Of a DNA stretch of 64,000 nt, positions 1 to 64,000 are shown one piece after another. The DNA is taken from positions 682,001 through 746,000 of the forward strand of contig VRMN01000004.1 in NCBI GenBank assembly GCA_008690995.1. The letters are read 5' to 3'. How positions within the stretch are numbered: the stretch's first letter is position 1; the number at the start of each line of letters is the position of its first letter. The position numbers and the translations under genes are program-made. The notes under the pieces were generated by a model, which saw only the letters and a list, made by a program, of their open reading frames with translations, searched no databases and was not told where the DNA came from. The DNA comes from Porphyridium purpureum (lineage: Eukaryota).

Positions 1-270
1 TCCCTGAACCGTCACTACTCGTAGAACCGCCTCCCTCATCCATCCACGCGGCGTGACGTTCCGTCTGTTGCGCAGGCACTTGCGGCGCGGCGCCCCGCAC
101 AGCCGTGGGTCTCGCGGCGCTCTGAGCCACCGCACTTGACCCAGACTTTCGCGGGCGGTCTCGCGGGTGCTTCCGCGGCCGCCCACGGGATGACGGGGCC
201 CCCAACCCGATTCGATCGTCTCTCTCCATACTCCTTGGCCCTGCTCCCTCTACCCCTCCTCAGTTCCGAC

Positions 271-705
271 TGTGTGAACTTCGTGCAAATGGGTCGAGCC
301 GAACGCACGCGAATGAACCTGCTGATGAGGAACAGGGCGCGCCAGAGCTTGCTGACGTGAAAGAGGGCGCACAGTAGTGTCGTGGCCCACAATGATTCGG
401 TTGTGCGACCGTCCAGGGGGTCGTGACGGGAACGGACGCAGAGTTTTTTGCGCCTGAGGGGGCGTTTTCTCGAGCGGACCGTTTTGGACAGAAAGGTATA
501 TAAAGTACGTTCGACAGGTGTTAGATTAGAGTGAGCCAAAATAAAGAGGGCACCGTTGACGAAGAAATAAGAGCCTACAAGGTGTTGAGAAGCTGCACAA
601 CGGTCCTTTGGCAGCAAAGAAGAACAGGAGGTGAGCACCGTGTGTGTACAGTCGACGGACTGTGACACGCGGTGCACACAGAGTGGGAAGGCGTTTCCTA
701 CAACA
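271..705 (+). repeat. Copia 5' LTR (435 bp)
   Basis: TGTGTGAACT...CCTACAACA; matches 5037-5471 with one substitution noticed (G394 vs A5160); TATATAAA near 497-504. Confidence 0.93.
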
Positions 706-733
706 ATCGCGATTTAAAGGGAAACGGAAGGAC

Positions 734-3700
734 ATGACGCAGACGCGCGGTGCTTTGCAACGTCGGAGGGATCAGCCGAGACAGAGCGGAATGCCAGATA
801 CGTCGTCGTCCGAGGAAGCAGAAGCAATGGGGTCGGGAACAGGAAGCCCACCAGGGTCTGTGGCGCAAGACGCTGGTGCGAGTGGTGCTGCAAGCATTGG
901 ACTTGCCTCGCAGACCGCCACACCAAGTGACGAGCACGCGCTTGCGGAATGGGAAGAACTGAAACGGTCGGTACTGGACTTGATGAGCGGACCAAGCTTG
1001 CTGGATGAATTTGCGTTGTCGGCGTCAAGGAAAATGATTGATGGCCTTTCGTGTGCAAAGCAGCGTGAAGTCGCTCTCTTCCTGAAACGTCAGGGAGGCT
1101 TGGACTTCGACAGCAACGAGCGGTACATTAACGTCTTGAAAAGAATGATACCTGATGATGACAGTGTGGCAAGTGGACGACTGGTTCGTGGGGTAGACCG
1201 TGGAGCGGCAACATTGGCGCGGTATCTGGAGAAAGCAACAAAGTTTGATGGGTCTGAGCACTGTGACATTCAGCTGTGTGAGCAAGACTTTCGAATGAAT
1301 TGCGACCTGGCGGGTGTGAATGCAGCGACCGCTTTGAGCGCGGTGCACATGGTCCTGGGAGGTGCCGCGCGCCAGTTATTTATAAAGGAGAGGAATCAGT
1401 TTGCGAGCATTGGCGACGTGTGGAAAAGGTTGCGTGAACGTTTTGTGGGTGAGGATCAGAAGGACAGTCTGGAGACTGCGTGGACAAACCTTTCGTTGGA
1501 CTCCTTCCGACGTGAGCACCCCGACGAGCCCGATACCAAGCTGCTGGAACGACTGATGGCCACCGCTACGACATTGCAGAATCAGCTGGACCGTGATTTG
1601 CAGAGCGATAAGAATCTGTTGATAACGTTGAAGCGGGCGGTCAAAGGAGAAAGCTTCAGCAGAGCGCTATGGTATAATCCGCCCAAGACAAGTCAGGAAG
1701 CGATCACGCGTCTCAAATTGGCGGCATCGGCGGAGCGGGTCGATAAAAGTGACACCTTCTGGACGGCGAATCGTTACGAGCGGAAGAAAAATCGGACAGG
1801 GCGAGACGGTAAGACCCTGAAATGCAACATTTGCTCGTCGGAGTGGCATCTCATGAGGGCGTGCCCGAAGGCCACAGTGGAGGACGATGTGAGACTGGCG
1901 GAGCTCTTGCGCGATACCACAGTAGACGAGGCCGAGAATGACGAGATGAGCGCGGACGCATCGGAGCGTGAAAAGGAGGCCAAAGCCTTTGACACTCATT
2001 TCGTGGATTCAGAGGATGAGGACGAAGTTGAGGTATTCTTCGCTACGAGCCGTGGTGCCAAGTTGAGTCGACAGACAATGTCGCTTTGTGTCGACACTGG
2101 AGCTCCACGCTCAGTGGTGGGCTTGCGGAGTTTGGAAGCCTACAAGAGGCGAAATCCAGTGCATATCAGAAAAGGCGAGCCGGTCAGCTTTCGCTTCGGC
2201 CAAACCGTGCTTGACTCGATCGGAGTCGTGCGGGTGCGGGTGCCAACAGATGACGCGGCTGGTATGGTGGAATTTGACTCGCATGTGGTGAATGACAAGA
2301 AGACGGACAAGGCGTTGCCATTCTTGATGGGTATGGATGCGCTGGAGGGCGTCACGCTCAGTGTAGGTGAGAAACCGACGCTGAAGTATCCGAATGGAGA
2401 CACTGTGACATTGACAAGGAAAAATGGACACCTAGTGTCACTCAATGACATTGAGTCATTCTATACCATGGTTGAGGCTACCAAGCTGCATCGACGCTTT
2501 GGTCATCTGACCGGAACGCGCGTCTTGGAGTTAGTCAAGAAAGCAGACCCGACGATGAACGAAGATGAACTGCGAGAGCTAGCCGAGAAATTGGGGCGGG
2601 CGAGAACGGAATGTCGAGTCTGTGAAGAGCAAGAGCAAAAGCCATTGCGCCCAGCAGTAGCCGCAAGATGGCCGGACGAGATTAGATTTAACCATACTGT
2701 AATAATGGATGTCATGTTCTCTGAGCGACCGAGTGACAAAGCAATCCTGCAAATGATATGCAAGGACACAGGATACACCCTCGCATGCTACGTTAATAGC
2801 AAGTCAGCCAAGGACGTGACTGCTGCGTTCCTCAAAGAATGGGTGACACACACGAGTGGATTGCCAGAGGTTGTGAAAGTAGATATGGGTACCGAGTTTG
2901 TGAACATGCATTTTGTGGCTATGATGAATTCTATGGGGGTGTGTGTGGAGACGGCCGGGATCGAAGGTGCGTGGCAGATGGGGCGTGGTGAGCAAGCGCA
3001 CGGGCCGCTGAAACAGATTCTCAACAAATTGAAGTCGGAGCGGAGCAGTAGTGGTCTTGGTGACGACGATGTACTTGGACTCGCAACCAAAGCCATGAAC
3101 GATTCAATGAACGCAGACGGTCTCGTACCGACTTTACTGGTGTTTGGATGCACGCCGCGTACGCCGATTGGTTCCAACATTATGGGATGCCCGGATCAGC
3201 GCGCGAGAATGGAAGTGATGCGGTTTGCAAGAACTGAGTACGAGGTCTTGATTGCGCGGCGTCGCCTGAGTATGGCTCTGTCCTCAAGGTACCCTGCCGA
3301 GCGAGTGATGAAGCCTGGTGATCGTGTCAAGGTCTACAGATTCCGCAGGCGCTTGTGGGAAGGACCCTATGCCCTGAAAGAGATTGACTACACATCGAAC
3401 GTGGCCGTGGTGGATGATAATGGAAAGAACCTCAAATTCTCCGTCGCTGTTGTTCGGCCATACCGAGAACCGGCGCACGGGTTTGATCGACCGGAGTCTG
3501 TGTATCTGGAACAGGGGCAGCCAGAGAAAGATGACGAAAGATGGGACGACGCGAAGCGCATTGAGCTAGAAGGCCTCGAACGCAGGCATGTGTGGGACCT
3601 GGTCCCCGCTGAGCAGGTGCCGCACGGAAGTGTAATCTTGCGCACGAAGTGGGTGTTGAAGGTGAAGCCAGACCGCATGAAAGCGCGCCTCACCGTACTT

Positions 3701-5143
3701 GGCAACATGGACAAGGATAAGGAACTCTTTGTGTCAAACGCACCTACTCTGAGAACGAGCTCTGTACGCATGATCTTAATGAGCAAAGCGGAGCGGAAAG
3801 ACTGGGACCTGTGGGTCGAAGACGCCGACCAGGCGTTTCTGCAATCCCTGTGGGAGCTGAATAGGGACATTTATGTAGTGCCGCCTCGAGAGTGGACTGC
3901 AGTAAATGCTTCTGGCGTTATGTGGAAACTGCGGTTACCTCTCTATGGATTGGTGGATGCGCCAACTTATTGGTCGAAAAGCATCTTGTCGATCCTGACG
4001 CAGACTGGTTTCTCCGTCAGTACTGATCCGTGTTTGTTCACTTGTGCGAAAGACGAAAAGGAGAGCGGTTTTGTTGGTGTGTACGTTGATGACCTGCTCT
4101 TGTGCGGAGACGAAGCACTGAAGCAGAAAGCCGCCCTTTTGGAAACACGAGTAGAGATGAAGCAGAGAATTTTCCTGCGTAGAGACAACGCCATCTCATT
4201 CGCTGGAATGCAAGTGCGCGAGGTCGAAGACGGTCTGACCATCAAACAAACGCCAATCGACGTTCTTGAAGCTCACGATTTCTCATCCTTAAGGTCACTA
4301 CGTGGTAAGTTGAGCTGGTTAGTGAATGGCACCAGAGCGGATCTAAACTACCTCTGCGCGCAATTGATGCAAGTAACAGACGTGACTTACGATCAGACGA
4401 GAGTAGACGAGCTACTCAAGAGGGTAAAAAAGGCGATGAGACATTGGGACGGATCCGTTCTAATACGAGGTCTTCGCGGCGAGGATACAACGGATCGGGC
4501 ACTGCGAATCGAAGTGTTTGCGGATGCCGCATTCGCAAATAACCAAGATCTTTCGAGTCAGCTGGGATACATTGTGTGCGTGGTCAACGACAACGGTCAT
4601 GCTGTACCCTTGCTGTGGGGATCCAAGAAGGCGAGAAGAATTACCCGCTCCGTCCTGGGTGCGGAAATCCTTGCCTTAGCTGAGGGTTTCGACGCTGGGA
4701 TCTTTATTCAAACAACGCTGCGAAGTATCGGGATGGACTTACCCCTGGGCCTGGTGACCGACAGCAGGTCCATATTCGATGCAATATCAACAGACAGACT
4801 TCCGGCGGAGAAAAGGCTTGCGCTGGATATTTCTGTCTTAAGAGAGGCTTTCAAGAATGAGGAAGTTGTGAGTATTAAGTGGGTGAGGTCGGAAGGAAAT
4901 CCAGCCGACGGACTTACAAAAGCGGAACCAAACAAGGCGCTACTTCGACTTCTGAAGGACGGTACAATTAACTTGGTGATCGAGCAGCAAATTAAGCAAT
5001 CAACCAGCGTTCGGCTCGCACAGAAAGAAGAGCGACTGTGTGAACTTCGTGCAAATGGGTCGAGCCGAACGCACGCGAATGAACCTGCTGATGAGGAACA
5101 GGGCGCGCCAGAGCTTGCTGACGTGAAAGAGGGCGCACAGTAG
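734..5143 (+). CDS. Copia gag-pol polyprotein
   Basis: First in-frame ATG at 734. Zinc knuckle CNICSSEWHLMRAC, protease VDTGA, integrase HHCC (LHRRFGH...CRVC) and D..D..E, RT DADQAFLQ / LYGL / YVDD, RNase H ...NPADGLTK. No internal stops. Confidence 0.95.
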   Translation: MTQTRGALQRRRDQPRQSGMPDTSSSEEAEAMGSGTGSPPGSVAQDAGASGAASIGLASQTATPSDEHALAEWEELKRSVLDLMSGPSLLDEFALSASRKMIDGLSCAKQREVALFLKRQGGLDFDSNERYINVLKRMIPDDDSVASGRLVRGVDRGAATLARYLEKATKFDGSEHCDIQLCEQDFRMNCDLAGVNAATALSAVHMVLGGAARQLFIKERNQFASIGDVWKRLRERFVGEDQKDSLETAWTNLSLDSFRREHPDEPDTKLLERLMATATTLQNQLDRDLQSDKNLLITLKRAVKGESFSRALWYNPPKTSQEAITRLKLAASAERVDKSDTFWTANRYERKKNRTGRDGKTLKCNICSSEWHLMRACPKATVEDDVRLAELLRDTTVDEAENDEMSADASEREKEAKAFDTHFVDSEDEDEVEVFFATSRGAKLSRQTMSLCVDTGAPRSVVGLRSLEAYKRRNPVHIRKGEPVSFRFGQTVLDSIGVVRVRVPTDDAAGMVEFDSHVVNDKKTDKALPFLMGMDALEGVTLSVGEKPTLKYPNGDTVTLTRKNGHLVSLNDIESFYTMVEATKLHRRFGHLTGTRVLELVKKADPTMNEDELRELAEKLGRARTECRVCEEQEQKPLRPAVAARWPDEIRFNHTVIMDVMFSERPSDKAILQMICKDTGYTLACYVNSKSAKDVTAAFLKEWVTHTSGLPEVVKVDMGTEFVNMHFVAMMNSMGVCVETAGIEGAWQMGRGEQAHGPLKQILNKLKSERSSSGLGDDDVLGLATKAMNDSMNADGLVPTLLVFGCTPRTPIGSNIMGCPDQRARMEVMRFARTEYEVLIARRRLSMALSSRYPAERVMKPGDRVKVYRFRRRLWEGPYALKEIDYTSNVAVVDDNGKNLKFSVAVVRPYREPAHGFDRPESVYLEQGQPEKDDERWDDAKRIELEGLERRHVWDLVPAEQVPHGSVILRTKWVLKVKPDRMKARLTVLGNMDKDKELFVSNAPTLRTSSVRMILMSKAERKDWDLWVEDADQAFLQSLWELNRDIYVVPPREWTAVNASGVMWKLRLPLYGLVDAPTYWSKSILSILTQTGFSVSTDPCLFTCAKDEKESGFVGVYVDDLLLCGDEALKQKAALLETRVEMKQRIFLRRDNAISFAGMQVREVEDGLTIKQTPIDVLEAHDFSSLRSLRGKLSWLVNGTRADLNYLCAQLMQVTDVTYDQTRVDELLKRVKKAMRHWDGSVLIRGLRGEDTTDRALRIEVFADAAFANNQDLSSQLGYIVCVVNDNGHAVPLLWGSKKARRITRSVLGAEILALAEGFDAGIFIQTTLRSIGMDLPLGLVTDSRSIFDAISTDRLPAEKRLALDISVLREAFKNEEVVSIKWVRSEGNPADGLTKAEPNKALLRLLKDGTINLVIEQQIKQSTSVRLAQKEERLCELRANGSSRTHANEPADEEQGAPELADVKEGAQ
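5022..5032 (+). other. Copia polypurine tract
   Basis: AGAAAGAAGAG, 4 nt before the 3' LTR. Confidence 0.7.
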
Positions 5144-5471
5144 TGTCGTGGCCCACAATAATTCGGTTGTGCGACCGTCCAGGGGGTCGTGACGGGAACG
5201 GACGCAGAGTTTTTTGCGCCTGAGGGGGCGTTTTCTCGAGCGGACCGTTTTGGACAGAAAGGTATATAAAGTACGTTCGACAGGTGTTAGATTAGAGTGA
5301 GCCAAAATAAAGAGGGCACCGTTGACGAAGAAATAAGAGCCTACAAGGTGTTGAGAAGCTGCACAACGGTCCTTTGGCAGCAAAGAAGAACAGGAGGTGA
5401 GCACCGTGTGTGTACAGTCGACGGACTGTGACACGCGGTGCACACAGAGTGGGAAGGCGTTTCCTACAACA
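5037..5471 (+). repeat. Copia 3' LTR (435 bp)
   Basis: Direct repeat of 271-705. Confidence 0.93.
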
Positions 5472-5540
5472 CGACTGTGCCATCGAGTGCACACAAACAA
5501 CTGTACTCAGGGATGTGAGGGTGTACACTTAATAGCAGTA

Positions 5541-5638
5541 AAGTGCGTCTCAAACAAATAGGACACTGCAAAATTTGTCTATTTTCATAGTAAATTATGA
5601 AATTTTACTGTGAAGACGTGTTTCGGAGGGGGAAACAG
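5541..5638 (+). repeat. Tc3-like left TIR, outer 98 bp (continues at 12877-12898)
   Basis: Reverse complement of 19500-19597 with two mismatches; contains outer DR CTCAAACAAATAGGACAC (5549-5566). Confidence 0.92.
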
Positions 5639-5823
5639 TGTCACGAACCGTGCTGGCCCAGGACACAGCGGCACACCCAACAGCAAGCCAAGCGGCACAC
5701 GCACGCACACAAGCTGGACAATCCACGCAACCAAGAGGAAACACAAGACACCCGCAGCCAACTGGACCTGCGGCAGGCAGGAAACCCGGAACCAACGACG
5801 CTCACGCACGCTGTTCACACGCA

Positions 5824-5950
5824 AACAGCCAAGAGCACCCACACACGGGACCGACAGAACCAACCAAGAGCAGACACACGGGAAAGACACAGCCAACCAA
5901 GAGCACACGCACGGAGCAGGCACAGCCAACCAAAAGCACACACACGGAAG
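5824..5950. repeat. ~33-bp degenerate tandem repeat (about 4 units) in G1 LTR; second copy at ~12014-12140
   Basis: Units like ACAGCCAACCAAGAGCACACGCACGG... Confidence 0.7.
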
Positions 5951-6227
5951 ACGCGCGTAACGGGGGAACCAGGCGTCCGCTGCCCAACCGGGATCCCGTT
6001 CGGCCACACCTTACGGTGATCCGGGACCCGGGGAGGCGTTGTGGGCAGCCGGGGTTAGCCGGAGGAGGTTGCCTCACCTTTCGGCTTCAAACGGCCTATC
6101 ACTCCTTTATCCGCCCCCGCCCACGTACCACCCCCGGATCCACTTCCGAACAAGGACCGTCTAATGACGCCTTACCCCAGGGCATCCGCGAACCTTCCCC
6201 GTTAAACCCCCCGCTCGCTCGCTCGCG

Positions 6228-6293
6228 CTGTACTCCCGCCGTACCCCCGCCGTACCCCCGCTGTACTCCCGCTGTACCCCCCCTGTACCCCCC
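6228..6293. repeat. 11-bp tandem repeat CYGTACYCCCG (6 units; 5 units in the other LTR)
   Basis: Direct reading of 6228-6293 versus ~12418-12471. Confidence 0.85.
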
Positions 6294-6695
6294 CTCCCTC
6301 AACAGGTACCCAAGGCCCGAACACGCTTCCTTGAATACACCTGTTTTTACTTAGATCCACCTTCACCCTTCTGTCTCCCGACCCCCCTCTCCCCTCCTTG
6401 GTTGCCGACCCGCGCGTCTTTTTATACCCATCGCGACCACTGTACCCCCGAGGTACAGTGCCTTGCTGTCGCTGAGTCTAGAACCTTCCAGAAGGTTCCA
6501 GCCACCGCCTGGCTGTACACCCATTCCATACTGGGTGGTCATCGCGCGTCTGGTCCCTAAGGGAAGGGGCCTTCAGGCCTACCACGCGCCCCCTTGTACA
6601 CCTACAGTACAGTGGGTCCGGCGCGACCAGGTATCCGGCCACGGACTATGGCTATTTTTAATCATTTCCTTAACACACGGGCTACTCCCGTGACA

Positions 6696-6708
6696 TCCCA
6701 CCCTCTCC
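6696..6708 (-). other. G1 polypurine tract
   Basis: GGAGAGGGTGGGA on the minus strand abutting the 3' LTR. Confidence 0.8.
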
Positions 6709-6934
6709 GCTTCCCAATGTCAGGTATCACATGGTCCGAAGCTTCCGGAGAGTCACTTCATACTTACAGCACATGCCAATGCTTGACGCGTCCGGCATCC
6801 ACGTCTCAAGCTCGATGTCGCCCGTGCACTGGCCATCGGCTTCGTGTGCCCGTCTTGGCATCGTAAGTACTCGAAGAGGACGTCCGTCCACGTGGCCCTC
6901 CACCCGGCCGGTGTGTCCGAGGTTCCGCCACTGG

Positions 6935-9900
6935 TCACGCGTCACGGTAGGCAGCCACCATCATTGGTGGCAATGCGAGCTCAGGTTCCCACGTATCCCC
7001 ACGTTTACCGAGTCCTCGCCATCTAACTCTGTACTCTCGGCGTCCGCCCACAACCCGATCCCCGGCTATAGCCTCTATAGCCCAGCTGCCGTCTTCTCCT
7101 TGCAAGACTTGGGATCCACTTGCCTCAAGGAGGTCCTTGTGGGCCCGAGCAAGCCGGTTCACGTGGACCAACTTCCCGTCAGGATGGCCTTCACTGCACA
7201 GTACTGCATGAACCCCGACCATTCTCAGGATGGATAGTGGTCCTACCCACGGCTTTTTCAGCTTGCGCCCTTCTCCTGAAGGCGGCGCCCAAACGTACAC
7301 CACGTCGCCCGGCTTGAAGTCATGTTCCCTGACTCGGCGATCATAGTTCTTCGTGTACCGATCCTGTGCGATCTTCGCATTCTTATTGGCAATGGCGTGA
7401 CATGCAGCAAGCTTCTTCGCGAGGTCATCTGCTTGTTCAACAGCTCTGGGTCCCGCCATACTTGCCCAGTCCCGCGCCGGCTCACCATACAACAGTTCAA
7501 ACGGAGACATCTTCGTGGATGCATGCCGGGCTGTATTATACGCATACACCATTACCGGCAACCAGCGATCCCAGTCTTTTCCGTTCGCACACACGTATGC
7601 CGACAACATTTGACACACTGTCTGGTTAAAGCGCTCCACAACCCCGTTCGTCTGCGGATGGTATGCTGTCGTAAGCATACGTCCTACACCCAGATTTTCA
7701 CACATTTTTGAAAGGATGTCGGCTACAAAGCCCGGTCCCCGGTCGGACAGCAGAGACTCTGGCGGTCCAAAATCGCACACCCAACCGTCTAGGAAAACAC
7801 GTGCCAGTGTAGCCGCAGTCTCATCCTTGACTGCATGGGCACGAACCCACTTTGTGAAGGCGTCCACCATGATTACCACTTTGCTGTGCCCGCGAGTTGT
7901 TGTCGGTGTGATACTCAGAACATCTATCGAGACAATCTCGAAACGTCTCACCGCGCGATAGACTTGCATGCGAGCCCTTCTCGGGGGCGCCTTTGTTTTC
8001 CTTGAAAAGCACTCATGGCAACAAAGAACAAACTGACGAACATCTTCCGTCCAACCGGTCCACCAGTATCGTGCATCCGAGACCCGCTTTGCAGTCTTTC
8101 CTATTCCAAGGTGCCCTGAAAGTGGCGTGCTGTGATACACATGCAGGACGCGCTGCACCAGAGCGTTTGGTATCACGACCCTGGACTCATCGCGAAGCAT
8201 AGCCCAGATGACTCCATCCTCATCAACGGTGTACTCCGGGTACGTGTATTCGGGCTTGTCTGCTTTCAGATTCTTCAACTGTTCCTGAATGTCCGTGTCG
8301 TCTGCGTATGCAGCCACGATCTCTTCCATCGAAGGTGGTGTGTACGCATCGTTCGCTCCTGTATGCTCGCCAGTATGAAGCAGCAGCTCTCGCACTCCGG
8401 CCGATGTGACAGGGACCATACCCCCATCGGCCCCCGAAGCTGGACCCTGAATCTCTTCCTGCAGCATTTCAGCCAACCGAACTACCCGCTTCACTTCCTC
8501 ATCCTCAACAGCATTCAGTCCAATGAGCTCGATTTCGCTCGTGTTGTTGAGAGTCTCAGACTTATTGCTCTCGCTCGCCACCCGAGCCTCTTCCTCATTC
8601 ATACGTACAGCTGGACGCGAAAGCGCATCTGCCACTGTATTCGCCTTGCCTGGATGATGCTGAACCTGGAAGTCGAAGTCCTGTACCTTGAGAATCCATC
8701 GCGCAATCCGACCTTGAGGCTCCTTTTGCCTCATGAGCCAGCTCAATGCGCTGTGGTCAGTCATGAGCACGAATCGTTTGCCGTACAAGTAATGCCTGAA
8801 GTGCTCCATGGCTGCAATGGCGGCCAAGCACTCCTTCTCCGTCACGGTATAGTTCTGCTCGGCCGGTCTCAGAAGCCTCGAGTAAAATGCCACTGGACGA
8901 TCGCCAGTGCCCTCCCTCTGCGTCAACATTGCTCCCAAGCCAGTGCTAGAAGCGTCTGTCCACAGCGTATGCTCTGCTTCTGGGTCGTATGCAGCCAAAA
9001 CCTTTCGATCTCCAGTTTCTGGATCACTGAGTGCTTCCCGAAGCGACAGAAGCGCCTGACTCTGAGGCTCACCAAATCGTGCCTGCCAATCCGCCGAGTT
9101 CATAGGGTATTTCTTCCACTTGCTTCCTTTGGCGTTGATTTGAAGGCCCTTCATAGCATCCCTAAGAGGCCTGCAGACTTCCTCAAATCCCTCGATAAAA
9201 TTGCGGAACCACCCCACGAGCCCAATGAACTGCTGCAGTTCCTTTGCATTCCTCGGCTCCTGCCATGCTCGCACAGCCTCCGTCTTCCTCTGGCTCGGCC
9301 TTATACCGTCCAGGCCGATATCATGTCCAAGAAACTCGACCCTTAAAGCCCCAAATCTGCACTTCGACAATGAGAACACCAAGCCCGCAGCGCAGAATTG
9401 CTCCAGCACCCGCTGCAGCGCTTGCAAGTGCTCTTCAAACGTCTTTGTCCCGATTGCCAAATCATCAATGTAAACCAATGCATTCAGGTACCTGAGCGGG
9501 CCCAGGACCGTATTTGTCAATCGCTGGAAGGTACTTGGGCTATTACAGCAACCCTGAGGTAATCGGCAGTATTGAAACAGCCCGTCCGGAGTGATAATCG
9601 CTGTCAATGGTCGGCTCTCGGGGGCCAGAGGGACCTGGAAGAAGCCATCCTTCAGATCCAGGATACTCTTGAACTTCCACGATGCAAACCAGTCGATCAT
9701 CTCTCCCACGTCCGGAATGGGATATCGATCTTTAACAGTCGCATCATTAAGCGTTCGGAAGTCTGTCGTCAGACGCCAGCCGCCATTCGGCTTCTTGACC
9801 ATGACATTCTGGCTCGACACATCTGACAAACTCGGCTCCAGCACTCCTCGGGCGACCAGCCCTTGCACCATCTCGCGCTCAGCCTGCGTCACCGCAGGAG

Positions 9901-10720
9901 CCCTGCGACGTAACCTTGCCCTGGGGAGATCCTCCAAACGCTCTGGCTTGATGCGAATCGTATGCTCGACGAGGTCTGTCTTACCCAGCTCCGGCCGGAA
10001 GAGAACCCAAAACTTCTTCAAGAGCCCTTTCATCTCCCTGCTTTGCGCTTCATCCAAATGCTCAAAGATCTTGGCTTCAATGGTAGAACAAACAGCCTCG
10101 TTGTGACCTGCATACTTTTCTTCGAGGGCCTGGATTCGCTTCTTCACTTCTGCTCCATCAGCAATATAGTGCACCGCCTCCAACTGCACCGTGGGTTTGG
10201 CTTCCTCATACATCGATCCCAGGATCCTGTGTCTTTCCAGGCATGTATGACACACGGCTTCCTGTGCACTGGAAACGTCTCGGTTGACAAAAGTAATCCA
10301 TCCGCCCGAGCGTAGGCCCAGACCCTTTCCCGGGATCAAGCAACTGACATGCTTGGCAAGAAAACGCATTCCCAGTATGAGATCAGGTCCGAGGTTCCTC
10401 ATAATCCGGACGCTTTCCTCCGACTGAATTCCCTCACCAACCCAAATTGTGGCAACGCTCTCCTCGGCCTCCCCCAACACCTCATTGGTTGGGCCCAATG
10501 CCTGTGTGTGGGTCTTTCTGCGAAGAAGCCCAAGACGGTCAGCCAAATCGTCGTTCATCCACGTGGATAAAGCCCCCGTATCAACCAGCGCAGTAGTCCG
10601 AACCTTCAGACCTCCCCATTCAGCCTGTACGTGTATCCATGGATACGAGCCCAGTGGGACTGCCTCCGACAATTCTTCAGATTCCGGGGGGCCTTCGCAT
10701 CCCCCCGCTACTCGTTTTTT
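6935..10720 (-). CDS. G1 pol (PR-RT-RH-IN-chromodomain), expressed by -1 frameshift
   Basis: LVDTGA; LDLKDGFFQV...LPQG...YIDD; TDASSTGLGA...TDHSAL; integrase HHCC and SDRG...YHPQTNGVVER; C-terminal chromodomain IEAIAGDR...EYRVRWRGLGKRGDTWEPE. Confidence 0.95.
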   Translation of the reverse strand, partial: KKRVAGGCEGPPESEELSEAVPLGSYPWIHVQAEWGGLKVRTTALVDTGALSTWMNDDLADRLGLLRRKTHTQALGPTNEVLGEAEESVATIWVGEGIQSEESVRIMRNLGPDLILGMRFLAKHVSCLIPGKGLGLRSGGWITFVNRDVSSAQEAVCHTCLERHRILGSMYEEAKPTVQLEAVHYIADGAEVKKRIQALEEKYAGHNEAVCSTIEAKIFEHLDEAQSREMKGLLKKFWVLFRPELGKTDLVEHTIRIKPERLEDLPRARLRRRAPAVTQAEREMVQGLVARGVLEPSLSDVSSQNVMVKKPNGGWRLTTDFRTLNDATVKDRYPIPDVGEMIDWFASWKFKSILDLKDGFFQVPLAPESRPLTAIITPDGLFQYCRLPQGCCNSPSTFQRLTNTVLGPLRYLNALVYIDDLAIGTKTFEEHLQALQRVLEQFCAAGLVFSLSKCRFGALRVEFLGHDIGLDGIRPSQRKTEAVRAWQEPRNAKELQQFIGLVGWFRNFIEGFEEVCRPLRDAMKGLQINAKGSKWKKYPMNSADWQARFGEPQSQALLSLREALSDPETGDRKVLAAYDPEAEHTLWTDASSTGLGAMLTQREGTGDRPVAFYSRLLRPAEQNYTVTEKECLAAIAAMEHFRHYLYGKRFVLMTDHSALSWLMRQKEPQGRIARWILKVQDFDFQVQHHPGKANTVADALSRPAVRMNEEEARVASESNKSETLNNTSEIELIGLNAVEDEEVKRVVRLAEMLQEEIQGPASGADGGMVPVTSAGVRELLLHTGEHTGANDAYTPPSMEEIVAAYADDTDIQEQLKNLKADKPEYTYPEYTVDEDGVIWAMLRDESRVVIPNALVQRVLHVYHSTPLSGHLGIGKTAKRVSDARYWWTGWTEDVRQFVLCCHECFSRKTKAPPRRARMQVYRAVRRFEIVSIDVLSITPTTTRGHSKVVIMVDAFTKWVRAHAVKDETAATLARVFLDGWVCDFGPPESLLSDRGPGFVADILSKMCENLGVGRMLTTAYHPQTNGVVERFNQTVCQMLSAYVCANGKDWDRWLPVMVYAYNTARHASTKMSPFELLYGEPARDWASMAGPRAVEQADDLAKKLAACHAIANKNAKIAQDRYTKNYDRRVREHDFKPGDVVYVWAPPSGEGRKLKKPWVGPLSILRMVGVHAVLCSEGHPDGKLVHVNRLARAHKDLLEASGSQVLQGEDGSWAIEAIAGDRVVGGRREYRVRWRGLGKRGDTWEPELALPPMMVAAYRDA
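10685..10720 (-). promoter_or_regulatory. -1 ribosomal frameshift signal of G1
   Basis: A AAA AAC heptamer (10720-10714) in the gag frame, 6-nt spacer, then a CGGGGGG...CCCCCCG stem-loop; the -1 frame is open into pol. Confidence 0.88.
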
Positions 10721-11649
10721 GTCTGGCGTTCTTCGGTCCTCTGCCTCTTATTTTTCTCCCACTTTGGGCACTCCATGCGAACGTGGCCCCGCTCCTGGCA
10801 CTCCCAGCACTTGACCAGTCGCTTGCGAGGATTCAACCCAGGGAGCCCAGCTTCATCAAAGTTACCCAAATGGTGCACGCGCTCGGGCTTCCTCACTGCC
10901 CTTACACCGTACTGCGAGCCAAGCGCACCAAAGGTTCCATACTGACCAGCCTCCTCCAACAGAGCAGTCTTCATCAAGGTCCAGTTCCCCTGTATGCCGT
11001 ACGTCCTGGCCTGACGACGCAGCTCGGAGTTTTTCGGAAGCGCCAACGTAAGTGCCTCAATCTTGCGAGTGTCAGATTCTCCCAGAGCCGTGCAGCGATC
11101 CTCCAGGACCTCCACGAATTTCTTTAGGTCCTGGCCAATAACATACTCAACATCGTGATGCTCTGCACGAAGGGCGCGCTCGTGCTCCTTGTTGTAGAAG
11201 TAAGCAGCCACAGCCGCCCATGCCTCTTGTGCTGTTGCACCGTGCAACTCCGACAGGACCTCGTAGCATTTCCTCAGCCCCACCCCGCGGAAAACTGCAT
11301 CAATCGAGGATACATGTTGGTCTGGATCCTCTCCCATGTCACGCAGGCGATTGAACCAGACCATCTTGGCGGTCAGAAAAAGTGGATCACCGGCCTTCTC
11401 AATCTGCACGCCCGCGTCACAAATAGCCTGGCCCAGTTGAGAACGAATCTTGCCGCGCACAATGGCGGGGACACCCTCTTCCTTCTGCTGAACACTCACA
11501 ACCCCATGACTTCCTATCTCGTCACCACGAGCCGTGGGCATTGTCGGCTCTGGTGCCAGCGCGCCAGCCTGTGCACGTTCCAGCTCGCTCGAGGACGCGT
11601 GCTCTCGCGCATCGTCTGAGCCCATCGTCGTCTTCCTGCCACGCACCAT
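10708..11649 (-). CDS. G1 gag
   Basis: ATG at 11649; C-terminal zinc knuckle CWECQERGHVRMEC. Confidence 0.9.
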   Translation of the reverse strand: MVRGRKTTMGSDDAREHASSSELERAQAGALAPEPTMPTARGDEIGSHGVVSVQQKEEGVPAIVRGKIRSQLGQAICDAGVQIEKAGDPLFLTAKMVWFNRLRDMGEDPDQHVSSIDAVFRGVGLRKCYEVLSELHGATAQEAWAAVAAYFYNKEHERALRAEHHDVEYVIGQDLKKFVEVLEDRCTALGESDTRKIEALTLALPKNSELRRQARTYGIQGNWTLMKTALLEEAGQYGTFGALGSQYGVRAVRKPERVHHLGNFDEAGLPGLNPRKRLVKCWECQERGHVRMECPKWEKNKRQRTEERQTKNE

Positions 11650-11828
11650 CTTTGCGACTTCGTTCCTGCTCTGAATCCTCTCTCGCAATCCTTCACTCGG
11701 TGACCGTACGTATCAGAATGTGGACACAAGTTTGTCCAAGATCAAGACCGATCTCACGTCCACACCCCACCCTCTCTCGCACCAACGTCAGATGCCACGC
11801 AATCCTGGAAGATAATTTCCGGAAATTA

Positions 11829-12872
11829 TGTCACGAACCGTGCTGGCCCAGGACACAGCGGCACACCCAACAGCAAGCCAAGCGGCACACGCACGCACAC
11901 AAGCTGGACAATCCACGCAACCAAGAGGAAACACAAGACACCCGCAGCCAACTGGACCTGCGGCAGGCAGGAAACCCGGAACCAACGACGCTCACGCACG
12001 CTGTTCACACGCAAACAGCCAAGAGCACCCACACACGGGACCGACAGAACCAACCAAGAGCAGACACACGGGAAAGACACAGCCAACCAAGAGCACACGC
12101 ACGGAGCAGGCACAGCCAACCAAAAGCACACACACGGAAGACGCGCGTAACGGGGGAACCAGGCGTCCGCTGCCCAACCGGGATCCCGTTCGGCCACACC
12201 TTACGGTGATCCGGGACCCGGGGAGGCGTTGTGGGCAGCCGGGGTTAGCCGGAGGAGGTTGCCTCACCTTTCGGCTTCAAACGGCCTATCACTCCTTTAT
12301 CCGCCCCCGCCCACGTACCACCCCCGGATCCACTTCCGAACAAGGACCGTCTAATGACGCCTTACCCCAGGGCATCCGCGAACCTTCCCCGTTAAACCCC
12401 CCGCTCGCTCGCTCGCGCTGTACTCCCGCCGTACCCCCGCCGTACCCCCGCTGTACTCCCGCTGTACCCCGCTCCTCAACAGGTACCCAAGGCCCGAACA
12501 CGCTTCCTTGAATACACCTGTTTTTACTTAGATCCACCTTACTCCTTCTGTCTCCCGGCCCCCCTCTCCCCCCCTTGGTTGCCGACCCGCGCGTCTTTTT
12601 ATACCCATCGCGACCACTGTACCCCCGAGGTACAGTGCCTTGCTGTCGCTGAGTCTAGAACCTTCCAGAAGGTTCCAGCCACCTCCTGGCTGTACACCCA
12701 TTCCATACTGGGTGGTCATCGCGCGTCTGGTCCCTAAGGGAAGGGGCCTTCAGGCCTACCACGCGCCCCCTTGTACACCTACAGTACAGTGGGTCCGGCG
12801 CGACCAGGTATCCGGCCACGGACTATGGCTATTTTTAATCATTTCCTTAACACACGGGCTACTCCCGTGACA
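11829..12872 (-). repeat. G1 5' LTR (1044 bp)
   Basis: Direct repeat of 5639-6695; TATAAAA on the minus strand at 12603-12597. Confidence 0.94.
12657..12676. promoter_or_regulatory. Heat-shock element in G1 LTR (copy at 6480-6499)
   Basis: aGAAccTTCcaGAAggTTCc: four perfect alternating nGAAn units, ~55 bp upstream of the TATA box. Confidence 0.75.
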
Positions 12873-12876
12873 ACAG

Positions 12877-12898
12877 GATGCTCAAACAAATAGGACAC
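12877..12898 (+). repeat. Tc3-like left TIR, inner 22 bp with inner DR
   Basis: GATGCTCAAACAAATAGGACAC is the reverse complement of 19478-19499. Confidence 0.9.
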
Positions 12899-12931
12899 TT
12901 GACAAAGAGAGACTATATGGAGCTCTAGGGA

Positions 12932-13784
12932 CTAAAAGTTCTGGACGTTTGCGCCCTCCTTGTTCACGCACCGGTGTAGACGTGCATTCCACCCCGTCAG
13001 AAGGCTCCGAACCTCTGCGTTCGTGATCGACGCCCAGACTTCTATGATTTCAGCCTCCAGCTCCGAGAGAGACTCATACTGCCTGTTTCCGGCGTACATT
13101 CGGCGCGACATTATGCTCCACACGTTCTCCACCGGATTCAGGTCTGGCGAGTACGCTGGCCAATCCATTACATGCCATCCTTCGCGCGCGAAGAAGGACT
13201 TTGTATTCCGCGCCACATGAGCAGGGGCATTGTCCTGCATGAATGTCCATCCTTCTGGATGGGTTTCACTGACGATGGTCGCCACTCGAGAGGACTCCAG
13301 CATGGCCACATAGTTTTCTGAAGTGATCCTTGCTGGGGTCTTCAGGAGCGCCATCTTCCCAGCGGAAGAAATTGCCATCCAAAACATCACACTTCCACCG
13401 CCCGTATGACGGCGGACTCGATCCGGGAACTCTCCTGTCCGGACCCACTGACCAGAATACCCATCAGGGCCATCTAAATTGAACTTCTTTTCATCCGTAA
13501 AGATGACTTTCCTATGCTCTTCAATTTTATTCAGATTTTGCATGGCAAATGCCACGCGACGCAGCCGATTCTCACGGGAAAGAGGCTGCCTGACGATGGC
13601 ACGCCGAAAGGACAGATCATCGGCCATATTGCGCCTCACTGTCTCACGGGTTACCGGCTTCCTTTGGGACCTGCCGGTATTGACCTGCATTGTGGGAGCC
13701 TTTAGAGGGCTCCTAGGAGCCGCTCTAAGTTTATTGAAAACACGCGTTTGAGCGGGTCCTGTGAATTTACGGGCATTCTGATTG
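12932..13784 (-). pseudogene. Tc3-like transposase, C-terminal part (interrupted by G2)
   Basis: VIFTDEKKFNLDGPDG; FMQDNAPAH...SPDLNPVENVW with D-34-E spacing. Confidence 0.93.
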
Positions 13785-13789
13785 CCGAC

Positions 13790-14086
13790 TGTTACCAATG
13801 CTGTGCCTTTTACTCTGCTTCTTCTTTCTTGCCTCTCCTGTCTCCGAGCAAGACCTGACCGGCTAGTCCGGGCAGGCGCGTCGCCTTTTTATACCCTTAC
13901 TTCCGCCAGGGACAGCAAGGCGCCAAGAGAAATGACAATGCAAACCATTGGCATTTCTGCGCGCGTCTAGAAGGTTCTGGAACCTCTAGAAGGTTCTAGA
14001 AACGGTTAAACGGTCTACCGGCTTAGCGGCTTACCGGTTTCGGATTAACCGAACCGTTCTAGGTGACTGGGGTCGAACGGATAACA
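13790..14086 (-). repeat. G2 3' LTR
   Basis: Direct repeat of 18960-19255; PPT AAGAGGGGGGGAGA at 14100-14087. Confidence 0.94.
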
Positions 14087-14205
14087 TCTCCCCCCCTCTT
14101 GGCTCGACGTCTCGGCGAGACTCCAAACTAAGTTGCATTCTTGGCTCGAGGAACCCGCGCTCCGGGAGAAAACCTCTGCCTAGCAAACTTCTCACAATAC
14201 CCAAG

Positions 14206-17200
14206 TCATTCGGAGTCAGACTCCTCGATAATTTTCAACAAGTCTGGCTCAGAATCGGACGCCGGCATTTCGTCGGGTACTTCTTCATCATTTTCCCCTG
14301 CCATGTAGTCTTCGCGTCCATAGTATGGCTTCAGATGCTGGATCGGAAAAACATCATGACAAGCCACACCCTCAGGCAAAACCACTCGGTAAGCATGCGA
14401 GCTTACCTTCTCAATGACAGGCACCGGACCAAGAAACTTTGGTGCCTCCAAATCACTCTTGTTCGGCCGCAGTTGCGGCGCCGTGACCAACACTTGATCA
14501 CCAACTTGAAACTCCCGGGCATCCTTGCTTCGATCGAAGAACTTCTGCATTCTCCCCTGGGCTTCGATCAAATTGTCGCGGACTTCTTCATGGACTTTGC
14601 ACAGGCGAAACCAGTGCTCCGCCATGTCCTTCGTCTGTCCGTCGCGCGCAGGCCTCCACCCTTCGCTCGGTGGAAACCAAGGATCCCTTCCATATACCAC
14701 TTTGAACGGCGCGAATCCAGTGGCACTGCTTGGTGCAGAGTTGTACGCAAACTCGTACAACGGCAAGTCTCGCACCCAGCCACTATTCGTCGCCATCAAC
14801 TTGAGCATTTCCCGAATCACGCGGTTCACTCGCTCAGTTTGGCCATCTGTCTGCGGGTGGTTGGCAGTAGACATTGCCAACTTCATGCCCACCCGCTTGC
14901 TCAGCTGCTGCCAAAAGGTGGACGTGAACAGCGGATCTCGGTCAGATACAATTGACTTGGGGTATCCGAAACGGCTCACGACGTGCTTCACGAACAAGTC
15001 AGCACAACGCTTTGCTGTCAAGTCCTTGCGCGTCGGGATGAACAGCGCCATCTTCGAATAGCGATCCACCACAGTCATGATTGCATCACAGCTGCCTTCG
15101 CTCCGAGGCAGCTCTGTCACAAAGTCCATCGAGATGTCGACCCAAGGTCCTTCTGGGATCGACAAGGGCTTCAGCTTTCCAAACGACCGATTCTCTGACT
15201 TTGTCACTTGGCATGCGTGACAAGTCTTCACAAAACGGCTCACGTCTCGCTTCATCTTTGGCCAGTAGAAGCGAGTGATCAAAGATGCATACGTCGTGTC
15301 TGCCCCACGGTGTCCTGCTGTCGGGATATCGTGGTGGAGTTGCATGACACGCTCTCTGAACTTCCTCGGCACGCAAACGCGATTCCTCAAGTACAAGAGC
15401 CCAGCTTCGGTTCGAAAACCCTGGTGGGTCGGTAAGTCTTCCATCAAAGTACCCAAGTCTGGGTCACTCGAGTACGAACCCACGAATGCCTGGAAACCCG
15501 CACCAAATTCATCACACCGAACTTGGTACTCTAGCGCGTGCAACTCTGGCTTCCTCGACAAAGCATCGGCTACCACGTTCGACTTTCCCTTCACATAGTC
15601 GATCGTGATGTCAAACTCGGCTAAAAAGTCCAACCACCGTGCCTGCCGGCCATTCAGCTCCTTCTGCGTCATCAGATGTTTCAACGCCTCATGATCCGTA
15701 TGAAGCACAAACTTTGCCCCGTACAGATAAGGTCGAAACTCTCGCAGACAGTGAATGACGGCCATGAGCTCACCTTCGTAGCTGCTGTACCTGGTCTCTC
15801 GGTCCAGCAGCTTACTCGACGTAAACGCGACCGGTCTGCCTTCCTGTGCCAGCCATCCCCCCACCGCGACTTCAGAGCGGTCCGTGTACACCTCAAATGG
15901 CTTTTCAGGGTCTGGCAAGGCCAACACCGGCGCTTCCGTCAACATCCCGACAATCTTCTTGAAGGCCGACTTGCCTTCATCTCCCAGTTCGATCAGCTGC
16001 TTCTTCGACTTTGCGCTCTGCAACAGCGAAGTCAGCGGCGCCACGACGGTAGAGTATCCTTTGACAAACCTGCGAAACCAGTTTGTCATTCCCAAAAAGG
16101 ATCTCAACTCCGTCACCGTCTTTGGCACTGGCCAATCTCTCAAAGCTTCCACCTTCCGTGGATCCATCTTCACGCAACCGTTGCCGACAATGTTCCCCAG
16201 GTATTCGACTTCAGAAACGAAGAAGCTGCACTTCTTGCGCTTCAACCGATACCCCGCCCTTTGCAAGCGCGACAACACTTCCTTCAGGACCTCGCCGTGC
16301 GACTGCCGATCCTTGGTGAAGACCAAAATATCGTCCAAGTAGACAATGACGGTCTTGTCCAGCAGATCTGCAAACAGCTCGTTCATGGCCCTCTGAAAAG
16401 TTGCCGGCGCGTTGCAAAGACCAAACGGCATCACACGGAACTCGAACTGTCCGTACCTGGTCTGGAACGCGGTCTTCGGCACGTCCTCTCCCCGAACACG
16501 CAACTGGTGGTATCCCGATGCCAAATCCAACTTTGAAAAACAATGAGCTGCTCCCAGTCGATCCAGCAACTCATCCATGTTCGGCAAGGGATACCGGTCC
16601 TTCACGGTTGCGTCGTTCAACGCCCGATAATCCACGCACATCCTCATGCTGCCGTCTTTCTTCTTCACGAACAGCACGGGTGCTCCAAAGGGGCTCTGAC
16701 TCGGCTGGACGAATCCCTTGTCCAGCAAGTCATCCAAAGTCTCTCGGAGGACTTTCAACTCCGCAGGGCTCAGTCGGTAGACCCTGCCCACTCTCACAGG
16801 CTTCTCATCTTTCAGCCTAATCACATGCTCCACTGTTCGGCTCTCAGGCAGCCCACGTGGCTCCTCGAACAGATTTTCAAAATCATTGAGCATCTTCTTC
16901 ACAGAGTCATCTCCTTTGGGCTCCACTGAACAGGGCTCCTCCCTTCCTTTCAGCACGCCGAGGTAGCACTCTTCTACCTCCTGACTCTTCAACAGCCGAC
17001 GGAGCTCTTTCCGCGGCACCAGCATCTGCGTCATGCTCCAGGCCTTCTTCTCTCCGTAGGCCAACATGCCAGACTGCCAATCAATCACTGGGTTCTCCCG
17101 CTTCAGCCACTCCATGCCCAAGATTGCGTCTTGTCCCGCAATCCGGCAAATGGCAAAGTTAGCGGCCCCTGAGTACCCATCGCTCAGTTCAAACTTGACA

Positions 17201-17604
17201 TTGGAGACTTCTCCGGCTGTCTCCAATACAGACCCGTCTGCCAGGGTCACATGATCTCTCTTCCACGACGCCTTCCGCTTCAGGCCGTCGGATTTCTGCA
17301 CAAAGTCCACGCTCATAAAGTTGTCCGTCGCGCCACTGTCAATCAAAAACGTGGCCTCTCCGTCGGACTTGTGCACTTTTCCTCGAACTCGAAGAAGCAT
17401 GGCAGCTCCCATCCCTCCAAGTTCCTTGATCACGGGCTGATTTTCGCTCGAGTTTCGCCCACGAGGTTTCGGACAGCCAGACCTTGGCTTACCAAGGCCA
17501 CCACAGCGGTCTCCATTGCCGCCCCTAGAGGTCTCGTAACGTCTGCGAGCCTCCTTTCCCTCTGACTGTCCGAGGAACCTCTCTGCTCGAGCTCCTAGTT
17601 TTTT
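14206..17604 (-). CDS. G2 pol (PR-RT-RH-IN), expressed by -1 frameshift
   Basis: LIDSGA; LDLASGYHQL...MPFGLCNAPATFQ...YLDD; TDHEALK; ISMDFVT...SDRDP...HPQTDGQTER; acidic C-terminus. Confidence 0.95.
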   Translation of the reverse strand, partial: KKLGARAERFLGQSEGKEARRRYETSRGGNGDRCGGLGKPRSGCPKPRGRNSSENQPVIKELGGMGAAMLLRVRGKVHKSDGEATFLIDSGATDNFMSVDFVQKSDGLKRKASWKRDHVTLADGSVLETAGEVSNVKFELSDGYSGAANFAICRIAGQDAILGMEWLKRENPVIDWQSGMLAYGEKKAWSMTQMLVPRKELRRLLKSQEVEECYLGVLKGREEPCSVEPKGDDSVKKMLNDFENLFEEPRGLPESRTVEHVIRLKDEKPVRVGRVYRLSPAELKVLRETLDDLLDKGFVQPSQSPFGAPVLFVKKKDGSMRMCVDYRALNDATVKDRYPLPNMDELLDRLGAAHCFSKLDLASGYHQLRVRGEDVPKTAFQTRYGQFEFRVMPFGLCNAPATFQRAMNELFADLLDKTVIVYLDDILVFTKDRQSHGEVLKEVLSRLQRAGYRLKRKKCSFFVSEVEYLGNIVGNGCVKMDPRKVEALRDWPVPKTVTELRSFLGMTNWFRRFVKGYSTVVAPLTSLLQSAKSKKQLIELGDEGKSAFKKIVGMLTEAPVLALPDPEKPFEVYTDRSEVAVGGWLAQEGRPVAFTSSKLLDRETRYSSYEGELMAVIHCLREFRPYLYGAKFVLHTDHEALKHLMTQKELNGRQARWLDFLAEFDITIDYVKGKSNVVADALSRKPELHALEYQVRCDEFGAGFQAFVGSYSSDPDLGTLMEDLPTHQGFRTEAGLLYLRNRVCVPRKFRERVMQLHHDIPTAGHRGADTTYASLITRFYWPKMKRDVSRFVKTCHACQVTKSENRSFGKLKPLSIPEGPWVDISMDFVTELPRSEGSCDAIMTVVDRYSKMALFIPTRKDLTAKRCADLFVKHVVSRFGYPKSIVSDRDPLFTSTFWQQLSKRVGMKLAMSTANHPQTDGQTERVNRVIREMLKLMATNSGWVRDLPLYEFAYNSAPSSATGFAPFKVVYGRDPWFPPSEGWRPARDGQTKDMAEHWFRLCKVHEEVRDNLIEAQGRMQKFFDRSKDAREFQVGDQVLVTAPQLRPNKSDLEAPKFLGPVPVIEKVSSHAYRVVLPEGVACHDVFPIQHLKPYYGREDYMAGENDEEVPDEMPASDSEPDLLKIIEESDSE
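17570..17604 (-). promoter_or_regulatory. -1 ribosomal frameshift signal of G2
   Basis: A AAA AAC (17604-17598) immediately before the gag stop; pol is in the -1 frame; possible downstream stem AGGAGC...GTTCCT. Confidence 0.8.
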
Positions 17605-18389
17605 GACTCCAGCGAGTCTCCCTCCAGCTGCTGGATAGTCTTCCTTGCCTCGGGACACGTCCTGGCGATGTGCCCCGGCTTTCCACAATTCCAGCACTTG
17701 ATCTCGGTACGAACACGCCTCTGACCCTGCACATGTCCCAGCTCCATCGGGACAGGTCCTTCCTGCGCTGCACGACCGAAAAATGGCGCCCTCACACTTG
17801 AATCACGCACGCCGCGGGTCGCATGAATGGCGTCGTCCACGACCACCGCCACCTGCGCAGCCTCCGCAAACGTGCTCACTCCTCGCTTGTACACTTCCAA
17901 GCGGACCTCGGGCTTCAGACCCCTCACAAAGCGGTCCATCATTTCTGCGTCCGACAAGTCCGGAATCACAAGTGCCGCGTCCTGAAAAGCCGCCACATAC
18001 GCATGGGCCGGGCCTTTCTGCGAAAGACGCGTCAACTTGTCCCTTGCACGCCTGATCGAATCCTGCGGCGTGAACCGAGCACTCACGAGGGCAGCAAAAT
18101 CATTCCACGTCGTGGGGATCTCCTGCGGGTAGTGTTCGCAGTTTAGAACCCACCAATGAAGCGCTTCTCCCTCGAAATAGTCTGATGCCAGGTCCACAGC
18201 ACGCCTCTCCGCAAGCAGACGTTTCTCCAAATCGTCCGGGTGGAAGCTCTCCAACAGCCGGCCCAAGATCTTCTTTCTCGCCTGGAACAACCACGTCTTC
18301 ACGACCAGAAGGTCCCTCTTCCCGTCGAACCTCATCAGACGGGCCTCCTTCGGGCCACGTGGTCCCAGCGTCTCCGAATCAATCTCCAT
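17595..18389 (-). CDS. G2 gag
   Basis: ATG at 18389; retrotransposon gag motif (FEGEALHWW...F...F...LSQKG...FVRGLK), PVPMELG, zinc knuckle CWNCGKPGHIARTC. Confidence 0.92.
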   Translation of the reverse strand: MEIDSETLGPRGPKEARLMRFDGKRDLLVVKTWLFQARKKILGRLLESFHPDDLEKRLLAERRAVDLASDYFEGEALHWWVLNCEHYPQEIPTTWNDFAALVSARFTPQDSIRRARDKLTRLSQKGPAHAYVAAFQDAALVIPDLSDAEMMDRFVRGLKPEVRLEVYKRGVSTFAEAAQVAVVVDDAIHATRGVRDSSVRAPFFGRAAQEGPVPMELGHVQGQRRVRTEIKCWNCGKPGHIARTCPEARKTIQQLEGDSLESKN

Positions 18390-18945
18390 GCTTTCTGGAC
18401 TAAAGCACACTCAACGATCACGACAACGACACAAACAGCAAGCCTCCGACGCTCACTTTCTCCAACAGCTGCGCGCACCACGAACGGGCTCGGTCGCCCT
18501 CACGAACACAAACCGACACACGAAGCTGTCCTCTCACGCACACACACGCACAGCAATCTTCTCACGTACACACGACAAAACACACAGCAATCCTCCTCTG
18601 TTGCGCTGGATGGGGAGCGGCCCGGGCCTTTGCACTGGGGCGGGGATTATAGATGCGATCTTATATGGAGGTGTTCGGCGCCTACCTTCGCAAAGGTGGT
18701 CGTGCGACACTAGGATGAATCCTAGTGAAGGCTGACCGTTACGGCTCTTGCCTACTAATACGTGCTAAGGCAGAGAGCGAGTCCGCCGTCAAGGCCTAGG
18801 CCTATCGTACAGCCAAGACTGAGACCCGCTTCCACCCGTCGCACCCTCCGGATCGACTTACTCGAACCCCCTCACCCGCAGACTCTCCCACCCAGGCAAC
18901 CCCAGAGAAACTCTAAGAGAACCTTAGAGCAACCCCAGGTAACCA

Positions 18946-18957
18946 GCGATGATACCA
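18946..18957 (-). other. G2 primer-binding site (tRNA-iMet type)
   Basis: TGGTATCATCGC, 2 nt after the 5' LTR; resembles the canonical TGGTATCAGAGC. Confidence 0.8.
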
Positions 18958-18959
18958 AA

Positions 18960-19255
18960 TGTTACCAATGCTGTGCCTTTTACTCTGCTTCTTCTTCTTG
19001 CCTCTCCTGTCTCCGAGCAAGACCTGACCGGCTAGTCCGGGCAGGCGCGTCGCCTTTTTATACCCTTACTTCCGCCAGGGACAGCAAGGCGCCAAGAGAA
19101 ATGACAATGCAAACCATTGGCATTTCTGCGCGCGTCTAGAAGGTTCTGGAACCTCTAGAAGGTTCTAGAAACGGTTAAACGGTCTACCGGCTTAGCGGCT
19201 TACCGGTTTCGGATTAACCGAACCGTTCTAGGTGACTGGGGTCGAACGGATAACA
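18960..19255 (-). repeat. G2 5' LTR
   Basis: Direct repeat of 13790-14086; TATAAAA on the minus strand at 19062-19056. Confidence 0.94.
19138..19171. promoter_or_regulatory. Double heat-shock element in G2 LTR (copy at 13969-14002)
   Basis: GAAggTTCtgGAA cctcta GAAggTTCtaGAA, ~76 bp upstream of the TATA box. Confidence 0.72.
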
Positions 19256-19416
19256 CCGACGTAGCCTGGGGTCGCGTCGGGCTGGTCCAGAAAGCGTTTT
19301 ACGGCATTTCTGGACCGATCCGCGCGCGTGGCTATATCGGACGATTTCAGCCCCTCCGCGCGCCATCCCCAGATGGCACGCTTCTCCGCCTCGGTCAACG
19401 CACCCGCGCGCCCCAT
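19256..19416 (-). pseudogene. Tc3-like transposase, N-terminal HTH part
   Basis: MGRAGALTEAEKRAI...IATRADRSRNAVKRFLDQP resembles the Tc3 N-terminus; joins in frame to 13784 (161+853=1014 nt). Confidence 0.9.
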
Positions 19417-19477
19417 TTCCCGCCCGAAATCGCCCTCTTCTTGTCGACTGGCCGCCGCCGGGTGCGCCAAAACGCTT

Positions 19478-19597
19478 GTGTCCTATTTGTTTGAGCATCC
19501 TGTTTCCCCCTCCGAAACACGTCTTCATAGTAAAATTTCATAATTTACTATGAAAATGGACAAATTTTGCAGTGTCCTATTTGTTTGAGACGCACTT
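19478..19597 (-). repeat. Tc3-like right TIR (120 bp, IR/DR type)
   Basis: Contains GTGTCCTATTTGTTTGAG twice; followed by TA. Confidence 0.93.
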
Positions 19598-20050
19598 TAC
19601 ATAAAAGGTACAGTGAGCGTTTCTCCAAGTGGCGCGATAATGGATTGTGCTGAGAACCGGACCAAAAAAAACGTTCGTGCTGTTTGTACTAAAGAGGCTG
19701 TGGTTTGTCATGGCCATGAACGGTTGACGCATTGGCCGCTTCGCGCAGTTCTGAACCGTTTCTTCGTGTGCCACACCATCTGGATGCACCCGCAACACGT
19801 CGCGAGCGTCGCTACGCGCCACGTTCCAAGCGCTTGACCTGGGCGCATCGGCCGCCTTGGTCTCCCGCTGCGCGCCAGCTTAGCGCTGCGCTTGTACTTG
19901 TCCTACGGACGGTCGATACCTGGCGCTCCGCGCGGAACGTCGTTCCTGGGAGTGGCAGGCTTCGTTCAATGGTGGCACGCATGACAAAGGTGGAATTCTC
20001 GTTAACTGTTTTACTAGTAAACTTGGGCGGATCACACTAACAACTACTAA

Positions 20051-22099
20051 CTACTGCGCAACGCCAATCCCTTCGAGCGTGTCCAAGGACGCTTTCCATT
20101 GCCGACCGCTGGCGGCGTCATCGGCGGCTATTTGCACGCCCTCCAGGTCGTACACAGGCTCCGACTGCGCGGCTAGCGAGGTTTGGTACATCATCTCGGC
20201 AGAACCAAACATGCTGAACACCCGCGCCTTGCGTGCGAACAGCGAGATCGTCGGAAACACTTCCAAGCAACCTACAAATGTGTATTCAACGTCCGACACC
20301 TTCTGCCCATCAATAAAAATGCCAATCTTGGCGTGTAAGTGCGACCATGACGCGCTCGGAGATCTACTAGACCCATCCGTTTCCCGCCCAGACCCTTCAG
20401 CCATGTGCCCTTCTCCGTTTTGTGTCAGGGATTCTGGAGATTCCTCTTGCACTTGCTGTTGTTCTTGATGCTCCTGTTTCACATGCCGCCCCGGGTTTTC
20501 CGCTGTCGGATCATGCTCACCAGCGTTGGCTTCTCTGTCTCCGCTGCTTGCAACCTCTGCCTCCCCATGGTCCCCTTCATGCTGTGCTTCCCCGACTTCA
20601 AAGGAATCGTTAGTGATGTTATCCTGTGCCTTGCTCTCTTCCGGTGTCCTAATTTCCACAAGCACACCGATGCAAAAATTCTTCAGCTGATCCATGAGGC
20701 CGTCACCAAACGTCGCCCACGATTCCTTGCCATCTATGGTCCGAATCAGGTTTCCAGAAGACGAAATTCCAATCGAATTCGGGCGTGTACCACACAGACA
20801 GCTCAATGGTAGCTCTCGTGTCGACAATCCAAAGCACAAGCCGCCACCCGCTGCGGGCTGGATTGCAAACATCTCAAAGTAGGTCCGTCGGCCAGGCAGA
20901 GCCGGAAGCATGGCGCGAACAGACTTGTAGAGCCCCCGTTCTTGCGTTCGGAATGCGCAGTGATTCGAGTCAGTGAGCATGATGCCTTCATGACATTCGT
21001 CTGGGTTGAAGCCGAGCCGTGGGGTCGACAGGCGCGAGCGCACGGAAAAGGCAAGCTCGACTGGATCACGAAGCGACGCCGCGCGGCTTGGCGCAGTGCG
21101 GGGCATCGACTCATCGTTCCCTTGGTTACGAAGCGCCGCGGCGTACGCGGCATCCTGGTAGAGCTGTAGCGCCGGGTCGAAGCGCATCGCCCTCTCCCGA
21201 AAATCCTCGACGGACGACACGCGTGAAATCATACCAGGCTCTTCGGGCTCGTTGGGCTTTAGCTGCATCTCGGCCAGCTTACTCACACTTACCACGGTCA
21301 CATCAAAGGGCCGATCGCTAATCGGGTTGTGCATGTACGCCTTTTGGAAATTTTGGCGCTGCGGCGAGCACCGCTCGACGTATTTGGTGGCCACACCCGT
21401 TGTCTTTTGAAAATTCTTGGTGGTGCCCGGTGTCATGAATCCGTGGAAAGACGAGGCTGACGCCCCGTTTGAACCGTCCGGCCCCGTTCCGCCCGTCCGG
21501 TCGTCCTTGTCGTTACTGTTATCGCCACTATATCGTTGCGACGGTTCGCGCTTCTGCTGGTCAATCTGCTCTTGCAAGCTCGCGCAGAAACATGTCGAGT
21601 CACCACACGACTCGAGTTGCACGAGCAGCGTGTTGTTGATGATACCGCGCTCGTCGTAGGTGACGGGTTGATCTGGTGCGTGTCGCCACACATTGTCTAT
21701 GATAAATTTGTACTGATACTCGCCTGGAGGTAATGACTTGACCGCAATCCACACCTCGTTGCCCTCCGTTGTGGTGGCGAGTGTGAGTGGAATCGTAACC
21801 TCCCACGAGTTGAACGTGCCAGTAACGAAGGCAGACGAGGCCTTTTGTGTCCAGCAAAACGTAACATCTGTGACAAGTGTTGCGGGAAAGTTCTGAACGG
21901 CATGGCCGACGCTTCGGCCGCCCTGGTCCTTTTGCTCCTCGGCCGACACAACGGAACCAATCCCGATGCCAATGTTTGCCGAAATGCGAGCGAAGGAGTC
22001 CAAGTTCTGATGCGAGACGGACCAAATCCCCGGCGTGGCCGGTGTCACACGTACATCCACCGTCGGCGTCGCCGCCGTGCCCGGCTCGGGCGGTGACAT
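20051..22099 (-). CDS. CBM48 (AMPK-beta-type glycogen/starch-binding) + SPRY domain protein
   Basis: VTFCW...VTGTFNSW...LPPGEYQYKFIIDNVW...NN is CBM48; SVRA...YFEM...LCFGL...GTRPNSIG...IFIDG...VFPTISL is SPRY-like. ATG at 22099. Confidence 0.8.
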   Translation of the reverse strand: MSPPEPGTAATPTVDVRVTPATPGIWSVSHQNLDSFARISANIGIGIGSVVSAEEQKDQGGRSVGHAVQNFPATLVTDVTFCWTQKASSAFVTGTFNSWEVTIPLTLATTTEGNEVWIAVKSLPPGEYQYKFIIDNVWRHAPDQPVTYDERGIINNTLLVQLESCGDSTCFCASLQEQIDQQKREPSQRYSGDNSNDKDDRTGGTGPDGSNGASASSFHGFMTPGTTKNFQKTTGVATKYVERCSPQRQNFQKAYMHNPISDRPFDVTVVSVSKLAEMQLKPNEPEEPGMISRVSSVEDFRERAMRFDPALQLYQDAAYAAALRNQGNDESMPRTAPSRAASLRDPVELAFSVRSRLSTPRLGFNPDECHEGIMLTDSNHCAFRTQERGLYKSVRAMLPALPGRRTYFEMFAIQPAAGGGLCFGLSTRELPLSCLCGTRPNSIGISSSGNLIRTIDGKESWATFGDGLMDQLKNFCIGVLVEIRTPEESKAQDNITNDSFEVGEAQHEGDHGEAEVASSGDREANAGEHDPTAENPGRHVKQEHQEQQQVQEESPESLTQNGEGHMAEGSGRETDGSSRSPSASWSHLHAKIGIFIDGQKVSDVEYTFVGCLEVFPTISLFARKARVFSMFGSAEMMYQTSLAAQSEPVYDLEGVQIAADDAASGRQWKASLDTLEGIGVAQ

Positions 22100-23161
22100 C
22101 GTGATGACCCCACCAGCCAATTTTCCTCGTTTGCGTCCCTGGCTTCTTCTCCCCCTTCTTTCCTTTTCGTTCCCGTTGTTCTTTTGATACCTAGCCGACT
22201 AAACTTTCTCCGCCACCGCGAGCGCTCCTTCTGACGGTACCTATCCCCTCTTGGGTCCGAATCCACGCACGGCCCTGCTCGTCTTCTTCTTCTCACAACC
22301 GCCTCCGTCTCCGTCTTCACTTCCTTCTCCTCCCTCGCGCACAAAGAAACAAATCGCCTCTTCCACCGCACGGCCTCCGCCAGCACCAACAGCCACGTCC
22401 CAAAAATTGCTTCTTCCCAGTCACTCACCCACACACTCACCCACACACACACACACACACGTGCACACACGCGCACCAACTCGGGTCGCTTTGCTCAGCT
22501 CACAATACACACATGTCAACGCCACGTCCACGAACTTCTCTTGGCCCCTCTGTTCAAGTGCATGTGTGTTTCTCCGGAGACCCGGCTCTTGTCGCAGCAC
22601 GCGCGCTGCGTTCCCCTTTCGTCGCCGCTCCTCTGAGCGCAACACCACCACCACCACCGCCTACACCACCCCTTTCCTCCTCCCCCGCCCCCTCAGACAC
22701 ACACGTCAAACTTCTTTTTTATCGAAGCTTCTTTCCGCACGTAAAACTGAGCCGATTTCTCTTACAAAAACACGCCAACGCATAAAAGACCACAAAAAGG
22801 CGGAAAGTACAGTCGTTATTTTCGAAGCGGCCACAGTAGTGTTCAGTGCGTACAGCGCGAGAAGCACACGAAATCCAGCAAGGTACAGCGCAGTCACCGG
22901 GTTAAACCGGGCGATGCTGAACTTTGAACCGGTGAACCGGAAACGCGAAAAGCAAATGAACGAATGGAGAGCAGACAGAGAAAGAGAGTAGAGAGGGAGA
23001 GCGGCACAGCCGATGTGAGATGGTGGGCATTGTAATGGACACGTACCAATTAAAGTGTCTGGACGGATTCGTAGAAGAAGCCGGTGGAAAGGAAAAGCGC
23101 GGAGCGCGCTCCGTGGACGACATTGGATTGCGGGTCTTTTCTGACATGAGGCGCTGCTGCG

Positions 23162-24148
23162 TTAGTCTGGGTCCGATGAGCTCGCCGCACGTTCTGTGGC
23201 CATCTGGCGGTTGCGCATCGCTTTTTCACTGAGTGCGCGGCGCCGCGTGGAGAGGAACGCGAGGTTGGAATCGGGCAGAAGCTTGCGCAGCCCGGCTTCA
23301 AGGTCAGCAGAGTTCGGGATGCCGTTGTAGAGCATGCCCTCGTCGCGGCAGAACGCGGCCAGATTCCAGAACGTGCGCGGAGACACAAACGCCATCAGCA
23401 TCGGTTTCACGTTTTCTCGAAAATCAGGGTCCTGCACGATGCTGGCCACAATGAGCCGCAAGAGCACGCTCGGGATCACCTGCACCTCTTCCACATGCCG
23501 CTCCGGACGCGGGTCACGCGCGGTGTACTCAACCTGCATGCTCGCTTGCCCGGCAACGCGTGATATGGTAAAAGTGCCGGCCAACGTGGCCTGGTAGCGA
23601 TGTGATGCCACGCGCTCCGCCACGCGCTTCTCCATCTCGCTTCGTGTCGCCGACACAAGCGCGGACGGAAGCTTGCCTCCTCGGCTCGCCGATGCCGACG
23701 AATCGAGCGCCGCCACAAGTTGGTCCCCCAAGGCATCCAAGGCTCGGTCAAATGGCGACCCTGCATGATCACCGGGAGGCCCGTCAATCACTTCGCGCGC
23801 CACCAGGTTCCCATATTTATCAGTCAGTTTGCGTGTGGGGGCGCTTGACTCGGCGCGCTTCCTCTTTTTCGCAAACGCTCCCTTTCCTTGCTTCACATCA
23901 AGGCTTGTTGCTTGCGCGTCCAGGAGGAGCGTCTCGTGATTCTTGACAAAGGTTTGCAGCGGGCGGCTTGCATCATCAGGACCGGTCGCGATGGGCTTGG
24001 GTGGAAATCCCATGCGAATTCGCTGCTGCGCCACCGACAGGTTGGTAATCTTTTCCACACGCTGCTGGAGCACCAGCAGCGAAGCATCCGGGTCGACTTC
24101 ATCCAATTGAAGGCTTCCACCCTGATATTGCACACGCAGGCTCCACAT
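23162..24148 (-). CDS. Hypothetical protein with N-terminal OTU1/YOD1-type ubiquitin-like domain
   Basis: LRVQYQGG...LQQRVEKITNLSVAQQRIRMGFPPKPI; remainder unrecognised. Confidence 0.65.
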   Translation of the reverse strand: MWSLRVQYQGGSLQLDEVDPDASLLVLQQRVEKITNLSVAQQRIRMGFPPKPIATGPDDASRPLQTFVKNHETLLLDAQATSLDVKQGKGAFAKKRKRAESSAPTRKLTDKYGNLVAREVIDGPPGDHAGSPFDRALDALGDQLVAALDSSASASRGGKLPSALVSATRSEMEKRVAERVASHRYQATLAGTFTISRVAGQASMQVEYTARDPRPERHVEEVQVIPSVLLRLIVASIVQDPDFRENVKPMLMAFVSPRTFWNLAAFCRDEGMLYNGIPNSADLEAGLRKLLPDSNLAFLSTRRRALSEKAMRNRQMATERAASSSDPD

Positions 24149-24862
24149 GGAGCTCGCTTGAGTTGGATTCTGGCGATCCGTATCAACTACTTCCGTGTGT
24201 CAGCGCACCGCACGCATGGGCAGCCGCTTCCGCGCAAGAGTTCCAAAGCGAACAAAAAGTTCAAAGTCAACCCTGACATTGTCCCGCCGAGCGCACACTC
24301 TGAGAGCCAGACGCCGAAAGTCGTAATGACCTAGGACACGACGTTTGGCTGCCAGTCAGACTTGAGTGGAACACTAGCGTCTCCTTTCGAAAACCCGCGT
24401 GATCTACAATGACGTTGTCTTCTTCCTTTGAGTTCCGAGGCCAGTCCACGTCTCCATTGGCGTTCCATCCGTTTGGACGTGTCTGTGCGAACAAATGAGC
24501 ACTAGTTGGCCGAGGATGGGATGAGTGCGCCTTTGAATGCAGCATGCGCGGGTAAGAAGGCCTTGCGAGATCTAGTACTCGAAAAAAAAACACAACTGCT
24601 AAAGGTGCAAGGGCAGATGGTGGATTCACATGTGGGAGCCTATCTAGTGATTTTGCCCCCTTTGACTTTTTGTACCTGACGTGAGGCAAACAAATTTCGG
24701 GTCCCGCTCCTTGCGCTCTCACTCGCCGTCGGCGGCCGCATGCCAACACACAGGAAAGTAAGAGCGATTTGGTGCGACCGCAAGCTCAAATGCGGTCATC
24801 GTGACTGTTAGTTTTATTCTCTCGTACGACGCGTGAAATCAAAATAATGGTACTTTGCTGAG

Positions 24863-26398
24863 TCACACCGTGTCCTCATGATTGTCATCATGCTCGCCAT
24901 TCATCTTGATGTCTGTGATTGACACCGAAGGTATGATCCGAGGTCCCGTTGAGAACCAAGGATGTGCGAGCGCGTCCTCTGCGCGATACCGCGCCTCTAC
25001 GTCGAGATTCATGAGGTTTGCCATCAGGTCCTTACATTCGGGTGTAATTTCGTCCCACGGAGAGCCGTCAAGTGAATACTTACCTCGCACAATGAGCGCA
25101 TACGTCAACACCTCGTTCGTGGCGTCAAACGGAAGCTTGTGCGTGAGCATGTAGTACAAGAGCACCCCAGCGCTCCACAGATCGACTTTGCGCCCGTACG
25201 TCTTGTTTTGGATAATCTCGGGCGCAACAAACCCGCCTGACCCTGCCGTGCTCTTACGCAACGCCAAACTTGCACCCACAAGCTCATTCTCGAGCGCGCG
25301 GGCTGAGCCAAAGTCGGTGATTTTGACCGAATTCAGACTGCTCATCACGATATTTTTGGGCTTGATGTCACGGTGCGTGATCCCAGCTTCATGCAGGTGC
25401 TGAATACCTCTTAGCACCTGCTCAAAAACAAACTTGGCGGTTTTTTCGTTCATTTTCCCCTTAATCTTCAAATAATGAAACAAATCGCAGTCGGCGAGCT
25501 CCATGACGAAGAAAATGCGGTCCGGCTCCTCGTACACGTCTCGGATTGTTACAATATTGGGATGCTCGTCGAGCAGCGCCAGCACGGATATTTCCCGTCG
25601 CATATATATGCGCGACTTTTCGTCGAGCCGGTCGACTTCGAGCACCTTGACAGCAAACTTTTCTCTCGTCTTGCGGTCGGTGGCAATGAAAACCTTGGCG
25701 AACGCGCCTTCGCCAATTCGCTTGACCACCTTGTAGTCTGCCTTGAAGTTACTGACGCTGGAACACGTGAGTGTCTTGGCCCACTCATCCAGCGTGGCCT
25801 GCTCGGTGCCACGAAGCACCATCGGGCTGAGAGTGAAGGACGCGTCCTCATCGAGCTGCACGACCACACCCCGCGCGCCCACGTCCACGTGGACGACGGC
25901 GCCTACCATGCTGACCCTTTTCAGCGGCTTCTTGGCATCCACGACACCGCGCGAGTCCTGCTTGGCCTTGCCACTGATGCTTAGCTCGGCCACGCCACCG
26001 TGTCCATGTATGCTTGGGTCATGCAGCGGGTAGAGATGGAGCGCCTGTCCGTCGACGAGCGCGTAACGCAAATCCATCGCTTCGCGCTCCAGGCTCGCCG
26101 CGCGGTCGATGTCGAGCTTCCGCCCGCGCCCGAAGCGCAACAATGCGGTTGGAATCAGCTTCTTCTTGCCCTTCTGCGAGCCTTCGTCCTTGTTATCGTG
26201 CATCTTCACGACGCCCTCGATGTGCACGGCGGCATTCTCGTGCACGTACGTGCGGCTCGCCTCTGCGGCCGCCTTCTCCTCGCGATGCGCCGCGGCGTCC
26301 TCCTTTCCGTACCGCAACTTGAGCACCTGCTCGTGCGCGACCTGCTCAAACTGCTCCCAGAACGCCGCGTCCTCTCCAGCCGCACCCAGCAGCTCCAT
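24863..26398 (-). CDS. CAMK-group Ser/Thr protein kinase with upstream PH-like region
   Basis: IGEGAFAKV, FAVK, HRDIKPKN, DFG, APE, DLWSAG; ...LDEWAKTL before the kinase resembles a PH C-terminal helix. Confidence 0.9.
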   Translation of the reverse strand: MELLGAAGEDAAFWEQFEQVAHEQVLKLRYGKEDAAAHREEKAAAEASRTYVHENAAVHIEGVVKMHDNKDEGSQKGKKKLIPTALLRFGRGRKLDIDRAASLEREAMDLRYALVDGQALHLYPLHDPSIHGHGGVAELSISGKAKQDSRGVVDAKKPLKRVSMVGAVVHVDVGARGVVVQLDEDASFTLSPMVLRGTEQATLDEWAKTLTCSSVSNFKADYKVVKRIGEGAFAKVFIATDRKTREKFAVKVLEVDRLDEKSRIYMRREISVLALLDEHPNIVTIRDVYEEPDRIFFVMELADCDLFHYLKIKGKMNEKTAKFVFEQVLRGIQHLHEAGITHRDIKPKNIVMSSLNSVKITDFGSARALENELVGASLALRKSTAGSGGFVAPEIIQNKTYGRKVDLWSAGVLLYYMLTHKLPFDATNEVLTYALIVRGKYSLDGSPWDEITPECKDLMANLMNLDVEARYRAEDALAHPWFSTGPRIIPSVSITDIKMNGEHDDNHEDTV

Positions 26399-27505
26399 TT
26401 CCCGCAAAATCACCGCGCACTGCCCCCGACTTCGCACGCGCCTCTCCCAGTCGCTGTCGTTACGCCCTCCCACCGCGCGCTCACCTCACCCCACCGCCGT
26501 TTTTCGCACAGATTCAACTGTACCTCCCCTCCCAACCCTTATAGCGCAGCAAGTGTACCCCGCGCCAGATCGGTCCACGGCCCAGCGTGCTCCCCAATAA
26601 CGCTGACGCGCGGCTGACTGACGCATCCAACCCCCCCCGAGCTGACTTTGAACTTTGGCCAGAGGCACAAACCGCGGCCTGGGTCTGTTCAGCTCGGCGC
26701 CGAGTCTGCACAGCGGCCATCGCGTGTCCGTGCCTACCGCGTGCCAGCTGCCAAAAGCCTTCACACGCTCAACCGTCTTGTGCGTCCGCATATGTTCGCG
26801 TCGCGTCGCAGCACTCCGCTTCCCATCGGCCTACGCACAACGTGAGACTCTGCGAACGCAGACTGTACCCCCTCACCGTCTTCCTTCTTTCGCAACCGAA
26901 CAGAGCGAAGTGTACCTCTATTTCGTATATAAAATTTGGGTGTGGCGTGTGCGAATCGGCTTTCGCGCAAGACAGCCAGTCGAGTGCAGTGAAACCGTTT
27001 GCGGGGTGTGATGAAAGCGGCCTTTCTGTGACTGCTTGTCGCGCATGCTTGCGTGGATTACCGGCAGTGCACGTCAACGAGTTGTCGTGTTCGCGCAAGG
27101 GGGCGGGGGGCGGGGGACGGGAAGAGCGCGTCACACCACCAAACGGCTACAAGAACAGAGGCGGCTGAATGGGACGGCGCGGAAAAATCACGCGGATCGC
27201 ATCTGGAAAGGCGCAGAAGGAACGCGCAACGTGCTTGCGATTTTGTGTGGGTTCGTGTCGGTGTGGACTTGTGCTGAAGTCGGTGGGCGTGTTGGGTGGT
27301 GTGCGGGAGGGGGAGAGAGGGGAAGAGGGTGGAGGGAGGGGAAGGAAAGGTGCTTCGGACGGGGATAGTGTGGTGGAGAGGGTGGGGTGGATGGGTGGGG
27401 GAGGATGCTGGTGTCGCATGCGGCAGTGATGGCGACTGAGGGGAGTAGGGCGGGGATGTTGGCCGCCGACGACGCCGGCAGGCGGCACAGAGGCTGAGGA
27501 CGGGC

Positions 27506-30500
27506 GTGCGCGACGATCGCGAGCGGCAGCCAGGCGCCGCGTCTGCCGCAGGTCGCGCGAGAGGCGTCAAGTTTCAGGGACTCAGTCTCAAGAAGGCGCC
27601 GTCCAGAGGCGAAGGCTCAGACGGCGAGGCTGACACCTTCACGAGCGAGCAGTCAGCAGCGTCTGCGCAGCCAAACGGGAGCGTGTTCGATCACGTGCGC
27701 TCCAGGGACAGCGAGGCGTGGAGCAAGGCGTGGAGCGAGGCACAAAAACCCAGCTCACATTGGATGGCGCGCGAAGCGAGAAGAAGCGAGCGCGGAACGC
27801 CAGCGCTCGCGCACAACTTTTACGCCATGCGATCCGCCACAGGCACACGCGGGAAAAGGTTGCGCCACGCGTGCTCCGTGCCTGAGCTGCGCGCGTGGAG
27901 GAAAGTCGCCGCCATCGACGGTGAGAGTGAAAGCGAACATACATGCGACGACTCTGCGAGAAAAATGTCGACCAGCTCCGATACAATGGACGAAGACGAT
28001 GAATCCTTCGCGCATCAGGGTCTCGGCCCGGCTGCCGCACTATTGCGTATGCAACAACCGGAGGATCGCGGGATTTGTGCTGCGCACGGATCGGCATCGT
28101 CACTATCTTCATCTCCTTGTTCCACAATGACAATGCACAGCTCAACGCAGCCATCATCTCCGGTATTTGCCGTTCACTACACAGACAGTAGCACGGAGCC
28201 CGTGCGCCAGCGCACATTGTACGTACCGGTGGCCAACAAGACATTGAGACTTGACGGGTTGGGCTTGGGAAGCGTGAAGCTTGAATCTGTTCTTATGAGC
28301 GTGTACGGCAGAGAATTGGAGGAAGTTTCCTTGGCCGCGAACGCAATATCCGAGCTCTCGCTCGGTGCGTGCACATCTTGGCCACCCGCGCTCCGCTCAT
28401 TGCACTTGCACGGCAATGAGCTCCGTGCGATCGACTTGGCTCCGCTGTCAGGGTGTCTGGCACTTACAGCGCTGTGGCTTCAGAATAATAAGATCAGGGT
28501 TATTGACCTGGGCCCGCTTCGAAGCTGCTCAAAGCTGAGCTCGCTGTACCTGGACAACAATGGGATCGATGACCAGAGCATCGATCTTGCGCCCTTGCGC
28601 GGTCTGACCAAGCTGCGCTCCCTTCGGTTACAAGGCAACAGATTGGCGGGTGCCCTCGATATTTCGCCACTCCTTGACGTGCCCGCGCTTGTATCGCTCA
28701 CCGTTTCAGAAGCAGTAACCCTCTACGTTGTAGCGCCGGCAGATGATTTTAATCTCGGCTCGGCTTCACTAAGTCCAGCACTCGCGAAACTCAAAACTCG
28801 CATTCAAATCGTGTCCCATCCCGACGAGCTTGCAATGCCGAGCGGTACAACTGTGCGGAAATGGGGAAGCAAAAACCCGTCTGATGAAGCGCTCGTCGAG
28901 AACAAGCAAATTGAGCAGATCCCTGCAGGTGAAGACCAGCCTATGGCTAAAGCTTTGTTGCTGAATTTCAGTGTGCGTGATTACTATCTGACACGTGATA
29001 TGATGCACTTGCATGCTCATTTCGAGTGCACAGGCGTGTCGGATGTCCTTTACGATAGTGAAGGGTTGAATGACTATGATATCATGTTCATCGACGTAAG
29101 CAAAGACCTGGAACTGGCATACAAGACACTGAAGGAAATTCGCATGATCTGTCCGTACGTGCCGGTTGTCTGCATAGGTGCCGACCTCGATCCCTTGAGT
29201 CGGTCAAAGCTGACCAAGCTTGGCGTGGATAGGATATTTGAAGAGGCTCTGACTGTGCCAGAGTCTTTGCAGCTGCGCAAGCTGGCCGAGGAGCGCTGGA
29301 ACTTGCGACTTGCCGGGCAGCGCGCGCGCGCCGCTCTTAGATCTGCGGCGGCTGTTCAGACAAAGCGCTCAAACTTGTCTGTGTCACCTTCTGACCTGCT
29401 CCTGCATCGTTCCTCGGTGCCAGCTCCTGAGCTCACTTCAACCCGTCCAGATGATCCGTTTTGTCACATTCGGCAGGGTCAGCTGCCGCCCTTATCGAGC
29501 CTGCGCCGCTCGCAGACGCTGCCGCAAGAGGCCATTGGTGGCCTCGGGCGGCAGGAGCTTGAAGAGCAAGCGCTCGAAAAGCTCCTTGCGCGATACGAAG
29601 GACATGTGCGCTTGGATCAATTTTCGCCTGTGACCACACTGTGCGGGCTGCCATCATGTGCCTCGCCACTCTTATTCAACGCAATCTTGCTCAGTAGCGG
29701 TTCGGTCTCGCGGGATGTCGTGACGTCGAAAATCTGTATGCGCTTTTGGTCGGAACAGCTCCGCTTCCGCACACAAGACCAGCGTCTCTTTGTTATTTTG
29801 GAGACTCTCGTGAAGAAGGCTGACGCCGATGCCGGGAACGAAACGGCGAAGGTGCCTCAACATCGAGTCAAGACGCACGAGGATGCGTTTCTCGTACTCG
29901 CGCAAGGTTTGATTCGTGGGTTTCGGCGGCAGTTGGGACCAGAGATGGATATTCTTCGCACGGTCGCCGCACTGCTGATGTACATTTGCTCGGGCAATAT
30001 ATCGATCGTGTCCGGCCGCATCACTGAGCGCGGCCTCGTGCGCTCAAGGTTCTGTCAGGGCCTGATTGCGGCCGAGTCTTACTTTTTTGACGGACTTTTT
30101 GTTGTACTGGATTCTGCACGACTACTGGAGTGCCGCTCGACCTTTGAAGCACTGGGCGGACGCGTATCGGACGATCCGGAGCTTGCATGCGGCCTGTACA
30201 TTGACAAGGTCGTAGAGTATTGTACAAAACGAGGCACGGTGATTCCACGTGGAGTGGCTGCCGTGTTTAGCTCGCGGTTGGGCCGTGGCTGGATGAGTAG
30301 CAACAGCCTCAGCAGCGAAGGCGATGTTGCGGAAAGGGAAGCCAAGAAGGAGGTGACGATGTCGCTCCCTGACTTTGCTCTGTTTTGGGCATCGATGCAA
30401 GACGTCGCACAATTCCCGTCGTTTGAGTATTGGTTCAGCGTGCTCGATTGCGACATGGATGGTTTTGTCTCGCGGGAGGATGCTCATCACTTTTACGCGG

Positions 30501-30733
30501 AAAAGTGTCGCCTACACAGCGCTCGTGGCGTGTTTTTGGCGGACTTTTCTTACTTGTGGAGCAGCCTCACGGACCTTGCATGCCCAGAAACAGAGCACCG
30601 GGGCTTTTCGTTGAAGCAATTGCGGCGCCTTCCACGTAAGCACCGTGGGTTTGTCATCCAGGCCCTGCTCTGGTTTGACGACGGGAACGCTGTCGTGGAT
30701 GTCAAGCGGAGCGGTAATTCGTTTCTTACGTGA
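27506..30733 (+). CDS. LRR + receiver-like + PP2A B''(PR72)-like EF-hand protein (start uncertain; first in-frame ATG 27764)
   Basis: About 5 LxxLxLxxN repeats; REC-like YDIMFID...VPVVCIG...LGVDRIF; EYWFSVLDCDMDGFVSREDAHHFY resembles the B'' EF-hand. Confidence 0.75.
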   Translation: MRDDRERQPGAASAAGRARGVKFQGLSLKKAPSRGEGSDGEADTFTSEQSAASAQPNGSVFDHVRSRDSEAWSKAWSEAQKPSSHWMAREARRSERGTPALAHNFYAMRSATGTRGKRLRHACSVPELRAWRKVAAIDGESESEHTCDDSARKMSTSSDTMDEDDESFAHQGLGPAAALLRMQQPEDRGICAAHGSASSLSSSPCSTMTMHSSTQPSSPVFAVHYTDSSTEPVRQRTLYVPVANKTLRLDGLGLGSVKLESVLMSVYGRELEEVSLAANAISELSLGACTSWPPALRSLHLHGNELRAIDLAPLSGCLALTALWLQNNKIRVIDLGPLRSCSKLSSLYLDNNGIDDQSIDLAPLRGLTKLRSLRLQGNRLAGALDISPLLDVPALVSLTVSEAVTLYVVAPADDFNLGSASLSPALAKLKTRIQIVSHPDELAMPSGTTVRKWGSKNPSDEALVENKQIEQIPAGEDQPMAKALLLNFSVRDYYLTRDMMHLHAHFECTGVSDVLYDSEGLNDYDIMFIDVSKDLELAYKTLKEIRMICPYVPVVCIGADLDPLSRSKLTKLGVDRIFEEALTVPESLQLRKLAEERWNLRLAGQRARAALRSAAAVQTKRSNLSVSPSDLLLHRSSVPAPELTSTRPDDPFCHIRQGQLPPLSSLRRSQTLPQEAIGGLGRQELEEQALEKLLARYEGHVRLDQFSPVTTLCGLPSCASPLLFNAILLSSGSVSRDVVTSKICMRFWSEQLRFRTQDQRLFVILETLVKKADADAGNETAKVPQHRVKTHEDAFLVLAQGLIRGFRRQLGPEMDILRTVAALLMYICSGNISIVSGRITERGLVRSRFCQGLIAAESYFFDGLFVVLDSARLLECRSTFEALGGRVSDDPELACGLYIDKVVEYCTKRGTVIPRGVAAVFSSRLGRGWMSSNSLSSEGDVAEREAKKEVTMSLPDFALFWASMQDVAQFPSFEYWFSVLDCDMDGFVSREDAHHFYAEKCRLHSARGVFLADFSYLWSSLTDLACPETEHRGFSLKQLRRLPRKHRGFVIQALLWFDDGNAVVDVKRSGNSFLT

Positions 30734-30936
30734 TTGAGGGAGAATGAGATGGCCATGGGTGAGGCCTTCGAAGTATTATGTGAAATATGTGTCTGTAGTA
30801 GTCTGTGAATCACGGACAGCAGGAGACTGTCCCTGTATAAAGTGTGAACGTGTGTATTTTGATCTCAACGGGTGACTGGTTAGGACAAACGCCAGCTTCA
30901 AAATCTTGACATAGAGCGGGGGTTGCCCTCGCCCGT

Positions 30937-31749
30937 CTAATCCAACTTGAGTTCAAACACTTCTTGTTCGACTCCAGTCTTCGATATCTTGGCGATCAAA
31001 ACCGAGTCACCAGTGTAAATGTCACGCTCCCCCGCCGATGAGAAGCAGTCTTTCACAAGCTCCACAGTCTGTTCAAGAGAGAGTTCTGCGACCGGTTGGC
31101 CGTCGTACATTTGCTTGCCGTCCACTTGGTTGTCCAAAACCGGTTGGATCAGGCTTTGCGACGACCCTGTACATACCACTTTAACCTTTTCATGCGAGCC
31201 AATTGCGTCGTAACCATAGCAAAACCCTTCTCCGTTCTCGTCTACGCCGCCCAACACGTTGAAGGTGTAGTACGGGAAGAAGCGCTTGTAGTACAATGTG
31301 TTGCTCAGCAGCTGCGATACGGCGCCAAGCGACATGTCCTTTCCGTGATTCTGGCGATACATATCCAGTCGGATGCGCAAGACCTTGTGCAAGGTGCAGG
31401 TATCGGCCTGCATGCCGGCAGTTGCAAGTACCACCTTGTCATTCAAGACGAGGTTCCTCGAGATCATGCGCGTGGGCACGGCAAAGCCCAACCCGAATCG
31501 GGTATCGCTGGCCACCACACAAAAGTCCTTGCCCGCGACGGCCACGACCGACCCACCATTATTCTGATACGGCTGGAACGACGCCTGCTTAGCCCCCGCG
31601 TGCGCGTCAAACGTCGGCAGCGCGTTGGTGCCCGTCGTCTCGACGCGGCCGCCCTGTCGCGAAAGACGATCAAACACGTCTGCATATCCCGGCCCCATCG
31701 CCGCCGGCAAGTGCGGCGCATTATGCCCTGGGCGTAGTAGCGGATCCAT
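30937..31749 (-). CDS. PSMB1: 20S proteasome subunit beta type-1 (beta6)
   Basis: FQPYQNNGGSVVAVAGKDF...LYYKRFFPYY...VKDCFSSAGERDIYTGD...LKLD. Confidence 0.95.
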   Translation of the reverse strand: MDPLLRPGHNAPHLPAAMGPGYADVFDRLSRQGGRVETTGTNALPTFDAHAGAKQASFQPYQNNGGSVVAVAGKDFCVVASDTRFGLGFAVPTRMISRNLVLNDKVVLATAGMQADTCTLHKVLRIRLDMYRQNHGKDMSLGAVSQLLSNTLYYKRFFPYYTFNVLGGVDENGEGFCYGYDAIGSHEKVKVVCTGSSQSLIQPVLDNQVDGKQMYDGQPVAELSLEQTVELVKDCFSSAGERDIYTGDSVLIAKISKTGVEQEVFELKLD

Positions 31750-32082
31750 CCTTTCTCTTCCTCGTCGATCCACACAACAACACACCACTCACATCAACTC
31801 ACGCACGCTCCCCTTCCTTCCCTGCTTCCTCCTTCCTTCCCTCACCCACTCGCGCTCTGCCAGCGTTTCGGTCGCGGTTCAGTTCGAAACCGCATTACTG
31901 TACCTCCATCATTCAGAAACCACTGAACTTCACACTGTACTATAGGTTCAGTAAAGGTACAGTTATTGTGTGGCGTTGTTCCGAGTTCGGAGTGCAGAGC
32001 GGTGACAGCGAGCCAAGACGTGACGCATGTGTCTCTGTGGGAGTAGGGGTGGGACGCTGTCGTGAGCCGTTTGTGGTGAAGC

Positions 32083-32826
32083 ATGGAGACCGAGCAGAAC
32101 AATCCGCTGCTGGTATCGGTCGGATGCCTGTTTCTCTCGCTCAGCGCGACGCTGATATGGGGTGGATACGTGATCATGCCACGGCCGCACCTATTTATTG
32201 TCGCAACCATGGCCGCGTTCTTCTACTGTCTTGGTCAGATGCTGGCCGCCGGCTGGTGGTTTGCCATTCCGCCGCTCAAGCAGGAGTTTGCGTGGGTGCT
32301 CTTTAGTACGGTGACCATCCAAGAGGGTATTCGATGGGCTATGTTTGCGCTTTTCAATTGGATGAAGGGTTATGGCGAAGGGGTCAAGGCGTTTCTTCGT
32401 GTGGGCGCTGTGAATGGCTTGCTCACTGGTTTTGCCGTGGGTGCCGGATATGGCCTCATGAGCGTCTTGCTGAGCTATACTTCTATTGTTGGCGACAATT
32501 ACTGGTTCGACCAGTCCATCTACATGCCCAACTGCCCGGAAATCAACTTTTTCGTGGCCGGCGCCGCCTTTGCGCTCGCCTATTCCATAATGCACATGGC
32601 TCTAGGCGTGCTGGCGTGGTCTATGTATGATACCAAAAACTATGTCGGTATCTTTTTCACGTATGCGTGGCACCTGGGTATCTCGATGGCGTCGATCGGC
32701 AACACCAATCGAGGAGGCTGCGTATACACACTCGGAATCGTTTATGGGTTGGTAGTATTGCTATCGCTGTGTGCTCTAGCATTCTCCATTCGGTTTGTGA
32801 AAATGAGTAAGCAAGTCGATGCCTAG
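32083..32826 (+). CDS. APH1: Gamma-secretase subunit APH-1
   Basis: About 7 hydrophobic segments, QEGIRW, GFAVGAGYG (GxxxG), His residues in late TM helices; 247 aa. Confidence 0.8.
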   Translation: METEQNNPLLVSVGCLFLSLSATLIWGGYVIMPRPHLFIVATMAAFFYCLGQMLAAGWWFAIPPLKQEFAWVLFSTVTIQEGIRWAMFALFNWMKGYGEGVKAFLRVGAVNGLLTGFAVGAGYGLMSVLLSYTSIVGDNYWFDQSIYMPNCPEINFFVAGAAFALAYSIMHMALGVLAWSMYDTKNYVGIFFTYAWHLGISMASIGNTNRGGCVYTLGIVYGLVVLLSLCALAFSIRFVKMSKQVDA

Positions 32827-33280
32827 GAATCATCAGCCACACTAACACTGCGAGGCGCCTCCTCTTGCGCCGGAATGGGCTCAGACCCAATTCCCACATG
32901 GTCTTGATCTTCAGACAGCTCACTTCTACGAGGACATGTAAAGTTTGTGAGACGCGGTTCAAAAACAAAATGGTCAGTCACCTCCGCGCAATCCCGTAAG
33001 AGGAAGGTTGCTACATCGTCGCAACTCGTACGTGGACCGAATCAGACCCAAAAAGCAGATACAATTTCGTCCTATCCCTTAGGTCCGATGAAGGAGAAGT
33101 CGTTTTTGTGTTCCACCTGCGTTCATCATCTCGATCCAGACGTGTTGCGAAGCGACCCCTTCCCTTGCTACCCCCAAAACAAGAACCAAAAAAGGAAGGA
33201 TAAAAGAAAAACAAACAGATCCCAAACCTTCTACGTACCATAAGGCGTGCACGGTAGCTCCGTTAAAGCCACCAACACAC

Positions 33281-34540
33281 TCAGCTCCCTTCCCCTGCAG
33301 CGACTGTGGAGATAATCCACTGTTCACCGTGCTCAGCTATATGCATAACAACAATACAGGCTGCTTGCTCCTTCGCGAGCTTCTTGGTTGTTCCCGCCGC
33401 ACGTGCCAATTCAACTCCATTGAAAATCATGCTCATGACAAATGTTGGACGATGAGTCTGACCGTCTTGCGAAATCATTTCGAACTCTGGAATTCTACCA
33501 AGAAGCTTTCTGGTGATCTCGTTAACGTATGCGAGCGGGTGTCTGCCTTTGCACACGCTGGCAACAACTGCTTCGTTAACCGCCATCTCCTTCGGCTCGG
33601 ATGCTTTCATAGGGAGATTTCCCGCTTCGAGGCCCTGCATATACTCTGTCGCGGCAGCGTCGATGGCCTGCCGCTTGGTCGACCCCATGGCCGTGGCGAG
33701 TACTTGACCATCAATCACCAATTTGGCACAAAAGGTTGGGCTGTGGGCCGGGCCACCAATCTGCTGCGTTTCCCACTCGAGACAGACACGCGAACGGCTA
33801 AACATTTCCTGTACACGGCTTCTGGCATCGCACTGCAGATCACGCAACGGTAGGGCGTCAACGCGTGTCTTCAACCATCCGCTCACGGTTTGCTTCGTTT
33901 TCTCAAAGCCCTGATCAAAGTACATGCAACCAATGATCGCCTCAAGCACGTCGCCCATGATAGCGTTTCGCGCTCTCACCAGCTGATTGTCGCTGTCGTG
34001 ATTATTCATAAAGTCTTCCCCGGCCATAATGCCACCGGAGATCTCTAATTCGAGTGCCAAGTCAGTGAGGGCCTCGGCGCGACACAGTTTCGCAAGGCCT
34101 AAAGTGAGCCATCGCTCATTGAAGTGATGCCAATCGTCTTCTGGGCCAGAATTCCGTGATAAGCATTGATGGGCATGTCTTGTCAACTCATCCAAGATCA
34201 CCGTGCGTAGCACTGCGTCCCCCATACACTCGAGATTTACATAACATTGCCTCTCGCGAGGTATCACGTCGATCCAAACCGGGTGTGTCCAAGCGGACGA
34301 GTGCGTGAAGGCTTGTAGCAACAGTTCACGCTTCTCGAAGCAAAAATGAGGCGCCAGCCTGGCTTCAAACCGTGCGATACACTCCCCTTCGCGCGGGAAG
34401 TCAGCCATGATGACGGCCCAGTCTCGGGGTATTGATCCCGGCGGGACTCGCCTCTCAGTTTCGGACACCAAGGTGTAGCTGCCTCTTTCACATCTTGGAC
34501 GCAGCGCACCCGACGGGTTGCCAGCTCCACTATTCTCCAT
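33281..34540 (-). CDS. RNase III domain + two dsRNA-binding domains
   Basis: LLLQAFTHSS, NLECMGDAVL, GDVLEAIIGCMYFDQG; dsRBDs GPAHSPTF...GSTKRQAIDAAA and GQTHRPTF...GTTKKLAKEQAA. Confidence 0.88.
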   Translation of the reverse strand: MENSGAGNPSGALRPRCERGSYTLVSETERRVPPGSIPRDWAVIMADFPREGECIARFEARLAPHFCFEKRELLLQAFTHSSAWTHPVWIDVIPRERQCYVNLECMGDAVLRTVILDELTRHAHQCLSRNSGPEDDWHHFNERWLTLGLAKLCRAEALTDLALELEISGGIMAGEDFMNNHDSDNQLVRARNAIMGDVLEAIIGCMYFDQGFEKTKQTVSGWLKTRVDALPLRDLQCDARSRVQEMFSRSRVCLEWETQQIGGPAHSPTFCAKLVIDGQVLATAMGSTKRQAIDAAATEYMQGLEAGNLPMKASEPKEMAVNEAVVASVCKGRHPLAYVNEITRKLLGRIPEFEMISQDGQTHRPTFVMSMIFNGVELARAAGTTKKLAKEQAACIVVMHIAEHGEQWIISTVAAGEGS

Positions 34541-34991
34541 TGCGATGCCCCCTTGCGCAAAACTTTTCGGGCCGGGAATGTCCTCCCCGCACCATGCTCA
34601 CCAATATCAAGAACGGATCTGGTACTCACATATCCTTTCGTCGTCGACTTCTACGACCGTCTCGCTTCACGACGACGAATAAACTTGTCGAGGAGAAAGG
34701 GGAAGGTAACTAATTTCGAAAGACGGGACAAAGCTACCGGCAGTTTGGTGCCAATCTACATGCTCTAGGGTGCTCAGACAAGAAGGAAAGCCAGGCGTGC
34801 CTGTGTCCGATGTGAAACGCGGAGCTGCATCTCCTGGTGATAGGCTAGTAGAATATCAAGTTATCGTCTTCGTTTAAGTCAGAGAATCACGTCAAAAAAT
34901 GGTAGAGATTTGGTCATCACGTACAACCATGCTGCTTCGGCGTCATCATTTTGTTTTGCTCGTGTACCACACGACCAGGCGCACTTGCTGC

Positions 34992-36038
34992 CTAGTCGTA
35001 AGGAGCCACCGCGCAACACGATTGATACACGTGTGTGAAGATACCCAACTGGCCCTTCAGGAACGTCGTGCACAATGGATGGCACACCGCTGGCTCCGCC
35101 CAAGCGGGGTCTATCGTGGCCTTCAGGTCCTCTACGCCCTTAAACGAACGCGTCTTGGCGAGCGGGAGCTTACGGTCAAACTCTAGACCAAACATCATGC
35201 CCAAGTCTGACTGAAATTCCTTGTCAAGGCGGACGTAGTCCTGTCCACCTACATTGATGTCGCATGACATGCAACTGATCAAATCAGCCATTTTGGACGC
35301 GGTGCTAGCGTCCATGTTCACCTTCGCCATGGCCTTGCCAATCAGACGGCGTGCAAATTTTGACTTGGTCTTCTTGGAGCACGTGCTTGAGTCGTAAACG
35401 ACGCCTGCGCAGTTCAGCGCAATTGAACACTGTGGTTCCGCAAGCGCAGTCCACACCTGTTTGTAGTCTTCCAGAGCATTCAAGTCTGATGGCTTGAACT
35501 CAGACGCAGCCGTGAGGACATCCAGAATATTGTTCTCTTCCGCCTCGCCGCACAGTTCGAGATACGGGCATCCGCCGGGCATGCCGTCGTAGCAAGACTG
35601 AAGAATGAGGTCCTTGCATGCCCATGAGTATCCTTCGAGCTTCGGCGCAAGCGCAAGAAACGTCGAAGGGGTGCTCAGATCTTCCGCAATCTTTGTAAAT
35701 TCGCATTTGCTCAGCACTTGCGCGTCCAGAGTCCTCATCACCGCAAGACCCGTTGTCGTTGTTTCGCACTGTGCACCCGCCGTGCTGCAGTAGCTTGTCG
35801 TATCGCAGTCATAGTAGATATCAGCACGTAGTATACCATTGTTTGGAAGCATTTTGCCGTACACATTGACGTTGGGTTGCCTTGTCGTTGTCGCCGAAGA
35901 CATGAACACAACGACACCTAGCATGGCGCAAGCCAGCAGCGAAGTCGCCACGGCCCATTTGATCTTGCGATCAGGAGCGTCTGCAGTGTTCAGCTCCAGG
36001 TCCGATGCCACCACCTGGAATTCTTGCTTTGATGTCAT
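34992..36038 (-). CDS. Cys-rich type II membrane/secreted hypothetical protein
   Basis: 348-aa ATG ORF; N-terminal TM (WAVATSLLACAMLGVVVFM); many Cys; TATAAT on the minus strand upstream near 36170. Confidence 0.7.
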   Translation of the reverse strand: MTSKQEFQVVASDLELNTADAPDRKIKWAVATSLLACAMLGVVVFMSSATTTRQPNVNVYGKMLPNNGILRADIYYDCDTTSYCSTAGAQCETTTTGLAVMRTLDAQVLSKCEFTKIAEDLSTPSTFLALAPKLEGYSWACKDLILQSCYDGMPGGCPYLELCGEAEENNILDVLTAASEFKPSDLNALEDYKQVWTALAEPQCSIALNCAGVVYDSSTCSKKTKSKFARRLIGKAMAKVNMDASTASKMADLISCMSCDINVGGQDYVRLDKEFQSDLGMMFGLEFDRKLPLAKTRSFKGVEDLKATIDPAWAEPAVCHPLCTTFLKGQLGIFTHVYQSCCAVAPYD

Positions 36039-36889
36039 CTTGCCTGTACTGGCCGACTCCTCTGATCAAGAGTTCAGTCCAGTATCAAGCAAGCGTTCCC
36101 TGCGCTCCAACTCTCTCGATTCATTGTCGAGTTTTATGTGTGGGTTATCGGGTTGGGCTGGCGCAATTATATACCCCGTCCGACCTAGTCTCGTACTCGG
36201 GCGGGCGCAACCGCAGAATTCGGCCAAAGCCACATCGCTGAATTCCGCGCAGCTACGAGACGTCGTGTCCGAATGGTGTCTTGCCAGAAACATGCCCACT
36301 CGAAACGTCCGCGGTATGCACGAGATTCATACCACCGACCTTTAGAGTTCGCGTCGTTTGTGTCCCCACTTTTCTTTGCAACGATCCTACCCACCAAACC
36401 AGGGCGAACCCAACTCATTCAGCTGACCAGATGACCATCATCAGAAACCAGACGACGACACGCGCTCCTACCGCGTCCTCCAGCGAGGCCGAGCTGCGTG
36501 GACGCGCTGTCATCAGAATTCGACAGGAGAAGCATTCACGTGGTGACCGGTATGCGCTTCTCCATCTTGTGTATCTGCCCACTTGTGCGCGCTGCTCTGC
36601 TTTCTTCTGCTCGCGGTGTCACGCAAGGCGCCCTAAATTCGAGCTCGCGCTTTTTAACCCTCGACCCGCCACAAACCGCGCGCTAGTTTTGAAGCGCGTG
36701 TAAATAGCGGACGCTGTACATCCAAGTACAGTATTTTCGATTAACGGTTAAAGTTCCGGATGTTATTTTTAACCGATAGGGTGTTCAGTGGTGTACCTAT
36801 GTTCAGTTGGATCCGGTGGCACGAGGCGCGAACAGTTGAGGGGGCCAGGGCAGAAAGGTTGTGTGCAAGGTCGCGGTTGTTCGTTGATC

Positions 36890-38140
36890 ATGTTGGGCTT
36901 CCTTGCCGGAAAGGCAGCTGGCGTGGTCCCGCCGCGTGTGGCGCGGCGCGGAGAAGTGTGCAGTGGAGGTGGACGTGCTCCGCTGGATGTTGTGCACTGC
37001 GTGAGAAAACATCGGTGCGACGTGCGCGCGCTCGATGCAGAGACGTATGAGCTGGTGCTCCCGCCGGCGGTCGGGCTTGCCCTGCAGAAGTTCACGGCAA
37101 AGGAAGGGGTGACAGAGCGGCAGGAGCGGTTGAACGCGCTCGCCGCGTTCCTGCTGGATAATGGCGCGGAGCATAAGCAGTACCCACTCGCTACTTACAT
37201 CGCTCAGTCAGCCTCTGCAGGCGCCTCACAGGTCCAGCCTGTCGCGCTGGAGAATGGCGGCTCGCGGTTCGATCCCATTGTTGCAGCGCATGCAGCAAGT
37301 GTCAACCTGTTTGCTGCAAGCTATCGAGGCGAGTGGGCTGGGTACGAGTGCGTATTCGGCAAAAAGACGGGTGAGATCCAGGTGCTCGAAGAGTACGAAT
37401 TGCCAGATGGATTTAGGGAGCTCGGCGTCATTCCTGTTGGGTTCGAGTCGTCAAATTCATGCACCGTGCGTGGGTCGATGCTGTACCGCAAGCATTTTCG
37501 CATTTTGCCCTCCTTGTGTACGTTTGGCGACCATATCGATATCGAGGAAGACTTGTACGCCGCGGACCTTTCCGAGCCCCACTGCGTGGCCTTTTTGGAT
37601 GGATCGTACTCGCTCGGGCACGCCAAGCATGACCCAGAAGCACCCACGTACGTGAGCCCGAAGAAAATCGAGTTTGGGCTCATGTATCCAGGGGAAAGTC
37701 AGACCCGCCAACGGATCACTGTCCGGTTTGGCATTCATGCAGGAGTCGGTAAGATTGTCTCGGACCCGCAAGTTTTCCTGGAGCATTTCGAAATGGACTA
37801 TTGCGGCGGCCAGGTTATTCAGGGTGGCTCTGGCTTTACTCAAGGGTGGGGCAGCGAACCGCTACGAGACATGAGCATTCTGGATGGAACTTGGAAGAGC
37901 CTGAAAGACGGGACGCTGGTCGAGCGAAAAGCTCCGATCTTGGATCCGCAGGCAACGCTTGTCATGCCTCATGGCATTACAATTTCGATCGAAAAACCGC
38001 CTGGGTCAGAGGCGTACCACGTGCAGGTAGGCTGGCTGCCTGATGGACAGGGTACCCATCGCTCACTAATAACGCAGAAGATCGACTCGAAGACCGGCGA
38101 ATTTATGGCCGCCGTGTATGATATTGAGGTCAAGGTGTGA
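36890..38140 (+). CDS. Hypothetical, probably plastid-targeted protein
   Basis: MLGF start with an Arg/Gly/Val-rich transit-like peptide; beta-rich body (GEWAGYE, LDGSYS, GTWKS). Confidence 0.7.
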   Translation: MLGFLAGKAAGVVPPRVARRGEVCSGGGRAPLDVVHCVRKHRCDVRALDAETYELVLPPAVGLALQKFTAKEGVTERQERLNALAAFLLDNGAEHKQYPLATYIAQSASAGASQVQPVALENGGSRFDPIVAAHAASVNLFAASYRGEWAGYECVFGKKTGEIQVLEEYELPDGFRELGVIPVGFESSNSCTVRGSMLYRKHFRILPSLCTFGDHIDIEEDLYAADLSEPHCVAFLDGSYSLGHAKHDPEAPTYVSPKKIEFGLMYPGESQTRQRITVRFGIHAGVGKIVSDPQVFLEHFEMDYCGGQVIQGGSGFTQGWGSEPLRDMSILDGTWKSLKDGTLVERKAPILDPQATLVMPHGITISIEKPPGSEAYHVQVGWLPDGQGTHRSLITQKIDSKTGEFMAAVYDIEVKV

Positions 38141-38220
38141 TGACCAGGTGCTCTAGCGGGACCGACCTCTCGCTTGTGTTTGTCCGAGGATAGGATGCCA
38201 TGCAAGCATTCTTTGCGCAG

Positions 38221-38844
38221 CTACATGACAATTTCTGGCTGAGTAGCATCCATATCCAAAACGTAAACGTCTTCCTCCTGCACCTGAATCGAATTGGCGT
38301 GGATTTGCTCCAGAATGTTGAATCCATCGGGTTGATCCGAGTCCTCCCATAAAATCAAGTTTGGGTCCTGGTGCGATTCAGGGATTGCGGAAGAACCAGT
38401 ATAATGTGCTCTGCTTGAGCTTTTGCCCTTGCTGCTGGATCTTTGGCGCGGCTTTTCACCATTGGAATCTGAGAGTTTGGTCGGGTCGTCTCCCCCAGCA
38501 GCTTTTGCAGCCTTGACGCCCGCCTCTTCCATGACTCCGCTCTGCGCGGCCACCTTCACACCTGTACGGTCCACAGCAGCTCCATTTGTCTCCTCCGTCT
38601 TTGAACGCACGTTGTGAAGAGTAGACTCACCCGAGTTCGACTTATTCTCCTGGGCCGACGTTGTTGCAGGCACGGCAGCGGAGTGCTTCCTGTTTGCTTT
38701 CTCAGACGCTTCGATTTTTTCCGTGCTGTGTGCAGTTTCCGAGACGCTCGATGGCTCGCTAGACGTCAGGACGACCTGGGTCTCTTCGACGGCTTTGTAC
38801 TTTTGCTGATTGGCGCTCTTACCCAACGATAGACACGCACCCAT
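38221..38844 (-). CDS. Disordered protein with N-myristoylation/palmitoylation motif
   Basis: Starts MGACLS (G2, C4, S6); low-complexity body. Confidence 0.65.
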   Translation of the reverse strand: MGACLSLGKSANQQKYKAVEETQVVLTSSEPSSVSETAHSTEKIEASEKANRKHSAAVPATTSAQENKSNSGESTLHNVRSKTEETNGAAVDRTGVKVAAQSGVMEEAGVKAAKAAGGDDPTKLSDSNGEKPRQRSSSKGKSSSRAHYTGSSAIPESHQDPNLILWEDSDQPDGFNILEQIHANSIQVQEEDVYVLDMDATQPEIVM

Positions 38845-39532
38845 ACTGTCTCTCCTCGATGTTTATCACACCGCCCAACGCACACAAAATCCCGCGGCGC
38901 TCTCTCGACACCGCGCCAACAGCGCAAACCGAAACTCACAGCATCACCCCAACAACACACCTGTCTCTCTGCCTTGCCCGCACATCTTGGGATCGGTTGC
39001 CTCAAAAATACGTGGCCAGAGCCGCCAATTCAAATTTTCAAACGGAGCGGTACAGCGTGTGACAGACAGAACCCACTGTACTCTAAGCGTTAAATAAGGT
39101 ACAGCGCGACGTTTCGAAGTACAGTCAGCCGGGTCGTGTGTAGACTCAACGGATCGAAGCGCCACAGGCTTGAAAATCACAAAACAGGCCAATGCTGTGA
39201 TGTTTGAGTGGAACAAAGTCGAGTTGGTGATGATAGCGGGTGCATGAAAGGGTGGCGGGGAGGTTGAGAGAAAGAGAGAGAGGGCGTGCGGAAGCGAGCG
39301 AAAGGAAGTTGGCTCGGAGGAGAGCTCGTGATTCCCCTCCCTTTCCCCCTCCCCATCGTTTGGCGAGTGTGGAGTGGGAGGTACTTTGCGTGCATTAGGC
39401 CCGATCGGTTGTGTGTGTGCGGCCGAAGCGGAAAGCCGGAGCGATCGTGTGCGTTTGCGTGTGCGTGTGTATGTGCGTGTGCGTGTGTATGTGTGTGTGT
39501 ATGAGTGTTTGTAAGGGACAAGCGTCGTCGCG

Positions 39533-42157
39533 ATGGGCTCGTTGACCCGCTCGGAGGATATGGTGCTGCTGCGGCTGTACTTCCCCAAGACCGCCGCGCA
39601 CGCGACGATGGATGAGCTGGGCAAGTTGGGCGTGTTTCAGATTGAGGATCTGAACACCGAAACCTCGATGTTTCAACGCGCGTTTTCTGATGAAGTCAAG
39701 CTGTGTGACGAGATGCTTCGCAAATTACGCTTCTTGTGCAAGGAAATTGAGCTCGATCCGGCGCTCAAGCGCGTGCTGAGCAACGAAATGGAGCCGGCTT
39801 ATTCTGCACAGGCCGCCCATACGGGACCGCTCGAGTCAAAGGATCTCATAGCATTGGACCAGAAGCTCTCGCAGCATGAGCAGACCGTCCGAGAGATTCA
39901 GACAAACAAGCAGGTGCTTACGTTTCAGCAGGCGTCAATGAAGGAGCTCAAGGCCGTTCTTGAGGTTGCCTCCGGCATCATCAGCAATGCACCAGTGCTC
40001 GAGACGGTCTCTGCGTATGGAGCTTTGCGAACAGAAAGCAGCGGCACCGATGAAGGCGGTTTGTATGCATCCGAAGCGCCGCAGCGTCAAGTCACGGAGC
40101 GCCTGCTGCGCCCAGGCTCCATCCAGGGCCAAATCGGGCCAGGACCGGCGCCTGTGCTTCTTGACTACTACACCGGCGTCATTGAAACCGCCAAGGTACC
40201 TGCCTTCCAGCGAATCTTGTTTCGATCCACGCGCGGAAATTTTCATGGCCGCTTTGTCGAAATTGAAGAGCCTCTTACGGATCCAGAAACCGGGATTGCG
40301 AAGCAAAAGTCTGTGTTTGTGATCTTTTTGACAGGCGCACAGATCAAGGATAAGGTGTCACGCATATGCTCAGCATTCAATGCCACCAAGTATCCGGTGT
40401 CGAACGACCCAGAACTACAGAAGCAGGCGTATGCCGAGTGCAGCAGCCGTATTGACGACCTGCAGATTGTCCTGGATCAAACGGATCGCAACACGGATGA
40501 CCTGCTGCGTTTTCTGGCACGCAAAATGCCGGCATGGACCCAGGCTGTGCTCCGAGAGAAGGCTGTGCACCACAACTTAAACATGCTTAACCTTGACACG
40601 AGCCAAAAGCTTCTGATCGCGGAAGGCTGGTGCCCGGCTGCAGACGTGGAGAAAGTGAACGACGCGCTGGAAATAGGAAGGCAGCGATCTCGTGTGGATG
40701 TTTCGTCCGTGCTTGAGTACCGGGCGATGTCTGGTCACGTTCACCCGCCTACATACTTTAAGCTCAACAAGTTTACGCGCGTCTTCCAAGGCATTGTCGA
40801 GTCGTACGGTGTGGCATCGTACAAAGAGATGAATCCCGCGATTTTTGCGACAATCACGTTTCCGTTCCTTTTCGCGGTCATGTTTGGTGACATCGGCCAC
40901 GGATCCATCATGGCCCTCGTCGCGTACATGCTCGTTCGCATGGAGCCCAAAATGATGGGCAAAAAGTTGGACGAAATGACGGAGATGATTTTTGACGGCC
41001 GATACATTATTCTCTTGATGGGTATCTTTTCAATTTTCACGGGAGCCATTTACAATGAGTTTTTCGCCATCCCGCTCGACATTTTCGGATCTCGATGGAA
41101 GTACACGTCCTTGAGCACCATGGCGTGCGGTATAGACAACTGCGCTCACCCTGCGGCGGTTTTGCCGCCGCTGAAGCCGTATCCGTTCGGCTTCGACCCG
41201 ATCTGGAAGTCGTCGCAGACCGCGCTGCTGTTCTTCAATTCGTACAAGATGAAGCTGTCGATTGTGTTGGGCGTGTCGCAGATGGTGATGGGTATTACTT
41301 GCTCGTACTTGAACGCTGCGCACATGAAAGAACCGCTGGACATCTACTATGTCTTCATTCCGCAGATGATTTTTATGAATGCTACATTTGGGTACTTGGT
41401 GGTGCTCATTTTTCTCAAATGGAGCATCGACTGGAACGCTCCTGGCGCGGGCCCGGCACCGGATCTGAAGGGTATTCTTATCGGAATGTTCATGTCACCT
41501 GGCAATGTGCCACCAGAACTGCAGCTGTACCCAGGACAGGCCATCGTTCAGGTCGTGCTGCTGATTCTTGCGCTTGTTGCGGTTCCCTGGATGCTCTTGC
41601 CGAAGCCCTTGTTGCTGAAGAGACGTCATGAGCAGCACAGTGCGAAGAAGTACAAATTGGTTTCGGACAACGGATTCAGTGAAGAGTCGGCACTTCTTGG
41701 AGGAAAGAACGGCGCGTCTGGGTCTGCAGGCTCGGCGAAAGAGACATCGGCGCTCGCTGCGGCACCCGAGGAACATGAGGAAGAGTTTGATTTCAGTGAG
41801 ATTTTTGTTGGACAGATGATCCACACGATTGAGTTTGTGTTGGGCGCCGTGAGTAACACGGCGAGCTACCTGCGTCTATGGGCGTTGTCCCTGGCTCATG
41901 CTGAGCTGAGCGACGTGTTTTTGGAGAAGCTCTTGTTCATGACCATCGGCACTGGGAGCGTGGTCGCAATCATCATTGGGTTTTTCTTGTGGCTCGGGTC
42001 GACTATTGGGGTGCTGATGCTCATGGAGTCGCTCTCGGCGTTTTTGCACACGTTGCGTTTGCACTGGGTCGAGTTCCAGAACAAGTTTTATAACTTGCAC
42101 GATTCGGGTTCAAAGTTCTCGCCCTTTACGTACGAAACGCTGGAGTTTTCGACGTGA
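39533..42157 (+). CDS. VHA-a: V-type proton ATPase V0 subunit a
   Basis: RSEDM, PPTYFKLNKFT, FPFLFAVMFGDIGHG, IHTIEFVLGAVSNTASYLRLWALSLAHAELS, LRLHWVEFQNKFY. Confidence 0.97.
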   Translation: MGSLTRSEDMVLLRLYFPKTAAHATMDELGKLGVFQIEDLNTETSMFQRAFSDEVKLCDEMLRKLRFLCKEIELDPALKRVLSNEMEPAYSAQAAHTGPLESKDLIALDQKLSQHEQTVREIQTNKQVLTFQQASMKELKAVLEVASGIISNAPVLETVSAYGALRTESSGTDEGGLYASEAPQRQVTERLLRPGSIQGQIGPGPAPVLLDYYTGVIETAKVPAFQRILFRSTRGNFHGRFVEIEEPLTDPETGIAKQKSVFVIFLTGAQIKDKVSRICSAFNATKYPVSNDPELQKQAYAECSSRIDDLQIVLDQTDRNTDDLLRFLARKMPAWTQAVLREKAVHHNLNMLNLDTSQKLLIAEGWCPAADVEKVNDALEIGRQRSRVDVSSVLEYRAMSGHVHPPTYFKLNKFTRVFQGIVESYGVASYKEMNPAIFATITFPFLFAVMFGDIGHGSIMALVAYMLVRMEPKMMGKKLDEMTEMIFDGRYIILLMGIFSIFTGAIYNEFFAIPLDIFGSRWKYTSLSTMACGIDNCAHPAAVLPPLKPYPFGFDPIWKSSQTALLFFNSYKMKLSIVLGVSQMVMGITCSYLNAAHMKEPLDIYYVFIPQMIFMNATFGYLVVLIFLKWSIDWNAPGAGPAPDLKGILIGMFMSPGNVPPELQLYPGQAIVQVVLLILALVAVPWMLLPKPLLLKRRHEQHSAKKYKLVSDNGFSEESALLGGKNGASGSAGSAKETSALAAAPEEHEEEFDFSEIFVGQMIHTIEFVLGAVSNTASYLRLWALSLAHAELSDVFLEKLLFMTIGTGSVVAIIIGFFLWLGSTIGVLMLMESLSAFLHTLRLHWVEFQNKFYNLHDSGSKFSPFTYETLEFST

Positions 42158-42481
42158 GCATAGGAGAGCGGTAGAAGGCTTGAGCTGTGAGTCCCGAAAA
42201 GGAACCTTTTGGACGACCGTTGCGCTTGTGTGCTTCTCGTGTCAGACGCAGGGGGTTTTCTTTTCTTTTCCTCTTTCTTTATAAAATAAGAACAAACAAA
42301 AGAATCAAAGCAAACGTCCGTTTCTTAGATTCAGGCACGACCAGGACCAGGACCAGTACCATCCTTGCTCACGCAGTGGCTCATAAAACACGAACTGGCC
42401 GACCGATGACAACACGTCGATCAACTCGGGCGGGTATCCGTAACATCCTCGTCCTGTACCGCGACACCCACACTGCTGTCT

Positions 42482-42787
42482 TCAACGGCGCAACTCATTC
42501 GGATCTTCCACGGGAAACACAGGAAGCGACTTGGTGACGCGCTTGTGAAGCCGTTCCATCTCAGTGTACCCGCCGACGTTTATTCGGTCCGACACGATCA
42601 TGCTACGGCCTTTCGCCGTCGCGGTCGGGTAGCCCAAATTCGCCGCATAGTCCGGCTGCTTCAACAATTTAAACTCCAACCTCTTTCCATAGTCTACCTT
42701 CCTTTGGCCAGCGCGGTGCAGATACTCAGCGGCCTCCTTTTTGATCTCGGCCTCGGTCTGCACCAAACCGCGCAAATACCACGACAT
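42482..42787 (-). CDS. Small hypothetical protein (may have an upstream exon)
   Basis: 101-aa ATG ORF with protein-like composition; the frame is open about 24 codons upstream of the ATG. Confidence 0.45.
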   Translation of the reverse strand: MSWYLRGLVQTEAEIKKEAAEYLHRAGQRKVDYGKRLEFKLLKQPDYAANLGYPTATAKGRSMIVSDRINVGGYTEMERLHKRVTKSLPVFPVEDPNELRR

Positions 42788-43488
42788 CTTTGGAGCACTT
42801 TCTCGCTCGACGCAATCTGGCGCCTCCTTCCCTACAGCGGGACTGATGGGTATGTCTCTCTATCCGCGGCGCAAAGGCACGTCCGCAGACAAGCACGCTC
42901 TCCTACCGCAAGGAACGACGACCACCCAATGTCTCCCGCGTCTCCAGCGTCCTGCCTCCTTTGAGTTTCCGCTCCGCCAGCAGCTCTGCGACACCCGGCC
43001 TCACCTTTACGGTTTATTGGCTTCTCTAGCAAATGCGCCGGTAAGCCGATATGATCGACGTTCCAGTTGGAAGTGGCGAGGACGAGGAGTGCACGTGTTC
43101 CCGATGGGGAATGCGTGTCCAGGACGTGCGATGGCTTCGGCCACATTGTGCCATGGCGCTCCATGGTGCCCGAGCAATATCCGAAATTCAAATGGTTAGA
43201 AAGTTGTCATTTAGTTCAGAGCGCAAAACTGGAAAATGAGGGGGCAAAGAAAAACTATTCACGCAAGCGATGGGCCTCGAAGGATGATCGCGAGCAATCG
43301 GAACGCACAGCGCAGCTCGAGGCCAGAGCGCCAATTCACGTTTGTGCAAAGTGAGCGACGGAAGGTTCAAATCTCTCCCGTGTCGCGACCGCTCCGAGAC
43401 GTCCGAGGGACGCGCACGCATGCGAGGACGCCGAAACGAAATAGGCATCCACACAACATCGTGTTATCGAGCGGCTCTTCAACGAAGT

Positions 43489-43785
43489 TCAAGCTTGTTT
43501 TGAGGCATCCAAGTCGAACGCCTGCTTCATGCCAATGTACAAGCATCCGCTGCCGAGCAAAATCGGCGCCAGGACGCACAGGAAGATCTGCGGGTTACGC
43601 AACGCCACGGCGCTGGCGAGCGCCACGAGCCCGCTGACCCTGCCCGGCTTTGAGACTGTCGAGACCATGGCCAGAGAGTTGCGCTTCATCGACCTCTCCA
43701 TGCGCGTGCGGCAGACGGACGCCCCGACCACACGCACGCCGTGTGGCGCGACGTGCGGCTGCATCACGATCATTGACTGCGCCAT
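43489..43785 (-). CDS. Small hypothetical membrane protein
   Basis: ATG in AAGATGG context; C-terminal hydrophobic segment; TATAAAA on the minus strand near 43963-43969. Confidence 0.5.
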   Translation of the reverse strand: MAQSMIVMQPHVAPHGVRVVGASVCRTRMERSMKRNSLAMVSTVSKPGRVSGLVALASAVALRNPQIFLCVLAPILLGSGCLYIGMKQAFDLDASKQA

Positions 43786-44696
43786 CTTGGTTCTCCCTCT
43801 TGCCTCACACCGCAACACTACACTCCTTCTCCCTTATCACCCTTGTCGCTCTTCTCGCCGCGTCCCTTCTCGTCCCTTCTCATCCCTCTCTCTCTCTCTC
43901 TCGCTCTTCATATGTATTAAGCATCCGTCGAGTTTCCCTTGACCAACCGCTCACGTCGCCCCTTTTATATGACGGCGCGCCAGCCATGTCACGCCAGCCC
44001 ACACTCCCACATCAAAACACTGCTTACATTTCCCGCTCCTCTTTTCGCTTCGACGAAATCCACACACGCACACACGCCACTAATTCAGTCCATGCCGGCC
44101 CAAATCGTCCATCACCGCATCGCCGCGTCATCCAAATCGCATCGAAGGATTCATTTCCTTTCCACGATTCGACTGCTGCGGAACGAGGCCCCTCACCCCC
44201 GCCCCAAAAATAAACAGACACGCGGCCCGCAACTGCGCACACACGCACGCACAGCACATAGACACGCCGAGCCGAGGAAGGGCTTTTTCCTGATTCGGGT
44301 GGTTTCGAGTGCTTTCCAGCCGCAGTCGATGCGGAGAAGGCGGTTTGTTTTGTAGTGATGGTGGCCGTAAGGAGTGGGTTAGGTCGTGTGCGTGCGCCGT
44401 GGCCACAAAACGGGCTCATTTGAGTAGACGCGCCCACCCGTTGGCAGTTGGGCGCTCGCGCGTGCCTGCTTGCGTGCGTGCGTGCTTGGATAAGGGGTGT
44501 AAGCGCGCCATACACAGGAGACACGCCGTCACGCAGCCGTTGAACTGTACCGCGTAGCTGGACACCCGCGCCGGAACGCGCGCGCGTGCGTTGCGGTCGG
44601 TGGTCATGCGCGTGGCGCAGGTTGTTGTGCGTGCAAGGTGGCGGTGTCAATGTTACGCAGCATTCCTTTTAATCCGGGTTCGCTCGCATTCGAGGG

Positions 44697-46364
44697 CTAC
44701 GGCCTGCCAAAGCCCTTGCCTGTGGGCTTGCTGGCTTGCTTCTTCTTGCCCTCCTTCCGCCGCGCACTGCGGTTCGTGCCGCCGGCCATGCCGGGCATGC
44801 CACCCATGCCGGCGGGGGCTGCGGCACCAGGGCCGCCATCCATCATGGTCTTGCCCATGCGAGCCATCATGGTCCGCATCCGCTGGAAGTCGCTGATCAG
44901 CTGCGACGCATCCTTCGAAGAACGCCCAGAACCGGCCGCAATGCGCTGCAGCCGCGAGCGCGCCGTGCGGTCCTTAATCAGCAGGTCGGGGTTTCTTCGC
45001 TCGGAGCGCGTCATCGAGTTGATCAGCGAGCGCGCCAGCTTGAGCTGCCGCTCGGCCGCTGTGAGCTGCGCATCCGAAATGCCGGCCATACCCGGAATCA
45101 TCTTCATCATCCCACCGAGTGAGCCCATCTTGGTGATCATTTCGGTCTGCTTCACAAAGTCTTCAAAGTCGAACTTTGCCTCCACCATTTTCTGAGTCAA
45201 GCGGCGTGCCTCTGCTTCATCCATCTGCTCCTGCGCCTTCTCCACAAACGAGAGCACATCACCCATACCTAAAATGCGGCTCGCCATGCGTTCTGGATAG
45301 AAAGGCTCCAGCTTTTCGACCTTCTCGCCAACACCCACAAACTTGATGGGCCGCCCGGACACCTGCTTTACTGACAGCGCCGCACCACCACGGGTGTCGC
45401 CGTCTAACTTGGTCAGAATAGCACCCGTGATCCCGACCGCGTCGTTGAACGCCCGAGTCAAGTTGGCTGCCTCCTGGCCTGTCATGGCGTCCACGACCAG
45501 CAGAATCTCATCGGGCGTCACGCTATTCTTCACGCGCTTGAGCTCGGCCATCAGTTTTGTGTCAATCACCTGTCGGCCCGCGGTATCCACAATGACTGTG
45601 TCAAACTTGTTTTTCTTCGCATACGAAATGGCCTCACGCGCAATGCGTTCGGGCTCCACGTCCGTACCCATAGCGAAAACCTCCGTATCAATAGAGGCAC
45701 CGAGTGTCTTGAGCTGTTCAATGGCCGCAGGCCGATAGACATCGCAAGCGCAAAGCAGCACGCGCCGCGGCTTCGCTTCGCTCTTACAATAAAGCGCCAA
45801 TTTGGCCGCCGCGGTGGTCTTACCCGCACCTTGCAGACCCGCGAGCAGAATCACGGTAGGCGACTCAGCAGATGCATCCTTCCGCGCAAGAGGTGTGGCT
45901 TCCGAGCCCATGATGCGGGCCAACTCGTCGTAAATGATCTTGATAAATTGCTGGCCTGGCTTGACGCCTTCCAACACCTTCTCGCCGAGCGCGCGTGCCT
46001 TGACGTCCTTGATCAGGCTGTTCACGACTTTCAGATTCACGTCTGCATCTAGCAAGGCGCGCCGAACCTCCTTAACACTACTTTCCACGTTCTTTTCCGT
46101 CAACTTGTCCGAGCCTTGCAGCTTACGCATCGTTTCGCTCATCTGCCCCGCGAGTGAGTCAAACAACATGGTCATTCCGCCTGCATCGGCTACGCGTGAC
46201 CTCGCGGCACCACGTGCTCGCGGACACCTGGTCACGCGCAACGCATTCTGTCTGCGCCCATTTGACGGGCCGAGGCCGAGTCCCAAGAATCCATCTACGC
46301 ATCCGGCGCCGGACCGTGACACACTGCCCGCACCAACGCCGCACACAAATCCAGTCACGACCAT
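44697..46364 (-). CDS. cpSRP54: Chloroplast signal recognition particle 54 kDa subunit
   Basis: Transit peptide MVVTGF...; GLQGAGKTT, DVYRPAA, DTAGR, TKLDGDTRGG, RILGMGD, M domain INSMT..ER. Confidence 0.95.
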   Translation of the reverse strand: MVVTGFVCGVGAGSVSRSGAGCVDGFLGLGLGPSNGRRQNALRVTRCPRARGAARSRVADAGGMTMLFDSLAGQMSETMRKLQGSDKLTEKNVESSVKEVRRALLDADVNLKVVNSLIKDVKARALGEKVLEGVKPGQQFIKIIYDELARIMGSEATPLARKDASAESPTVILLAGLQGAGKTTAAAKLALYCKSEAKPRRVLLCACDVYRPAAIEQLKTLGASIDTEVFAMGTDVEPERIAREAISYAKKNKFDTVIVDTAGRQVIDTKLMAELKRVKNSVTPDEILLVVDAMTGQEAANLTRAFNDAVGITGAILTKLDGDTRGGAALSVKQVSGRPIKFVGVGEKVEKLEPFYPERMASRILGMGDVLSFVEKAQEQMDEAEARRLTQKMVEAKFDFEDFVKQTEMITKMGSLGGMMKMIPGMAGISDAQLTAAERQLKLARSLINSMTRSERRNPDLLIKDRTARSRLQRIAAGSGRSSKDASQLISDFQRMRTMMARMGKTMMDGGPGAAAPAGMGGMPGMAGGTNRSARRKEGKKKQASKPTGKGFGRP

Positions 46365-46800
46365 CCTACCCCGTCTGCGTCTCGTTTTCTTTTTTGTGTC
46401 GCACCTCACGCCGTTCGAGGCCTAGCCCAGCTCGCGCACGCCTCAGCCTTCCGCCTTCAGCGTCGTTACGGCACGTCGACTTGCCTCCTTATCCTCCGCC
46501 GCTGCACATGTCGCAATCTCGCGCGTGGAGAATGAACGCGAAATGTAATGTGGCATTGTAAACCAATGCGTCATTAATACGCAATGCGTCATTACAGTGC
46601 AATAAGCATGACGAAGCCAGCAGAGCGTGCAGGAGAGAAGAGGAGAGAGAGCGAGGGAGCAATGAGTTGATGCAAAGCGCAAATGCGCGCATAGCGAGGG
46701 AATACAGAGTCGAAAAGGGCATGCTCAAGGTAGCTCTCGGCCACATTGCATAGTCTCCCTGCTCCTACGTGGCGGAGGCCAATTATCTCGAGTTGACGAG

Positions 46801-49800
46801 ATGGCAGGCGATTCTCGGTCGCGCGCGCTCAGTACGGGCTCCGACGATCAGTCCTTTTTTTCGATGCGCTCGTCCATGGGGAGCAGGCGCAGGAGTATAG
46901 GCACGCCCAGGGCGCAGCAGCAGGACTCGCAGCATTCCACAGCGCCGGTTCATCAGCCCGTGGTACATACTTCTCAGACAGGGCTCGGACCTCCTTCGGA
47001 AATGCAATCGGACGCGCATTCACCGCTGTTTCGCGTACACTCGCCAAGAAGGGAATGGAAAATGATGAGGAGTCTCCAATCCAGTCAGAAGCGAAGCATG
47101 CCGCACGCAGATGAATCGATGAACCACCGCGAGCAGGGAGCGCGACAGCAGTCCGTCCCGCAGGCGCAAGGCTCGCCTCGAAAGGGGGGGTCTAAAGGCT
47201 TTACGAACCTGATCCCCAAGTCATCTTTTGGATGGACTTCCAGAGAAAAGCAATCACACCAGCACCAGACAACATCGCCAGGTGTTGGTGCAGCAGAGGC
47301 CTCATTTGCATCGCGCGGCGGTCTGCTGGACCGAAGCGGCCGCGGTAATGTTCACGCAGCTAGCGTTGCGCCACTGGAAGCAGCACTCGACTCATCTGAC
47401 TCAGAAAACGAAATTCTACCGTTCGGGCCGGCGCGTTCACTGTCACCACCTGGCGCGGGACTTGCGAGAATGCGGTCGACCGAAACGACATCTGACGAAG
47501 ACAACGATGACGACGAATTTCTAGATTCATACCGGGATGCGCAGAACGAAACCCAAGTCATCGGTGTGCTTGCGGATCCAGATGCGGTCAAAGAGGAGTG
47601 GGGCGATGACTTTGTGCTCGAGTCCGATACTCTGCTGGACGGAAACGCCCTCTCGGTTACACACGCTCCCAGCAGCACGACTGGTCACGCCGGCTCAGCT
47701 TCGTTACCATTGGCCAGGCAAAGTGGTAAGAGACATGATGTGACGTCATTGAGCGCCACAACGAGCACAAGTAGCTTGGAAGCGTTGATCCATCCCGTCT
47801 CGAAGTCATTAGCGTCTTCGGATCCGCATTCCACAGACTCTCTGCAGGATGTCGCGCGCAAGATCCTGGAATGCTTGAAATCATCCAAGCCAAGTGAATC
47901 TCTGCCATCACCGCGGTCGTCACAGTTGGATAAGATTTCCTTGGCTCCCACAGACCAAGACGAATCGCGGCTGTCAAGTTTGCCATTTTCGCATCCAGTC
48001 CAGGAGGCGGCTCCGGAGGAAGCGTACTCAGTACGTGAATCATCCTCCGTGTCACCAGAGGACGCTGCGACTAGGAATTTTGGTCTTGTGCGGGCGTTTA
48101 GTGACATTGGCGACGAAGTGAAACGATTCGTGAGCATGACGCTGACACGCGGAAGTACGGCCTTGACGGGCGCGCATTTAGGCAATGACAGTAGTGCCCG
48201 CATTGCGCACGGTGCTCTAGATACTGCGCTTATTGGACCAGAGCCCTACGGTGACGCACGCGTGTTTGAATCCTTGGATATTGCAGCGGCTGGTATTGGG
48301 CTTGATATGTTTGGCGACATGGCTGTTGAGTCACTGTGCTCCTTCGTTTCAAAGCACAGAATCCGCTTGGTGTCTCCATCCGAGTTTTGCAGCCCTGCCG
48401 TATACGGCCACGCATGCAGTGTGCACAAGCCATTCCTTTTGGAAGCACTTGCAAATCACGCCACCACTGCTGGCGAAAGCACACGTTCCGAGCAAGATTG
48501 GAACGCGGAGCGCACCTTTTCGAACCTCATCGAGAACGAGTGCGTTGAGCGCACGCACTTTCTGTGCGAGCTGGAGCATGACGATTCAATTCAGTGTTCG
48601 TCACTTGATAATATGCTCACAATTTTCTCTTGGGAAATCTGCGCTGCCAGGAATCTGGTGCTCCGGGACAAGTGCCCGCGTGCCGCCAGAAGTACGGAGA
48701 CTGGTATGAGTGCCGCGGTTTCCGCATTCGGACATGGCCGCGGGCTTGCGGCGGCGCATTTACTGTCAGAAAGTCTGACCTTAAAGCAAAGCGGGCTGGT
48801 GGACAAGGCGCGAGTTGTTATGGTGCGCGCTTTGCTCGAAATTGCGCCATCCGTTCCTTGCCTAGGAGTGACGGACGTCAGCACTAAGGGTGAGAGTAAG
48901 GCACAATGCGTGTTCCAACCCATTGAACGTGAATTAATGAGCAGAATCGACTACAAGGACGTGCTCACCGCGGTTATGCTTCTGTGGGAGTTTGGGCTTT
49001 TGGAGCGGGAAAGCAGTACGGATCGTGTTTCACAGGCAGTATTATACTGGCGCGTTGGCCTTGCGCTGTGCTCAGAATGTTGGCCACAATCATCATTGGA
49101 GCGCTCACGAGACGCTCGCAGTACCATATGCCAGCTCGACGTAGAAGCACACAAAATTTGGAGCGTCGCTCTTTCTCGCGAGTCCGAATTTCAGACAAGG
49201 AAGGATGACACCTTTGTGTGGCCCAAGTTTTGGAGCCTTAATTTTAGTCTTGCGCTGATAAGCACGGTCATGGACGCGGGTCAGGGTGAAGGCGCAGGTT
49301 TGGGTTCGAGCTTGGGCATGAGTCCAATTCCAAGTCCAAGTCCAAGTCGAGATGCGGCCAGTGTCCCGTTGCAGTTCGAAACTGCGTTTAAGCTCGGTGT
49401 AAGTGCTCTGCATTTAATATTTGGAAATCTCATGATCGGCATGACCGAATACGGGTCGGACGCGGCGGTGAGTGTCTCCCATGTAGCGCCGTATCCAATC
49501 TCGAAAACGATTGCGCTGCTGTCGAAGATGACCGAAGCGGCACTTCAAGTCGGGGCGTTGCACTTTGGGACGCGATGCTCCCGTTGGCTTTTTGAGCTGG
49601 GCACGGCTCTTTTAAATGCCCCACTGCAAATTGCTGCCGCGAAGACTATGGATATGTTTGCCGCTGTCATGGTGTTGCAGCGTGGTTTGCCGTCCGAGGA
49701 GAGTTGTTCTCATTCGCCGGTCATGCTTGTCGAGCGCTTACGCGCCGCCCGGATCCGAATGTCGCGTGGCCGCGACATGAATGACGCTGGAAATGATGAG

Positions 49801-52800
49801 GATGACGAGGACGAGGATTGGGATGCTGAAATTGAAGGTGAGCTCAACGTGCGAATTTCACGCTATGTCGATGACTTGAATCTTGACTTTTCCTTCGCCG
49901 CGGAAAACACGACTGGCGGATCTCATGAGCTCCTTTCCAAGACAATGGGTACCCGTGCCATGACAGGGACCGATGCCCTGGTTCAGAATGTAGGAGTTTT
50001 GAAGTTGAGGCCTTTGGAGTTCGAGTCACGCGCCGCAATTCGACGCCGTTTGCAGAATAAGAAGAGCAGAAGTTTGGGAGGGGGAGTGATTCAGGGAACC
50101 CAGACAGGAGGAGATGTCAAGCAGACACTGGTGAGTGGATTTATGATTCGGGACACTTTCTCAGCGAGCGCGTTTTCCCACATGCTCAATACGTTCGTGT
50201 TGAGTCGCGGTGATCGCCACACTGCGGGGATCAGTGATCGGTCGGCGATGCGTCACAGTCGAGCTGAAGTTCATGCTGAACGGATTATGCACGGTGGTGC
50301 GGGCCTTTCGTCTAGTTCAGGAGCACATGATGAGGCACGTGCCGTGCCAGAAGAGTCGGTGGTGGATGACTCGCCCAAGTTGCGGAACCAGATTCAGAGC
50401 GTGCGTCCAAAAGATATTCTGAGCGAATTTCTGGAGAAATCGAAAAGCGTCTCTCGCCCTTCATTGGAGTGGAGTGCTCTGCTGCTCGATACGATCCATC
50501 GCATTGTGTACGTACCCAAGGTGTCCGACCTTGAGCTCTCACAGATGGAGACTATCATGCTCTCATTTTTTGAGACCACCAAGCGATACGCACGCACAGT
50601 GCCTATTCTTGACGAAAACAGTCTGCGAAACCGCCAGCTTTTGCTTGCAATGAGTACCCTCATCCTGTGGGTGGCGCGCGGCTTTGCACTGCGCGACGCG
50701 CGGCAGTACCCAGCGTTTCGTCACATGACAGACCTGCATGCACAGTGCTGCTCCTCTTACGTCTATGCACGGTGGCTCGAGTCGGTGCTCATAAGCACGA
50801 CACCAAGCAAATCATCGCATAGGATCAGCCTGGACACAACTGGGCCCCGTGATTTCCGCGTTTGTCTCGAGCCAGAATGCAGTGTCCGGGACAGAAGTGA
50901 CAGCAGAGTAGGCTTCAAGAGTCCGGCCCGTCGTCGGGCAGAACGCATCTCGATCTGCTGGGAAGATACTTTCCAGTTGGTTCATGTCTTGAATTTACTG
51001 GAGTGCGAATTTTCTGTTGGTCAGTCGGCATGCAAGCCGATTAAGTGGGACTTTTACTTCGTCGACCGTATCGTGTCGAGTCTGACGAGCCTTTCCGTCA
51101 TTCCACGCACTGCCACAGGCGATTTGGTGTCCCCGCGGGCAGCACCGAGTTCTTTTGCGGCAAGAGCGATCCACGCGGAGAACGAAAAGAGAAACAGCAT
51201 TCGCGAGTCGCTTTTGCAGATTTCCCATGCAGAGCAGAGTACGTTTGTGCGCCTGATTCATGCGTGCGCGTACGCGCGCATAAATTTGGAGCGTTTTATC
51301 GCTGAGTGCAAAGGTGAGGTAGATGATTTCAGCGGCGGTCCTCAGCTCGCACAGCATGCAGATACGTTCGCTGAATACATGAAACGAATGCACGATGAAG
51401 AGCAGAGACGTTGCGGCATGCGGTTATCACAAGAAACTAGCATGTTTGAAGACTTCTGGGCCGGATTACGCCGGCCTGTCGCTGGGCTGGATCAGACAGT
51501 TACGGAGACGCCCGTGTGGAATGCGCTGAGCGGACTACCTGTAATTCATCAGCCGCTTGGAGTATACACACTTATATTGACTACGCTCTACTTAGCTAGC
51601 GTCAATGTGGACCCTTCTTGGCTCAAAACCATGGACCTGGAAAAGGCTGAGATTGACTTCATCGATGGAAAGAAGAAGGAGCTTTTCGGACGCGTCAAGG
51701 ACCACCTCGAAACCAATCTTCAGTCCAGGCATTGGCCAGACCGAAACCGCTCGACCAATCCCAGTGCGGTGACCGGAAGCACGTTTGCTGGCTCGCCTGA
51801 TGATTCTTCCACGATTTCACGCAAGCCATCAAGGTCTCGATGGGACCGAACTTCGTCCTTTGGTCGCAGCTTTGACGCTGGGAATGAGAATGGGAACAAA
51901 AACGCGAACGAAGATGATATGTCTGGTCCCGCTTTATCGGGCTCGTTGGGATCTGCCCCGTCTGCTTCTTTCTCTTCGAGCAATGAGGATGCTCTGGCGT
52001 CTTTTCTGCCAAACCTTTTTAGTCGAAAGAAGAGCAAAAGGAGCAAGAAGCTTGACGATGCCGATCCTCAAAGAGACTTGAGCGGCCCAGCTGCAGTCGC
52101 TGACGGAGTCGCGCAGGCGGGCATGCACATGATATCTCCGCCACGCGCTGGGTCTACTGGGGATCGTGCTTTTCGAGCGGAGTATGACGAAGTGCGCCGC
52201 ACGCTAGGCTGGTTCGAGACAGTGTTGGATGAGGTGGCCGAGCGCGATATGTTCGTCATCAAGCAGGTGATTTCGGAGATTGACTTTAGCGCAATCATTT
52301 TCCAGCTCGGCAAGCTATATCCGTATATTTCGGGAGGTCACCTACCACACGCACGCGTCGCAATTGCGCTGGCACATTACGAACTTAATGTGCTGAAGCG
52401 CTACGCCATGGCGGAAAAGATGCTTTTTGATGCTGTGCTGATTCAGATGTGGCTGAATGGCGCGTTTTCCGAGGCGAATTATTTTTCCAAATCACCATAC
52501 GTTGACAATCCTCTTCTGAAGAAGAGCATTATGACAGCCAATCACACACTGGAAGGCACGCCTACCATCCTGCGCCTCTTTGGCGAAGTTGCGCTGGAGA
52601 ACGGCAAATACGAGCACGCCATGGCTGCGCTCTCCGCTTCGCTCTCACGGTACGAGGCACTCACAAACAGAAATGACGAGTATCTTGAGCAGCTTTTGCA
52701 CCTTGTTTGGATCGCGAATTCCAAGTCAGACTGGCGCCGGGCACTGCTTATGCTATCCACTATTGCAAAGCATGCGAAGCCGAAAGAAGGTAAGCGAAAC

Positions 52801-55800
52801 AGTTTCATGCAGTACTGCTTTGCCGTCTTCTCCACATGTGTGAATGCGGGTTGCTTTTTGGCCGCTGAAACGCCTGTAATGGCGCTCCGTTCACTGCTCT
52901 TGGAAGAATCAAAGGGCACTGCAGGCTTAAATTTCCCGCAGGTGTCGGTTGGTTCCAGCGCCAGTCCCGGGGATAGCGCCTTCGATGCGAGTGCAGCGAT
53001 ACCCATGAAGGGATACGGCTTGTATTTTGATCTGCATGGCAAAGGCAAAAAAATGACGAGTCTCACTGGGAGCGGTCCTTCGGATGTGGGGGTCAACGTT
53101 GAGGACGCTGAGCGTTCAGGCTCGAATGGGGAATCCGAGACATACAGTGTAGACCGAACGCTTGTGGATTTGTTTGAAGCGCACTTGATGCTAAAATCCG
53201 GAAAACTGTTTGACTGTCAGAAGCTGCTGCGGCATCTGCTTGAGCACAAGTTGCCGTATGGCTTGCGCCTGCGCGCGCTCGAGTCGTACGCGCGCGTGGC
53301 GTATGCCATGGGCCAGTTTCATTGCTGTACGGATCTATGTGAGGAGGTGCAAAAAGAAAGTCTCACACTCCGCTCGTTTTACGCGAACCGAAGCCAGAAC
53401 AATTACGATACGGACGGCCGTTACCTAGATCGGAAGGGTGTCGCTTTTGGCAACCGCGCGACTTCTGGCTTCGGAGCGATGGAAAATGGCATGGACGGCA
53501 GGACTGGAAATGATGACGCTGAAAGAAGGTTAAGCATGGACGCGTTCAAACAGCTTCAGAACACTTTGATCGAGCTGAGAAAGCGTAAGAGCCAACTCAG
53601 TCAGTTCTTTGGTGGTACCGCGTCCTTCTCGGGCCCGGTACGACGACATCGCCAGTCGCAGGCTCGAATGTCGACATCAGAGACCAGCCCCGGCAACTCG
53701 ACTTCGGCGTCATTTTCCGCATCCTTTTTCTTGCGTAGTGATGATGACGATGATGACGATGATGACGATGATGGCGATGATGGGAATGCCAGTAATGAGG
53801 GTTCTTTGAAAAGATCCACGTCGATGTCAGCGTTCAACTTTAGCCGTTGGAATTCTAGAAGCTCGAAAGGTCCACGATCGCATCGAGAGAGCGGTACTTT
53901 TCGACGTCACGCAAGCCGGGCGCTTTCTGAGAAATCAAATGAAGGAGCGACTGCCGTTGGGCCGACGCGCACGGTGTCATCGCGTAGCTCGTTCGACCTT
54001 GACGGAGAACAGCATCACTCGCATCAGGATGCATGTCACGTAGATGGCGTAGGCGACGGGGCAGAAATCGCTGACAGTCTGATGGATGAAGGCGGCGCGG
54101 CGGCCCTTGAGTCGCTGCTGATTCCTGAGATTGAGTTCTTGCGCATCAAGTCTTTAATCAAGAGCGAGAAATACTGTCCGGCGGCGCAGGCGTTGTCTGA
54201 TTTTGTGGAGTGCCTGGACGAGTCCAACCTACAATATCAGGCTCGATGTTCATTTCTGCGCGGCCGTATTTTATTCGAACTCTCGCGTTCCAGTAATCCG
54301 CAGTCCTCTTTCCGCGGCGGCGGCACATGCATTCACGGCGTGTCCGATTGCCCGTTTACACTGCACTCGGAAAAGGAAAGCGAAAGTCCGGTTGATAACG
54401 TAGGTTTTTTGGTGGCTCGATCGCTCCGCGCTTTTGAAGAGGCCGAACGACTTTACAATACTGTAGGTGATGAAGCGCACGCCCGCAAAGCGCGCTCGTA
54501 TTGGCTCAAGATGGCACTTGATTGGCTGTTCTCGCAGTGTGTGCTACGTCTCCGCGTGCCAAGCGCAAATTTTGGTGCAACAGAATCGGGTTCGGCACAG
54601 CAGGAGAGTCGTCGAGGCGGTTTGGCGGTCAACGGTAAGGACCATTATGATCAGGGCCAAACTACGGGTCAAAAGAAAGCGGGCGTTTTTGCCGGGTCAG
54701 GACATTTTACTGATGGAAATGACCATAATTATCGAGAGCCTCTTGGACCCGGTCATGCGGGCGAGGAATTCATGTCGCTGGAAGAAGCAAGGGTGCTCGT
54801 GGACTCGGCGAGCCGAATTCGGCGCGTGGGGCTTGATCTTGAATACGACTCGCATTCAGCCCCGTCCCCGTCGGCGGCGCGTGACCCTTTTCGTATTGAC
54901 CTCGCAGTACTCGACAGCACATGTGTGCAGTTGCTAAATTGGTACAGCGTCACGGACTGTGACCCTTTGAACGTCATTGACGCGTTGACCAGCATGAGCG
55001 AGTTTCGTTTTCTGAAGAGCCTGGAGCAGGAGCGCATGCAAGCTAAAGCCGACCAGGCCGACAGGGCGGCGTCGTGCGTGCAGAAAGGATACGATCCAAA
55101 TGTGTCCCATTCACAGTCACCATCTCAGGTAGAATCGGTGGAAAGCTCGGTTCCGAGAGGGCAAAATCTGTCGACGTCGTCCAGAGGGGGAAAAAAGAGT
55201 AGGGAAAACAAACATTCCGTTACGACACCAACAAAGCGGGCACCGACGCAGGCGTGGAAAGAATGGTTGCTCATTGCATGGGACCACTTCAAGCGGATGT
55301 ATGTTAAGCTACCATCGCTGCGTGTGCTTATCGTGCCGTGCGCGCCGTTGGGCAAATTGCAGCGTTTGAAGCGTTTGCTGGGTCGAATGGTTCGTTTGCT
55401 ACTTTTTGATCAGTACGCGACAGACGGTGGACCGAACGGCAAAAGCATGGAAGTGCACCTGCAAGCACTCGAAGTGTATACGACATTACAAGTGGATCTG
55501 TGGCGCCGCATGAATCTAGCACAAGAGTTTGACCGCAACCCGTCTCTCCATGTTGCAGCGGGTGATGACGACTTACGCGATATGCTGAATTTGCTTGCCT
55601 CGCGTAACCGTGCAGCTTCTTCTAACAGTGCATCGCACCCCGACTATGGTGCGAGCCGTGTGGGCTGGTTGCACCGCATTCGAGTAGCAGTGTCCGGGGA
55701 TTACGAGATGGCGCATGGATTGAATATTCCCGTGGAATCCGACCGAGCACCCCGAAAACAGCCGTCTGGAGGGGCGGGCGCTGTGGTGAACTTCATTGGA

Positions 55801-58764
55801 CAAGAAAGCATCGAGCTAACCAAGACAGGCTTTCGTATGCTTGTTTTAGACTCGCAGAAGGTGCTGACATCGAATATTCGCACGCACCTGGCACTGCTCA
55901 TGGCCGATAACCCGATTGAGTTCAATATTGTTCTCCGTCGTTCCCGCGACAGTGACGATAGCGGCGCGCGGCGAAAGGAAGACACTTTTGGTGCCACAGC
56001 AATGTCGCTCATGACGGATCCGCGCACTGGTCTTGGCTTCCTGCTTGCAAGACTGAGAGAGCACGAGAAGGAAAGCGAAGAAGACCGCGTGGTTGAAAAG
56101 GCATTCATGCCATTAGAACACGTTGTATGGTCATACGTCGCTCGACTCAAAGTGGAGCGCGAACGTTTTGCTTGGGGCCAGCTCTCATTGGAGGAGTTTC
56201 GCCAACGCTCGAACGCCATTGTGTCGCTATGGGCACGGTCAGTGGGCGAGGCACTGTCGAGCGACCTGTTGATTCCGCGCATCCAGGCGCTTCATGAAGA
56301 AGAGCAACGGCAGCATCATGCCGAACTCGGGAAGAGTGCATCTGGGGGCCGGGCAGACGAAAGCAGTGGTGCATCTCGGGGCGATGCGCACGCGCCGACT
56401 CCTTTCGTATCGCAGGAACCCACTGCTAGTAGCGTATGTCTACCAATATGGGTGTCTGACGGAGGGGCAGACGACCAGGCAAAAAAGCGTCACTCAGGGG
56501 GCGGCAAAAAATCAATTTCCATCTCTGCTTCACGGCCTTCTTCGGCTCGGGAAAAGGACGAGAGACATTCAGCGGGGATGTATTCTCCCGTTGAGGCAGA
56601 CGCACATGTGCAGGAGATTGATACTAATATAGCTGAGATTCGGGGAGAGGCGGCAAAGTATTCGCGCTCCTGGTACGTGCCAAAAAAGGTGCGGGAACAA
56701 TTGGTGTTTGTCGTGCACGCAGAGGGGATGCTTGGGTACTTTGCCGTGCATCTGGGCGGCTGCTTCCGTAAGTTTGCTTTCTCAGGGAAAAACACGGTGC
56801 TTCGCCCGCACGAGTTGATTGCAGTGTATACCCAGGGCAACAAGGCAAAGCCAGCGATGAACTTGGACGCTAACAATAATGTAATTGGGGTGACGGCGCC
56901 GGCCAAAGTGGTCCTACCCGCACCCTCTTCGGCAGCCGCCGCCGCGAGCTCGAACAGCAGTTATGACGACACATTTGCATTTCGCAAGCTTCAACGCGCC
57001 GAGCTGGAGTATCTGTACTCTTTGGTCAACGAGAACGGCATTCATCGACGTGTACTCCAACGTGGTGGTGCATCTGCCGCGGCGTTTGAGTTGGACTTGA
57101 ATCTAGACGTATTTCTTGCGAACCCATATGATGAAGATGAACAGGATGAACTATCGTTCGAGAAAAAGGGCGGCGATTTGGAGAAGGGTCGCATTTCGCT
57201 CGTGGCTCAACCACAAAGCACTACTGACGCCGGCTGGCCCGATGCAGGTGGTGAAATGCTAGATGGAGATGTCCGCATGGTTTCTCGAATGAGTTCCAAA
57301 CACAGCGACTTAACATCGATGGCACAAACGGCGGAGAAACCTTCCTCAAGGGCCTCAAATTTGCGCAAGACGGTGTCTATCGGAGCCAGTAGGAATGTCT
57401 CGACCGCTCCCAAATCCGCAGGCGTGCCCCTAAGTGGGGCTGTCGATCGCCTAGAGTCAAGGATCAAAATCCTACGAATGCTCGGAAATCACTTTTTGAT
57501 GGTTCCTCGGAATTTGCAGCAGATGCGCAAGATTGGCGAAGAGGCAGTCGCCGGCTCAAACTTGCCGCGCAAGGAGGCTAGTGCAGCGTACAAGAGCGAC
57601 CGCATGTACTTTGTTATTGACGCTGGACTCCACGCGCTGCCGTGGGAGCTGCTGGTGAACCACACTGTCATTCGATCTTTAACGCTTGAGGACGCGTGCC
57701 GTGCAAAGCGCGTCGACATGAGCACCGCACCACAAGCTAGCGGCGACGCGTCCATTACAAGAAAAAACACGACGATCAACCTAGCCGGAAGCAAGCTCAA
57801 CGAAACGCCCCAAGCCCGCTCGTACTCTAAACATTCGGGAGGAGCGCATCGCGACCATGTTCAAGTCCAGTCAACAGTGGCGCTGCGAAGGGACGCGGAC
57901 GTGTTTGGGATTATTTGCTTCGGAGAAGCGCCGCGCGATGACTACGAATCAGATATGCGTCTAGAGCTGCTGGCTGAACACTCGATTGCAAACGTGAGCG
58001 GTGAGGAGCCAGTTGACCTGACCCGCAAGCTGGGCACGTACGGCTCAGCCTTTTCATTCTACCCGTATAGCCAGCAGTCGCAGCAGCGGCACATTGGACC
58101 GGTTACTTCGCCACTGTTCCTTTCTCGGCGCGAAAAGCGCGAGCCCAAATCCTTGGGCGTGACACTGCGTGACGGTAAGGGAGCTATTTCTGGCATGTTC
58201 GCGTTTGTCCGCAAGTCGCCAGGTGGTGCGGGCATTGGCGGCGGCGGTGGTGGCGGGATGAGCCTAAGCGACGGCATGCCAGGCCTACGCAAAGCGATTA
58301 AGTCGAAATATGACGCGGGCGTGAGTTACGTTGGCAAACTTGCTGAGGTTGGGCGCCTGGGCACACATCACGCAGTGGTCCACCGGCTGGCGGTCTCTGG
58401 TCTGGACGTCGCAACATGTAGCCAGCTCACGGAGGCCATCAACTCGCGTGGGAGCTTGGTGAGAGACTTCCGTTCTTTTGTGATTCTATTCACCTTTGCC
58501 GACCTGCTTGAGCTGTCGCCCTCAGTATTTGACCTTTTGAAGCGCGAGTATATGGGGTCTGTGGTGCTTGTTTTTGCACCAGCCTCACAGGTCGCCATCG
58601 TGTCAAAAATTTTGCAGGATTGGGAAATGATCGAGAATGTCGGCGCAGAATTTGTCAAACACGGCACCCTCAAGCGAGCGGTGCGCACCATGGTTACTGA
58701 CCTGTCGAAGATCTGCCGCGACAAGCTCATTCCTGCTGCCTTTTTCTTGGGCGACGATGTGTAA
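46801..58764 (+). CDS. Giant (3987 aa) intronless hypothetical protein; helical/TPR-like blocks and a C-terminal CHAT/separase-like motif
   Basis: 12-kb uninterrupted ATG ORF; MYFVIDAGLHALPWELL near the C-terminus. Confidence 0.8.
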   Translation: MAGDSRSRALSTGSDDQSFFSMRSSMGSRRRSIGTPRAQQQDSQHSTAPVHQPVVHTSQTGLGPPSEMQSDAHSPLFRVHSPRREWKMMRSLQSSQKRSMPHADESMNHREQGARQQSVPQAQGSPRKGGSKGFTNLIPKSSFGWTSREKQSHQHQTTSPGVGAAEASFASRGGLLDRSGRGNVHAASVAPLEAALDSSDSENEILPFGPARSLSPPGAGLARMRSTETTSDEDNDDDEFLDSYRDAQNETQVIGVLADPDAVKEEWGDDFVLESDTLLDGNALSVTHAPSSTTGHAGSASLPLARQSGKRHDVTSLSATTSTSSLEALIHPVSKSLASSDPHSTDSLQDVARKILECLKSSKPSESLPSPRSSQLDKISLAPTDQDESRLSSLPFSHPVQEAAPEEAYSVRESSSVSPEDAATRNFGLVRAFSDIGDEVKRFVSMTLTRGSTALTGAHLGNDSSARIAHGALDTALIGPEPYGDARVFESLDIAAAGIGLDMFGDMAVESLCSFVSKHRIRLVSPSEFCSPAVYGHACSVHKPFLLEALANHATTAGESTRSEQDWNAERTFSNLIENECVERTHFLCELEHDDSIQCSSLDNMLTIFSWEICAARNLVLRDKCPRAARSTETGMSAAVSAFGHGRGLAAAHLLSESLTLKQSGLVDKARVVMVRALLEIAPSVPCLGVTDVSTKGESKAQCVFQPIERELMSRIDYKDVLTAVMLLWEFGLLERESSTDRVSQAVLYWRVGLALCSECWPQSSLERSRDARSTICQLDVEAHKIWSVALSRESEFQTRKDDTFVWPKFWSLNFSLALISTVMDAGQGEGAGLGSSLGMSPIPSPSPSRDAASVPLQFETAFKLGVSALHLIFGNLMIGMTEYGSDAAVSVSHVAPYPISKTIALLSKMTEAALQVGALHFGTRCSRWLFELGTALLNAPLQIAAAKTMDMFAAVMVLQRGLPSEESCSHSPVMLVERLRAARIRMSRGRDMNDAGNDEDDEDEDWDAEIEGELNVRISRYVDDLNLDFSFAAENTTGGSHELLSKTMGTRAMTGTDALVQNVGVLKLRPLEFESRAAIRRRLQNKKSRSLGGGVIQGTQTGGDVKQTLVSGFMIRDTFSASAFSHMLNTFVLSRGDRHTAGISDRSAMRHSRAEVHAERIMHGGAGLSSSSGAHDEARAVPEESVVDDSPKLRNQIQSVRPKDILSEFLEKSKSVSRPSLEWSALLLDTIHRIVYVPKVSDLELSQMETIMLSFFETTKRYARTVPILDENSLRNRQLLLAMSTLILWVARGFALRDARQYPAFRHMTDLHAQCCSSYVYARWLESVLISTTPSKSSHRISLDTTGPRDFRVCLEPECSVRDRSDSRVGFKSPARRRAERISICWEDTFQLVHVLNLLECEFSVGQSACKPIKWDFYFVDRIVSSLTSLSVIPRTATGDLVSPRAAPSSFAARAIHAENEKRNSIRESLLQISHAEQSTFVRLIHACAYARINLERFIAECKGEVDDFSGGPQLAQHADTFAEYMKRMHDEEQRRCGMRLSQETSMFEDFWAGLRRPVAGLDQTVTETPVWNALSGLPVIHQPLGVYTLILTTLYLASVNVDPSWLKTMDLEKAEIDFIDGKKKELFGRVKDHLETNLQSRHWPDRNRSTNPSAVTGSTFAGSPDDSSTISRKPSRSRWDRTSSFGRSFDAGNENGNKNANEDDMSGPALSGSLGSAPSASFSSSNEDALASFLPNLFSRKKSKRSKKLDDADPQRDLSGPAAVADGVAQAGMHMISPPRAGSTGDRAFRAEYDEVRRTLGWFETVLDEVAERDMFVIKQVISEIDFSAIIFQLGKLYPYISGGHLPHARVAIALAHYELNVLKRYAMAEKMLFDAVLIQMWLNGAFSEANYFSKSPYVDNPLLKKSIMTANHTLEGTPTILRLFGEVALENGKYEHAMAALSASLSRYEALTNRNDEYLEQLLHLVWIANSKSDWRRALLMLSTIAKHAKPKEGKRNSFMQYCFAVFSTCVNAGCFLAAETPVMALRSLLLEESKGTAGLNFPQVSVGSSASPGDSAFDASAAIPMKGYGLYFDLHGKGKKMTSLTGSGPSDVGVNVEDAERSGSNGESETYSVDRTLVDLFEAHLMLKSGKLFDCQKLLRHLLEHKLPYGLRLRALESYARVAYAMGQFHCCTDLCEEVQKESLTLRSFYANRSQNNYDTDGRYLDRKGVAFGNRATSGFGAMENGMDGRTGNDDAERRLSMDAFKQLQNTLIELRKRKSQLSQFFGGTASFSGPVRRHRQSQARMSTSETSPGNSTSASFSASFFLRSDDDDDDDDDDDGDDGNASNEGSLKRSTSMSAFNFSRWNSRSSKGPRSHRESGTFRRHASRALSEKSNEGATAVGPTRTVSSRSSFDLDGEQHHSHQDACHVDGVGDGAEIADSLMDEGGAAALESLLIPEIEFLRIKSLIKSEKYCPAAQALSDFVECLDESNLQYQARCSFLRGRILFELSRSSNPQSSFRGGGTCIHGVSDCPFTLHSEKESESPVDNVGFLVARSLRAFEEAERLYNTVGDEAHARKARSYWLKMALDWLFSQCVLRLRVPSANFGATESGSAQQESRRGGLAVNGKDHYDQGQTTGQKKAGVFAGSGHFTDGNDHNYREPLGPGHAGEEFMSLEEARVLVDSASRIRRVGLDLEYDSHSAPSPSAARDPFRIDLAVLDSTCVQLLNWYSVTDCDPLNVIDALTSMSEFRFLKSLEQERMQAKADQADRAASCVQKGYDPNVSHSQSPSQVESVESSVPRGQNLSTSSRGGKKSRENKHSVTTPTKRAPTQAWKEWLLIAWDHFKRMYVKLPSLRVLIVPCAPLGKLQRLKRLLGRMVRLLLFDQYATDGGPNGKSMEVHLQALEVYTTLQVDLWRRMNLAQEFDRNPSLHVAAGDDDLRDMLNLLASRNRAASSNSASHPDYGASRVGWLHRIRVAVSGDYEMAHGLNIPVESDRAPRKQPSGGAGAVVNFIGQESIELTKTGFRMLVLDSQKVLTSNIRTHLALLMADNPIEFNIVLRRSRDSDDSGARRKEDTFGATAMSLMTDPRTGLGFLLARLREHEKESEEDRVVEKAFMPLEHVVWSYVARLKVERERFAWGQLSLEEFRQRSNAIVSLWARSVGEALSSDLLIPRIQALHEEEQRQHHAELGKSASGGRADESSGASRGDAHAPTPFVSQEPTASSVCLPIWVSDGGADDQAKKRHSGGGKKSISISASRPSSAREKDERHSAGMYSPVEADAHVQEIDTNIAEIRGEAAKYSRSWYVPKKVREQLVFVVHAEGMLGYFAVHLGGCFRKFAFSGKNTVLRPHELIAVYTQGNKAKPAMNLDANNNVIGVTAPAKVVLPAPSSAAAAASSNSSYDDTFAFRKLQRAELEYLYSLVNENGIHRRVLQRGGASAAAFELDLNLDVFLANPYDEDEQDELSFEKKGGDLEKGRISLVAQPQSTTDAGWPDAGGEMLDGDVRMVSRMSSKHSDLTSMAQTAEKPSSRASNLRKTVSIGASRNVSTAPKSAGVPLSGAVDRLESRIKILRMLGNHFLMVPRNLQQMRKIGEEAVAGSNLPRKEASAAYKSDRMYFVIDAGLHALPWELLVNHTVIRSLTLEDACRAKRVDMSTAPQASGDASITRKNTTINLAGSKLNETPQARSYSKHSGGAHRDHVQVQSTVALRRDADVFGIICFGEAPRDDYESDMRLELLAEHSIANVSGEEPVDLTRKLGTYGSAFSFYPYSQQSQQRHIGPVTSPLFLSRREKREPKSLGVTLRDGKGAISGMFAFVRKSPGGAGIGGGGGGGMSLSDGMPGLRKAIKSKYDAGVSYVGKLAEVGRLGTHHAVVHRLAVSGLDVATCSQLTEAINSRGSLVRDFRSFVILFTFADLLELSPSVFDLLKREYMGSVVLVFAPASQVAIVSKILQDWEMIENVGAEFVKHGTLKRAVRTMVTDLSKICRDKLIPAAFFLGDDV

Positions 58765-58999
58765 TGGTAGTGACAAAGATCGCTGAGAAGGAGTACGTAC
58801 AAGGATTACAGACACATACACACATTATCCGTGGACTGGCTCTGCAAAAGCGTCAAAAACGTTCAGCGAAGCGGTTGTTCACCAGCCGCCACGTGCCTAG
58901 TTCGGTCTACACCACTTCAATGATGCCTAGGTCTGACGATAGCAGCACGTGGCGAGGAATTCTAGCCTGCAGTAGCACAGAATCGCCAATAAAATGACG

Positions 59000-59740
59000 T
59001 CTTTGTATTTCGCGAAAGTGTTTGTAGTTATTCCATATCTAGGCGACGCCAATCATGCCTTCGCTGGCTGCTAACGAACGCATTATTCGGACCCGGATGA
59101 AACGAAAAATTCAAAATCTCTCTAGGAGCGTCACATAGAAGACATGTGTGGCGCCTATGCAGAGCTCGCCACGTGTCCCTTTGTTGAATCATCGCTTGAG
59201 GCATGCAGAGCAATGCGTTGTTCTGTACTGCCGGAGAACGCGTGAAATATCAGCCAAAGGCGTGGCAAAGTCGTTGATCCACGCTAAGCGCGCGCCCGCG
59301 TCGACAAACTATTCGCCGAATGGACAATTGTGCTTGATCAGCGTGGAAAACAGGCTAGTTTCTGTGCTGTTGTATTGTCCACTTGTGACGCACTGCAATA
59401 TTTTGTCATGCAGATGCGCCGAATGATCAAGTAGCAGCGGGTGAGACATCACAAAAGGCCGCCGGATGCGGTGCGGCAGCAATGCACGCGTGCTAATCAG
59501 GCTTTCGCCCATCCGCAGACCACGAGAATGGTCTGACTCACGAGCATGCTGGATCTCGGCCAGCTCGTCCAGATCGCTTTACAAGTCTGGCAAGCTCATG
59601 TACATCAATAACACAAGAAATACAAAGGCTACGCCGGTCGCAGTCACCACGAGCCGCCAGATCCTGGCAATGCACCTGCTCTATTCGGGCACGACGCATG
59701 CGCGCCACCGCCTCTTTGCTTGAGAGCGTCCTTGTCCATT
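59000..59740 (-). pseudogene. Probable decayed type II membrane FkbM-like methyltransferase
   Basis: One frame gives TM WRLVVTATGVAFVFLVLLMYM, then GQYNSTETSLFSTLIK...GE*FVDAGARLAW (cf. FvDvGAniG), with several stops. Confidence 0.4.
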
Positions 59741-59921
59741 CCAACCACCTCTCGCGTCGTCCTTCGAGATTCCCCCAATCGCATGCGCCGCAGCTCCTCA
59801 TCACCAAACGGTTTAGCGGTTAATCCCGAGAGCTGCAGCTCGCTGCTCCGTTAACGCCAAGTTCGTTTTCTTTGATTCTTTTTCGGTCTGTGTTCCTAGT
59901 TTGTTGTCACGTGTACTCTTG

Positions 59922-62900
59922 TCACTTGGCTGACGTGCGGATGTAAAAACTCATTGCGACCGACGTGCGATCTCTTTGCGCGCCGTCAGGCCGTGTCGTT
60001 GCCACCACGTCTGCTTGTTGTGGCGCGCCCATTTTGCCAGCGCCCGCTTGCAGCGGCGCACGTTTCGTGCCTTGTGTGTACGCTTCAATGGCTCGAGTCA
60101 GAACTATGTTGGGTTCTTCGATGCAGAAGCCGTGCACCATCTGAATCAGCTCCGCGCCGCGACGGCACAGTCGTGCGGGAGATAAGTTCTTGGCCGCAGG
60201 CCCGACCGGTTTCTCCCCTAGGTAGCAGCACAACGCAGCAAGCATGATCTCGAGCTTGTGTTTGGTCTCGCGCACGCGCTGCAGCTCACCTTCCCACGCG
60301 GCGAGTTCGGACGACAAATCGACTTCGCCTGACGAGTAGAGCGCCTTGAATGTTTTCAATGATGCATCGAGTTCGGAGCACACGCGCAGCATGGTTTCCA
60401 TATCTTTTGCCGCTGCGTCGCTGACCGTTGGCAACTCTACGCTCAGTGGGACTGATTCAAATCTGGTGTTACCGCGTGCGCTACGCTGCGCGACACGAAC
60501 TACATACTCAAAGAGCGAAATTGCTTTGAGCGGACTCTTCGTGCGCAGCAGACCGGCCATCGATTCGATTTTGAATCCAAGAGCGCTGCCCTTGTTCCCG
60601 TGATTTTGATTCAGGAAATTGCCGACCTGCAGCACGACCGCCAGAAATCGCTTCAGACGCTGGCTGCGCACAATTTCTTCGCACGCGCGGAACATGATAT
60701 TCATGTCGTTCACCACCAGCCGCGCATTACTCTGGAACCCCTGCATAACCAAGATTGCCTCGAGCTTAGGCTTCATCATGGCAGCATGCGGCGACTGGCT
60801 CAAGTCGCGCACATACTGTTCGGTAGCGTCGAGCTGCTCGCGTGGCACTTGAAGCAATGCCGCAATTTCATGCTCTTCGGGCGCTAATTGTGCAAGAGCA
60901 GACACAGTAGTCTCCTCGGCGGCAAGCCCGAGCCGTGGGTCCAGGAACATTGCGATCGCTTGCTCTGGCGTAGGTTGTATTGTTGCCACCAAAATCGCAA
61001 CCATGTACTTTCTTCGAGCGTCCAGCACTTCGCGAATACCGGCGGCGGCTGACGAAGAGACGCTCCCAACAGCCAAAGGCACGCTTGCCGCGGTGCTCTT
61101 TCCAAAGTAGAATGCCAGCACGCGTGGGTCAAACAGGTCGCTTCCGATGTTTGCCCCGCTATGAGATCTTTGCCATATCGCTTCAGGCGTCATCAGCTTG
61201 TCACCGATTTTGGTCCAGTGCACGTTCCGCAGCGGTACAGAGGAACAGTCGCCGTCTGCAGATACTTGTGCCAGGGCGTCCGGTGACAACTCCCCCAGGC
61301 GAATTTGGTTGGCGCGGCGCCACGCTGCCCGCTCCTGGTATGTCATCAGGGCATCGCCTATGTCAACTAGAGCTTGAAAGACGTCGGTCTGCCGCGAAAC
61401 CGACTTGGGGGCTTTCTCGCAGAACAGGACCATCACCTTTTCGAGCCGCTCGTTCATTTTTGCGTGCATCTTAGTGGCGAGCTCGGCCTTCTTCCCTCCA
61501 GACGAACTCTCCAGAAATTTGTTAAGCCGTGCGATTATACCAGGGTACCCGGATCTAAGCTCAGCAGTGGAGAGCTGCCTGACAATGTTTACGACAAGTT
61601 CCTTTGACATGAGAAACTGATCGTACTGGTCTTTGAGCGAGTCAATACCAAGGCGGTCCACATTACCGTACAGAACTTTCATCTCGGTCTTAATCGACAC
61701 TAATTCCGGAAATTTCACGAGCAGCACTTCCACCAGCACATCAAACGCCGTAAGATCACCGCGACTGCTGCGAGCCTGCGCAAGATGCATGACCTGGTCG
61801 ATCCTCACAGCCTTCGCGTTCTGTAGTGTCTTGGAATCGCGGTTAAGCGTATTGCCCAGCGCTAACATAATCTGCAGCAGCAGCCCGAGACGCGTCGACT
61901 CAAGCACCTCCTTGCATGCATCTGCCACCACTTTCATTCGCATCACGAGTGCGTCATAGTTCGATGCAAACGTGATACACTGCAGCGCAGCGGTCACGCA
62001 CTCACGAAGCATCGGTTCGCGCGCTAGCTCAAGCATAAATGCATCGGTCTCATCCACACGGTCCACGAGGTACTGCTTCGCTTGCAAATCGCCGAGCTCC
62101 GTGTCTGTGGGTGTCAGAGAAAGCAGGGCCGTGCAGGTTTCCTCAGTCATGTTCATGCAGCTACCAGAGCGGGCCGCCTCCAGAATTTCTGGGGGCTCCA
62201 TGTTCAAGGTGCTACGAACGATACTGATACCCAGCCGTCGCTGAAAGGGCAGGATCTCGGTCGCTTGCTCCGACTCTTGCGCAATGTCAGACCTTTTGAC
62301 CACCACGCTAAACAATTTTTCAATTTCCCTTGCGTCCAGCTGGACAAACGACACATCCAGTCGATCCCAAATAGAGCCAGGAACGACCTCTGCGCGGACC
62401 TTCGTCCAGTGTAAGGTGACCAGCGTGGCACTTGACATGGGAACTGGAGGGGCCTGAAGCTTTGCATGCGCTGGTGGCGCAGTTGCCGCCGACGCTTCAA
62501 GCATCTGCGGGGGCACCGGCCCCGCGACACCCGCGTCTGTATGCCCCTGCCGCTGAAGCTCCGCCTCATCCTGCTCGACATCATACGTATCCAGCTCGGC
62601 GAGCGCAAGCAGTTTTCGTTGGCGGGCTTCATCCAGAGCCTGCTGGCTGTTACTGAACACATTCTCGCGGCTGGCGTCATAGGGTAGCTGCTGTTGCTCG
62701 TTGGCCGTTGACTTGTCATTGGCTACATCCGCGCCCGCTTTGGCCTTTGGCACATAGCGAAACGATGTAATCTTGAGCAGGTCGTCATTGTTCAGCGCGG
62801 GAATGCCGGTCTTCCTTCCAAACCGCGCGGCGTCCGCGGTGTACGCAAAGTTTCCCGCGTCATCGAAAAACACCAAGTCCTTTGTCTCATTTGTTCGCTC

Positions 62901-63134
62901 GTACAACTTGTAACCCTGATACTGTCCCACGAGCGTGCGCGTGGAGAATGCCGGCGCCGCGGCGGCGCTGGCAGCCGCCGTGGTAGCTCCGCGCGCGCGA
63001 TCGCCACGCACGCGGTCTTTGGACAGCTCGGCGTCATTCTCGGTCGGGTCTGCCGCCGCCGCCGCGGTGGCGCCCAGCTTGACCTTCTCCCTCGCGTCGC
63101 GCGCGCCGTTCAGCACCCGGTCCACCAGCTTCAT
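59922..63134 (-). CDS. Formin with two tandem FH2 domains
   Basis: LHWTKV...GSIW...LALGNTLN and VHWTKI...AIW...LQVGNFLN...ALGFKIESM...TKS. Confidence 0.85.
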   Translation of the reverse strand: MKLVDRVLNGARDAREKVKLGATAAAAADPTENDAELSKDRVRGDRARGATTAAASAAAAPAFSTRTLVGQYQGYKLYERTNETKDLVFFDDAGNFAYTADAARFGRKTGIPALNNDDLLKITSFRYVPKAKAGADVANDKSTANEQQQLPYDASRENVFSNSQQALDEARQRKLLALAELDTYDVEQDEAELQRQGHTDAGVAGPVPPQMLEASAATAPPAHAKLQAPPVPMSSATLVTLHWTKVRAEVVPGSIWDRLDVSFVQLDAREIEKLFSVVVKRSDIAQESEQATEILPFQRRLGISIVRSTLNMEPPEILEAARSGSCMNMTEETCTALLSLTPTDTELGDLQAKQYLVDRVDETDAFMLELAREPMLRECVTAALQCITFASNYDALVMRMKVVADACKEVLESTRLGLLLQIMLALGNTLNRDSKTLQNAKAVRIDQVMHLAQARSSRGDLTAFDVLVEVLLVKFPELVSIKTEMKVLYGNVDRLGIDSLKDQYDQFLMSKELVVNIVRQLSTAELRSGYPGIIARLNKFLESSSGGKKAELATKMHAKMNERLEKVMVLFCEKAPKSVSRQTDVFQALVDIGDALMTYQERAAWRRANQIRLGELSPDALAQVSADGDCSSVPLRNVHWTKIGDKLMTPEAIWQRSHSGANIGSDLFDPRVLAFYFGKSTAASVPLAVGSVSSSAAAGIREVLDARRKYMVAILVATIQPTPEQAIAMFLDPRLGLAAEETTVSALAQLAPEEHEIAALLQVPREQLDATEQYVRDLSQSPHAAMMKPKLEAILVMQGFQSNARLVVNDMNIMFRACEEIVRSQRLKRFLAVVLQVGNFLNQNHGNKGSALGFKIESMAGLLRTKSPLKAISLFEYVVRVAQRSARGNTRFESVPLSVELPTVSDAAAKDMETMLRVCSELDASLKTFKALYSSGEVDLSSELAAWEGELQRVRETKHKLEIMLAALCCYLGEKPVGPAAKNLSPARLCRRGAELIQMVHGFCIEEPNIVLTRAIEAYTQGTKRAPLQAGAGKMGAPQQADVVATTRPDGAQRDRTSVAMSFYIRTSAK

Positions 63135-64000
63135 GGCTCTGCCTCAAGGCCCTACTGCATCACATGCACAAAACCCCCCCTTTCCCTGTCCATACACGCT
63201 CTGCCGCTCTCTCTCTCTCTCTCTTCTCCCAACTCGACCTTTTTTGCTGCTGCTTAATAAAGTGCGATAAAAATAGGCCGCGACGCACGTTCTACCAAGC
63301 ACGCTTGAATTCAGTAGGGTACAGTGCGCGACTTTACACGAACAGAACGTCACGCGGCACAAGGCGAGGGAAAGGTGTCAAGTCGACACGCTGGTCGATT
63401 GGATGGCTGGTTGGTTGGTGTTTGAGTGCCGCTCATGAAGGACGGGGGAGAGACCGTGCAGTGACAGCGTCAACTCAAAATGTACGGGCCGCTCGCATGT
63501 TTGCGCGCAGCGCTACTGCGATGTGGCCTGCGCGGAAGAACGCTCAGATAAGTTCGCTTCACGCATTCAAATCTGGCGCGTCCCGCGTGGTTGCTGGCAC
63601 AGACCAGAACCCATGGCGTTTCGGAATTTGGGTTTAAAGTCGTCCTTTTGTCGCCCAGCATTACGAGAGGGCGCAGTCGCAAGCCAAGTGGCTTCATGCG
63701 GCCTTCGGCACGAACAAAAACCTTGTCGGCGGCGCTAATGCGTCCGGAGCGTCCTTCTCCATTCTCGAAATGACACACTCTCCACAAGGCCGAGAAACTT
63801 GCGTGAACGCCAGGAAATTCGCGAGATGTTGCCGCTCGGCATGTAGAGACCAAGCGCTCCAAACGTAGCGCAGCCATTCGAGGCCTTGAGGATGTACACA
63901 TGCAGACCACCCTCAACCGATGCCCGCCCACGAATCTGTTCGCGGCCATTACCCGGCCGTTGCCGAGCGCTTAGCTTTTCTTGAAATTGTGTCGCCACGC

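Follow-up and report, generated by a model that had tools for sequence, protein, structure and literature searches.

A palindrome at the edge of the 5′ LTR takes the primer-binding position of a red-algal Copia element and is a likely homologue of the fungal Conserved Hairpin Site

How does an LTR retrotransposon begin reverse transcription when a palindrome occupies the position of its primer-binding site (PBS)? This question is raised by a Copia element of the red alga Porphyridium purpureum, located in a stretch of 64,000 nucleotides that we call the window. Priming modes of LTR elements include whole-tRNA priming, half-tRNA priming and self-priming of the Tf1 type. A preliminary description of this DNA had reported a 10-bp perfect palindrome that includes the terminal A of the 5′ LTR, and our analysis confirms it at positions 705-714. 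The element has the following features.

271..5471, forward strand: intact Copia element of a Porphyridium purpureum family
267..270, forward strand: left copy of an apparent 4-bp target site duplication (TSD), CGAC, ambiguous
271..705, forward strand: 5′ LTR, 435 bp, TGT...CA, with a TATA-like box near 497
705..714, forward strand: perfect 10-bp palindrome AATCGCGATT at the PBS position; its first base is the last base of the 5′ LTR
734..5143, forward strand: single gag-pol ORF of 1469 aa from the ATG at 734, with the Copia domain order
736..746, forward strand: two GACGC words, possibly the remnant of a CHSeq2 core (see below), within the first gag codons and not significant alone
5022..5032, forward strand: polypurine tract (PPT), which ends 4 nt upstream of the 3′ LTR
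5037..5471, forward strand: 3′ LTR, 435 bp, different from the 5′ LTR at one position
5472..5475, forward strand: right copy of the apparent 4-bp TSD, CGAC

The two LTRs are identical at 434 of 435 positions, and the reading frame carries the gag-pol motifs CX2CX4HX4C, DTGA, KARLTV, YVDD and ADGLTK. Only 28 nt separate the 5′ LTR from the ATG. Directly after this LTR comes ATCGCGATT, which together with the terminal A of the LTR makes up the palindrome; after the 3′ copy there is flanking DNA instead. No TGG follows the 5′ LTR, so there is no TGG-type PBS at this place, in agreement with the preliminary description, which saw no tRNA PBS; the tRNAs that we compared with the site were those of 17 Cyanidioschyzon genes. 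ARAGORN finds no tRNA in the window, and an Rfam search of positions 600-900 gave two matches, both far below threshold. As a measure of chance, 118 of the 63,970 positions in the window begin a perfect palindrome of at least 10 bp, as do 5 of the 4,682 that come after a CA. A palindrome frequency no higher than in shuffled controls, which the preliminary description had named as a refutation, did not occur. The palindrome is unchanged in the long contigs of runs X12 and X5 (every difference accounted for), and no change in it is among the differences listed for run X3 (11 of 12 accounted for).

A short hairpin is possible in the last U5 bases, just before the palindrome, both in Copia (684-702) and in the Gypsy element G1 described below (11830-11855); these two regions fold no better than shuffles. 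Elsewhere the window holds a 4032-codon open frame with no Pfam match (46666-58764) and an RNase III/dsRBD gene (33281-34597).

To which group of Copia does the element belong? In its 90% protein cluster, three named members come from Porphyridium purpureum. The nearest relatives in the RT-RNase H region are other Porphyridium Copia elements (41-46%), followed by unnamed and fungal proteins (Talaromyces, Pyrenophora). We built an IQ-TREE tree of 37 rows chosen from the hits, which is without a named metazoan GalEa or CoDi reference and in which P0047 is GalEa-like by motifs only; here the window element and the red-algal and fungal elements form one clade with support 100/98. The Porphyridium group is sister to a group of fungal QTDD-type GalEa (Talaromyces, Pyrenophora), marine elements and proteins of Chondrus and Porphyra. 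The RT phylogeny that the preliminary description had called for thus groups the element with fungal GalEa, and a second tree (FastTree) also makes this link. Red-algal monophyly is not rejected (AU test, p 0.104). We therefore make no claim that fungal GalEa are nested inside the red-algal elements, and the trees leave open that they could have arisen from within them. Set against the GalEa motif table in the available part of PMC5445492, the element has LTRs of the form 5′-TGT...CA-3′, one large ORF, DTG(C/A), ADxxTK, a KARL-type motif and YVDD, while TRPDI reads TRADL.

Fungal GalEa elements carry a site that invites comparison. As given in the available part of PMC5445492 (2017), their Conserved Hairpin Site, published as fungal only, consists of CHSeq1, a stretch of nine bases that forms a palindrome together with the last A of the LTR, and CHSeq2, a downstream inverse complement with an A/A mismatch; there was no known mechanism, and the fungal elements have 5-bp TSDs. 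As a positive control, we recovered the fungal site in 12 fungal-type loci. The Copia site has the geometry of CHSeq1, in that its nine conserved letters become a palindrome once the last LTR base is added, but not its sequence (CTGATCAGT / CTAATTAGT or a close derivative): ATCGCGATT and CTGATCAGT have 3 of 9 letters in common. Aligned in the same register, the fungal ACTGATCAGT and the algal AATCGCGATT differ in three base pairs, each altered on both sides with the symmetry kept, a covariation that is one contrast only and not a series.

In five fungal loci (L001, L037, L040, L046 and L059) the last T of the palindrome continues as TGGT. In L043 (2228-2245) it continues as TGGTAGCA, the start of the tRNA-Met PBS of metazoan GalEa, possibly a relic of an old PBS behind the palindrome.

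How well is the algal site conserved? A metagenome scan, from which 80 of 84 confirmed loci were kept, supplied a marine GC-rich group in which 40 LTR ends were located by U5 similarity; its contigs are partly redundant and represent about four families, 56-89% identical to each other. Fifteen of these ends lie 3.9-5.7 kb upstream of RT. The identical nine letters follow in 13 of the 15, and the other two have one change and a damaged LTR end. Five further junctions in permuted contigs comprise four with the exact site and one that is changed. The 20 marine 3′-LTR ends are followed by varied flank, and the site stands after none of them. In RT-RNase H the marine families are only 31-35% identical to the window element. 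Of all similarities to the window LTR and leader, only a junction word of 13-14 nt is found again at a constant position in the marine DNA. The tenth base after the LTR varies among these relatives (T, C or A), so conservation stops where the symmetry of the palindrome stops. Within the algal group there is no compensated variant: all three deviant junctions break the symmetry.

No such junction was seen in 19 listed loci, most of which end short of the 5′ LTR, and the low-GC loci of neighbouring clades do not reach their 5′ LTR. CA-started palindromes in L010, L011, L039 (a second site), L057 and L081 proved on inspection not to be at LTR ends and were rejected. One scan of viral contigs gave one fungal-type Copia locus, and three further viral contig scans gave nothing. 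Since the named protein relatives of the marine elements are from Chondrus crispus and Porphyra umbilicalis, their hosts are likely to be red algae.

Taken together, we think it highly probable that the Copia palindrome site is functional and homologous to CHSeq1. The comparisons make it the likely red-algal homologue of that fungal sequence, and the relationship to the fungal GalEa site looks like inheritance, not convergence. The preliminary description had linked the palindrome to the fungal GalEa hairpin site and extended this feature to an alga. The link is supported by the trees (clade 100/98) and by section 10 of PMC5445492, in its available part, and the extension by the same geometry in the same clade. 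For the fungal site, described in 2017 and thought to be confined to fungi, there had been no explanation. A differently lettered algal palindrome in the same register suggests that the conserved property is symmetry at the LTR edge, and not the hairpin or the letters. It also suggests that the site is as old as the ancestor that red-algal and fungal GalEa share.

The hairpin half of the site is the basis of one account of priming. The downstream CHSeq2 would fold on CHSeq1, the RNA would be cut 3′ of it and the new end would prime, with the palindrome as a by-product or a switch. Such a fold is seen in the fungal loci, with z of -1.4 to -3.9 in 11 of 12. Both the Porphyridium element and five of five marine representatives have a GACGC word 15-27 nt downstream (background 4-7% per interval of this kind). 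In the register of CHSeq2 this word could form a pairing with the A/A mismatch of the fungal site, again at nucleotide 7. Against this, the hairpin is not significant at any of 11 algal junctions (z +1.3 to -1.2), and the forced GACGC fold is not the best one, with per-locus p of 0.02-0.19 over 18 perfect sites; the GACGC rule itself overlooked the true CHSeq2 in several fungal controls. The bases adjoining the LTR are unpaired in most, and in the Porphyridium element the GACGC word is in gag codons. In the available supplement of PMC5445492, CHSeq2 is not listed for 6 of 44 published fungal families. Such intramolecular priming would also leave the perfect symmetry unexplained, and we judge it distinctly unlikely. 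In the algal elements the hairpin half would be at most vestigial.

What then is the palindrome for? The most likely answer, to which we give a probability of roughly 0.5, is that it replaces the PBS and would let a second Copia RNA supply the primer for reverse transcription. Two co-packaged genomic RNAs would pair antiparallel over the 10-base palindrome. One strand would be cut one base inside the duplex end, probably by the RT/RNase H of the element; in Tf1, RT/RNase H cleaves an RNA duplex. At its 3′ end, the released 5′ piece, R-U5-AUCGCGAU, would then be paired to the base that directly follows the LTR, a position taken in animal GalEa by the end of the tRNA. This paired end could prime minus-strand strong-stop DNA. 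If this is the case, the symmetry must start at the terminal A and the site may not drift one base at a time.

Among the observations that count for dimer priming are the site in 13 of 15 upstream marine LTR ends, the double-sided changes between alga and fungi, and the lack of a Tf1-type complement. Regarding the last of these, Tf1-type self-priming was rejected as an explanation, as it needs a PBS that pairs with some 11 nt of the transcript 5′ end, within the LTR, and the best complement in either LTR has 9 pairs with 2-4 G-U. The homodimer duplex is predicted at -11.9 kcal/mol for the Copia 10-mer and at -21.1 for the G1 18-mer, and the monomer region at the Copia site folds no better than shuffles (z 0.13). 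The metazoan GalEa PBS abuts the LTR (PMC5445492), in HIV-1 and possibly in Ty1 the two RNAs of a dimer make contact through palindromes (PMC3592414), and a self primer is released by cleavage in Tf1-type elements (PMC6317226), all as stated in the available parts of these papers.

Other observations count against dimer priming. The Copia site ranks only about 48th of 986 14-mers for self-pairing in the 5′ kilobase, and the primer duplex left after the cut is short, at 8 bp. Two RNA runs gave no pile-up of RNA ends at either palindrome, which as ordinary RNA-seq is a weak test; coverage was about 8,000-fold at the G1 palindrome in X24 and few-fold just downstream of the Copia palindrome in X23. 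With no symmetric double change inside the algal group, the covariation is a single contrast between alga and fungi. Finally, invariance within a host lineage is also expected from a host-RNA primer.

Such a primer would make the site an ordinary PBS for an unusual host RNA, either a tRNA fragment or a small RNA, that is self-complementary there by chance. The sequence is indeed fixed in red-algal-type elements and fixed differently in fungi, and the A at position 7, kept in algal and fungal sites, is where U33 would pair in half-tRNA priming. Half-tRNA priming takes an anticodon arm that ends near tRNA position 39, and with U33 opposite A7 the tRNA would need a CGC anticodon and, at position 32, a purine. 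Among the 17 Cyanidioschyzon tRNA genes in the available supplement of PMC3728597, tRNA-Ala(CGC) makes only 6 of the 9 pairs (by eye), and the core words have no match in these genes. The T-arm of tRNA-Leu(CAA) from the same source matches 8 of the 9 primer letters needed (by eye), but we estimate a rough chance of 0.14 for such a match among about 1,300 tRNA positions, and conservation of the site stops before the T-loop complement. The match to an internal tRNA segment that the preliminary description had named as a refutation was thus not found among these 17 genes. Two different RNAs would, moreover, both need perfect palindromes in one register. A host-RNA primer for the Copia site is therefore disfavoured, and we regard it as unlikely.

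Could the palindrome serve to dimerise or package the RNA, as the retroviral DIS does, or to bind a dimeric protein, with priming by another route? This would account for the symmetry and the slow change, and palindromes are so used in HIV-1, with candidates in Ty1 (available part of PMC3592414). However, the DIS is additional to a PBS and sits in a loop (available part of PMC5445492), no other primer site was found in our element, and two sequence variants, as well as a Gypsy element, keep the palindrome in a fixed register relative to the last LTR base. This makes a role without priming quite improbable.

The Gypsy element concerned is one of two in the window, and the other serves as an internal control.

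5639..12872, reverse strand: Gypsy G1 with a chromodomain; LTRs at 11829-12872 (5′) and 5639-6695 (3′)
11812..11829, reverse strand: 18-bp perfect palindrome ATAATTTCCGGAAATTAT of G1, from the last base of its 5′ LTR
13790..19255, reverse strand: Gypsy G2, the internal control, with a 5-bp TSD and, at 18946-18957, a TGG-type PBS 2 nt beyond the LTR

ATAATTTCCGGAAATTAT is the only perfect palindrome of at least 18 bp in the window, and it is unchanged in contigs of runs X1, X11 and X13. G1 matches a P. purpureum protein at 99%. A search of genome contigs with the G1 alignment returned 24 distant Gypsy loci (30-51% in the best segment) and no close relative, while a viral contig search returned four distant Gypsy loci only. 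Among these 24 and four loci, the LTR pairs with CA or CAC ends have no palindrome behind them, and TGG-type sites follow such pairs in L090, L098, L101 and L106. The G1 palindrome is real; it rests on one family and has no support from relatives.

Several further observations concern these Gypsy elements. Both are nested insertions in a Tc1/mariner-like element. Of its inverted repeats, one at about 5540-12900 is split by G1 and the other lies at 19478-19598; its DDE_3 ORF is at 12932-13888. In run X24, G1 is transcribed 7,000-22,000-fold over 11560-12872, with read-through from 3′ LTRs into the flanks, and four reads run from the G1 LTR end into the LTR start, as a two-LTR junction could. 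The same run has RNA ends at 12390 and 12517, on either side of a tandem repeat rich in G, and we did not interpret them as start or stop sites. Loose ends at 830 and 4183 in runs X23 and X3 match the G2 LTR, pointing to G2 insertions in Copia copies of other strains. Among L086-L109, several prokaryotic genome bins carry eukaryote-type Gypsy, many from one bin, and are likely to be contaminated with host DNA.

The preliminary description had further proposed that Copia and G1 converged on one route assisted by a host nuclease and marked by 4-bp TSDs. The shared register stands, as both palindromes start at the last LTR base, in two superfamilies of one host, and both have A/T arms around a 4-nt C/G core. 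The TSD part fails. Apparent TSDs in the window are 4 bp for Copia, 4 bp for G1 and 5 bp for G2. That of G1 is solid, as the element is inserted in one inverted repeat of the Tc1/mariner-like element and the other repeat copy is intact (read by eye). That of Copia is ambiguous: the 8 letters CGACTGTG, which make up the PPT/U3 junction of the element itself at its 3′ LTR (5033-5040), are repeated in the target and stand both at the left junction (267-274) and in the right flank (5472-5479). The five marine loci with both flanks all fit a 5-bp TSD, L030 exactly and L024, L033, L051 and L068 with one mismatch (six were examined, and L048 is cut off). Loose ends of other copies of the Copia family also hint at 5 bp, from a mixed consensus. 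The length of a TSD is determined by the integrase and not by the primer. Fungal GalEa, too, have 5 bp in the available part of PMC5445492.

A single sequence-specific host nuclease, as had been suggested, does not fit either, since the cores (CGCG, CCGG and, in fungi, GATC) differ, as do the lengths. The Copia site, shared with fungal GalEa in a clade with support 100/98, looks inherited and not host-specific, so the convergence claim falls for Copia, and for G1 convergence may apply. We hold a common host-nuclease route to be very improbable. As for the insertion sites themselves, the 8-bp match of the target to the Copia U3 end possibly reflects microhomology-assisted insertion, and the G2 TSD CCGAC is the same as the Copia left flank CCGAC. 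In the left flanks of L024, L030, L033, L048, L051 and L068 the last target base is G in 6 of 6, the same as the base preceding their 3′ LTR, a possible target preference.

Returning to dimer priming, a wider version of it would be a fourth way of priming LTR elements, in which one dimer RNA cut at a palindrome primes the other, ancestral to red-algal and fungal GalEa and reinvented by a Gypsy lineage in the same alga. We put this forward tentatively, as a possibility with the odds somewhat against it. In the literature we found no account of a red-algal site or of dimer priming; the original papers on PyRE10G and on Chondrus elements may mention the sequence. Overall, the Copia site is real and conserved, it is a variant of a known but unexplained site, and the mechanism is plausible. 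Porphyridium makes it testable, with young Copia copies, a tRNA-primed control in G2 and a second palindromic element, G1, with abundant RNA. If dimer priming is true, it would be new replication chemistry for retroelements, and annotation tools based on the PBS would miss such elements.

How does the element compare with known systems? Fungal GalEa are the closest. Copia has in common with them a stretch of nine bases directly after the 5′ LTR that is palindromic with the terminal A, the apparent lack of a tRNA PBS, the A at nucleotide 7, the RT clade, the DTG(A/C) and ADxxTK motifs and a single ORF. They differ in having CTGATCAGT where Copia has ATCGCGATT, while Copia lacks a clear CHSeq2 hairpin and has a red-algal host; Copia also carries the animal-type CX2CX4HX4C and YVDD, whereas fungal GalEa carry C2C4C4H and QTDD. 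Metazoan GalEa share protein motifs and a primer site that abuts the LTR, but are primed by tRNA-Met, with the PBS TGGTAGCAGAGC. Half-tRNA priming (Drosophila copia, Osser, Bianca, FunCo1) likewise occurs in Copia elements without a TGG after the LTR, but the anticodon arm it needs is not supplied by the one red-algal tRNA-Ala(CGC) seen. The self-priming elements Tf1/Sushi, Tcn1 and TAR do without a tRNA and cut the primer from their own transcript, as is proposed for Copia; as described in the available part of PMC6317226, however, that primer is the RNA 5′ end, complementary to a non-palindromic PBS, and the Copia LTR has no such complement. Finally, the retroviral DIS and the PAL motifs of Ty1 are short self-complementary RNA words that pair two genomes, as the Copia palindrome is proposed to do, but in the available part of PMC3592414 they are additional to the PBS and are not tied to the LTR edge.

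Follow-up and report, generated by a model that had tools for sequence, protein, structure and literature searches.

A perfect palindrome at the primer-binding position of a chromodomain Gypsy element in the red alga Porphyridium purpureum, and a possible role for the partner genomic RNA as primer

The stretch of Porphyridium purpureum DNA analysed here (the window, 64 kb) holds a 7234-bp Ty3/Gypsy element, G1, on the minus strand. G1 has the PR-RT-RH-IN order, TG...CA LTRs, a polypurine tract (PPT) and a target-site duplication (TSD), and its features are as follows:

5635..5638, no strand, 4-bp TSD ACAG (other copy at 12873-12876)
5639..6695, minus strand, 3' LTR, 1057 bp, identified from the LTR pair
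6696..6708, minus strand, polypurine tract adjoining the 3' LTR
6935..10747, minus strand, pol, 1270 open codons with protease, RT, RNase H, integrase and chromodomain (Pfam)
6965..7084, minus strand, chromodomain at the integrase C-terminus, aa 1222-1261 (PF00385, E 1.8e-7)
10685..10720, minus strand, likely -1 frameshift signal, heptamer A AAA AAC read in the gag phase and then a 7-bp GC stem
10708..11649, minus strand, gag, 313 aa with its ATG at +180 and a C-terminal CCHC knuckle in the translation
11829..12872, minus strand, 5' LTR, 1044 bp, TGTCAC...GTGACA, its end fixed by the 3' LTR and by loose ends in public runs

The gag and pol frames are both open and overlap in the -1 frame, where the putative signal follows the heptamer rule for -1 frameshifting. 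Between the two LTRs there are 5 substitutions and 15 gap columns in 1058, and Pol shares 98.3-99.6% identity with 14 long proteins of a cluster of 16 (of which 13 are named Porphyridium purpureum), so the family is young. Judged from these comparisons, G1 is an intact and recently active chromodomain Gypsy element, as an earlier reading of the letters alone (the sequence-only reading) had concluded from intact ORFs and near-identical LTRs. The target of G1 was the terminal inverted repeat of a Tc1/mariner element, an uninterrupted copy of which at 19478-19600 confirms the TSD. Together they make up a nested cluster (5538-19600), in which G1 lies inside one terminal repeat of the Tc1/mariner (DDE_3 ORF, 12932-13888) and a second Gypsy element, G2 (13790-19255), is inserted in the 5' part of the transposase.

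Public gene models (P0001, P0121-P0133) present gag and pol fused as 1544-aa proteins from which the CCHC knuckle region is missing, apparently through a false intron laid across the frameshift. In runs X15 and X3 the LTR contigs are several-fold deeper than the internal ones, a ratio of contig depth and not of copy number, which may reflect many solo LTRs. Elsewhere in the window, a 4032-codon open frame (46666-58764, plus strand) has no Pfam match at E 0.001.

In RT-RNase H trees, which hold no curated reference elements and whose deep branches are not resolved, G1 groups with the Porphyridium families P0003, P0004 and P0008, with P0007, P0009 and P0015, and with nine metagenome loci (support 99-100). 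A separate clade (support 95-99) contains G2, P0077, P0102 (Paspalum) and other chromodomain hits. By these trees G1 is a chromodomain Gypsy that falls outside the clade of G2 and the plant and fungal chromovirus-like hits and does not appear to share the canonical chromovirus grouping. The nine loci come from 41 metagenome loci that were gathered; two of the nine (L002 and L014) reach the 5' junction. Scans of viral contigs gave no match with alignment A1 and only 8 distant matches (26-28% identity), which were left out, with alignment A2. A scan of genome contigs, followed up in four genomes, returned Gypsy contigs that all lie outside the G1 clade and were used only as controls. The prokaryote genome bins G001-G004 (L042-L045, L054-L088) hold 2 to 46 matches each to eukaryotic Gypsy Pol, and these are likely contaminant contigs.

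In element sense, the 5' LTR ends in GTGACA and the element continues with TAATTTCCGGAAATTA-T. The same LTR end is marked in two public runs by loose ends at 11828/11829 that stem from other insertion sites. The letters at 11812-11829, ATAATTTCCGGAAATTAT, are their own reverse complement, and the palindrome that they form stands in the place of a primer-binding site (PBS):

11812..11829, minus strand, perfect 18-bp palindrome at the primer-binding position, made of a 16-bp core and one LTR pair
11813-11828, minus strand, 16-bp core, +1 to +16 after the 5' LTR
11829 with 11812, minus strand, outermost pair of the palindrome, between the terminal A of the LTR (11829) and the T at +17 (11812)

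The sequence-only reading had described a perfect 18-bp palindrome that starts from the terminal A of the LTR, and both the reverse complement and the end given by the LTR pair confirm it. It is the longest among 27 perfect palindromes of at least 12 bp in the 64-kb window. That chance or an assembly artefact produced it is barely credible: 0.27 palindromes of 18 bp are expected anywhere in 64 kb, which leaves coincidence some room, but at one fixed centre the expectation drops to 4e-6, and palindromes recur at this position in unrelated elements. In the window and loci together, true cases included, a palindrome of at least 16 bp follows 4 of 53,497 CA sites, and one of at least 14 bp follows 12. 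The letters of 11812-11829 are also the same in 8/8 public runs from 7 studies, an invariance that weighs little by itself given a family that is ~99% uniform, contigs that drop rare variants and one run that may be the source of the window; the same runs show four variable leader sites in 11650-11735, 77-162 nt from the palindrome. The G1 palindrome is real and well beyond chance.

No TGG lies within 0-5 nt of the 5' LTR of G1; the first one is at +32, which makes a tRNA 3' end unfit as the primer and agrees with the claim that the site has no TGG. The 64-kb window contains no tRNA, and no Rfam family matched 11500-12900 at E up to 1. Self-priming of the Tf1 type is recognised by a complement of at least 10 nt in the 5' LTR to a site 0-5 nt after the LTR (PMC6317226, in excerpt). 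In G1 the longest such complement has 6 nt when exact and falls short of 10 nt even with one mismatch (8 nt), so the absence of a Tf1-type complement, which had also been claimed, holds; the comparison lacks a clean positive, as the three fungal-type elements taken as controls reach no more than 8-10 nt when one mismatch is allowed. Elsewhere in the 7.2-kb element, the longest exact complement of the site, for starts at +1 to +6, has 4-7 nt. An imperfect transcript 5' end might still prime in the Tf1 manner, with the palindrome incidental or auxiliary. Positions 533-541 and 545-553 of the LTR can pair with +3 to +11 in 9-bp helices that include 2-3 G-U pairs, and the RNA-type contigs of three studies start at LTR positions 558, 581 and 674 (12315, 12292 and 12199), although contigs cannot show a start. 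Both helices, however, mispair at +2, beside the priming end, the best duplex (-11.6 kcal/mol) is equalled by 46/300 LTR shuffles, and G1 stands outside the clade that holds G2 with the plant and fungal chromoviruses; priming of this kind is very unlikely. The argument that a PBS must be an exact copy of its primer was dropped as proof: it is true for retroviruses and not for Ty1/Ty3 (PMC5371799, in excerpt).

Two other elements in the window allow a comparison of primer sites:

18950..18959, minus strand, TT-TGGTATCA after the 5' LTR of the control Gypsy G2 (13790-19255), a tRNA-type primer site
271-705 and 5037-5471, plus strand, LTRs of the window Copia, 99.8% identical
705..714, plus strand, Copia palindrome AATCGCGATT, 10 bp from the terminal A of the 5' LTR, read as A-ATCGCGAT-T

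G2 had been put forward as a control with a normal iMet PBS. The site is there; that it is of the iMet type is our assumption, taken from the TGGTATCA/TGGTAGCA pattern (cf. PMC3587641) and not from a host tRNA. The window Copia (271-5471, plus strand) has an intact single ORF, with CGAC before both LTRs and after the 3' LTR.

In 11 elements a second LTR defines where the LTR ends: four of them have a palindrome at +1 (G1, the window Copia, L013 and L018), four have TGG at +1 to +3 (G2, L063, L066 and L069) and three have neither; the two features never occur together (0/11). Outside this tally stand L011, L015, L019, L021, L080 and L083, in which the repeat is assembly overlap at contig ends, and L079, whose end is unclear. 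L013 and L018 sit on other Gypsy branches, and the trait is thus scattered. Within the G1 clade, the locus L002, from a sister clade with 43% RT identity to G1 (clade SH-aLRT 100), reads GCGACA and then TAAGAAATTTCTTA, a perfect 14-bp palindrome that shares the outer TAA...TTA with G1 and differs in the letters inside. L014, which is frameshifted and 89% identical to L002 at the junction, keeps 5/7 pairs. For both loci the LTR end was placed from context and not from a second LTR, at a CA that follows a GT-rich U5 and precedes the gag ATG by 153-208 nt, and a MAFFT alignment of their junctions with that of G1 leaves the LTR ends out of register. The expectation that relatives would conserve the palindrome is borne out by L002, with other letters, and only in part by L014.

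Three further sites were noted. L019 reads TTCA and then ATAATATTAT-T at what is probably the end of its LTR, though this end is not fixed; L004 has, at 109-130 near its contig start, inverted TGGTGA/TCACCA arms around a 10-bp AT palindrome, the LTR end again not being fixed; and a 10-bp palindrome in L022 was rejected, as it sits inside the element.

All letters differ among G1, the Copia, L013 and L018, yet the symmetry and the register at +1 are kept, with cores of 8-16 bp. In the five perfect cases (these four and L002) there is no central spacer, and in 4/5 the pairing extends into the terminal A of the LTR. Dimeric proteins bind palindromes, and a site used at the DNA level (a symmetric protein-binding site, or a cruciform, that acts in transcription, silencing or integration) would be symmetric too, priming then coming about in some other way. 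Such a site would hardly vary in sequence and length and still hold its register at +1, and it would leave G1 without any primer site; we regard it as highly improbable.

A palindrome at the LTR edge has a precedent in Copia elements of the fungal GalEa type, which have no PBS. Their 9-bp sequence, palindromic together with the final A of the LTR, is accompanied by a downstream complement, the whole being termed the Conserved Hairpin Site (CHS; 2017, PMC5445492). The palindrome was proposed there as a stand-in for the PBS, and a hairpin with the complement, CHSeq2, was favoured; CHSeq2 is blank for 6 families in the GalEa table (PMC5445492). G1 and GalEa are alike in lacking a PBS and a Tf1-type LTR complement and in having the palindrome at the LTR edge, final A included. 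GalEa, however, belongs to Ty1/copia, whereas G1 is a Ty3/Gypsy element with a chromodomain (Gypsy domain order, RVT_1) from a red alga, and its palindrome has 18 bp against 10. GalEa moreover combines the palindrome with a downstream arm, and G1 has the palindrome only: within 60 nt downstream, no CHSeq2-like complement of the first 9 nt was found with one mismatch allowed, the best having 4/9 mismatches in G1 and 3-4 in the other four perfect cases. The lack of a second arm in G1 points to the palindrome itself as the working part.

The earlier statement that no such site was known for Gypsy elements held, as far as Gypsy is concerned; it had missed both the GalEa Copia precedent (PMC5445492) and the Copia in the window itself (705-714). 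No Gypsy element with a palindromic primer site was found in the full-text literature, a body of text to which most subscription journals do not belong, and no mention of a palindrome was found in excerpts of PMC2806351 (diatom elements) and PMC3587641 (GalEa). G1 carries the palindromic site beyond fungal Copia into a Gypsy lineage; what makes the case valuable is the length of the palindrome, the missing second arm, the presence of two superfamilies in one window and a transformable host. The window Copia has DTGA and ADGLTK motifs like GalEa. A paired change between two GalEa variants was not counted as compensatory, as fungal repeat-induced mutation could give the same paired change.

Other retrotransposons share single traits with G1. 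The Tf1/sushi elements (the clade of Tf1 of S. pombe, Tj1 and Tcn1) are likewise tRNA-free, with a site that abuts the CA of the LTR (PMC4600332, PMC10085805, PMC6317226, all in excerpt). Tf1 primes from its own RNA, through a central duplex and two flanking duplexes (excerpts of PMC10085805 and PMC4600332), and an own-RNA primer is what we propose for G1; Tf1, however, is primed by the transcript's own 5' end, a complement of the site that lies inside the LTR, whereas the G1 site has no complement but itself. PAL6 of Ty3, retroviral palindromes and those in the PBSs of MMTV and HIV-2 resemble that of G1 in being self-complementary, near the 5' end and able to join two RNAs (PMC11381356, PMC8096270, in excerpt); in Ty3, MMTV and HIV-2 they are additional to or within a tRNA PBS, whereas no tRNA site is visible in G1. 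The Dictyostelid Skipper is, like G1, a chromodomain Gypsy with neither TGG nor LTR complement, but its site is a polypyrimidine tract and not a palindrome (excerpt of PMC5006619). The bivalve TRIMs lack a PBS and, as described in an excerpt of PMC6934838, do not have the anatomy of G1.

The sequence-only reading had left two arrangements of the palindrome side by side, a fold-back hairpin and a duplex between two RNAs, and computed energies favour the second: the 18-mer gives -0.3 kcal/mol as a hairpin and -21.1 kcal/mol as a two-RNA duplex. In the five perfect cases the core hairpins range from 0 to -1.1 and the core duplexes from -8.8 to -18.9 kcal/mol (5/5), and the absence of a central spacer suits a duplex and not a hairpin. 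A fold-back in cis, in which the palindrome hairpin is cleaved at its 3' foot and the RNA primes on itself, would by its geometry leave a 3'-OH at the edge of the LTR too; formally, a 7-bp stem closed by a 4-nt loop can form, and PMC5445492 depicts the GalEa CHS as a hairpin. Yet the 8- and 10-bp cores of the Copia and L018 have hairpin energies of 0, and the 18-mer gains hardly more; a hairpin needs no symmetric loop, whereas the perfect cases are symmetric to the centre; and the cut would strip the site from the downstream template, so that a second, whole RNA would be required anyway. The fold-back is thus a poor candidate, quite unlikely though not negligible.

Folding of the junction, by prediction, frames the palindrome with two stems:

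11832..11842, minus strand, predicted short U5 stem-loop that ends just before the terminal ACA, with a stem at the same place in L002 and the window Copia
11784..11873, minus strand, predicted U5-leader pairing, 21 pairs across the palindrome, which is left free for a partner RNA

The U5-leader fold reaches -27.7 kcal/mol, compared with -19.9 +/- 2.6 for 300 leader shuffles, 4/300 of which are as low; 14/300 have as many U5-leader cross pairs. A dimer model of the junction retains both the small U5 stem before the terminal ACA and the U5-leader stem around the palindrome; a point against it is that in the free monomer fold the 3' arm of the palindrome is partly paired in cis. A predicted U5-leader stem encloses the palindrome of the window Copia as well. 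RNA-type contigs cross the G1 palindrome uncut in X14 and X18, which speaks of whole RNA or DNA and not of cleavage.

The reading that we prefer, at roughly even odds (probability about 0.5), is that the partner genomic RNA is cut at +16/+17 and primes minus-strand DNA. Two co-packaged genomic RNAs would pair through the palindrome; a nuclease, probably the RNase H that the element itself encodes, would cleave one of them where the duplex ends on its 3' side (+16/+17), and the 3'-OH set free could then prime minus-strand DNA, beginning at the terminal A of the LTR in the partner RNA. The symmetry is a weak point: the two feet of the duplex are equivalent, and cutting both RNAs would leave no template for the palindrome, so an asymmetry is needed that the model itself does not supply, by which one RNA would stay whole and the palindrome would be copied into the progeny. 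The same duplex may double as the dimerisation signal. With the flanking U5 and U5-leader stems, the complex would take on a three-helix arrangement like the Tf1 'pretzel', its central helix lying between two RNAs.

The palindrome might instead be a dimerisation or packaging signal and nothing else, with a cellular RNA (a tRNA half, a small RNA or a Ty3-like split site) as the primer. Short palindromes near the 5' end drive dimerisation of Ty3 (PAL6; PMC11381356, in excerpt), palindromes lie within the tRNA-binding PBSs of MMTV and HIV-2 (PMC8096270, in excerpt), and half-tRNA primers yield PBSs without TGG (PMC6317226, in excerpt). The known signals are, however, extra to a tRNA PBS and span 6 nt in Ty3, whereas in G1 the palindrome itself fills +1 to +16. 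Nor could one conserved cellular primer fit sites whose letters differ from +4 onwards between G1 and L002 and throughout among G1, the Copia, L013 and L018. We consider a signal of this kind unlikely, if still a serious competitor of priming by the partner RNA.

If the partner RNA is indeed the primer, the palindrome may represent a third route into reverse transcription, next to tRNA and Tf1-type priming, in which the second packaged genome serves as the primer and a single palindrome unites dimer signal, primer site and primer; Gypsy and Copia would have arrived at it independently, both being active in one transformable red alga. This wider proposal is tentative. How reverse transcription starts without a tRNA site or a Tf1-type self-primer is called open in PMC5445492 and PMC5006619. 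Porphyridium purpureum has an efficient transformation system (PMC6110788, in excerpt), and a young family in a transformable alga, with an adjoining tRNA-primed Gypsy and a palindromic Copia as controls, makes the mechanism directly testable. Annotation pipelines that rely on the PBS will miss or misread such elements.

Two other parts of G1 deserve a remark. A G-rich LTR stretch with 11-bp tandem repeats (12316-12580) is uncovered by the RNA-type contigs of three studies and continuous in X3; the gap could come from G-quadruplexes that block library preparation or from transcripts whose ends share hardly any terminal repeat, or none. A long hairpin is predicted in the leader at 11719-11756 (minus strand), downstream of the palindrome and ahead of gag; it has a 16-bp stem in every fold and is a candidate packaging or translation element.
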